A stretch of DNA of 17,204 nt. Source: Promethearchaeati archaeon. GTDB lineage: Archaea; Asgardarchaeota; Heimdallarchaeia; JABLTI01. The position numbers and the translations under genes were made by a program. How positions within the stretch are numbered: position 1 is the first letter of the stretch; every line of letters begins with the position of its first letter. The stretch lies in contig JABLTI010000057.1 of the NCBI GenBank assembly GCA_013166835.1, forward strand, positions 1 to 17,204, given 5' to 3'. The notes below the pieces were generated by a model. The model saw only the letters and a list, made by a program, of their open reading frames with translations, had not been told where the DNA came from and did not search any database. Below are positions 1 to 17,204 of the stretch, piece after piece.

Positions 1-363
1 GGTACGATTAGGATTAATAATTTGACCTCGGAGAGCATTAGCAAAATGAGGGGCTTCATCTTCATGACAAACAATTTCAACTCGTTCTTGTGGAGATTCA
101 GGAGCACTTATTGTAGTCATTTCTTTCATTAATGGAGCCAATCCTGCAGTATGATCATAATGTCTATGTGTGAAAACAATACGTTCAATCTTCTCAAGAT
201 TACACCATTTCTTGCGAATCTTTTTAATGATTATTTTAGAATCTTTCTCGAGACCAGTATCAATGAGAGTTAACATACCATTTTGTTTCTCCAGAACAAA
301 AACTGGAACAGAAAAGAATCCTTTCCCTGTTATGCTAAAAACGTTATCAGCAAGTTGTTTCAT
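1..363 (-). CDS. MBL-fold metallo-hydrolase, N-terminal part (runs off the left edge)
   Basis: Manual translation from ATG at 363: MKQLADNVFSITGKGFFSVPVFVLEKQNGMLTLIDTG...IVFTHRHYDHTAGL..., open to position 1. It has the LIDTG and HxHxDH metallo-beta-lactamase motifs. Not in the supplied ORF track. Confidence 0.88.
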   Translation of the reverse strand, partial: MKQLADNVFSITGKGFFSVPVFVLEKQNGMLTLIDTGLEKDSKIIIKKIRKKWCNLEKIERIVFTHRHYDHTAGLAPLMKEMTTISAPESPQERVEIVCHEDEAPHFANALRGQIINPNRT

Positions 364-428
364 ATAATCATCCAATAAGAAAGAGTATTTACTTACTGAA
401 ATATTTTTTCAAGAGAGAGAATAAGTAT

Positions 429-466
429 AAAAAAAAAGCAAGAAGCTAGGAGTCCGAAAACTCCTA
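429..466 (-). terminator. Hairpin plus U-tract after the substrate-binding protein gene
   Basis: Minus strand reads TAGGAGT-tttcgg-ACTCCTA (7-bp stem, 466-447), followed by gcttcttgc and a T9 run, about 30 nt past the stop codon at 494. Confidence 0.6.
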
Positions 467-493
467 TACTTCAAAGCGGAAAGGGACGAATGA

Positions 494-2272
494 TCATTTT
501 CTTCTCTTTAAGAAGAGAACTTGACTTGCGCCAACAAAAGCTAGTATACTCATGAAAACGATTAAACCGATGCCAGAGACCTCTGTTGTGACTGTGACAT
601 CATAACCTGCTGCAGTCATATGAGCTAGAGCTTGATCAATACTGTAGTCATAAGGTTCTAAAGTTTCATCAAAACCAATGGAGACTTTCGGCCAATGAGT
701 AACACCAGGATAGCCTAAACCATCAAGAATCTCATCAACAATAACTTGTCTTGGAACCATATTACTAATCGCTTTACGAATGTGTTTACCTGATTCTGTA
801 CCTGAAATTGGACAGAGTTCACCAGTACCAATGATTGGATGCATTTGATTAACGGCTAATTCTTGGTTACCTGGCTCAAGAACTTCTGTAGAGTCAATAC
901 TTGCAAGTCCCTGAATATCACCTTGATCTATGTAGAATTCTGAATCAACAAAATCAATGTCACCACCAGCGAGAGCGGAAATAGCTCCTTCTTTATTAGA
1001 ATAGAATTCAAAGTAAATGTCATCGAATTTGGGAGCTGAACCCCAGTAATCATCGAAATAATCATTCACTGTCAAGTGAATTACACCGTTTGTGTCATCC
1101 CAGGAATGAAACTTATATGGACCGAAACCAAAAAGCTTCTCTGGATTGTCTCGTGCCCAAGTGACAGCTTGTTCACCATGATCTGCTGGAGCAGTTGTAT
1201 TCCAAATGTGTGCAGGTATAAGTAGATTGGCTAAATTACCTTCTTGAAACACGTAAGGTTGCAAGAAATTGATAGTAAAGTCATCATCATCGATTTTTAC
1301 CACTGAACTATTATCCCAATAGAATGTATTGTAGGAATAAAGAGTGTGTCCCAAGCTAGCAGTAACAGCTAATTGATAATTATAGATTACATCTTCAACA
1401 GTCACTGGAACTCCATCTGCCCAATAAAGATTTGGTCTAAGTTGACAGTTATAGGTCAATCCATCTGTACTGGTATATGCTTGAAGAGCACGACCAGAGT
1501 AGGTATTATCTGAAGGATCGCGTTCAGCTAAACCATTCCAAATCTGATGTGTCCACTGAGCATCATATGTAGATTCCACTGTCCATACATGGAAATCTTC
1601 AAAATCAGCAGGAACAGCAAAGTGTAGTTCAGATTCACCAGGGATTTCCCAATCTTCCATAGGTTGTTGTGAGGAACCCCATAATAGTGGATCCCAACCA
1701 GTTAGTCCTGGAGTATGAGCGTAAAGAGAAATCTTATAGATTATAGCAATACTTGGTTGATCTTCATAAAGCATTTCTTGTATTTCTTCAGCATATTGTA
1801 TTCTGTCTGCATAGACAAAAGATTGTGTATAATTACTAACAGCCCAATCAAACTCTACATTAGAGTATTGGTAAAAATTATCACCAGCAGGTGTTAACCC
1901 ATCTGTTGTAAATACACCAGTTGGATCAAAATCTAATCCCCAACCGTTTCCAATAAAGAATAAATCATATCCACCTTCGTCGTATGATGGTATTGGATAA
2001 GGTCCTGGGTGTCCCCATGTTCTTGGGGATATTTGAGCCCAACCTGTGTGGTCAAAAACATCTATATTAATTCCAATCTTTGGCAATTGTTCTACCATCA
2101 ATGTTGACCATTGATTTCGTGCCGGATTAGAATTTGGCGCTAATATACTTACTGAGAAAAATGGTCCCGGATTTTTAGCTTCTACTGGTGTCGCTACATA
2201 AGGTATCACCATTACGCTAAAGATGATTATCATTGGAAGAACCAGTCTTCTCGCATTTGTTCTTAGTTTCAA
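494..2272 (-). CDS. ABC transporter substrate-binding protein, family 5 (OppA/DppA-like), C-terminally membrane anchored, circularly permuted domain order
   Basis: Signal peptide; family-5 motifs DGLTYNCQLRPNLYWADGVPVTVEDV, GFGPYKF, HIRKAIS, LPKIGINI, NFYQYSNVEFD and IQEMLYEDQPSI; C-terminal TM helix plus KRRK; TTG start with GAGG RBS. Confidence 0.9.
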   Translation of the reverse strand: MKLRTNARRLVLPMIIIFSVMVIPYVATPVEAKNPGPFFSVSILAPNSNPARNQWSTLMVEQLPKIGINIDVFDHTGWAQISPRTWGHPGPYPIPSYDEGGYDLFFIGNGWGLDFDPTGVFTTDGLTPAGDNFYQYSNVEFDWAVSNYTQSFVYADRIQYAEEIQEMLYEDQPSIAIIYKISLYAHTPGLTGWDPLLWGSSQQPMEDWEIPGESELHFAVPADFEDFHVWTVESTYDAQWTHQIWNGLAERDPSDNTYSGRALQAYTSTDGLTYNCQLRPNLYWADGVPVTVEDVIYNYQLAVTASLGHTLYSYNTFYWDNSSVVKIDDDDFTINFLQPYVFQEGNLANLLIPAHIWNTTAPADHGEQAVTWARDNPEKLFGFGPYKFHSWDDTNGVIHLTVNDYFDDYWGSAPKFDDIYFEFYSNKEGAISALAGGDIDFVDSEFYIDQGDIQGLASIDSTEVLEPGNQELAVNQMHPIIGTGELCPISGTESGKHIRKAISNMVPRQVIVDEILDGLGYPGVTHWPKVSIGFDETLEPYDYSIDQALAHMTAAGYDVTVTTEVSGIGLIVFMSILAFVGASQVLFLKRRK

Positions 2273-2298
2273 TTTTTTTTGCCTCTTGATCTATTATT

Positions 2299-2318
2299 AA
2301 CACACCGGGGAGTGTGTT
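2299..2318 (-). other. Stem-loop in the predicted 5' leader of the substrate-binding protein gene
   Basis: AACACAC-N6-GTGTGTT perfect 7-bp inverted repeat lying between the TATA box (2351-2346) and the RBS. Confidence 0.5.
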
Positions 2319-2331
2319 GTTGTCTATTACA

Positions 2332-2416
2332 TTCTCAATTAGGAGTTATAAGTATTCTCACTATTATGAGAATGAGTTCTATATATATATTAAATTAGTT
2401 CTTGAGTGGTTGAGAA
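2332..2416 (-). promoter_or_regulatory. Promoter and operator array of the substrate-binding protein gene
   Basis: Palindrome ATTCTCA-ctatta-TGAGAAT at 2354-2373. On the minus strand it is followed after 3 nt by TTATAA and then by another TGAGAA half-site (2337-2332). Half-sites start at 2332, 2355, 2377 and 2399. A second, degenerate palindrome TTCTTG-N6-TGAGAA is at 2399-2416. Confidence 0.75.
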
Positions 2417-2538
2417 TTTAATATTGCTTGACTAATAAACCATATTTGAATGTTTAAGGGAAAATGGGGAAGAATTAATTAGAATCCAATTTATGATCAA
2501 TCTTTTTCTAAAACTTTTTTTCTGAAATTGCGAGTAGA

Positions 2539-2573
2539 TTATTTTATAAATTCAGAAAACAATTAAACAGTAA
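2539..2573 (+). repeat. Duplicated promoter segment, copy 1 (TATA-containing)
   Basis: ttattttataaattcagaaaacaattaaacagtaa is identical to 3121-3155. Both copies are followed by attagaggtta (RBS) and a TTG start. Confidence 0.9.
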
Positions 2574-2595
2574 AACAAGATTAGAGGTTATTATA

Positions 2596-3033
2596 TTGAC
2601 TACAACTATTCGTGTACCTCAGAGTTATGCATCACATCATAGTCGTACTGTTGCTCTTCTCCTTTGTTTATTTCTTGGAGGATTTGGGGCTCATCGTTTC
2701 TATGTAGGGAAATCTGGATCCGCTGTTCTTATGCTGATATTATCATTGTGTGGAGTTGGATGGATTTGGTCTTTGATCGACTTAATTATGATTTTAACTG
2801 GATCTTTCACAGATCACTATGGTAGATATGTTACATCTTGGGATGGTGGACCACAACAATCTACTCCAGTTGTTTCTGTAACAACTCGTCCACCACCACA
2901 GCAAGCACCCACACACCCAGTACCACCCCCTCCACAAAAACAAGCAGATGAGATGTTTTGCAATTCATGTGGTGCAATAGCTAAAAAAGATGAAACTTTT
3001 TGTAGGAATTGTGGAGCAGCTTTGCAACACTAG
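2596..3033 (+). CDS. TM2-domain membrane protein with proline-rich linker and C-terminal zinc ribbon, copy 1
   Basis: TM2 signature ALLLCLFLGGFGAHRFYVGK...WSLIDLIMIL; PPP-rich linker; CNSC...CRNC zinc ribbon. Confidence 0.9.
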   Translation: MTTTIRVPQSYASHHSRTVALLLCLFLGGFGAHRFYVGKSGSAVLMLILSLCGVGWIWSLIDLIMILTGSFTDHYGRYVTSWDGGPQQSTPVVSVTTRPPPQQAPTHPVPPPPQKQADEMFCNSCGAIAKKDETFCRNCGAALQH

Positions 3034-3042
3034 AAATATCTC

Positions 3043-3068
3043 TTTTTTTTATTCTTTTTCTTTTTTTT
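3043..3068 (+). terminator. Archaeal-type T-tract terminator
   Basis: Several T5-T8 runs immediately after the stop codon at 3033. Confidence 0.55.
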
Positions 3069-3120
3069 ATTTATTTAACACTATTGTAGATCTATTTTCT
3101 CAAATGTTATATTTGACAGT

Positions 3121-3155
3121 TTATTTTATAAATTCAGAAAACAATTAAACAGTAA
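3121..3155 (+). repeat. Duplicated promoter segment, copy 2
   Basis: 35-bp exact match to 2539-2573. Confidence 0.9.
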
Positions 3156-3175
3156 CAAAATTAGAGGTTATTTAA

Positions 3176-3604
3176 TTGGCAACAACTGTTCATATACAAC
3201 AAAGTAGAGTTTCACATCATAGCCGTACTGTTGCTCTTCTCCTTTGTTTATTTCTTGGAGGATTTGGGGCTCATCGTTTCTATGTAGGTAAGTCTGGATC
3301 CGCGGTTTTTATGTTACTATTGTCGCTCTGTGGATTTGGTTTAATTTGGTGGATAATTGATTTAATTATGATTTTAGCTGGATCGTTCACAGATGACTTT
3401 GGGAGATATGTTTCATCTTGGGATGGTGGACCTCAACAATCTACTCCAGTTGTTTCTGTAACAACTCATCCCCCAGTACAACGAGCACCTCCTCCCCCAC
3501 CCCCACAAAAACAATCTGATGAGATGTTTTGCAATACATGTGGTGGTCTCTGTAAAAAAGCTGAAACATTCTGTCGTAATTGTGGTGCAGCACTCCAACA
3601 TTAA
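3176..3604 (+). CDS. TM2-domain membrane protein with proline-rich linker and C-terminal zinc ribbon, copy 2
   Basis: Close paralog of 2596..3033: same TM2 motif, APPPPPPQ linker, CNTC...CRNC. Confidence 0.9.
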   Translation: MATTVHIQQSRVSHHSRTVALLLCLFLGGFGAHRFYVGKSGSAVFMLLLSLCGFGLIWWIIDLIMILAGSFTDDFGRYVSSWDGGPQQSTPVVSVTTHPPVQRAPPPPPPQKQSDEMFCNTCGGLCKKAETFCRNCGAALQH

Positions 3605-3702
3605 AACCACAAATTACTTCTTTTTTTTTATTCAATTAGAATATAATATAAATCATGATACTAGTTGTTCTTTATAGTTAAAATTCCGATGGTGAGTTAT
3701 AA

Positions 3703-4770
3703 TTGAAAGTTAAATTTCTGGGATTCATTTCAATAATTTTTGGGATTATGTTTTTCTTACAACCTCTTTGTTTATCTGTTGCACAAACATCTACTGAACA
3801 TGATAATTTGTTTACAAATGCTGATGCTATTATAGCAGATCACACGATAGTTAATCGAGTAATGTATGATTTAGTTCCAGAATCAGCTATAAATCACTCT
3901 AAGGAAATTCTACATATTGCATATGGTCACACATCTCACGGCAGTCAAATCATTACTGGTATGAATGATCTCCCAGCTTTCAAGGAAGGCAACGGTGGTT
4001 CTGTTGATCTATATGATTGGAATGAAGGAGGAACTGGAGGAGCTCTCGATATTGATGATGGTTTTGTAGGTGGAGATTTAGGTAATCCTGATAGAACGAC
4101 TTGGGCTTTACTAACAGAAGGTTATCTTGATAATGCGGCTAATTCTGATGTTAATGTTGTTATGTGGTCTTGGTGTGGTCAGGCTTCTAGTGCTACTGAA
4201 GAAGATATCAATACTTATACTTCATTGATGAATGACTTAGAAAATGATTATCCCAGTATCCAATTTGTGTATATGACAGGTCATGTTGATGGTTCTGGTT
4301 TAGAAGGCAACCTCCATATTCGTAATGAACAAATCCGAGAGTATTGTCAAACTAACAGTAAAATTCTCTTTGATTTTGCAGATATTGAATCGTACGATCC
4401 TCATGGCAATTATTTTGGTGACAAGTATTGCACAGATAATTGTGATTATGATTCAAACAACGATACGAATCCCACAAATGATGGCACAAATTGGGCAATC
4501 GAATGGCAAGATGCTCATCCTGGGGATTGGTATACTTGCTCTTCCGCTCATAGTCAACCATTAAATGCAAATATGAAAGCTTATGCAGCTTGGTGGTTAT
4601 GGGCTACTTTAGCAGGATGGGTTGATCCAGATACAACTCCTACTACTCCTGGTTATACTCTAACAAATACCTCTGGTTTATCTTTAGGGTTGGCTTTTAG
4701 TATGATGTTAACATCAATAATCATCTTTATTGTAGTTAGAACAAGTTATCGCAAAAACAGAGTTTACTGA
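3703..4770 (+). CDS. Secreted, C-terminally anchored conserved hypothetical protein, possibly an SGNH-like hydrolase
   Basis: Signal peptide; motifs IAYGHTSHGSQ, WSWCGQ, YMTGH, DFADIES and AHSQPLN; Thr/Pro linker, TM helix and basic tail; GGTGA RBS with TTG start. The hydrolase assignment is tentative. Confidence 0.7.
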   Translation: MKVKFLGFISIIFGIMFFLQPLCLSVAQTSTEHDNLFTNADAIIADHTIVNRVMYDLVPESAINHSKEILHIAYGHTSHGSQIITGMNDLPAFKEGNGGSVDLYDWNEGGTGGALDIDDGFVGGDLGNPDRTTWALLTEGYLDNAANSDVNVVMWSWCGQASSATEEDINTYTSLMNDLENDYPSIQFVYMTGHVDGSGLEGNLHIRNEQIREYCQTNSKILFDFADIESYDPHGNYFGDKYCTDNCDYDSNNDTNPTNDGTNWAIEWQDAHPGDWYTCSSAHSQPLNANMKAYAAWWLWATLAGWVDPDTTPTTPGYTLTNTSGLSLGLAFSMMLTSIIIFIVVRTSYRKNRVY

Positions 4771-4920
4771 TTGTAAGTTCATTTTAGAACGATACAACTA
4801 CTTTCAATTAGATTTGTTCGTTATCCTTTCAGAAAGAGTCACGTTTCATCTTGAATTTTGCAATTTTTCTTTGAGCTAATTTTAGAAAAATTTTTATGTG
4901 TTTTTATCAATTAACATTCG

Positions 4921-6099
4921 GTGGTTAAACGAGTGACTCCTATTAATGAAAATAGTGTTGAAGTAGATAAAGAGGTAATTTTAGAAGAAGATTTATCGAT
5001 TAAATCTGGAGAGACTTTAGACCCAACAGTAATGCAAAAGGAATCCAAATTAGGTTTTTTTGAAAAATTACTTGCAGTATGGGTAGCACTCTGTATGGGT
5101 ATTGGTATTTTGGTATCTATTTATTTGCCAAAATTTGGTGAAACAATAAACAATTGGAATTTATTTGAAACGTGGAGAGGTGGTATAGGCATCAATATAC
5201 CTATTGGTATTTGTTTGTTTTTTATGATGTATCCAGCTATGTTGAATCTTCAATTCAAAGAATTAAAAAAACTCGGTAGAAACCCATTGCCAATAATATT
5301 AACACTTTTTTCTAATTGGATAATAGCTCCATTAGTTGCAGCTGGTTTAGCCTATCTAATTCTTCCAGGAAACTCTGATTTAATTATTGCAGTCATCTTG
5401 TTAGGATCAAGTCCCTGTACTGCCATGGTCTTGGTTTGGGGATCACTTGCTAAAGGTAATCAAGAACAAAATGTGATAAATACAAGTATTAATACTGTAT
5501 CAATTATGTTTCTTTACGTTCCTATTGTCTCATTATTGACTGGAATAGGAAATTTGAGCATCGATAGATTAATACTATTCATCACAGTAACCATCTTTAT
5601 TGGTGCCCCATTAGTTCTTGGACTTTTAAGTAAAGTTCTATTAGTGAAAGCAAAAGGTAAAGAATGGTTTGATACAAAATATCGTCCAGTTGTTGGTAAA
5701 ATTTCTATAGTTGCACTTCTTAGCACGCTGATTATTCTCTTTTCAATCAATGGTAGTAAACTGATTGAATATCCGTTGGAATTACTAAAAGTTTCTGCAC
5801 CACTGCTTATTGGATTCGTCATTGTTGTTGGATTTAATCTTTTAATTACAAAATTATTCCGACTTCAATATCGTGAAGCAATTATTACAACGATCATTGG
5901 CAGTTCGAGTCATTTCGAAATAGCCATAGCAACAGCTCTTGGTATTAGTGCATTAGCTGCTCTTGGTACAACAATGGGGCTTTTCTGGGAAGTACCGATT
6001 ATGCTTGGATTAGTTTATCTTGGAAGATTCCTAAATAAGAAAGGATTTTGGAAAGGAAGAAAGAAGGAAGAAATATTAGTTTCCAATCAAAAAACATAA
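4921..6099 (+). CDS. acr3: Acr3-family arsenite/antimonite efflux transporter
   Basis: About 10 TM segments with Acr3 motifs MMYPAM, NWIIAPL, PCTAMVLVW (conserved Cys) and SSHFEIAIA. Confidence 0.9.
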   Translation: MVKRVTPINENSVEVDKEVILEEDLSIKSGETLDPTVMQKESKLGFFEKLLAVWVALCMGIGILVSIYLPKFGETINNWNLFETWRGGIGINIPIGICLFFMMYPAMLNLQFKELKKLGRNPLPIILTLFSNWIIAPLVAAGLAYLILPGNSDLIIAVILLGSSPCTAMVLVWGSLAKGNQEQNVINTSINTVSIMFLYVPIVSLLTGIGNLSIDRLILFITVTIFIGAPLVLGLLSKVLLVKAKGKEWFDTKYRPVVGKISIVALLSTLIILFSINGSKLIEYPLELLKVSAPLLIGFVIVVGFNLLITKLFRLQYREAIITTIIGSSSHFEIAIATALGISALAALGTTMGLFWEVPIMLGLVYLGRFLNKKGFWKGRKKEEILVSNQKT

Positions 6100-6253
6100 G
6101 AAATTGCAGATACTTAACAGGTAGATTTACTCTACATGATCTTTTTTCTTTTATTAAACTAAGAAGAAATAGTTCAAACAGCTACTAGAAATTCATCTAA
6201 AAAATGAAAATATAAAGTTTAAATCTCTTGATCTAAACTTATCATCATTTGTT

Positions 6254-6880
6254 TTAACCATTATAACAATCTTTTATGACATCTTGAATGTCATATTTCA
6301 AACACAATGCAATCCAACCAACAAATTCTTTTACAGCGCTTATTCCTTTCCAATCTAGATCTGCGAATTGCTCTAGTACTTCAGGTTCAGCATGTTCTAG
6401 TAACTCAACAAATAACAGATGCTTTTCGATATCGAATCTATTTGCGATTTCTGTGAAACAAATTCCACAACCTCTTTTCTTATCAAAAATACTGCTTAGG
6501 ATCAACTTAGCTACTTCAAATTCAGCTCGTATTTCACCATCTTCGAATTTCTTTGGTTTTTTTGTAATAAAGACCTTTGCTGCTCGAGAATAAATTGTCT
6601 CGCTAATTAGAATCCCTTCATCTACAGAGGTAATTCGTTTACCTGCTTTGGCAATTAATCCAAGTTTAAGCAATTTGCTTAAATAGCGATATAAGGTTTT
6701 TTCTGATTTTTCTTTACCATGCTTCTCGAAGGCTTCTTTAATATCTGTTATTGTTAGTGGACCTTTTGCTAAAATCTTCAATACCCATGCTAAGTTTTCA
6801 TCACTGAAAGACATTGATTGTTTATCATTTAGTATGAGAATTGCTTTTTGTTTGTATGTTATTGCTTGTTGTTTTAGCAT
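6254..6880 (-). CDS. Winged helix-turn-helix (ArsR-like) transcriptional regulator 1 with helical C-terminal domain
   Basis: VLKILAKGPLTITDIKEAF...KSEKTLYRYLSKLLKLGLIAKAG wHTH pattern; AGGTGA RBS; paralog of 7344..7988; contains CGIC. Confidence 0.85.
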   Translation of the reverse strand: MLKQQAITYKQKAILILNDKQSMSFSDENLAWVLKILAKGPLTITDIKEAFEKHGKEKSEKTLYRYLSKLLKLGLIAKAGKRITSVDEGILISETIYSRAAKVFITKKPKKFEDGEIRAEFEVAKLILSSIFDKKRGCGICFTEIANRFDIEKHLLFVELLEHAEPEVLEQFADLDWKGISAVKEFVGWIALCLKYDIQDVIKDCYNG

Positions 6881-6904
6881 TTTTCAATCACCTACCGATT
6901 TATT

Positions 6905-7011
6905 TTCTTATTTTAATTACAATTTATTCTTAATCCTATGATATATTGGGTCTCAAACATTTAAAAACCTTTTCTCACATCTGTGAGAATCTTTATATAT
7001 CATTCTGAGAA
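6905..7011. promoter_or_regulatory. Divergent promoters with operator array, module 1
   Basis: Palindrome TTCTCAC-atct-GTGAGAA at 6972-6989, TATA box TTATATAT at 6993-7000, TGAGAA at 7006-7011. Further half-sites: TTCTTA 6905, TTCTTA 6927, GTCTCA 6950. Minus-strand TTTAAAT between 6950 and 6972 is a candidate TATA box for regulator 1. Confidence 0.8.
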
Positions 7012-7051
7012 TAATATCCTACACGAAAGATGCACTTGGGGTGTGTATTTA

Positions 7052-7084
7052 TCCTGATAGAATCAAGTATTGAGGATATCAGGA
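7052..7084 (+). other. RBS-overlapping hairpin in the leader of peptide A
   Basis: TCCTGATA-gaa-TCAA-gta-TTGA-gga-TATCAGGA. The 3' arm includes the first bases of the AGGAGGTGA RBS. Confidence 0.55.
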
Positions 7085-7094
7085 GGTGAAAAAA

Positions 7095-7181
7095 TTGAGA
7101 CATGACAAAAAGATCAAACAAATAATCAAGAAAGAAAAAGAAAGAGCAAGAATAAAATTTGCACTCTATACTGGAAGATAA
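7095..7181 (+). CDS. Small peptide A, 28 aa: MRHDKKIKQIIKKEKERARIKFALYTGR
   Basis: Strong RBS AGGAGGTGA 5 nt before TTG; upstream TATA box; same length and C-terminus as peptide D (8460..8546). Confidence 0.8.
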   Translation: MRHDKKIKQIIKKEKERARIKFALYTGR

Positions 7182-7215
7182 ATAACGATAAAACAAAGAG
7201 GAGTTGTTATTTATC
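7177..7215 (+). terminator. Stem-loop overlapping the peptide A stop codon (terminator or 3' stabiliser)
   Basis: GATAAATAAC (7177-7186) and GTTATTTATC (7206-7215) form a perfect 10-bp inverted repeat, extendable with G-U pairs. Confidence 0.5.
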
Positions 7216-7343
7216 GCCCATCTTTATCTATTAATGGTTTTAATGAAATCTTTTGGACGAAAAATTCTTCTCAAAAAACCGATTTTTATAATGTAAGATT
7301 AACTCAACCTTAATAGCTATAAGAAAAGAAGTGGGAAAAGGAC

Positions 7344-7988
7344 TTATTTTACGAAAATTTGCTCAAGATCTCTAGCTATATCTTGTTCGGGGATTATTGC
7401 TAACCAACCAATATATTGCAAGAGAAAATTGATACCCTGATAGTCAAGTTGAGCTACTTTCTCAAGTGTTTCATCTTTAGCATTCTCGAATAAATTAACG
7501 ACTAATTCATCTCGATCCTTATCCAGCTTATTAGCGAATTTAACAAATTCCTTCTCCGAAGCATTTTTCCCAAAATACTCGCTTAGAAGTAGTCTCGTTG
7601 CTTCCCAGACGGAATTGGCTCCTTTTTTATCAGATCCTGGTTCAGTAACAGGTGCAACAGTAATAAAGGCTATCGCAGAGCGTGTATAAATTGTTTCAGA
7701 AGTAAGATTGTCTGATGTTTTTGAGGTTATCCTTTTTCCTGCTTTAGCCACAAGTTTTACTTCTAGTAATTTGTGTAAATATCTGTAGATCGATTTATCA
7801 GATTTCTCGATGCCAATTTTCCTAAAGGATTCTTCCAAATCCCCGATGGTCATTGGTTCTTTTCTTAGAAATTTCAAAACATATCCTAGATTTTCATCCT
7901 TAAAAAGATCGAGAGTTTCTTTGTCTCGGATAATAATTACTGGTTTTTGTTTAAAAGTAATAACATTCTTGGGATCTGTAACTGCCAT
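7344..7988 (-). CDS. Winged helix-turn-helix (ArsR-like) transcriptional regulator 2
   Basis: VLKFLRKEPMTIGDLEESF...KSDKSIYRYLHKLLEVKLVAKAGKRITS. Shares IT[FY]KQK, DENL, AKAGKRITS, SETIY and GW[IL]A with regulator 1; AGGAG RBS. Confidence 0.85.
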   Translation of the reverse strand: MAVTDPKNVITFKQKPVIIIRDKETLDLFKDENLGYVLKFLRKEPMTIGDLEESFRKIGIEKSDKSIYRYLHKLLEVKLVAKAGKRITSKTSDNLTSETIYTRSAIAFITVAPVTEPGSDKKGANSVWEATRLLLSEYFGKNASEKEFVKFANKLDKDRDELVVNLFENAKDETLEKVAQLDYQGINFLLQYIGWLAIIPEQDIARDLEQIFVK

Positions 7989-8059
7989 TTGTTTTGTCTC
8001 CTTCTCTTAAAGAGATATTTTACTAATAATATAAAATCTTAATCAGTCTAATTGTTAGT

Positions 8060-8188
8060 TTCTTATCTATATAATAAATAGTTTCTCAATGTTTATAAAT
8101 ATTATTCTTAATGATGTAATTTTCCACTCTCTTATAGGTGAACTCAAGTTCTCACTATAATGAGAACCCTTATATACTGGTATGAGAA
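8060..8188. promoter_or_regulatory. Divergent promoters with operator array, module 2
   Basis: Palindrome TTCTCA-ctataa-TGAGAA at 8149-8166, TATA box TTATATA at 8170-8176, TGAGAA at 8183-8188. Half-sites at 8060 (TTCTTA), 8083 (TTCTCA), 8105 (TTCTTA) and 8127 (degenerate CTCTCT). Confidence 0.8.
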
Positions 8189-8228
8189 TAACTTCCTAAC
8201 GAATTGGTAAAGTTTGGGTGAAAAAAAA

Positions 8229-8330
8229 TTGAAAGAGAAGAAAAATATCACCACAGATAAAGATGGAAAGAAAGATAGTGAAAAAGTCAAGATTCTCTTG
8301 GCTATGTTTTACTCAGATGGATTGATATAA
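8229..8330 (+). CDS. Small peptide B, 33 aa: MKEKKNITTDKDGKKDSEKVKILLAMFYSDGLI
   Basis: GGGTGA RBS, A-run and TTG, the same start context as peptide A; first ORF after the TATA box; charged N-terminus and hydrophobic C-terminus. Confidence 0.65.
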   Translation: MKEKKNITTDKDGKKDSEKVKILLAMFYSDGLI

Positions 8331-8356
8331 TCACACTGTTCGTGGAGGAAACCACA

Positions 8357-8428
8357 ATGAAAGATCACAGAAATCTTAAAGGCCAAATCAAGAAGGAATT
8401 AACTCCCATCAAGAGAGTTACAAAATAA
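8357..8428 (+). CDS. Small peptide C, 23 aa: MKDHRNLKGQIKKELTPIKRVTK
   Basis: GGAGGA RBS (8344-8349) 7 nt before ATG; N-terminus resembles peptide A (IKKE). Confidence 0.5.
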   Translation: MKDHRNLKGQIKKELTPIKRVTK

Positions 8429-8459
8429 AAAGAATCGGTAGAATGGAGGAATCACGCTG

Positions 8460-8546
8460 ATGCAAAAAAAGCAAGAGCACAAAAAGAAAATCCAAGCAGA
8501 TAAAAATAAAACCAGAATGAAATTCGCACTATTTACAGGCAGATAA
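8460..8546 (+). CDS. Small peptide D, 28 aa: MQKKQEHKKKIQADKNKTRMKFALFTGR
   Basis: GGAGGA RBS (8445-8450); C-terminal RMKFALFTGR matches RIKFALYTGR of peptide A with synonymous codon differences. Confidence 0.8.
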   Translation: MQKKQEHKKKIQADKNKTRMKFALFTGR

Positions 8547-8550
8547 GAAC

Positions 8551-8611
8551 GCTCCTTCCATGGGGAGTGCTCCTTATCTCCCTTTCTGGTATTATTTTTT
8601 GGGGAAGAGAT
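8551..8611 (+). terminator. GC-richer hairpin(s) after the peptide cluster
   Basis: GCTCCTT-ccat-GGGGAGT (8551-8568, with G-U pairs) and ATCTC-CC...GGGG-aa-GAGAT (8576-8611) around a T-rich stretch. Confidence 0.4.
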
Positions 8612-8639
8612 TAAGTCTATTTTTATTAATTCTATTCGG

Positions 8640-8671
8640 AATATGTCACTTAAGAAATTCTTAAATGATGA
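8640..8671 (+). promoter_or_regulatory. Conserved promoter motif of surface-protein paralog 1
   Basis: aatatgtcacttaagaaattcttaaatgatga is 25/32 identical to 10699-10730; contains TTAAAT; begins 67 nt before ATG 8707. Confidence 0.7.
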
Positions 8672-8706
8672 ATTTCTCACGTTTAGATAGTAATAGGTGT
8701 TTTCCT

Positions 8707-9684
8707 ATGAACCGAAAAATTAAGATTTTGATGTTGACTAAAATAGTACTTGTACTATTTCTTATTGGTAATTATACCACAACCCTTGCTGCTGATAGAG
8801 AATGGCACGTAGGAGACATTTTTACTTTTACTGACTCAATACATCAGATTATCACCGACCATGACATTGAATTCGATTCACAAGATACAACCGAAATTGT
8901 AGTGCAAGATGCATTTACTTATAATATTACCGAAATCAATTTACTAACCGGAAGGTATTGGGCTTTTATGACTGATACATCTGGTGCAGGAAGCATTATC
9001 GGTTATAATTTTACTATTGATGACTACGTTAGCACCTACATTGATAATATCAATACAGCTCTAACAGTTGATTACGAATGGGACTATGGCACAAATAGCA
9101 CAAAATTAGTTGATTTTGGCTTTGGTCTTGCTATTTGGTTACTAATTGAACCTGATTGGGCAAAACTCAATACTGCTTTTATTGATATGTTTAATGAAAC
9201 AGAAATCATAGAGACAGTTGCAGATCCTTATCAACCAATTACTTACAATTTTACTCTTGGAGATTTCCTAAGTTCAATTTCCTATACTTTCATGGGTAAA
9301 GATAATCTTGCAGACGCTAAAAAACAAATGAAATCTGACACCACTGAATGGAGTCTAGTATTTGATTTGACTAATGTCATTTATACAGATGTATTAAATG
9401 GAACTCTTGGATACGATGAGTATTATCCATATCCGAATGCGATTTTCACCTATGAAATGGGTTACTCAAAAGGCGGTGTTTTGCAAAGAGCTCACACGAA
9501 AATTGATTATAGTGTTCTTCAGGGCAATTATAGAGGTGATGTTTATATGAAGATCCTCACAATTTTTGGAGATCTCGAAGCTCTAACCGGTAATTTTGCT
9601 TATTGGATGGCAGTTCCAGGATTTCTGTTAATTGTGGCGGTTGTGCGAATTGCTAAACGAAAATCAAATAGGAGGAATAGGTGA
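8707..9684 (+). CDS. Membrane-anchored surface protein, paralog 1 (start revised from 8665)
   Basis: AGGTG RBS before ATG 8707; MNRKIKILML matches MSKKIRILML of paralog 3; signal peptide; shared motifs YEWDY, LLIEPDW, ADPYQPI, MGK; C-terminal TM helix plus basic tail. Confidence 0.8.
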   Translation: MNRKIKILMLTKIVLVLFLIGNYTTTLAADREWHVGDIFTFTDSIHQIITDHDIEFDSQDTTEIVVQDAFTYNITEINLLTGRYWAFMTDTSGAGSIIGYNFTIDDYVSTYIDNINTALTVDYEWDYGTNSTKLVDFGFGLAIWLLIEPDWAKLNTAFIDMFNETEIIETVADPYQPITYNFTLGDFLSSISYTFMGKDNLADAKKQMKSDTTEWSLVFDLTNVIYTDVLNGTLGYDEYYPYPNAIFTYEMGYSKGGVLQRAHTKIDYSVLQGNYRGDVYMKILTIFGDLEALTGNFAYWMAVPGFLLIVAVVRIAKRKSNRRNR

Positions 9685-9689
9685 TTCAA

Positions 9690-10649
9690 ATGAAAACTAA
9701 AAATAAACTTATCTTTGTTCTATCTTTTGTCTCAATAATTCTTCTATTTAGTACCTTTACAAATGCGAATGCAGCTGAAGCCCCATGGGCTGATGGAAGT
9801 ATATTTACTTGGGCTGCTGAAGATGGTATAATCCTTCATACAGTTGATTACGAAGCAGATATTGAGCAAATTATTGAATCCCGTTCAGGATCATTATTCA
9901 CTTATAATCTAACAGATGTGGATAATAGCACATTAACCTATGATTATGATGTGCTTGGAATACTCGGTGTTGGCGGTATTACTTCCTATGACGTGCAAGC
10001 CTTCATTGGATCATTCTCCCTTGGAAGTATGTTCACAGTAAGTTATGTTTGGGACTATGAATACAATATAACAGTGTTGGACACATTTGGATTTACACTA
10101 CCATATTGGTTATTGATAGAACCAAATTGGACAACCGTTAATAGTAAATTTAATGAAGAATTCAACGGTAGTACAATAATGGACACTGTTGCAGATCCAT
10201 ACCTACCTCTTATCCATAATTTTACATTGAATGATTTGCTTAATGACGCTAATTCTTTTTCAATTATGGGTAAAAGCACCTTAGCAGAAGCTAAACAACA
10301 ATTCACCCCCTCAACAACCAGATGGACATTCGAGTTTGATTACTCAAATGTTTTGCTAACAGGTAGATTCAATTCCACAGCTGGTTACAACAACTACTAT
10401 AAATACGAAGTGCTAACTGAACAAGCTACTCTAGAATATAACGCTAATGGGGTTCTCAAATATTATGAAGATAATGGAGAAGTACAAGAAACATATATGG
10501 ATAGAATGATTAGCATAAAGTACAATTTCTACATCAATTTAGGCGACTTTCTCACAACAGAGACATCCCCATTCTGTTTTCTAATAGCAATTCCTGCTGT
10601 AGCAAGTATGGTCATTTTTGTGAAATGGATGAATAAGAGAAAGAATTAA
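9690..10649 (+). CDS. Membrane-anchored surface protein, paralog 2 (start ATG 9690 or GTG 9681)
   Basis: AGGTGA-N5-ATG; signal peptide; YVWDY, LLIEPNW, ADPYLPL, MGK, WTFEFD; TETSPF followed by TM helix and KRKN. Confidence 0.8.
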   Translation: MKTKNKLIFVLSFVSIILLFSTFTNANAAEAPWADGSIFTWAAEDGIILHTVDYEADIEQIIESRSGSLFTYNLTDVDNSTLTYDYDVLGILGVGGITSYDVQAFIGSFSLGSMFTVSYVWDYEYNITVLDTFGFTLPYWLLIEPNWTTVNSKFNEEFNGSTIMDTVADPYLPLIHNFTLNDLLNDANSFSIMGKSTLAEAKQQFTPSTTRWTFEFDYSNVLLTGRFNSTAGYNNYYKYEVLTEQATLEYNANGVLKYYEDNGEVQETYMDRMISIKYNFYINLGDFLTTETSPFCFLIAIPAVASMVIFVKWMNKRKN

Positions 10650-10698
10650 TCTCTTGTTTCTTCATTTTTTCTGCTTTTTTTTCTTTTGATTCTCCTTA

Positions 10699-10730
10699 AA
10701 TATGTCGTGTTAGGAATTCTTATATGAGGA
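10699..10730 (+). promoter_or_regulatory. Conserved promoter motif of surface-protein paralog 3
   Basis: aatatgtcgtgttaggaattcttatatgagga, with TTATAT; begins 67 nt before ATG 10766. Confidence 0.7.
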
Positions 10731-10765
10731 TGCTATCTAATCTAATTAGTGTTTAGGTGATGCTT

Positions 10766-11734
10766 ATGAGCAAAAAAATTAGGATTTTGATGTTGATCAA
10801 TGCAATTGCAGCTATGATTTTAGTAAGCAGTATTAGCACTGCCCAAGCTGTTCCACCAGGTTGGAATGCTGGCGACATAATTGTCTGGGGCATGAGGAAT
10901 ACAACAAAAGCTTCGACTTATGAAGAAGGTGAAGATGTTTTAGGTTCAGAAGTTACTATGAATAACGATCTTGAATATAATGTAACCGCACTTGATACTT
11001 TAAACAGGGAATTTGATGCTATTGAGACTGATGCTAGCGGTTCAACTTTTAGAGATAATAAAGACTATGGTGCTGCCGAGTTTGTAAGTGATGAGCTAGA
11101 TCTTTATGATTTCTTCAGTGTTAATTATGTCTGGGATTACGTAAACAATGTCTCAGTTTGCACCAGCTTTGATGCATATTTCTTTGACAGTTTCATTTCG
11201 ATTTATTTCTTAATTGAACCAGACTGGGCCATAATAAACGATGGTTACGTAGACATGTTTAATACTTCAGTAGTTATGGATACACTAGCTGATCCATATC
11301 AACCAATCATTTACAATTATACACTTGGAGACATTATTGATGCAATTTCTATGAAAATAATGGGTAAAAACGAACTTAGTTCTGCCATCAATCAATTCAC
11401 AGATACCGTGAGAAAATGGACTTTTGAATTTGACCTCAGCGGTTACATAAAAAATGGTCAATTTAATGGTACAGATATAATCTACTATGATTATGAAGAA
11501 TACAAAATCTACGTTGAATTAGAATACACTAAAGAAGGTGTGTTGGATCGATTAGAATATAGTTTTATTGACAAAATAACCATTAATGATGTAACTAATG
11601 AGTTTGATTACAAAGAAGTAATTGCACAAGGTGGTATGAAAGCTGCTGCAGCAAACTTCGCGACTTTCGCAGCTATAGGCGGTCTCGTCTCCACAGCGTT
11701 AATTGCTATTTTCATCAAACGTAAGAAGAAGTGA
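10766..11734 (+). CDS. Membrane-anchored surface protein, paralog 3 (start revised from 10757)
   Basis: AGGTGA-N5-ATG; signal peptide; YVWDY, FLIEPDW, ADPYQPI, MGK, WTFEFD; ANF followed by TM helix and KRKKK; T-tract downstream. Confidence 0.8.
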   Translation: MSKKIRILMLINAIAAMILVSSISTAQAVPPGWNAGDIIVWGMRNTTKASTYEEGEDVLGSEVTMNNDLEYNVTALDTLNREFDAIETDASGSTFRDNKDYGAAEFVSDELDLYDFFSVNYVWDYVNNVSVCTSFDAYFFDSFISIYFLIEPDWAIINDGYVDMFNTSVVMDTLADPYQPIIYNYTLGDIIDAISMKIMGKNELSSAINQFTDTVRKWTFEFDLSGYIKNGQFNGTDIIYYDYEEYKIYVELEYTKEGVLDRLEYSFIDKITINDVTNEFDYKEVIAQGGMKAAAANFATFAAIGGLVSTALIAIFIKRKKK

Positions 11735-11891
11735 ATTTTTAATTCCACTTTTTTCTTTTTTCTTTTCTCTTTTGCCTTAATCTGAAGTTATTTTAAAGTT
11801 CTTCACATTTTATTCATTAAGGATCAATTGATCTACGAAAAACCAATTCATACGAGTGGATTTTATGAACTGGAGCCTGAGGAAATAGACG

Positions 11892-14800
11892 ATGTTTTCA
11901 AAAATTAGATCATATTTTATTATATTTATAATCCTAGCTACCCCCCTAAATTCATTATTTTTGAGCATGTTAGTAGCAAGTCCTAACTCAAGCTCCGCTA
12001 TACTTTCGAATGATTATATTGAAGGTACAGGAGATTTATCTCCGAATGCAGAGAATGGATTACTTTGGAGTTCCATTTCCGGATTAACAGGAGAGTTAAC
12101 TACTTCTCCGATAATTGACTTTAATACCGAGAGTGAATTAATGCAAATAGTCTACATTGGAACAGAAATTGGATTAACAAAAATACAAGTAGAAACTGGG
12201 AACATCTATTGGACTCATCCTACTCCTGGAGCTATACTTAGTATAACTCCAGTTGAGGACATAACAGGTGATAATAATAAAGAAATCCTTGTAACAGTTG
12301 ATAATCAAGAATTCAACAATACTGAAATGTTAAATGGTTTAACTGGAGAAATCATTTGGTCACATCGTCCAACAGAGACCGTTTGGCAAGAAGGTATAGG
12401 TTTTTCACAACAAGAAACGCGAACTTGGTCTGGTTTGCTCATAGAAGACATTTCTGGTGATGGAACTAGAGATGTGTTGGTTTCATCATATAAATCAGTC
12501 TTTGCCTTAGATGCAGAAGATGGTTCAGTATTATGGCAACAAAGTGCTTCTAATGATGTCTGGAATACTGAATTAATGGATGATGATGTAGATTCGGATG
12601 GATATGATGATATTGTAATAGGTTCACAAGATGGTGAGCTAATGCTTCTCAGTGGAGAAGATGGTTCAATTATCTGGGAAATTATTGCTGCAGAGGAAGC
12701 GAGATATATCGATCAAACTCAAGGTATCGAATATACCTTTGATCGCAATGTATATGATGTTCGCAAGTGTTTTGACATGAATGGTGATGGTAAGAAAGAT
12801 ATTCTCACTACAGATGAGAACGGTTATTGTGCAATTTATGATGTCATTTCAGGCGAACTAATTGATCGAGTACTTGCTTATAGTAGGACCGGACCTGAAA
12901 CAGATCAGGCTTCTTTTGGCAGCAAAGATTTCTATAATCCTATGTCAATGGATGTTGTCGATGATTATGGATTGACAAAAGTCCTTACTGCTGCACGTTC
13001 AGATGCTGTTTTTAGTAATCTCACACTCTCTCTTCTAAATCTAGGGATGAATGATCTATATGTTGATTGGAGTATTTCATCTGTCAATATTGAAGATGTT
13101 AGAAGTATTGCAACAAGCGTAGCGACGGAAGGTAATGGAACTTATACTAAAATGATTATTCCCACAGGAATCATGGGTTCTTCACAATTTGAGAGAACAA
13201 TAGAAGTATATGCTCTATTCAACAACTCTATGATAGCTCAATGGAATCTCACAGTGTTAAATACTGAAAGCGATTTTCAGTTAGACTTTGGAGATACCTC
13301 AGAAGGCCAATACCCATTTAGTGGCAATCATGCATTCTTCGTTAGAGATTTTCAAGGATCACCAGAGGAAGAAGTGCTTATTTATCTAGCAGGATACGGT
13401 TTATATCTCCTAGATGGAGATACCGGAGATTTACTATGGAGTCAAATAAAATCAGCAAAAGTAAAAATCGAACCCTATTTTGATGTTAATTCCGATTCAA
13501 CCATTGATATACTAAGAAAAGAATACTATTATCTTGACCAGTACAGTACTAGTCGTTTCCGTATACCAAGGATAACTATGATTAGTGGCGATTCCGGCGA
13601 AACAATTTGGGATCATGAAATAGATTATGAAGATCGAGAATTAGTAGGTGGAGGATACTTAAGCATTCTACAAGCGGAAGATATTACAAATGATTCAATT
13701 CCTGATTTATGGCTTGCTCAGCAAGAATATGATAACTGGGAATTTAATCTGGTTAATGTTTCAAAAGTCAAATTACTAGACGGTGCTACTGGAGCCATTG
13801 TTTGGGAATCATTACCAGCTAATAGTTCAAAGGTATACTCTCAAGAGCAAATGAGATTAACGTCGATATCTCCTATTGCTGATCAAGATAATGATGAAAT
13901 TCAAGATATTTTAATAGGATGTCAAAGAAGTTACATTTATTGTAGGAGTGGTTTTGATGGGGCACTAATCTGGAATATTACTCGAGAAGCAGCACCTTTT
14001 GATCCACATTATAGAAATTGGATTCCATATACCCCACTTATTTCCGGTGTTGGGAACATACAAGGAAATACCACAGATGATTTTGTAATTCTGGGTGATG
14101 GGCAAGTACAATTAGTTGATTCTGATAATTTCACAACAGTTATGTGGTTATGGTTTAATCCACTTGGTTGGATTGATGAGCAAAATTTTAAAATCCATAT
14201 AAATTGGGCTCAGAATGAATTATTCGCTATTTTTACCATTAATAAAAATGATAAACAATATACAGCTTTTATCGATCTTGTCACTGGAACTTTGGATCAT
14301 GAAATTCTTGGGGAAATGAATCAATTCAATATTCAATTCTTTGCTGCTGATTTTAATTTAGATGGAACAAATGATCATTTACTATACCGACCTTATGGTA
14401 GTGAAGATTTTACGGAAGGAACATACATTATCAATGGAATCACTGGTAGTGTCTTAAGTTTTTATTCAACCTTTTACCCGCAATTTGAACGCTGGTATTG
14501 GCTTGTTGATCAACTCTACAGATTTGGAGCTGATAGTTTCGTAGATGTATACGAAGATGTAAACTCCGATGGAATTCCTGAAATTGTCTCTGGTTTTTCC
14601 ATTGGCAAGCATAATAAGGAAGATCTAGGCCAAGGAATGGCTGTAGAAATAATTGATGTCTCGACGATAAATCCAGATGTTATAAAATATGAATTCGTAA
14701 AAATAGAGAAAGATCAATATTCATCCCCACCACTTTTACCTGCTGGTTATACTCGGACTATTGGTGATGTAACTGGTGACGGAAAAGCAGAGATTCTTAT

Positions 14801-15362
14801 CTCTTTAGTTACTCCAGAAGGAGAATTTAAGACAATAATATTAGATATTTCGAAGGATGGTGGAGTTTGGAAGGAAATCACTGATATTGTCTATGACTCA
14901 ATAATTCCAGCAGAACTTAATGGAACATTAGATGGAGATTTAGTTCTTTGTGATCTTAATGGACGAATTAGAGCTTTAGATAATGAGTTTGCTGTCACAA
15001 TTACAGATTTCCAAGTAATTCAACAAGGAGTTGGACAATACTACCTAGAGTGGAGTAGTAATGCAGAGAATGTAATGTCTAAAATCTTTATTGATCATGA
15101 AGTAGTATCAACTGTGTTCACTTCAGAAGCAGAAATTTTCTTGAGTGGTGGAGAGCACAATCTAACTATTTCAGTTAGTGATCGAAATGGAATAAGTGCT
15201 TTTACTAACATGATAGTTTCAATTGATAGAGGTGGTGGGTTGCTAATAGTATGGATAGCGGTGGGAGTACTAACTATTGGTTTTGTTGGATTGAAATTAT
15301 TCTTCAGATTTAAACGGAAAGAAGACTTAACGGACTTCGGTCCAGATAGAGGAGGAACGTGA
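11892..15362 (+). CDS. Large single-pass surface protein with FG-GAP/VCBS-like Ca-binding and PQQ-like beta-propeller repeats
   Basis: About 12 D-x-[NTD]-x-D-G-like loops (DITGDNNKEILV, DISGDGTRDVLV, DVDSDGYDDIVI, DMNGDGKKDILT, DVTGDGKAEILI and others) alternating with [TD]G-x-[IVL]-[ILV]-W motifs; beta-rich Ig-like segment; C-terminal TM helix and short tail. Confidence 0.82.
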   Translation: MFSKIRSYFIIFIILATPLNSLFLSMLVASPNSSSAILSNDYIEGTGDLSPNAENGLLWSSISGLTGELTTSPIIDFNTESELMQIVYIGTEIGLTKIQVETGNIYWTHPTPGAILSITPVEDITGDNNKEILVTVDNQEFNNTEMLNGLTGEIIWSHRPTETVWQEGIGFSQQETRTWSGLLIEDISGDGTRDVLVSSYKSVFALDAEDGSVLWQQSASNDVWNTELMDDDVDSDGYDDIVIGSQDGELMLLSGEDGSIIWEIIAAEEARYIDQTQGIEYTFDRNVYDVRKCFDMNGDGKKDILTTDENGYCAIYDVISGELIDRVLAYSRTGPETDQASFGSKDFYNPMSMDVVDDYGLTKVLTAARSDAVFSNLTLSLLNLGMNDLYVDWSISSVNIEDVRSIATSVATEGNGTYTKMIIPTGIMGSSQFERTIEVYALFNNSMIAQWNLTVLNTESDFQLDFGDTSEGQYPFSGNHAFFVRDFQGSPEEEVLIYLAGYGLYLLDGDTGDLLWSQIKSAKVKIEPYFDVNSDSTIDILRKEYYYLDQYSTSRFRIPRITMISGDSGETIWDHEIDYEDRELVGGGYLSILQAEDITNDSIPDLWLAQQEYDNWEFNLVNVSKVKLLDGATGAIVWESLPANSSKVYSQEQMRLTSISPIADQDNDEIQDILIGCQRSYIYCRSGFDGALIWNITREAAPFDPHYRNWIPYTPLISGVGNIQGNTTDDFVILGDGQVQLVDSDNFTTVMWLWFNPLGWIDEQNFKIHINWAQNELFAIFTINKNDKQYTAFIDLVTGTLDHEILGEMNQFNIQFFAADFNLDGTNDHLLYRPYGSEDFTEGTYIINGITGSVLSFYSTFYPQFERWYWLVDQLYRFGADSFVDVYEDVNSDGIPEIVSGFSIGKHNKEDLGQGMAVEIIDVSTINPDVIKYEFVKIEKDQYSSPPLLPAGYTRTIGDVTGDGKAEILISLVTPEGEFKTIILDISKDGGVWKEITDIVYDSIIPAELNGTLDGDLVLCDLNGRIRALDNEFAVTITDFQVIQQGVGQYYLEWSSNAENVMSKIFIDHEVVSTVFTSEAEIFLSGGEHNLTISVSDRNGISAFTNMIVSIDRGGGLLIVWIAVGVLTIGFVGLKLFFRFKRKEDLTDFGPDRGGT

Positions 15363-15369
15363 TAAAACA

Positions 15370-16473
15370 ATGACAGACGTTAATGCTTACCCTGTAGAAC
15401 CAAGACAAATAGATGAGGAAATTGAAGAAGTTGAAATCAAGGAAGAACTAGCAATTCAAACTGTTGGCTTAAAGAAACATTTTGGCAGAGGGTATAATCT
15501 TGTGAAAGCAGTTGACGGTATTGATCTTTCAGTAAAAGAAGGAGAAGTACATGGTTATCTTGGTCCAAATGGTGCTGGAAAAACTACTTCCATGCTTATG
15601 ATTGCTGGAACAATTCGTCCTACAGAAGGTAAAGGATATATTTTTGGGAAATCAATTGGTTCTCCCGCAGCAAATAAACAACTTGGTGTTGCGATTGCAA
15701 ATCCAAAATTCTGGAAAACCATGTCAGCTTACAAATACCTAGTTTATATGGGTCAATTACATGGTTTAGGAAAAACACTAGCAAAAGAACGAGCTAAGGA
15801 ATTCTTACATATTCTCGAGATGACCCAACATGGGCATCGACTTCCAGTGGCATTTTCAACAGGAATGAAAGCTAAATTAGCTGTTGCTCAAGCCTTAATG
15901 CATCACCCAAGATTAGCAATACTTGATGAAAGTACAGCTGGTCTAGATCCCGAATCGCGATTTAAACTAGTTAATACAATAAAAGAACTAGCTAATATTC
16001 TCGGAACAAGTATCTTTGTAAGTGGTCATATATTAACAGAAATAGAAAAACTAGTCGATCGAGTAACGATCATTGTAAAAGGTAAAATTGGTCTTCAAGG
16101 GATCACACTAAGAGAAATGAGAAAAGAGTTCTCTACTGGACAGTTCTCATTAGAATGTTCAAATCCAGAACAAGTTATGCAAGACCTATTCAATATGGGT
16201 GTAACTAGTCAAATCTTCATGGATCACAATCAAGTTATCATCTTCACCAGTGATTTCATTGATTCAGTTTATGCCTGGTTACCTGAAATTCTGAGAAGAA
16301 ATGGTGCAGTATTGCAGCGTTTCGGACCTATTGAAGTAACATTAGAGGAAGTCTTCATTAATGTAATTTCTAAGCGATATGGTTCAGACTTCCTATACGA
16401 AGATAAAATACTAGAAGAGTTTCAAGATGAGCAGAAAGGCATCTTTGGAAGATTAGCTAGGAGGTCAAAATAA
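15370..16473 (+). CDS. ABC transporter ATP-binding protein (DrrA/CcmA-like exporter type)
   Basis: Walker A GPNGAGKT, signature FSTGMK, Walker B AILDE, H-loop VSGH; C-terminal TLEEVF domain. Confidence 0.92.
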   Translation: MTDVNAYPVEPRQIDEEIEEVEIKEELAIQTVGLKKHFGRGYNLVKAVDGIDLSVKEGEVHGYLGPNGAGKTTSMLMIAGTIRPTEGKGYIFGKSIGSPAANKQLGVAIANPKFWKTMSAYKYLVYMGQLHGLGKTLAKERAKEFLHILEMTQHGHRLPVAFSTGMKAKLAVAQALMHHPRLAILDESTAGLDPESRFKLVNTIKELANILGTSIFVSGHILTEIEKLVDRVTIIVKGKIGLQGITLREMRKEFSTGQFSLECSNPEQVMQDLFNMGVTSQIFMDHNQVIIFTSDFIDSVYAWLPEILRRNGAVLQRFGPIEVTLEEVFINVISKRYGSDFLYEDKILEEFQDEQKGIFGRLARRSK

Positions 16474-17204
16474 TGGAAGAAATTACACAACCAGACATTT
16501 CATCAATCGTACCAATGGAGATTGATTCAAAACATCAGAGAAGGAAAAAGGATGGCAAACGTAGTTTTGGTCTCTTTATAATTTTTCAGAAGACTTTTCT
16601 TGAGTTATTAAGCTTGAGAAGAGTAATATCATACCTAGCATTATCTATCGTTTTTCCATTCGTATTTACAATGATTGTTTCTGGTCAACTATCAGGAACT
16701 CTCGCAGATATGAGTATTGACTTCCAAATTGCTACAGTCGTGAATTACTTCGCCTTTTATTCCTTCTTCTGGAATGCGGGAATCTTATTGATCTTATATT
16801 GTGGCTTAACAGCTTCGACCTTTATCTCAAGTGAAGAATCAGGTGGAACAATGATCTTTCTTCTAACAAAACCAATTAGGAGAACTACACTCTACGTGGG
16901 TAAATTCTTAGGTTATTTCGTAAATATGGCAATATTACAATTTGTTTCATTGTTGTTTGGATTAACTATAACATGTTCATTATTTGATGTATCATCTGCA
17001 GTTTTTATTGCTGGAATGAAATTCTTAGTTCCAATATACCTTTACGCGTTGTTAATGATCGCAGTTATAGGCTTAATACTTGGATTTCTTTCAATAATAA
17101 ACAAAAGAATGGTAATTAGTGTACTAGTAATTATGTTTCTAATTATCTTCATTTATTTCTTAGGAATTATCTTTAGAGTTGCTATTCCAACATATTATGA
17201 ATCA
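16473..17204 (+). CDS. ABC-2 type transporter permease (runs off the right edge)
   Basis: TAATG stop/start overlap with the ATPase and GGAGG RBS. Translation MEEITQPDISS... has multiple TM segments and the ABC-2 loop ISSEESGGTMIFLLTKPIRRTTLYVGKFLG. Not in the ORF track. Confidence 0.88.
   Translation, partial: MEEITQPDISSIVPMEIDSKHQRRKKDGKRSFGLFIIFQKTFLELLSLRRVISYLALSIVFPFVFTMIVSGQLSGTLADMSIDFQIATVVNYFAFYSFFWNAGILLILYCGLTASTFISSEESGGTMIFLLTKPIRRTTLYVGKFLGYFVNMAILQFVSLLFGLTITCSLFDVSSAVFIAGMKFLVPIYLYALLMIAVIGLILGFLSIINKRMVISVLVIMFLIIFIYFLGIIFRVAIPTYYES

Follow-up and report, generated by a model that had tools for sequence, protein, structure and literature searches.

The window analysed here is a 17,204-nucleotide stretch of a Heimdall-type Asgard archaeal genome, in which two promoters of micropeptide genes and the promoter of a family-5 solute-binding protein gene carry the palindrome TTCTCA-N6-TGAGAA directly before the TATA box. 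We propose that this palindrome is probably the operator of a lineage-expanded family of PH1932-like wHTH proteins, which would repress the peptide and binding-protein genes by occluding their promoters. The proposal builds on direct observations: the motif is present, exceeds chance expectation, is conserved, co-occurs with the regulators and has phased half-sites.

Layout of the proposed operator at three promoters

The elements of the three promoters and their upstream regions are:

2332-2337, minus strand: third half-site TGAGAA of the binding-protein gene, between TATA box and expected start site
2346-2351, minus strand: TATA box of the binding-protein promoter, TTATAA, 3 nt after the palindrome
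2355-2372, unstranded: proximal operator of the binding-protein promoter, exact TTCTCA-N6-TGAGAA (on the minus strand, TTCTCA 2372-2367 and TGAGAA 2360-2355)
2399-2416, unstranded: distal imperfect operator of the binding-protein promoter, 44 bp from the proximal operator, half-site TGAGAA at 2411
6905-6955, unstranded: phased upstream half-sites TTCTTA (6905), TTCTTA (6927) and GTCTCA (6950), spanning regulator 1's own promoter
6972-6989, unstranded: operator palindrome of peptide promoter 1, TTCTCA 6972-6977 and TGAGAA 6984-6989
6992-7011, plus strand: TATA box (6992-6999, with TTATATA 6993-6999) and third half-site TGAGAA (7006-7011) of peptide promoter 1
8060-8110, unstranded: phased half-sites at 8060, 8083 and 8105, on either side of a TATA-like run (8092-8099) oriented towards the regulator 2 gene
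8149-8166, unstranded: operator palindrome of peptide promoter 2, TTCTCA 8149-8154 and TGAGAA 8161-8166
8170-8188, plus strand: TATA box TTATATA (8170-8176) and third half-site TGAGAA (8183-8188) of peptide promoter 2

The initial annotation had described palindrome, 3-nt gap, TATA box and second TGAGAA as a common layout, and this arrangement is present at all three promoters, with the second TGAGAA 22 nt after the first at both peptide promoters and 23 nt after it at the binding-protein promoter. Its count of 17 of 18 matching bases between the palindromes at 2355 and 8149 is likewise correct, with a single spacer base differing, and the 18-mer at 6972-6989 recurs unchanged in the orthologous loci of two related genomes (G007 and G003). 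Judged against 18 tRNA promoters of the same genome, the promoter-proximal half-site occupies the purine-rich BRE position, as had been claimed; the operator promoters read GAGAA plus 3 variable bases there, compared with a CGAAAG-like run at tRNA promoters. The putative operator lies over the core promoter: 3 nt separate the palindrome from the TATA box, beyond which a half-site follows after 6-8 nt. The two peptide promoters belong to paralogous regulator-promoter-peptide modules, four of which exist in this genome; as paralogous copies, the promoters owe some of their similarity to common descent.

The genome (3,557,936 bases, 33.7% G+C) contains 12 exact N6 palindromes. All 12 are intergenic, falling in the 13.6% of the sequence not occupied by ORFs of at least 120 aa. 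In 30 second-order Markov simulations of this intergenic DNA, the palindrome averaged 0.23 copies and never exceeded 1, and in six simulations of the whole genome it averaged 2.0; the reversed, non-complemented pattern occurs once in the real genome. The palindrome is absent from all 18 tRNA promoters. The concern that it might be a general element is not borne out: the motif is neither chance nor a general promoter element. The genome scan for palindrome-N3-TTATA that the initial annotation had suggested returned five copies, namely the three window sites, C21:25293(+) and C21:35189(-). Further sites lie at unrelated promoters on seven other contigs (C21, C40, C43, C47, C63, C237 and C247), again all intergenic. 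Since these remaining exact sites flank unrelated genes (nitroreductase, AlaX-like, nucleotidyltransferase, MBL-fold, LVIVD, PEMT-like, radical SAM and FtsX permease), the regulon has no single functional theme.

The half-sites form phased arrays. Among 34 cases in the genus of a palindrome with a TATA box, 30 show a half-site-like hexamer 15-17 nt past the palindrome. Across 31 oriented promoter regions from the genus, upstream half-sites occur at 22, 44, 66 and 88 nt (±1) in 18, 20, 13 and 6 cases, with about one expected per bin and none found at 11, 33, 55 or 77 nt. The period is 22 bp with an N6 spacer and 21 bp with an N5 spacer, and both change with the regulator clade. Half-sites in phase bracket both divergent TATA boxes; from 6905 through 6927 and 6950 to the palindrome at 6972, the spacings are 22, 23 and 22 bp. 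At the binding-protein promoter, a half-site-like hexamer (one mismatch allowed) is found 44-45 nt upstream in G000, G007, G003, G004 and G005, and the third half-site is kept in G007 and G003 and missing in G004, G005 and G009.

PH1932-like regulators and the distribution of the site

Two regulator genes are divergent from the two peptide promoters:

6254-6880, minus strand: wHTH regulator 1, 208 aa, PH1932-like (HTH_5, E 3.9e-6; member of alignment A1)
7344-7988, minus strand: wHTH regulator 2, 214 aa, PH1932-like (AF2 model; Foldseek match to 1uly)

Pfam matched regulator 1 to wHTH families and nothing else, and gave no match for regulator 2, homologues of which were found in 41 of the 61 related genomes. 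Alignment A1, with 36 homologues, gave a profile that matched 1uly_A with E 2.3e-10 (query 15-207 on chain 3-180), against E 0.033 for a single regulator sequence. The AF2 model of regulator 2 (pLDDT 90.9, pTM 0.81) retrieved 1uly (E 2.4e-10, TM 0.60/0.66) and 2cwe (E 1.7e-9) with Foldseek, followed by weaker matches to VanR, PadR, SmtB and Phr (Phr E 1.3e-3). Homology over both domains and a fold with an N-terminal winged helix and a C-terminal helical bundle place the proteins with PH1932. Across the 36 aligned homologues the recognition helix is nearly invariant (K62, S63, I67, Y68, Y70, L74), which fits one common half-site. About eight paralogous regulators per genome share this helix, so that individual sites cannot be paired with individual paralogues.

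The loci L001-L030 contain 45 regulator genes, of which 35 were scored; the 10 left out comprise 5 that stand second in tandem pairs and 5 whose locus offers less than 150 nt upstream. An N6 palindrome lies within 250 nt upstream of 25 of the 35 (17 at 12/12 and 8 at 11/12 positions); 296 control windows of the same loci gave 3 at 12/12 and none at 11/12. The other 10 have no N6 site of at least 11/12 within that distance, and some of them carry N5 sites instead. Across three families of the class, the distance from the site to the regulator gene downstream of it is 77-182 nt. The ten genomes of the genus with regulators hold 4-12 exact N6 sites each, compared with 0-2 for the reversed pattern. 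All the related genomes are kin, so that counts across them are not independent. G006 (82% complete) is the sole genome of the genus in which no regulator was found: searched with the regulator profile at E<=0.01 it gave no match, and it has neither N6 nor N5 sites. Spacer length follows the regulator clade as well, with N5 in 5/5 of the C247-type and 5/7 of the family f2 clade and N6 in the other clades; on the tree, N5 requires 4 changes versus a mean of 9.3 for shuffled labels, and none of 500 shuffles needed so few.

The proposal of the initial annotation that the local wHTH proteins bind the site is favoured by this co-occurrence, by the absence from G006 and by the tracking of spacer and clade, while its assignment to particular proteins does not follow, as any of the roughly eight paralogues could serve a given site. 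The adjacent PH1932-like regulators are the likely binders of the palindrome.

Binding protein and micropeptides under the proposed operator

The genes that the operator would serve are:

494-2272, minus strand: family-5 solute-binding protein, 592 aa (PF00496, E 3e-44, residues 266-561)
7095-7181, plus strand: micropeptide gene with a TTG start, 28 aa, carrying the conserved motif of its family at the C-terminal end
8229-8546, plus strand: three small ORFs, 8229-8330 (33 aa), 8357-8428 (23 aa) and 8460-8546 (28 aa)
8549-8575, plus strand: stem-loop after the peptide operon, then a T-run
8665-17204, plus strand: downstream genes for three membrane-anchored paralogues, a beta-propeller of 1156 aa, and an ATPase and a permease of ABC-2 type

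The binding-protein gene lies about 4.6 kb from the peptide promoters. Its orthologues (62-86% identity) stand beside regulators in eight genomes. Six of these eight have the exact palindrome, 3 nt and TATA box and the other two have 11/12 sites with extra half-sites; at 11 non-syntenic paralogue loci no exact site was found. The proximal operator is among the best-conserved blocks in an alignment of the eight orthologous upstream regions. With a site at 8/8 regulator-syntenic orthologues, the gene is a conserved member of the predicted regulon, as the initial annotation had supposed. RNA-library contigs cover positions 552-987, 1228-1423 and 1569-1786 of the gene, with 1-4 differing letters each.

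The protein has an N-terminal signal-like segment, a C-terminal membrane anchor and both the SBP_bac_5 domain and the corresponding fold. Its top Foldseek matches are NikZ, AppA, MppA and OppA (E 1e-14 to 5e-17), spanning just about 370-400 of the 592 residues, and NCBIfam equivalog scores are far under the cut-off (best 68.8 versus 650). That it captures the peptides, as had also been suggested, found no support: the ligands of its nearest solved relatives range over nickel, peptides, sugars including mannosides, sialic acid, opines and EDTA, and OppBCDF-type permease and ATPase genes are absent beside it. Genome-wide, 12 BPD_transp_1 matches were found, on eight other contigs and none on C143 or the adjoining C247. 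Peptide capture is further weakened by three genomes (G010, G001 and G008) in which the binding-protein gene heads an operon whose paralogous genes for membrane-anchored proteins come directly after it on the same strand, with the propeller next in G010, and not a peptide importer.

The micropeptides are tiny, lysine-rich, strongly basic and hydrophilic, and reading their sequences by eye revealed no recognisable export signal. The gene at 7095-7181 has a GGAGGTG Shine-Dalgarno sequence 7 nt before its TTG and orthologues in G007, G003 and G004; the paralogous peptide set on C21 starts with GTG in place of the window's TTG, and numerous further copies of the peptide family carry a different promoter. 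One RNA-library contig spans 8242-8539 of the peptide operon with 2 differing letters. Hairpins of other sequence occupy the position of the stem-loop in G010, G001 and G008, and the fold at 8549-8575 is no better than that of shuffled sequences (z -0.93).

Proposed promoter occlusion, alternatives and known systems

From these features we infer actual binding, the sign of regulation and a ligand, and repression by promoter occlusion appears to be the likeliest mechanism. A regulator dimer would sit on the palindrome, its promoter-proximal half-site covering the BRE position, 3 nt from the TATA box. Additional dimers, each anchored through a single good half-site, would follow every 22 bp on one face of the DNA, or every 21 bp for the N5-spacer paralogue; being aligned in phase, they would leave each TATA box, that of the target and that of the regulator's divergent promoter, between two half-sites. 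TBP/TFB and RNA polymerase would be shut out, the regulators would repress their own promoters too, and a ligand sensed by their C-terminal domain would relieve repression. The regulon would comprise the family-5 binding-protein gene, the micropeptide operons and, through their downstream position, the surface-protein and ABC-2 genes.

The same regulators could instead act as activators from the same site, the palindrome replacing a weak BRE and the dimer recruiting TFB/TBP to the TATA box. We consider this unlikely, even if there are precedents: TrmBL1 activates when bound upstream of BRE/TATA, where the palindrome also lies, and blocks RNA polymerase recruitment from downstream of the TATA box (PMC4706686), and TFB-RF1 activates weak-BRE promoters (PMC5937170). 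The BRE position unlike that of tRNA promoters and the RNA-library coverage of the binding-protein gene and peptide operon would also agree with activation. However, a half-site between TATA box and expected start in 30 of 34 cases and in-phase half-sites around both divergent TATA boxes suit coating of the promoter better than recruitment, and a proximal half-site 3 nt from the TATA box leaves no free BRE.

It is very improbable that the layout only reflects descent from duplicated promoter cassettes or from a dispersed repeat, free of common regulation. The modules are plainly paralogous and the 17/18 identity of the 2355 and 8149 palindromes is confined to this genome, but the binding-protein promoter lies outside such modules, and its palindrome and TATA box persisted across the orthologues while the flanking DNA diverged, half-sites being kept and spacer bases varying. 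The intergenic sites at unrelated promoters and the lack of sites in G006 also argue against this explanation. We give equally little credence to a real site bound by a different, unlinked transcription factor next to which the wHTH genes lie incidentally. The genome encodes many further DNA-binding proteins, but the recurrent position upstream of regulator genes in three families, the zero site count where no regulator was found and the shift of spacer and half-site period (N5/21 bp, N6/22 bp) with regulator clade all point to the wHTH family.

PH1932 of Pyrococcus horikoshii (PDB 1ULY, 2CWE), an ArsR-like two-domain wHTH protein, is a full-length homologue with the same domain layout at about 20% identity, and the partial literature text examined mentions neither its function nor its DNA site. 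Compared with it, the Asgard family is expanded to about eight copies per genome, with a predicted operator and regulon. The motif described here probably differs from those of TrmBL1 and Phr. Phr of Pyrococcus furiosus (PDB 2P4W) and TrmBL1 are likewise wHTH regulators whose palindromic sites lie at the core promoter. Phr is a negative regulator that binds a palindrome and blocks the basal machinery (PMC10746257), as does TrmBL1 when bound downstream of the TATA box (PMC4706686), and the same mode is proposed here. In contrast to both, the palindrome of the window lies on the BRE side, extra phased half-sites extend every 21-22 bp across two divergent promoters, and the genes under control would encode micropeptides and a solute-binding protein.

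Rgg/SHP, PlcR/PapR and PrgX/PrgZ are peptide-sensing circuits of Firmicutes, in which a regulator gene and a very short peptide gene are transcribed divergently and the peptide promoter bears the palindrome of the regulator; PrgZ is a binding protein of the OppA family that lacks a permease of its own. The window resembles them in its short peptide gene divergent from the regulator, under what is predicted to be the regulator's own site, in an ABC-2 type exporter nearby and, as for PrgX/PrgZ, in an OppA-family binding protein that has no permease of its own and belongs to the same predicted regulon. Unlike in these circuits, the window regulators have no TPR-type peptide-binding domain (no RRNPP/TPR structure is among the listed Foldseek matches of regulator 2), the peptides are strongly basic and hydrophilic, and the putative circuit belongs to an Asgard archaeon with TATA/BRE promoters. 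Peptide autoinduction, in which leaderless lysine-rich micropeptides with conserved C-terminal motifs would be exported by the neighbouring ABC-2 system, recaptured by the orphan family-5 protein and sensed by PH1932-like repressors, releasing the phased operator arrays, is a speculative reading that we regard as quite doubtful. If true, it would be the archaeal counterpart of Rgg/SHP or PrgX/PrgZ, with a TATA/BRE promoter as its basis.

A probable palindromic operator at core promoters

The initial annotation described three promoters of one architecture in the window, and we found all three sites in place. In gene direction, each reads TTCTCA, 6 nt (N6), TGAGAA, 3 nt and a TATA box, and a second TGAGAA follows 22, 22 or 23 nt past the first. 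A single spacer base distinguishes the palindrome at 2355 from that at 8149, as had been read before.

TATA boxes of the three promoters
6993, + strand: TTATATA, peptide promoter 1 (palindrome at 6972)
8170, + strand: TTATATA, peptide promoter 2 (palindrome at 8149)
2351-2346, - strand: TTATAA, binding-protein promoter (palindrome at 2355)

The assembly comprises 3.56 Mb in 260 contigs (33.7% G+C), one of which, C143, is in its entirety the window. It holds 12 exact N6 palindromes, three of them inside these 17 kb, and all 12 fall in the 13.6% of the genome outside ORFs of at least 120 aa. When this intergenic DNA was simulated 30 times with a second-order Markov model, the palindrome occurred 0.23 times on average and at most once; six simulations of the whole genome averaged 2.0. 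Sites with one mismatch were mildly enriched in intergenic DNA (9 vs 4.4 expected) and amounted to 18 vs roughly 30 expected within ORFs. The genome-wide scan for the palindrome followed by N3 and TTATA, which the initial annotation had proposed, returned 5 occurrences. The 18 tRNA promoters carry a purine-rich, CGAAAG-like BRE immediately 5' of an A/T-rich TATA box and, judged against them, the promoter-proximal half of the palindrome does occupy the BRE position. The palindrome itself was found in 0/18 tRNA upstream regions. Since the exact sites number no more than 12, joined by just 9 near-exact ones in intergenic DNA, and the 18 tRNA promoters lack the palindrome, we reject the possibility that the motif is a general promoter element.

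Other exact sites in the genome adjoin unrelated genes, including one, downstream of C21:35172, that encodes a second family-5 binding protein. The first membrane-anchored paralogue has a 15-bp palindrome of inverted half-site-like words (8650-8664) immediately before its start codon. Two genomes of another family, G019 (C4:21140) and G017 (C67:13012), contain an 18-mer identical to the window's palindrome at 6972 including its spacer; a regulator match at E<=1e-8 is absent from both. Among the papers listed for archaea, judged by title and abstract, and for Asgard promoters, none dealt with the TTCTCA/TGAGAA motif.

PH1932-like regulators and phased half-sites

Each of the two peptide promoters is paired with a divergent gene, which encodes a wHTH protein some 210 aa long.

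Regulator genes
6254-6880, - strand: regulator 1
7344-7988, - strand: regulator 2

Pfam returned weak wHTH matches for one regulator and none for the other. The family profile matched PH1932 of Pyrococcus horikoshii (1ULY) across both domains (E 2.3e-10), and 1uly and 2cwe were the best structural matches of an AF2 model with a pLDDT of 90.9 (E 2.4e-10, TM 0.60/0.66), followed at E of about 1e-3 by two-domain PadR/VanR proteins, SmtB/CzrA and the heat-shock regulator Phr. The structure of PH1932 has been solved since 2004 and, in a literature excerpt, the protein appears as a family name only, without function. The palindrome would be a first putative DNA site for the PH1932 family.

Further paralogues of the regulators were detected by tblastn on contigs C21 (two, in tandem), C247, C208 (two), C215, C77 and C210, and the divergent regions on C21 and C247 show the same cassette of palindrome, TATA box and half-site, followed by small ORFs. 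Positions 1-144 of the window are the last 144 bases of C247 and positions 17061-17204 recur within C61 (both at 100% identity over 48 aa); C143, C247 and C61 are probably neighbouring contigs. The identity with the end of C247 probably places that contig's module of regulator, operator and micropeptide, a fourth one, about 4 kb before the window.

Regulator homologues occur in 41 of 61 related genomes, and 30 fetched loci contained 45 regulator genes; a search of a public genome collection with a single regulator protein yielded 4 loci, all in Candidatus Heimdallarchaeota records. Ten of these genes were left out: five occupy the second place of a tandem pair, and for the other five the locus extends less than 150 nt upstream. 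Within 250 nt upstream of the remaining 35, an N6 palindrome matched at 12/12 positions in 17 cases and at 11/12 in 8, compared with 3 and none among 296 control windows from the same loci, although such co-occurrence counts overstate independence because the genomes are kin. Per genome of the genus, exact N6 sites number 12, 4, 10, 12, 7, 11, 0, 11, 5, 6 and 8, and the reversed pattern 0-2. The genome with zero N6 sites, G006 (82% complete), has no N5 site either and is the only one of the genus in which no regulator was found, be it with a single protein (E<=1e-8) or with the profile (E<=0.01). The spacer length tracks the regulator tree: N5 is found in 5/5 genomes of the C247-type clade and in 5/7 of a clade from another family, f2, and the remaining clades have N6. 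The recognition helix is near-invariant across 36 aligned homologues, which fits one common half-site and also means that no individual regulator can be assigned to a given site.

Within each divergent region, the palindrome is preceded by a series of half-site-like hexamers of the same orientation. They are set in steps of 22 bp, or of 21 bp in the N5-type region on C247, and their orientation reverses at the palindrome centre.

Phased half-sites
6905, 6927, 6950, 6972: divergent region 1
8060, 8083, 8105, 8149: divergent region 2
25227 to 25293: contig C21

Across 31 oriented promoter regions of the genus, hexamers lie at 22, 44, 66 and 88 nt (each ±1) in 18, 20, 13 and 6 cases, where shuffling leads to an expectation of about 1 per bin; none were observed at 11, 33, 55 or 77 nt. 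The regulator's own TATA-like run is flanked by two half-sites (for example 8092-8099 between 8083 and 8105), so that the divergent promoter mirrors the cassette of the initial annotation. A half-site-like hexamer also lies 15-17 nt past the palindrome in 30/34 cases of palindrome plus TATA box, three of the four exceptions being binding-protein promoters.

Micropeptide operons and the binding-protein gene

The promoter at 6972 lies upstream of a 28-aa ORF (7095-7181) and that at 8149 upstream of three ORFs (33, 23 and 28 aa), after which come a stem-loop and a T-run. The 28-aa products are members of a strongly basic family characterised by a conserved C-terminal motif. Its profile has 10 matches in this genome, recurs in 11/11 other genomes searched of family f1 (two genera, 1-13 copies each) and is found almost nowhere else among the 61. 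Copies of this genome at C59:21836-22095, C253:41602-41688 and C123:3647-3736, some in tandem, have no palindrome and share a different, conserved upstream element that ends in a TATA box. In G010, G001 and G008, the operator promoter precedes three other small ORFs, also with conserved C-termini. A protein atlas look-up of the micropeptide gave no usable match, and Rfam gave 0 matches at the gathering threshold across the whole window. Each micropeptide operon terminates in a G+C-rich stem-loop (8549-8575 in the window, about 25705-25730 on C21, and in the loci L054, L057 and L058), the stem sequence of which varies among lineages with position and pairing retained. The leader of the first micropeptide gene (7012-7094, +) folds better than shuffled sequences (z -2.8), and one stem ends in the Shine-Dalgarno region.

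The third promoter belongs to a gene (494-2272, -) whose product is a family-5 solute-binding protein that has a signal-like segment and an anchor segment. Its orthologues, of 62-86% identity, share a neighbourhood with the regulators in G007, G003, G004, G005, G009, G010 and G001, and as a fragment in G008. The proposal that this gene shares a regulon with the micropeptides was supported by sequence comparison: among eight syntenic loci with upstream sequence, six have the exact palindrome, 3 nt and a TATA box, and the exact site is present in 0/11 other paralogue loci. In G010 and G001, the palindrome is an 11/12 one located further upstream, accompanied by extra copies of TTCTCA and a TGAGAAT just past the TATA box. 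When the eight upstream regions are aligned, conservation is seen in blocks at the palindrome, at a distal second half-site, in the TATA region and at the ribosome-binding site and its A-run. Since the site is kept at syntenic orthologues and its exact form is absent from other paralogues, membership in this putative regulon is conserved. The gene directly adjoins a regulator in G009, G010 and G001; the distance of 4.6 kb in the window is due to intervening genes for TM2 proteins, a secreted protein and an ACR3-like transporter.

The two TM2 paralogues (2596-3033 and 3176-3604, +) are 79% identical, and each joins a TM2 domain through a proline-rich linker to a C-terminal zinc ribbon. A leader hairpin of the binding-protein gene (2296-2314, -; z -2.0) is retained in G007 and G003, and G004 and G005 have a different hairpin at this position. 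The binding-protein gene and two micropeptide genes start with TTG (2272, 7095 and 8229) after a purine-rich, Shine-Dalgarno-like run followed by 5-8 A; the C21 paralogue uses GTG instead.

Contigs of a sediment RNA library, which may contain DNA and whose contigs show neither strand, starts or ends nor level, match the binding-protein gene in three pieces (1-4 differing letters), and one contig, at 8242-8539, spans all three small ORFs (2 differing letters). Some RNA contigs diverge by 2-10% and stem from relatives; those on the downstream membrane-protein genes are 2-7% different and therefore probably do so as well. In two RNA runs, only small shares of the words were present (0.11 and 0.05).

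In regard to the ligand, the initial annotation had suggested that the binding protein may capture the micropeptides. A complex prediction for its residues 34-566 (19-row alignment) with a 31-aa micropeptide ORF (9-row alignment) scored 0.00 and 0.02, where the mark is 0.32, which speaks neither for nor against the pairing. The nearest solved relatives bind nickel, peptides, sugars, sialic acid, opines or EDTA. No permease gene was found on C143 or C247; in G010, G001 and G008 the binding-protein gene heads genes for paralogous membrane-anchored proteins, with a beta-propeller gene next in G010. About 180 highly conserved N-terminal residues (35-215; 1628-2170, -) precede the Pfam SBP_bac_5 match, which lacks the last 86 profile positions. 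Pfam returned nothing relevant for residues 35-215 alone. A circular permutation is possible, the sole hint being a sub-threshold SapA match in which residues 131-187 align to the SapA model at its C-terminal end.

Mode of regulation and comparison with known systems

We consider a self-regulating repressor the best reading of this architecture: dimers would nucleate on the palindrome and then extend in phase across both TATA boxes. Repression is suggested by analogy to the position rule of TrmBL1, by which sites downstream of the TATA box block and sites upstream activate (as set out in an excerpt of PMC4706686), and to the negative role described for the palindrome-binding Phr (excerpt of PMC10746257). 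The regulators might instead activate by recruiting TFB/TBP, for which precedent exists (excerpt of PMC5937170). With the strong site on the BRE side of the TATA box, this alternative keeps a small share of the probability.

Recurrence of the site could also reflect nothing but inheritance of a duplicated cassette, or the site might be bound by an unlinked factor. Both are unlikely given the conserved binding-protein promoter, the joint lack of site and detectable regulator in one genome, and the covariation of spacer length with regulator clade. The regulator family, its putative operator, the phased promoter architecture and the conserved regulon are specified in enough detail for experimental testing. 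The micropeptide family of f1 is tied to a surface binding protein, so that it can be tested directly whether the closest archaeal relatives of eukaryotes use peptide signalling.

The likeness to Rgg/SHP and PrgX/PrgZ circuits is one of layout only and, unlike in those circuits, the regulator here has no TPR-like domain. To our knowledge, and as far as we found in the literature, no Asgard archaeal transcription factor with a defined binding site has been described. In conclusion, an archaeal repressor with its operator at the core promoter is of a familiar kind. What is new is that the regulator family had so far been assigned neither function nor site, that half-sites recur in phase across divergent promoters, that micropeptide genes are the probable targets and that the host is an Asgard archaeon.

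What the first reader, a model, noticed from the sequence alone, without database searches (positions are those of the whole stretch)
6254..8546. Duplicated regulator-peptide modules: candidate archaeal peptide signalling or regulatory system
Seen in the sequence: two tandem modules, each with a wHTH regulator on the minus strand, a shared operator/TATA block, and divergent unannotated peptide ORF(s) with strong RBSs. Module 1 carries peptide A; module 2 carries peptides B, C and D. Established: a regulator divergently paired with a short peptide that has a basic N-terminus and hydrophobic C-terminus is the layout of Rgg/SHP pheromone loci in Firmicutes. These regulators, however, look ArsR-like with a roughly 100-aa helical C-domain, not RRNPP/TPR proteins. 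Inference: the peptides are ligands, co-repressors or anti-repressors of the adjacent regulators, possibly exported and re-imported, which would be a quorum-sensing-like circuit in a probable Asgard archaeon.
Basis: partly seen in the sequence, partly recalled or inferred. Interest (0 to 1): 0.92.

Follow-up and report, generated by a model that had tools for sequence, protein, structure and literature searches.

The report
Asgard repressor and microprotein gene modules
Two neighbouring repressor genes of an Asgard archaeon each face a shared control site that drives tiny, never-annotated genes for lysine-rich proteins of 23 to 33 residues; the genes are real and confined to one genus, but what the proteins do, and whether they act back on the repressors, is still open.

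Summary
R1 (6254-6880, -) and R2 (7344-7988, -) are 45% identical wHTH paralogs. Their closest solved fold is PH1932, an ArsR homologue. Each faces a conserved block: a TTCTCA-N6-TGAGAA palindrome, a TATA box and a third half-site. That block precedes SD-led small ORFs A, B, C and D.

The ORFs are very probably real genes. The A/D family has 41 distinct versions, and its invariant Gly uses all four codons. A six-frame profile finds it in 11 of 11 genomes of the genus, at 1-13 copies each, and in 0 of 1 genomes of the sister genus. Among 71 other genomes of the class there is one marginal hit. One metatranscriptome contig covers B-C-D.

Among regulator homologs, 16 of the 19 closest loci carry such a peptide and 0 of 61 distant Asgard loci do. 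In this genome, 5 of 12 family members have no regulator beside them and 3 lie next to other ArsR-type genes.

Best reading: repressor-gated genes for polycationic single-helix microproteins that act inside the cell. Binding to the regulators was neither shown nor excluded. Nothing tested supports export or quorum sensing. One point does favour it: an Opp/Nik-like binding-protein gene in the window carries the same operator.

The parts
6254..6880 (-). R1, a 208-aa PH1932-like ArsR-type wHTH regulator with a helical C-terminal domain
   Evidence: ORF. Pfam HTH_5, 27.1 bits. AF2 model pLDDT 91.9. Foldseek best hits 1ULY/2CWE, E 2e-8.
7344..7988 (-). R2, a 214-aa paralog of R1
   Evidence: 45% identity to R1, E 7e-53. 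Orthologs 91% and 88% identical in two other species.
6972..7011 (.). Operator/promoter block 1: palindrome 6972-6989, TATA 6992-6999, third half-site 7006-7011
   Evidence: Direct repeat with block 2. Composite site 7 times in the genome against 0 for the control. Conserved in G083 and G087.
7095..7181 (+). Microprotein A, 28 aa from TTG 7095 (31 aa from GTG 7086)
   Evidence: ORF. SD at 7081-7089. Family profile E 1e-13. AF2 gives a single helix over residues 2-29, pLDDT 90.6.
7172..7220 (+). Hairpin whose 5' arm holds the stop codon of A; T-runs follow
   Evidence: -14.9 kcal/mol, z -3.5, 0 of 200 shuffles fold as well. Inverted repeat I15.
8149..8188 (.). Operator/promoter block 2: palindrome 8149-8166, TATA 8169-8176, half-site 8183-8188
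8229..8330 (+). Microprotein B, 33 aa, a family of its own
   Evidence: The start codon is TTG, ATG or GTG at one place in three loci. Conserved in five loci.
8357..8428 (+). Microprotein C, 23 aa
   Evidence: GGAGG lies 8 nt upstream. Relatives in B-C-D clusters of other species.
8460..8546 (+). Microprotein D, 28 aa, same family as A
   Evidence: Family profile E 1e-14. Codon evidence.
8242..8539 (+). Stretch covered by the one contig of a metatranscriptome library
   Evidence: 298-nt contig with 2 differences, spanning B, C and D. Nothing else in 6254-8700 was covered in that run.
8538..8581 (+). Hairpin overlapping the stop of D, followed by a T6 run at 8595-8600
   Evidence: Present in the MFE fold, but the 83-nt stretch is not better than shuffles (z -1.4). 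The same hairpin follows the paralogous peptide on C21.
2355..2372 (.). Third copy of the operator; the composite points to the minus strand, towards the binding-protein gene
   Evidence: Conserved in G083 and G087.
494..2272 (-). Family-5 solute-binding protein with a C-terminal membrane anchor; probable member of the same regulon
   Evidence: Pfam SBP_bac_5, E 3e-44. Distant NCBIfam hits to Opp4A and NikA, all below their cut-offs.

Best explanation
The two modules are repressor-gated microprotein genes.

R1 and R2 belong to a wHTH family seen here almost only under Asgard labels. The family has a PH1932-like fold, and its DNA-reading part is conserved while its C-terminal helical domain varies. 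As dimers they most likely bind the TTCTCA-N5-6-TGAGAA palindrome that abuts the TATA box, plus the half-site near the transcription start. That would keep TBP, TFB and RNA polymerase off the rightward promoter, and probably off their own leftward promoter too.

When a cue sensed by the variable domain releases them, two short transcripts would be made. One carries A. The other carries B, C and D. Each ends at a hairpin and a T-run.

The products are polycationic single helices of 23-33 residues. In the A/D family an Arg ten residues from the end and a penultimate Gly are invariant, and a short hydrophobic cluster lies between them. I take them to act inside the cell as effectors, on nucleic acid, ribosomes or a protein partner. 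Feedback on wHTH regulators is a live minority option.

Shown: the genes, their conservation, their codon pattern, the shared operator, and one RNA-library contig. Inferred: repression, the cue, and the intracellular role.
For: Coding:
- There are 41 distinct family tails. The invariant Gly uses GGA 16, GGC 11, GGT 10 and GGG 4.
- The invariant Arg uses AGA 35, CGA 4 and AGG 1. Stops are TAA 34, TAG 4 and TGA 3.
- Per-position entropy is 1.12, 0.78 and 1.33 for codon positions 1, 2 and 3.
- The start of B changes between TTG, ATG and GTG at one place. SD motifs sit 7-10 nt upstream.

Spread: the six-frame profile hits 11 of 11 genomes of the genus, 0 of 1 in the sister genus and 1 marginal of 71 others in the class.

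RNA: a 298-nt contig at 8242-8539 in an RNA library lies inside the predicted unit.

Operator:
- The 50-nt repeat links the two modules.
- The composite site occurs 7 times against 0 for the control, and 4 of the 7 precede peptide genes.
- The palindrome alone occurs 32 times against 7.
- The palindrome also stands about 100-200 nt upstream of many regulator homologs across Asgard lineages.

Regulators:
- The wHTH part is 61% identical on average among 13 paralogs, and the recognition helix 70%. The C-domain is 31%.
- The fold matches PH1932.

Linkage: by my reading, 27 of the 28 closer paralogs in the family's genomes have conserved lysine-rich small ORFs upstream, and 0 of 13 distant ones do. 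For regulator loci from genome contigs the counts are 16 of 19 and 0 of 61.

Not membrane-active: the hydrophobic moment is not above shuffles in any of 20 members, and mean hydrophobicity runs from -0.22 to -0.57.
Against: - There are no ribosome-profiling or peptide data. The RNA evidence is one contig from one library, which may hold DNA, and contigs cannot show strand or ends.
- No binding of the regulators to the operator has been shown. An activator role is not excluded.
- The function of the microproteins is unknown. Pfam and the ESM Atlas give nothing.
- Family members lie next to wHTH genes of four architectures in 7 of 10 loci of this genome, which has only 24 HTH_5 hits. That hints at a closer tie than regulator and target. 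The PH1932-like cases probably stem from one duplicated module, so they are not independent.
- All paralogs seem to read one operator, so a module-by-module reading may be too simple.
Confidence: 0.55

Rival explanations
1. The microproteins are intracellular partners of the wHTH regulators, acting as anti-repressors, co-repressors or trans-acting basic tails. Each module would then be a feedback loop, in the manner of SinI/SinR or the phage TF-smORF modules.
For: - Family members lie next to PH1932-like regulators at four loci and next to three other HTH_5 proteins: C95 divergent, C37 upstream, C138 downstream.
- Tight co-inheritance: 16 of the 19 closest regulator loci carry a peptide.
- The sensor domain varies while DNA reading is conserved.
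- The peptide is a confident single helix, a common binding element.
Against: - 5 of 12 members in this genome have no regulator beside them, and these carry a different conserved promoter.
- Regulator homologs outside the genus work without such peptides (0 of 61).
- Adjacency is equally expected for a plain local repressor and its target.
Confidence: 0.22
2. The peptides are exported, perhaps trimmed to the conserved C-terminal octapeptide, then re-imported and sensed by the regulators, giving quorum-sensing-like signalling.
For: - The conserved part is C-terminal. From recall, this also holds for SHP/XIP-type pheromones.
- The Opp/Nik-like binding-protein gene at 494-2272 carries the same composite operator in three species.
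- A DrrA-type ABC transporter ends the operon downstream of D.
- There are several paralogous pairs per genome.
Against: - There is no hydrophobic or double-glycine export segment, and the peptides carry net charge +5 to +10.
- The whole peptide is conserved, not only the tail.
- The regulators have no TPR domain.
- The ABC operon is absent from the C21 and C247 loci and does not follow A.
- The binding protein has no permease or ATPase genes beside it, and its family also binds nickel, opines and glutathione.
- All paralogs share one operator, so the pairs are not insulated.
Confidence: 0.07
3. The peptides are leaderless cationic antimicrobial peptides (archaeocins), and the ABC transporter downstream gives export or immunity.
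For: - Size and charge fit, and there is no leader.
- NCBIfam places the ATPase nearest to drrA, lantibiotic-protection and PSM-export ATPases, all below their cut-offs.
Against: - No amphipathicity: in all 20 members tested, at least 19.9% of shuffles reach the observed moment.
- The transporter is found at one locus only.
- Copies lie beside housekeeping genes.
Confidence: 0.06
4. The small ORFs are not translated. The conserved stretches are cis-regulatory RNA, or leader ORFs that only attenuate downstream genes.
For: - A hairpin overlaps the stop codon of A and of D.
- D lies upstream of an operon.
Against: - The codon-position pattern and the four-codon use at the invariant Gly argue for translation.
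- SD motifs and the shifting start codon argue the same way.
- A, the C21 cluster and the C247 pair have no co-directional gene behind them.
- No Rfam family matches.
Confidence: 0.04

Closest known systems
PH1932 of Pyrococcus horikoshii (PDB 1ULY, 2CWE), an ArsR homologue of unknown function; more broadly ArsR/SmtB wHTH repressors
   Same: Best fold match over the whole length (E 2.3e-8, TM 0.55/0.59): an N-terminal strand, a wHTH with a long wing, and a helical C-terminal domain. R1 passes Pfam HTH_5.
   Different: Sequence identity is 16-17%. There are no matches in NCBIfam. No metal site is known. The family is seen here almost only under Asgard labels and has its own operator.
Phr heat-shock regulator of Pyrococcus furiosus (PDB 2P4W)
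   Same: wHTH plus a long helical C-terminal part. From recall, it is an archaeal repressor that binds next to the TATA box and controls its own gene.
   Different: The fold hit is weak (E 8.8e-3, TM 0.32). There is no evidence here for heat sensing.
Rgg/SHP and other RRNPP pheromone loci of Firmicutes
   Same: A regulator paired divergently with a short ORF that has a basic start and a conserved C-terminal part, with several paralogous pairs per genome.
   Different: The regulator has no TPR domain. The peptide has no hydrophobic export segment. No processing protease or dedicated exporter recurs.
Phage TF-smORF modules (Silpe et al. 2023, PMC10432266; abstract read)
   Same: A transcription factor next to a small-protein gene that it controls. 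Such modules are alike in logic, not in sequence.
   Different: In phages the factor activates the small gene, and the small protein inactivates the cI repressor. Here the operator position suggests repression, the loci are chromosomal, and the pattern gave 0 viral contigs.
SinR/SinI of Bacillus subtilis (recalled, no call)
   Same: An HTH repressor with a helical oligomerisation domain, and a small helical protein that could bind it.
   Different: SinI resembles the SinR C-domain. I saw no such likeness here by eye and ran no formal comparison. No binding has been shown.

Membership tests
ArsR/SmtB-type wHTH (Pfam HTH_5) | Match to the HTH_5 profile above its curated cut-off | tested here: met
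   R1 scores 27.1 bits against a cut-off of 22. R2 has no Pfam hit but is 45% identical to R1.
ArsR/SmtB-type wHTH (Pfam HTH_5) | A metal or metalloid site in helix 3 or 5 | not tested
   R1 and some paralogs carry Cys pairs in the C-domain and at the C-terminus, and R2 has none (alignment). No site was modelled.
PH1932-like winged-helix family | Whole-length fold likeness to 1ULY/2CWE | tested here: met
   Foldseek E 2.3e-8 and 4.0e-7, TM 0.54-0.59 over 202-209 columns, on a model of pLDDT 91.9.
RRNPP (Rgg/SHP-like) peptide signalling | TPR-type peptide-binding domain in the regulator | tested here: not met
   No TPR family appears in Pfam. The fold hits are wHTH regulators only.
RRNPP (Rgg/SHP-like) peptide signalling | Pro-peptide with a hydrophobic or signal segment for export | tested here: not met
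   Mean hydrophobicity is -0.22 to -0.57 and net charge +5 to +10 in 20 members.
RRNPP (Rgg/SHP-like) peptide signalling | Oligopeptide permease for re-import | tested here: inconclusive
   A family-5 binding-protein gene shares the operator. Its hits to Opp4A and NikA are far below their cut-offs, and no permease genes lie beside it.
TF-smORF modules | A small-protein gene next to, and controlled by, a transcription factor | tested here: inconclusive
   Adjacency and a shared operator are shown. Control itself is inferred.
TF-smORF modules | The small protein inactivates a repressor | not testable with these tools
   This needs binding or genetic assays.
Leaderless cationic bacteriocins / helical AMPs | Amphipathic helix | tested here: not met
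   The hydrophobic moment is 0.01-0.29 and not above 2000 shuffles in any of the 20 members.
Attenuator leader peptides | A co-directional structural gene behind the leader in all copies | tested here: not met
   A, the C21 cluster and the C247 pair are followed by convergent genes.

The most novel reading that the evidence does not exclude
This would be a peptide-based signalling circuit in an Asgard archaeon. The lysine-rich precursors would be exported and trimmed to the conserved C-terminal octapeptide. The peptide would be taken up through the Opp/Nik-like binding protein, whose gene carries the same operator. It would then be sensed by the variable helical domain of the PH1932-like repressors, with several peptide-repressor pairs per genome feeding into one shared operator.

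A second bold reading concerns the octapeptide itself. It is identical to the strand just before the HIGH motif of the cell's own tryptophanyl-tRNA synthetase. The microproteins might therefore copy or compete with that element.
Probability: 0.07. Interest if true: 0.93.

Novelty: new variant of a known kind. Interest (0 to 1): 0.58.

Why it matters
Almost nothing is known about gene regulation or small proteins in Asgard archaea, the closest known relatives of eukaryotes. This locus offers three things.

- A transcription-factor family seen here almost only under Asgard labels, with a clear and testable operator found upstream of many homologs across several Asgard lineages.
- A microprotein family that no gene caller on record has called. 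It is expanded to as many as 13 copies per genome in one genus.
- A repeated physical link between that family and winged-helix regulators.

The operator and the peptides are short enough for direct tests with recombinant protein and synthetic peptide, without a culture. If the microproteins modulate the regulators, or are signals, this would be a new regulatory principle for archaea. If they are stress effectors, they are still a new protein family.

Tried and rejected
- Co-folding of R1 (two copies, 41-row alignment) with peptide A (two copies, 20-row alignment) gave ipSAE 0.01 and 0.00 against a mark of 0.32. The verdict was no answer. This is neither for nor against binding.
- Pfam on 13 peptides at E up to 10 gave no family. 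The ESM Atlas gave no usable hit.
- The homolog search refuses queries under 40 aa, so the large protein collections were not searched for the peptides. Five peptide versions were looked up by exact match and none was found.
- Rfam on 6800-8750 gave only a chance-level hit (E 0.26).
- The bacterial promoter and terminator scan is not suited to archaea. It found 10 promoter-like sites against 8.0 expected. Its 'terminators' at 6972-6989 are the operator itself.
- Small ORFs with a shared arginine-rich motif near distant regulator homologs turned out to be out-of-frame readings of a methylase-like gene. No tRNA lies there.
- Of the 14 hits from the metagenome pattern scan, only 2 contigs (L193, L198) are true family members. 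Viral contigs gave 0.
- In the RNA run, the regulators and A had no cover. That is not evidence of silence.
- The C95 regulator is not a hidden PH1932-like member (hhalign probability 3%; profile E above 1).
- The likeness to tryptophanyl-tRNA synthetase is real as an 8-residue identity. None of 20000 shuffles of the 8-mer occurs in 1.15 million residues of ORFs. It does not extend upstream. It also does not co-vary: five genomes of the genus have Val and one has Ser in the synthetase where four have Ala.
Supplements of papers were closed and not asked for.
- I found no paper on this family. Four full-text searches with these term sets listed nothing on these peptides or on this regulator family in Asgard archaea. 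I saw search listings, the abstract of PMC10432266, one passage of PMC6316755 and two passages of 10.64898/2025.12.15.694180.


Full report
**What is there**

The window is contig C143 of a 3.56-Mb assembly with 33.7% G+C. On the minus strand lie R1 (6254-6880, 208 aa) and R2 (7344-7988, 214 aa). They are 45% identical (E 7e-53).

Each regulator is preceded by a conserved block. One search reports it as a 50-nt direct repeat, 6972-7021 and 8149-8198, 72% identical. From the sequence the block holds three elements:
- an inverted repeat, TTCTCA-N6-TGAGAA (6972-6989; 8149-8166);
- a TATA box two or three bases further on (6992-6999; 8169-8176);
- a third TGAGAA half-site (7006-7011; 8183-8188), about where an archaeal transcript would start.

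Rightward of block 1 lies ORF A. Rightward of block 2 lie ORFs B, C and D. I correct the starts as follows:
- A: TTG 7095, with an alternative GTG at 7086 that lies inside the SD AGGAGGTGA at 7081-7089.
- B: TTG 8229.
- C: ATG 8357.
- D: ATG 8460.

C and D have GGAGG 8 and 10 nt upstream. B has GGGTGA 7 nt upstream. B, C and D are in three different frames.

A hairpin overlaps the stop codon of A (7172-7220; -14.9 kcal/mol, z -3.5). Another follows D (8538-8581) and is followed by a T6 run. That second stretch does not fold better than shuffles (z -1.4).

**Are the small ORFs genes?**

All are in the window's genus, and the reversed control gave 0 hits. The hits differ at synonymous positions.

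I aligned 13 and then 20 A/D-type peptides. A six-frame profile search of the class gave these results:
- 11 of 11 genomes of the genus matched, with 1 to 13 matches each;
- 0 of 1 genomes of the sister genus matched;
- 1 marginal hit (E 0.0035) appeared among 71 other genomes.

- the invariant Gly uses GGA 16, GGC 11, GGT 10 and GGG 4;
- the invariant Arg uses AGA 35, CGA 4 and AGG 1;
- a conserved Leu uses five codons;
- stops are TAA 34, TAG 4 and TGA 3;
- entropy per codon position is 1.12, 0.78 and 1.33.

The start of B is TTG here, ATG in G083 and GTG in the paralogous locus on C21.

One run of an RNA library holds a single 298-nt contig, 8242-8539 with 2 differences, that spans B, C and D. 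It holds nothing else of 6254-8700. This fits a tricistronic unit from about 8200 to about 8590. It is one contig of one library, it is without strand information, and DNA carry-over is possible.

None of five peptide versions is in the 15-billion-protein collection. I put the chance that A-D are translated genes at about 0.9.

**The regulators**

R1 passes Pfam HTH_5. R2 has no hit of its own.

An AF2 model of R1 from 41 paralogs has pLDDT 91.9. It shows two N-terminal strands, a wHTH with a long three-stranded wing, and five C-terminal helices. Foldseek ranks PH1932, an ArsR homologue of Pyrococcus horikoshii, first (1ULY E 2.3e-8, 2CWE E 4.0e-7, TM 0.54-0.59). PadR and VanR follow at E 3.5e-4 to 9.8e-4, and the Phr heat-shock regulator at E 8.8e-3.

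A profile search of 1.84 billion representatives finds 429 relatives at E up to 1e-3. Some are tandem fusions of about 450-520 aa.

In genome contigs, 95 of 166 candidate stretches encode a relative, and the best 80 were kept. Their titles name Heimdall-, Hod-, Hermod-, Thor-, Odin-, Kari- and Prometh(e)archaeota, or 'uncultured archaeon' or 'archaeon'. One assembly is labelled Bathyarchaeia; its loci resemble those of the window's genus.

The genus holds 0-7 paralogs per genome at E up to 1e-15. This genome has 11 by profile.

Among 13 paralogs, mean pairwise identity is 61% in the wHTH, 70% in the recognition helix and 31% in the C-domain. The paralogs therefore seem to read one operator and to differ in what they sense.

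**The operator**

The palindrome occurs 32 times in the genome, against 7 for a reversed control. Seven of the 32 lie inside an ORF of at least 120 aa, so 25 are at least not inside such an ORF.

The composite of palindrome plus a half-site 12-22 nt further on occurs 7 times, against 0 for the control:
- four precede peptide genes (C143 twice, C21, C247);
- two precede proteins of 209 and 83 aa on C21;
- one lies in this window at 2355-2372 and points to the minus strand.

The last site faces the family-5 solute-binding protein gene at 494-2272, and it is conserved in G083 and G087.

In the regulator homologs I read from other Asgard lineages, the palindrome stands about 100-200 nt upstream of the regulator gene, with a further half-site nearer the start. 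From this I infer that autoregulation is the ancestral state. I also infer that the genus has placed microprotein promoters under the same site.

That a site abutting BRE/TATA and the start site means repression is drawn from what is known of archaeal repressors. This is recalled, not tested.

**How tight is the link between regulator and peptide?**

Of 41 distinct regulators in the family's genomes, 27 of the 28 closer ones have conserved lysine-rich small ORFs upstream, directly or behind a tandem partner. None of the 13 more distant ones do. This is my reading.

For regulator loci from genome contigs, 16 of the 19 closest have an A/D-family hit within 1.5 kb and 0 of the 61 others do. The three close loci without one appear to match the loci of three species that carry two other lysine-rich small ORFs instead.

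The link also fails in the other direction. A local profile census finds 12 A/D-family members in this genome, 10 at E below 1e-3:
- Four lie by PH1932-like regulators: C143 twice, C21 and C247.
- Three lie by other HTH_5 proteins: a 219-aa one divergent on C95, a 143-aa one upstream on C37, and a 368-aa one downstream on C138. The A2 profile does not recognise any of the three, and hhalign gave 3% probability for the C95 one.
- Five lie on C59, C253 and C123, next to a Ras-like GTPase, adenosine kinase, NAD kinase, a DNA methylase and a bactofilin.

The five copies without a regulator carry a different, strongly conserved promoter with its own palindrome.

The genome has only 24 HTH_5 hits, so 7 of 10 loci beside a wHTH gene is far more than chance. 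However, the four PH1932-like cases probably descend from one module.

**What the microproteins look like**

AF2 models peptide A as one helix over residues 2-29, with pLDDT 90.6. Net charge is +5 to +10 and mean hydrophobicity is -0.22 to -0.57. The helical hydrophobic moment is not above shuffles in any of 20 members.

They are therefore not amphipathic membrane peptides, and they have no export segment. The hydrophobic residues sit together near the C-terminus, between the invariant Arg and the invariant Gly.

Pfam and the ESM Atlas give nothing.

**A curiosity**

The last eight residues of A (window 7155-7178) are identical to residues 85-92 of the genome's tryptophanyl-tRNA synthetase. 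That is the strand just before the HIGH motif. None of 20000 shuffles of the 8-mer occurs in the 1.15 million residues of ORFs.

The likeness stops there. It also does not co-vary across the genus. I record it without building on it.

**Reading**

The best-supported account is a set of repressor-gated microprotein genes whose products act in the cell (0.55).

The partner reading, with the microprotein acting on the wHTH regulator, stays open (0.22). The one co-folding job gave no verdict.

The quorum-sensing reading (0.07) is kept alive by three things:
- the operator on the binding-protein gene;
- the ABC operon downstream of D;
- the C-terminal position of the conserved motif.

It meets none of the defining features that I could test.

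Antimicrobial peptide (0.06) and non-coding readings (0.04) are weak.

**Novelty**

The regulators are new members of a known fold family, with a newly defined operator found upstream of many homologs across several Asgard lineages.

The microproteins are a new family confined to one genus. The metagenome scan found it on only 2 further contigs, and the viral scan found it on none.

The module as a whole is a new variant of the known kind 'transcription factor beside a small-protein gene'. Four literature searches with my term sets found no description of it.

Noticed in passing
window 2355-2372 and 494-2272 (-): A third copy of the operator composite faces the family-5 (Opp/Nik-like) solute-binding protein gene and is conserved in two other species. 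No permease or ATPase genes lie beside the gene.
   Followed up: partly
window 7155-7178; G000:C197:6943-8103 (-): The last eight residues of peptide A equal the strand just before the HIGH motif of the genome's tryptophanyl-tRNA synthetase. None of 20000 shuffles of the 8-mer occurs in the ORF set. There is no co-variation across the genus.
   Followed up: partly
G000:C59:21730-22101, C253:41374-41691, C123:3555-3742, C249:237-420: Microprotein genes without a neighbouring regulator share another conserved promoter. It has a 7+7 palindrome about 45 nt upstream of a BRE/TATA-like stretch and a near-identical 5' leader. This suggests a second regulon for the same family.
   Followed up: partly
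window 4921-6099 (+): An ACR3-like arsenite efflux protein (TIGR00832, 246 bits against a cut-off of 283) lies convergent with R1. R1 and some paralogs carry Cys pairs in the C-domain and at the C-terminus, while R2 has none. A metalloid or thiol cue is conceivable.
   Followed up: no
window 8665-17204 (+): An operon of three paralogous secreted proteins (322-339 aa, C-terminal anchor, no Pfam family), a 1156-aa FG-GAP/PQQ beta-propeller surface protein, and a DrrA-type ABC ATPase with its permease. It is syntenic in G083 and G087.
   Followed up: partly
window 2596-3033 and 3176-3604 (+): Two paralogous small membrane proteins with a proline-rich linker and a C-terminal Cys-rich (zinc-ribbon-like) end. 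Neither was matched to a family: the first was scanned against NCBIfam and the second was not scanned.
   Followed up: no
G000:C213:579-1676 (-); G083:C92:2147-3235 (-): A class-I W/Y synthetase paralog (33-34% identical to the TrpRS) has one in-frame TAG in both of these species and none in the copies listed for five other species.
   Followed up: no
proteins P0037, P0039, P0051 and others: Some relatives of the regulator are tandem fusions of about 450-520 aa with two matched stretches. This echoes the tandem gene pairs seen on C21 and C208.
   Followed up: no
L071, L080, L082, L083, L086, L087, L095, L107: In other Asgard lineages the regulator homolog is often divergent from a conserved protein of unknown family, at least about 220 aa long (the ORFs run past the 900-nt stretch scanned).
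   Followed up: no

What the first reader, a model, noticed from the sequence alone, without database searches (positions are those of the whole stretch)
7095..8546. Two 28-aa peptides share the C-terminus R[IM]KFAL[YF]TGR-stop
Peptide A (7095-7181) and peptide D (8460-8546) have identical length and Lys-rich but divergent N-termini, yet match at 8 of the last 10 residues. The two differences are conservative (I/M, Y/F). Codons differ synonymously (ttt/ttc, ctc/cta, act/aca, gga/ggc), which indicates selection at the protein level. The conserved C-terminal decamer is the likely active or mature part. Both ORFs are below the ORF-track length cutoff and would be missed by standard annotation.
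Basis: seen in the sequence. Interest (0 to 1): 0.88.

Follow-up and report, generated by a model that had tools for sequence, protein, structure and literature searches.

The report
Unannotated 28-residue protein family in Heimdallarchaeota
The two tiny genes are real, selected protein-coding genes from a many-copy family of very basic 28-residue helical proteins found in only one genus of Asgard archaea, mostly next to transcription-regulator genes, and their function is still unknown.

Summary
Peptide A (7095-7181) and peptide D (8460-8546) are both 28 codons and match at 8 of their last 10 residues.

They are 2 of 12 paralogues in this genome. The family has 2-14 copies in each of the 11 genomes of one Heimdallarchaeota genus, and none in 389 other Asgard genomes searched.

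Evidence that they code for protein:
- In 28 non-overlapping pairs, differences at codon positions 1/2/3 are 63/57/125.
- pN/pS is 0.30 in frame and 1.03 in both other frames.
- 69 of 76 copies have a Shine-Dalgarno-like site.
- In 63 of 76 copies the stop follows model position 28 directly.

AlphaFold2 predicts one helix. Mean net charge is +6.2. No Pfam, NCBIfam, PDB or Rfam match was found.

The claim that the C-terminal decamer is the mature part is not supported, because the whole peptide is conserved and no processing signal is seen.

Seven of 10 loci in this genome adjoin ArsR-type winged-helix genes. A and the B-C-D operon each lie divergent from a PH1932/PadR-like regulator, behind a TTCTCA-N-TGAGAA palindrome placed next to the TATA box.

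My best guess, which is inferred, is cytoplasmic microproteins acting within these regulator circuits. Rival readings are leader/arrest peptides and exported peptides.

The parts
6254..6880 (-). Regulator 1 (208 aa): a winged-helix protein of the PH1932/PadR-like type, transcribed divergently from peptide A.
   Evidence: Pfam HTH_5 at E 3.9e-6. AlphaFold2 mean pLDDT 91.3. Best Foldseek matches are 1uly/2cwe (PH1932) at E 6e-8, then B. subtilis PadR.
6972..7013 (+). Promoter/operator 1: inverted repeat TTCTCA (6972-6977) and TGAGAA (6984-6989), TATA-like TTTATATA (6992-6999), and half-site TGAGAATA (7006-7013).
   Evidence: Read directly from the sequence. The motif regex hits only 4 sites in the 3.56 Mb genome, all at regulator/peptide promoters. 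It occurs in 32 distinct contexts in the related loci. Binding by the regulator is inferred.
7095..7181 (+). Peptide A: a 28-aa basic microprotein with a TTG start and the Shine-Dalgarno site AGGAGGTG at 7081-7088.
   Evidence: Orthologues occur in 4 other genomes of the genus.
7177..7215 (+). 3' stem-loop with a 13-bp stem that contains the stop codon of peptide A.
   Evidence: RNA fold -14.9 kcal/mol, z -4.2, with 0 of 200 shuffles folding as well. Orthologues keep a stem-loop at this position; one of them does so with a different stem sequence.
7344..7988 (-). Regulator 2 (214 aa): a paralogue of regulator 1 (44% identity), divergent from the B-C-D operon and convergent with peptide A.
   Evidence: A weak HTH_5 match only.
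8149..8190 (+). Promoter/operator 2: TTCTCA (8149-8154), TGAGAA (8161-8166), TTATATA (8170-8176) and TGAGAATA (8183-8190).
8229..8330 (+). Peptide B (33 aa): Lys-rich N-terminus and a conserved hydrophobic C-terminus ending in DGLI.
   Evidence: Eleven distinct copies in the related loci. In 5 non-overlapping pairs the differences at codon positions 1/2/3 are 10/14/30.
8357..8428 (+). Peptide C (23 aa): shares the N-terminal K.QIKKEL pattern with the A/D family but lacks the hydrophobic tail.
   Evidence: Ten distinct copies in the related loci. No codon test was run on it.
8460..8546 (+). Peptide D: a 28-aa basic microprotein, paralogue of A and last cistron of the B-C-D unit.
   Evidence: Metatranscriptome contigs cover 8242-8539 (run X19) and 8442-8604 (run X20).
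8541..8600 (+). 3' stem-loop (8541-8579) that includes the stop codon of D, followed by a U-run (8595-8600).
   Evidence: RNA fold -20.1 kcal/mol, z -1.4. The paralogous locus L001 gives z -2.6. Orthologues give z down to -5.3.
8665..17204 (+). Downstream co-oriented genes (context only): three paralogous membrane-anchored proteins without a Pfam match, a 1156-aa FG-GAP/beta-propeller protein, and an ABC-2 ATPase with its permease.
   Evidence: The first of these genes also follows D in 4 other genomes of the genus.

Best explanation
Peptides A and D are translated genes. They belong to a genus-restricted, multi-copy family of 27-33-residue, strongly basic proteins, each predicted to be a single capped alpha-helix.

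Each transcription unit has the same layout:
- a TATA-type promoter next to a palindromic operator;
- a Shine-Dalgarno site for each small ORF;
- a stem-loop over the last stop codon.

The most likely mode of action is that the peptides stay in the cytoplasm and act in trans as partners or modulators within winged-helix (ArsR/PadR-like) regulator circuits. In this model the neighbouring regulator binds the TTCTCA-N-TGAGAA operator and sets peptide output. The peptide, through its conserved Arg-hydrophobic-Gly C-terminal face, then feeds back on a regulator, on DNA or on the co-encoded partner.

Shown here: coding selection, family distribution, locus anatomy, and genetic linkage to winged-helix genes. 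Inferred: operator binding, the peptide's target and the feedback loop.
For: Coding:
- In 28 non-overlapping nearest pairs, differences at codon positions 1/2/3 are 63/57/125 (chi-square p=2.9e-8). pN/pS is 0.30 in frame and 1.03 in both other frames.
- ORF divergence is 8%, against 34% and 27% in the 60-nt flanks of 63 close pairs (ungapped comparison, so the flank values are upper bounds).
- 69 of 76 copies have an SD-like motif at -15 to -4, against 10% of random positions. Start codons are ATG 63, TTG 9, GTG 4. The stop follows model position 28 directly in 63 of 76.

Distribution:
- 12 copies in this genome.
- 11 of 11 genomes of the genus, 0 of 72 other genomes of the class and 0 of 389 other genomes of the phylum.
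- 59 clusters among 1.84 billion representative proteins. 57 of them are 27-50 aa long, with the match ending within 3 residues of the C-terminus.

Shape: AlphaFold2 gives one helix over residues 2-29, mean pLDDT 91.6. Mean net charge is +6.2.

Link to regulators:
- 7 of 10 loci in this genome adjoin an ArsR-type wHTH gene, and the genome has only 21 HTH_5 matches.
- The operator regex hits 4 sites genome-wide, all at these promoters, and the architecture is kept across the genus.
- One subfamily lies 13-27 nt upstream of a conserved ~360-aa wHTH protein in 9 of 10 genus loci (the tenth is at a contig end) and in 0 of 20 loci of other genera.

Expression hint: contigs from two metatranscriptome studies cover the B-C-D unit.
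Against: - No direct evidence that any peptide binds a regulator or DNA.
- The peptide profile shows no similarity to the regulator profile, so it is not a detached regulator helix.
- 3 of 10 loci have no wHTH neighbour: two are tandem pairs and one precedes a bactofilin-like gene.
- More distant paralogues of the regulator lack such peptides. A filter for Lys/Arg-rich small ORFs with an SD-like site found none at 0 of 28 loci.
- The RNA evidence is contigs only. These cannot show strand, ends or level, and DNA carry-over is not excluded.
- One copy (genome G002) carries an in-frame TAA.
Confidence: 0.4

Rival explanations
1. The small ORFs are cis-acting leader or arrest peptides. The nascent 28-mer, still inside the ribosomal exit tunnel, slows termination at its stop codon. 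The stalled ribosome then masks the stem-loop that overlaps the stop, changing transcript termination or read-through into downstream genes, or into antisense of convergent genes.
For: - The conserved residues sit at fixed distances from the stop: the stop follows position 28 directly in 63 of 76 copies, and R19/L24/G27 are the most conserved positions.
- The ORFs are 27-33 aa long, which is short enough to lie within an exit tunnel (recalled knowledge).
- The stop codon is base-paired in the predicted 3' stem-loop in 36 of 75 copies, and 24 of 75 have z<-2.
- Many copies are the first cistron, 6-35 nt before a larger gene. D lies 118-162 nt before a surface-protein operon.
Against: - Peptide A and the tandem pairs have no co-oriented downstream gene.
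- The last residue varies widely (R, A, C, Q, V, S and others), and 13 of 76 copies carry 1-4 extra residues.
- Downstream cistrons have their own SD sites, as seen in the sequence.
- The N-terminal part, which would be far from the peptidyl-transferase centre, is also conserved.
- No arrest peptide has been described in archaea, as far as I recall.
Confidence: 0.2
2. The peptides are exported. They act either as cell-cell signals sensed by the neighbouring regulators (working like bacterial Rgg/SHP or other RRNPP cassettes) or as leaderless cationic antimicrobial peptides exported by the linked ABC transporters.
For: - A small ORF lies divergent from a regulator, with the operator at the peptide's promoter.
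- The genes occur as tandem arrays of diverged paralogues and the family is lineage-restricted.
- An ABC-2 transporter lies downstream in the window, and an FtsX-type permease with an ABC ATPase lies beside the paralogous locus on contig C21.
- A family-5 solute-binding protein is encoded at 494-2272.
- The peptides are cationic and have no leader.
Against: - There is no hydrophobic or signal-like N-terminus, and GRAVY is -1.04.
- The helical hydrophobic moment is not above that of shuffled sequences (0.17 against 0.22), unlike amphipathic lytic peptides.
- The regulator has a PH1932/PadR-like fold, not a TPR peptide receptor.
- Only 2 of 10 loci have a transporter nearby.
- No protease or immunity gene was recognised.
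- Position-specific conservation (R19, L24, G27) fits a defined protein interface better than general membrane activity.
Confidence: 0.12
3. The peptides are general nucleic-acid-binding or ribosome-associated basic microproteins whose function is unrelated to the neighbouring genes. On this reading the linkage to regulators reflects only how the family spread.
For: - Net charge ranges from +3 to +10 with 22.5% Lys.
- The predicted shape is a single helix.
- Neighbourhoods are heterogeneous and include housekeeping genes.
Against: - The linkage to wHTH genes is far above expectation: 7 of 10 loci, with 21 HTH_5 genes in 3.56 Mb.
- Synteny with specific partners is kept across the genus.
- A core ribosomal or chromatin role is unlikely for a family absent from every other genus searched.
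Confidence: 0.15
4. The similarity reflects a DNA or RNA element such as a repeat, a small RNA or a terminator, and the ORFs are incidental.
For: - Conserved stem-loops overlap the stop codons.
- The promoters and 5' leaders of one subfamily are strongly conserved.
Against: - There is a third-position excess, and pN/pS is 0.30 only in the annotated frame.
- SD sites are present in 69 of 76 copies, and start and stop positions are conserved.
- Paralogues keep about 40% protein identity.
- Flanking DNA diverges about 3-4 times more than the ORF in close pairs.
- There is no Rfam match.
Confidence: 0.03

Closest known systems
Rgg/SHP and other RRNPP regulator-peptide cassettes of Firmicutes (recalled knowledge)
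   Same: An unannotated short ORF lies next to, and often divergent from, a transcription factor whose operator sits at the peptide's promoter. The peptide has a positively charged N-terminus and a hydrophobic C-terminus. ABC-type transporter genes are nearby.
   Different: The regulator here has a PH1932/PadR-like winged-helix fold, not a TPR receptor. The peptide is hydrophilic, has no signal-like segment and shows no processing site. The host is an Asgard archaeon.
Small anti-repressors and microProteins such as SinI/SinR (recalled knowledge)
   Same: A very small helical protein is encoded beside a transcription-factor gene and is presumed to modulate it by direct contact.
   Different: The peptide shows no sequence relation to its regulator. 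At 28 aa it is much smaller, and binding has not been shown.
Regulatory arrest or leader peptides that stall at their stop codon, such as TnaC and SpeFL (recalled knowledge)
   Same: The length is similar, the conserved residues sit at a fixed distance from the stop, and an RNA structure or downstream genes lie next to the stop codon.
   Different: Many copies are stand-alone with no co-oriented downstream gene. The final residues vary. The family has 2-14 trans-dispersed copies per genome.
Leaderless cationic bacteriocins and phenol-soluble modulins with ABC exporters (recalled knowledge)
   Same: These are leaderless, cationic, helical peptides of about 20-45 aa encoded by tandem paralogous genes, with an ABC transporter near some loci.
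   Different: The peptides here are not amphipathic and not hydrophobic, and most loci lack a transporter.
PH1932 (PDB 1uly/2cwe) and PadR-family regulators, for the neighbouring regulators only
   Same: An N-terminal winged helix followed by a C-terminal helical domain. Foldseek E 6e-8, TM-score 0.53-0.57. The PDB profile hit is at E 0.0035.
   Different: Sequence identity is about 18%. The Pfam HTH_5 match is weak for regulator 2. No ligand is known.

Membership tests
Any curated protein or RNA family (Pfam, NCBIfam, PDB sequences, Rfam) | A significant profile match | tested here: not met
   Pfam scan of 73 members: no family at E<0.02, and at most 4 members share any weak hit. NCBIfam: 0 families for 7 peptides. 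PDB profile search: best E 0.079. Rfam: best E 0.25, far below gathering score. ESM Atlas: no usable hit.
RRNPP / Rgg-SHP peptide signalling | A short ORF adjacent to the regulator, with the regulator's operator at the peptide promoter | tested here: met
   The divergent arrangement and the palindrome abutting the TATA box are seen at 4 of 4 such promoters in this genome and are conserved in the genus. Operator binding itself is inferred.
RRNPP / Rgg-SHP peptide signalling | A receptor-regulator with a TPR-type peptide-binding domain | tested here: not met
   The AlphaFold2 model (pLDDT 91.3) matches PH1932 and PadR-type winged-helix regulators best. No TPR family appears in the Pfam results.
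RRNPP / Rgg-SHP peptide signalling | A pro-peptide with a secretion signal or hydrophobic body, processed to a C-terminal mature peptide | tested here: not met
   GRAVY is -1.04 and the N-terminal 19 residues are Lys/Gln/Glu-rich. No protease gene or cleavage motif was seen. Processing itself cannot be tested here.
Leaderless amphipathic bacteriocins / PSM-like peptides | An amphipathic helix, shown by a high hydrophobic moment | tested here: not met
   The mean moment is 0.17, against 0.22 for shuffled sequences. The median fraction of shuffles reaching the observed value is 0.58.
Leaderless amphipathic bacteriocins / PSM-like peptides | A dedicated exporter or immunity genes in the locus | tested here: inconclusive
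   ABC transporters are found at 2 of 10 loci and none at the others.
Stop-codon arrest or leader peptides | Conserved residues at a fixed distance from the stop, immediately upstream of the regulated gene | tested here: inconclusive
   The fixed distance is met in 63 of 76 copies. A downstream co-oriented gene is present for some subfamilies and absent for A and the tandem pairs.
Stop-codon arrest or leader peptides | Ribosome stalling | not testable with these tools
   This needs toeprinting or ribosome profiling.
Type I toxin-like hydrophobic small proteins | A transmembrane-length hydrophobic segment | tested here: not met
   The hydrophobic stretch is only about 6-9 residues at the C-terminus.

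The most novel reading that the evidence does not exclude
The regulator plus divergent small-ORF modules are peptide-based autoregulatory or cell-cell signalling cassettes in an Asgard archaeon. The microproteins, or their conserved C-terminal segments, would be exported by the linked ABC transporters and sensed by the PH1932/PadR-like regulators. This would be a peptide communication system evolved independently of the bacterial RRNPP systems.
Probability: 0.07. Interest if true: 0.9.

Novelty: new variant of a known kind. Interest (0 to 1): 0.55.

Why it matters
Heimdallarchaeota are among the closest known archaeal relatives of eukaryotes, and almost all that is known of them comes from automated annotation, which tends to miss genes this short. 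This case shows a selected, expanded, lineage-specific microprotein family of 2-14 genes per genome. The genes are wired into transcription-factor loci, including one regulator conserved across the class that acquired such a gene only in this genus.

If the peptides modulate winged-helix regulators, they would be a compact and experimentally tractable example of regulation by microproteins in archaea. If they stall ribosomes or act as signals, either would, as far as I know, be a first for archaea.

In practical terms, the profile and the operator motif allow these genes to be annotated in every genome of the genus.

Tried and rejected
1. Complex prediction of regulator 1 (two copies) with peptide A (31-aa GTG-start form), both given as alignments, scored 0.00 with no verdict. 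This counts neither for nor against binding.

2. Profile-profile comparison of the peptide family with the regulator family found no similarity. The idea that the peptide is a detached regulator helix was dropped.

3. The last 8 residues of peptide A are identical to a segment just before the HIGH-type motif of this genome's tryptophanyl-tRNA synthetase, with 22 of 24 nt identical. I rejected this as meaningful for two reasons. In 2000 shuffles of the 12 peptides, 7% give at least one exact 8-mer hit in the proteome proxy. Within the genus the synthetase segment varies (A, S or V at one position) without matching change in the peptide.

4. The amphipathic-helix (lytic peptide) idea was rejected because the hydrophobic moment is not above that of shuffles.

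5. Read-through of the stop codon was considered because the frames stay open for 44-48 codons after A and D. I dropped it because the paralogous locus stops after 15 codons and the conserved downstream letters form the stem-loop.

6. Searches that returned nothing useful:
- Viral contigs: a degenerate pattern for the C-terminus plus stop found 0 matches.
- ESM Atlas, Pfam, NCBIfam, PDB and Rfam.
- Names in public collections: of the 16 cluster members listed, only one carries any name, and it is 'hypothetical protein'.

7. RNA runs: parts of the stretch without contig cover in the two RNA runs say nothing either way.

8. Literature. Four full-text searches listed no paper describing such a family. 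For those I saw listings and abstract starts only.

Full report
**Observation.**
- Peptide A runs from 7095 to 7181. It starts with TTG, 6 nt after AGGAGGTG at 7081-7088.
- Peptide D runs from 8460 to 8546. It starts with ATG after GGAGG.
- Each is 28 codons plus TAA.
- The last ten residues match at 8 of 10. Of the six differing codons, four are synonymous.

Two further small ORFs lie between regulator 2 and D and form a B-C-D unit: B (8229-8330, 33 aa) and C (8357-8428, 23 aa).

**A family, not a pair.**
- A six-frame regex and tblastn over the whole 3.56 Mb assembly (260 contigs, 33.7% G+C) found more copies.
- A profile scan of all 127,557 short stop-to-stop frames gave 12 members at E<0.01.
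- Their alignment has R19 and G27 invariant and L24 nearly so.
- Six-frame profile searches found 2-14 matches in each of the 10 other genomes of the same genus, and none in 30 further relatives.
- Extended searches found none in 72 other genomes of the class (17 genera) and none in 389 other genomes of the phylum (84 genera).
- These genomes are 63-99% complete, so the correct wording is 'not found in those searched'.
- Record titles of the closest relatives name Heimdallarchaeota.
- Among 1.84 billion representative proteins, 59 clusters match at E<=0.001. Of these, 57 are 27-50 aa long with the match ending within 3 residues of the C-terminus.
- Ten clusters were looked up. Of the 16 members listed, only one carries a name, 'hypothetical protein'.

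**Coding evidence.** I collected 80 non-redundant copies from the fetched loci. One copy with an indel and one with an internal stop had been dropped, and three weak rows were dropped later.
- In 28 non-overlapping nearest pairs, differences fall at codon positions 1/2/3 as 63/57/125 (p=2.9e-8). pN/pS is 0.30 in the annotated frame and 1.03 in each other frame.
- In 63 close pairs the ORF differs by 8%. The 60 nt upstream and downstream differ by 34% and 27% in ungapped comparison, which overstates flank divergence where there are indels.
- 69 of 76 copies have an SD-like motif, against 10% of random positions.
- Start codons are ATG 63, TTG 9, GTG 4.
- The stop follows model position 28 directly in 63 of 76 copies and within 1-4 codons in the rest.
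- ORF lengths are 27-33 aa.
- One copy, in genome G002, has an in-frame TAA.
- Peptide B shows the same third-position excess: 10/14/30 in 5 pairs.
- There is no Rfam match.

**Properties.**
- AlphaFold2, run with the 73-row alignment, predicts one helix over residues 2-29 of the 31-aa form, with mean pLDDT 91.6.
- Mean net charge is +6.2 (range +3 to +10), Lys makes up 22.5% of residues, and GRAVY is -1.04.
- The helical hydrophobic moment (0.17) is not above that of shuffled sequences (0.22).
- The design is therefore a charged N-terminal part followed by a short hydrophobic C-terminal patch that ends in Gly plus one residue.
- I read the invariant Gly as a helix C-cap. This is inference.
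- There is no match in Pfam, NCBIfam, PDB sequences or the ESM Atlas.

**Locus anatomy.**
- A and the B-C-D unit each lie divergent from one of two paralogous 208/214-aa proteins (44% identity).
- The model of regulator 1 (pLDDT 91.3) matches PH1932, an ArsR homologue of Pyrococcus horikoshii, best (E 6e-8). Next come B. subtilis PadR and VanR.
- Each peptide promoter has an inverted repeat TTCTCA-N4-6-TGAGAA abutting a TATA-like box, with a further TGAGAATA half-site downstream.
- The regex for this architecture hits only 4 sites in the genome, all at regulator/peptide promoters.
- It occurs in 32 distinct contexts in the fetched loci of the genus. Where the script's ORF pick can be read, a family or other Lys-rich small ORF follows; the pick was imperfect and I did not tally it.
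- A filter for Lys/Arg-rich small ORFs with an SD-like site found them upstream of 14 of 16 close regulator relatives and 0 of 28 more distant ones. The HMM still finds members at the other two close loci.
- Both A and D end in a stem-loop that includes the stop codon.
- Across the family, 24 of 75 3' regions fold with z<-2. Orthologues of A keep a stem-loop at this position, one of them with a different stem sequence.
- Contigs from two metatranscriptome studies cover 8242-8539 and 8442-8604. The second ends just after the U-run. This is a weak hint of expression only.

**Other contexts.**
- One subfamily sits 13-27 nt upstream of a ~360-aa protein with a C-terminal ArsR-type winged helix. 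That protein is found in 63 of 83 genomes of the class.
- The peptide precedes it in 9 of 10 genus loci; the tenth is at a contig end. It precedes it in 0 of 20 loci from other genera.
- Another subfamily sits 6-35 nt upstream of a bactofilin-like protein.
- Others are tandem pairs followed by a convergent gene. These use a second promoter type with the palindrome CACAA-N-TTGTG.
- In this genome, 7 of 10 loci adjoin an ArsR-type gene, while only 21 HTH_5 matches exist in 3.56 Mb. My rough expectation for a random site lying within about 700 nt of such a gene is 2%.

**Interpretation.** What is settled: this is a real, selected, genus-restricted microprotein family expressed from factor-controlled promoters and genetically tied to winged-helix regulators. 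The mode of action is inferred.
- I favour cytoplasmic trans-acting partners of these regulator circuits (0.4).
- The main rival is a stop-codon arrest or leader function (0.2). It fits the fixed distance to the stop and the stem-loop over the stop, but it does not fit the stand-alone copies.
- An exported signal or antimicrobial peptide (0.12) fits the regulator-peptide-transporter layout. It conflicts with the hydrophilic peptide, the lack of amphipathicity and the non-TPR regulator.
- A general basic nucleic-acid binder (0.15) and a non-coding element (0.03) complete the list.
- The complex prediction gave no verdict and is not used as evidence.

**Novelty.** Four full-text searches found no description of such a family (listings and abstract starts only). 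I read four passages of one preprint. Supplements are closed and might list the ORFs in bulk catalogues. I rate the finding as a new variant of a known kind: small proteins encoded beside transcription factors, here with a new sequence family, a new host lineage and a new regulator type.

Noticed in passing
G000 contig C197 (locus L009:1944-3104, - strand), compared with window 7158-7181: The tryptophanyl-tRNA synthetase carries the exact 8-residue C-terminus of peptide A just before its HIGH-type motif, with 22 of 24 nt identical. I judged this coincidental: shuffles give p of about 0.07, and there is no covariation within the genus.
   Followed up: yes
G000 contigs C143, C21, C253, C247, C123, C95, C59, C138, C37: All 12 family copies lie on the + strand of their 9 contigs. 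In the other genomes both strands occur. I have no explanation; it may be an artefact of contig orientation.
   Followed up: no
G000 contigs C59:21726, C123:3551, C253:41370, C72:2044(-), C249:233: There is a second conserved promoter type, with the palindrome CACAA-N-TTGTG about 50 nt upstream of TTTATATA. It drives the tandem peptide pairs, a peptide plus bactofilin-like operon, a bactofilin-like paralogue without a peptide, and a 32-aa peptide that has a family-like N-terminus but a different C-terminus.
   Followed up: partly
G000:C213:579-1676 (-) and G007:C92:2147-3235 (-): A second class-I synthetase paralogue (33-34% identity to the TrpRS) has one in-frame TAG in these two closely related genomes. 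The five other genus genomes that have a match do not.
   Followed up: no
window 2596-3033 and 3176-3604 (+): These are two tandem paralogous TM2-domain genes. The first also matches zinc-ribbon families at its C-terminus.
   Followed up: no
window 8665-9684, 9681-10649, 10757-11734 (+): These are three paralogous ~325-340-aa proteins with a hydrophobic N-terminal segment and no Pfam match. They are followed by a 1156-aa FG-GAP/beta-propeller protein and an ABC-2 transporter. The first of them also follows peptide D in 4 other genomes of the genus.
   Followed up: partly
L003:6790-6900 (G000 contig C247) and loci L072-L074, L088, L089, L097: The same regulator/operator modules carry other Lys-rich small ORFs with different conserved C-termini. 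This suggests a wider set of regulator-linked microproteins in this genus.
   Followed up: partly
L021 (G002:C258, about 3663-3746): One D-type copy has an AAA-to-TAA change at model position 21. The rest of the ORF and the 3' stem-loop are intact. It could be a pseudogene or an assembly error.
   Followed up: partly
loci L125-L154: The ~360-aa wHTH protein has a Lys-rich N-terminus in the genus that carries the upstream peptide, and an acidic, Glu-rich N-terminus in other genera.
   Followed up: no
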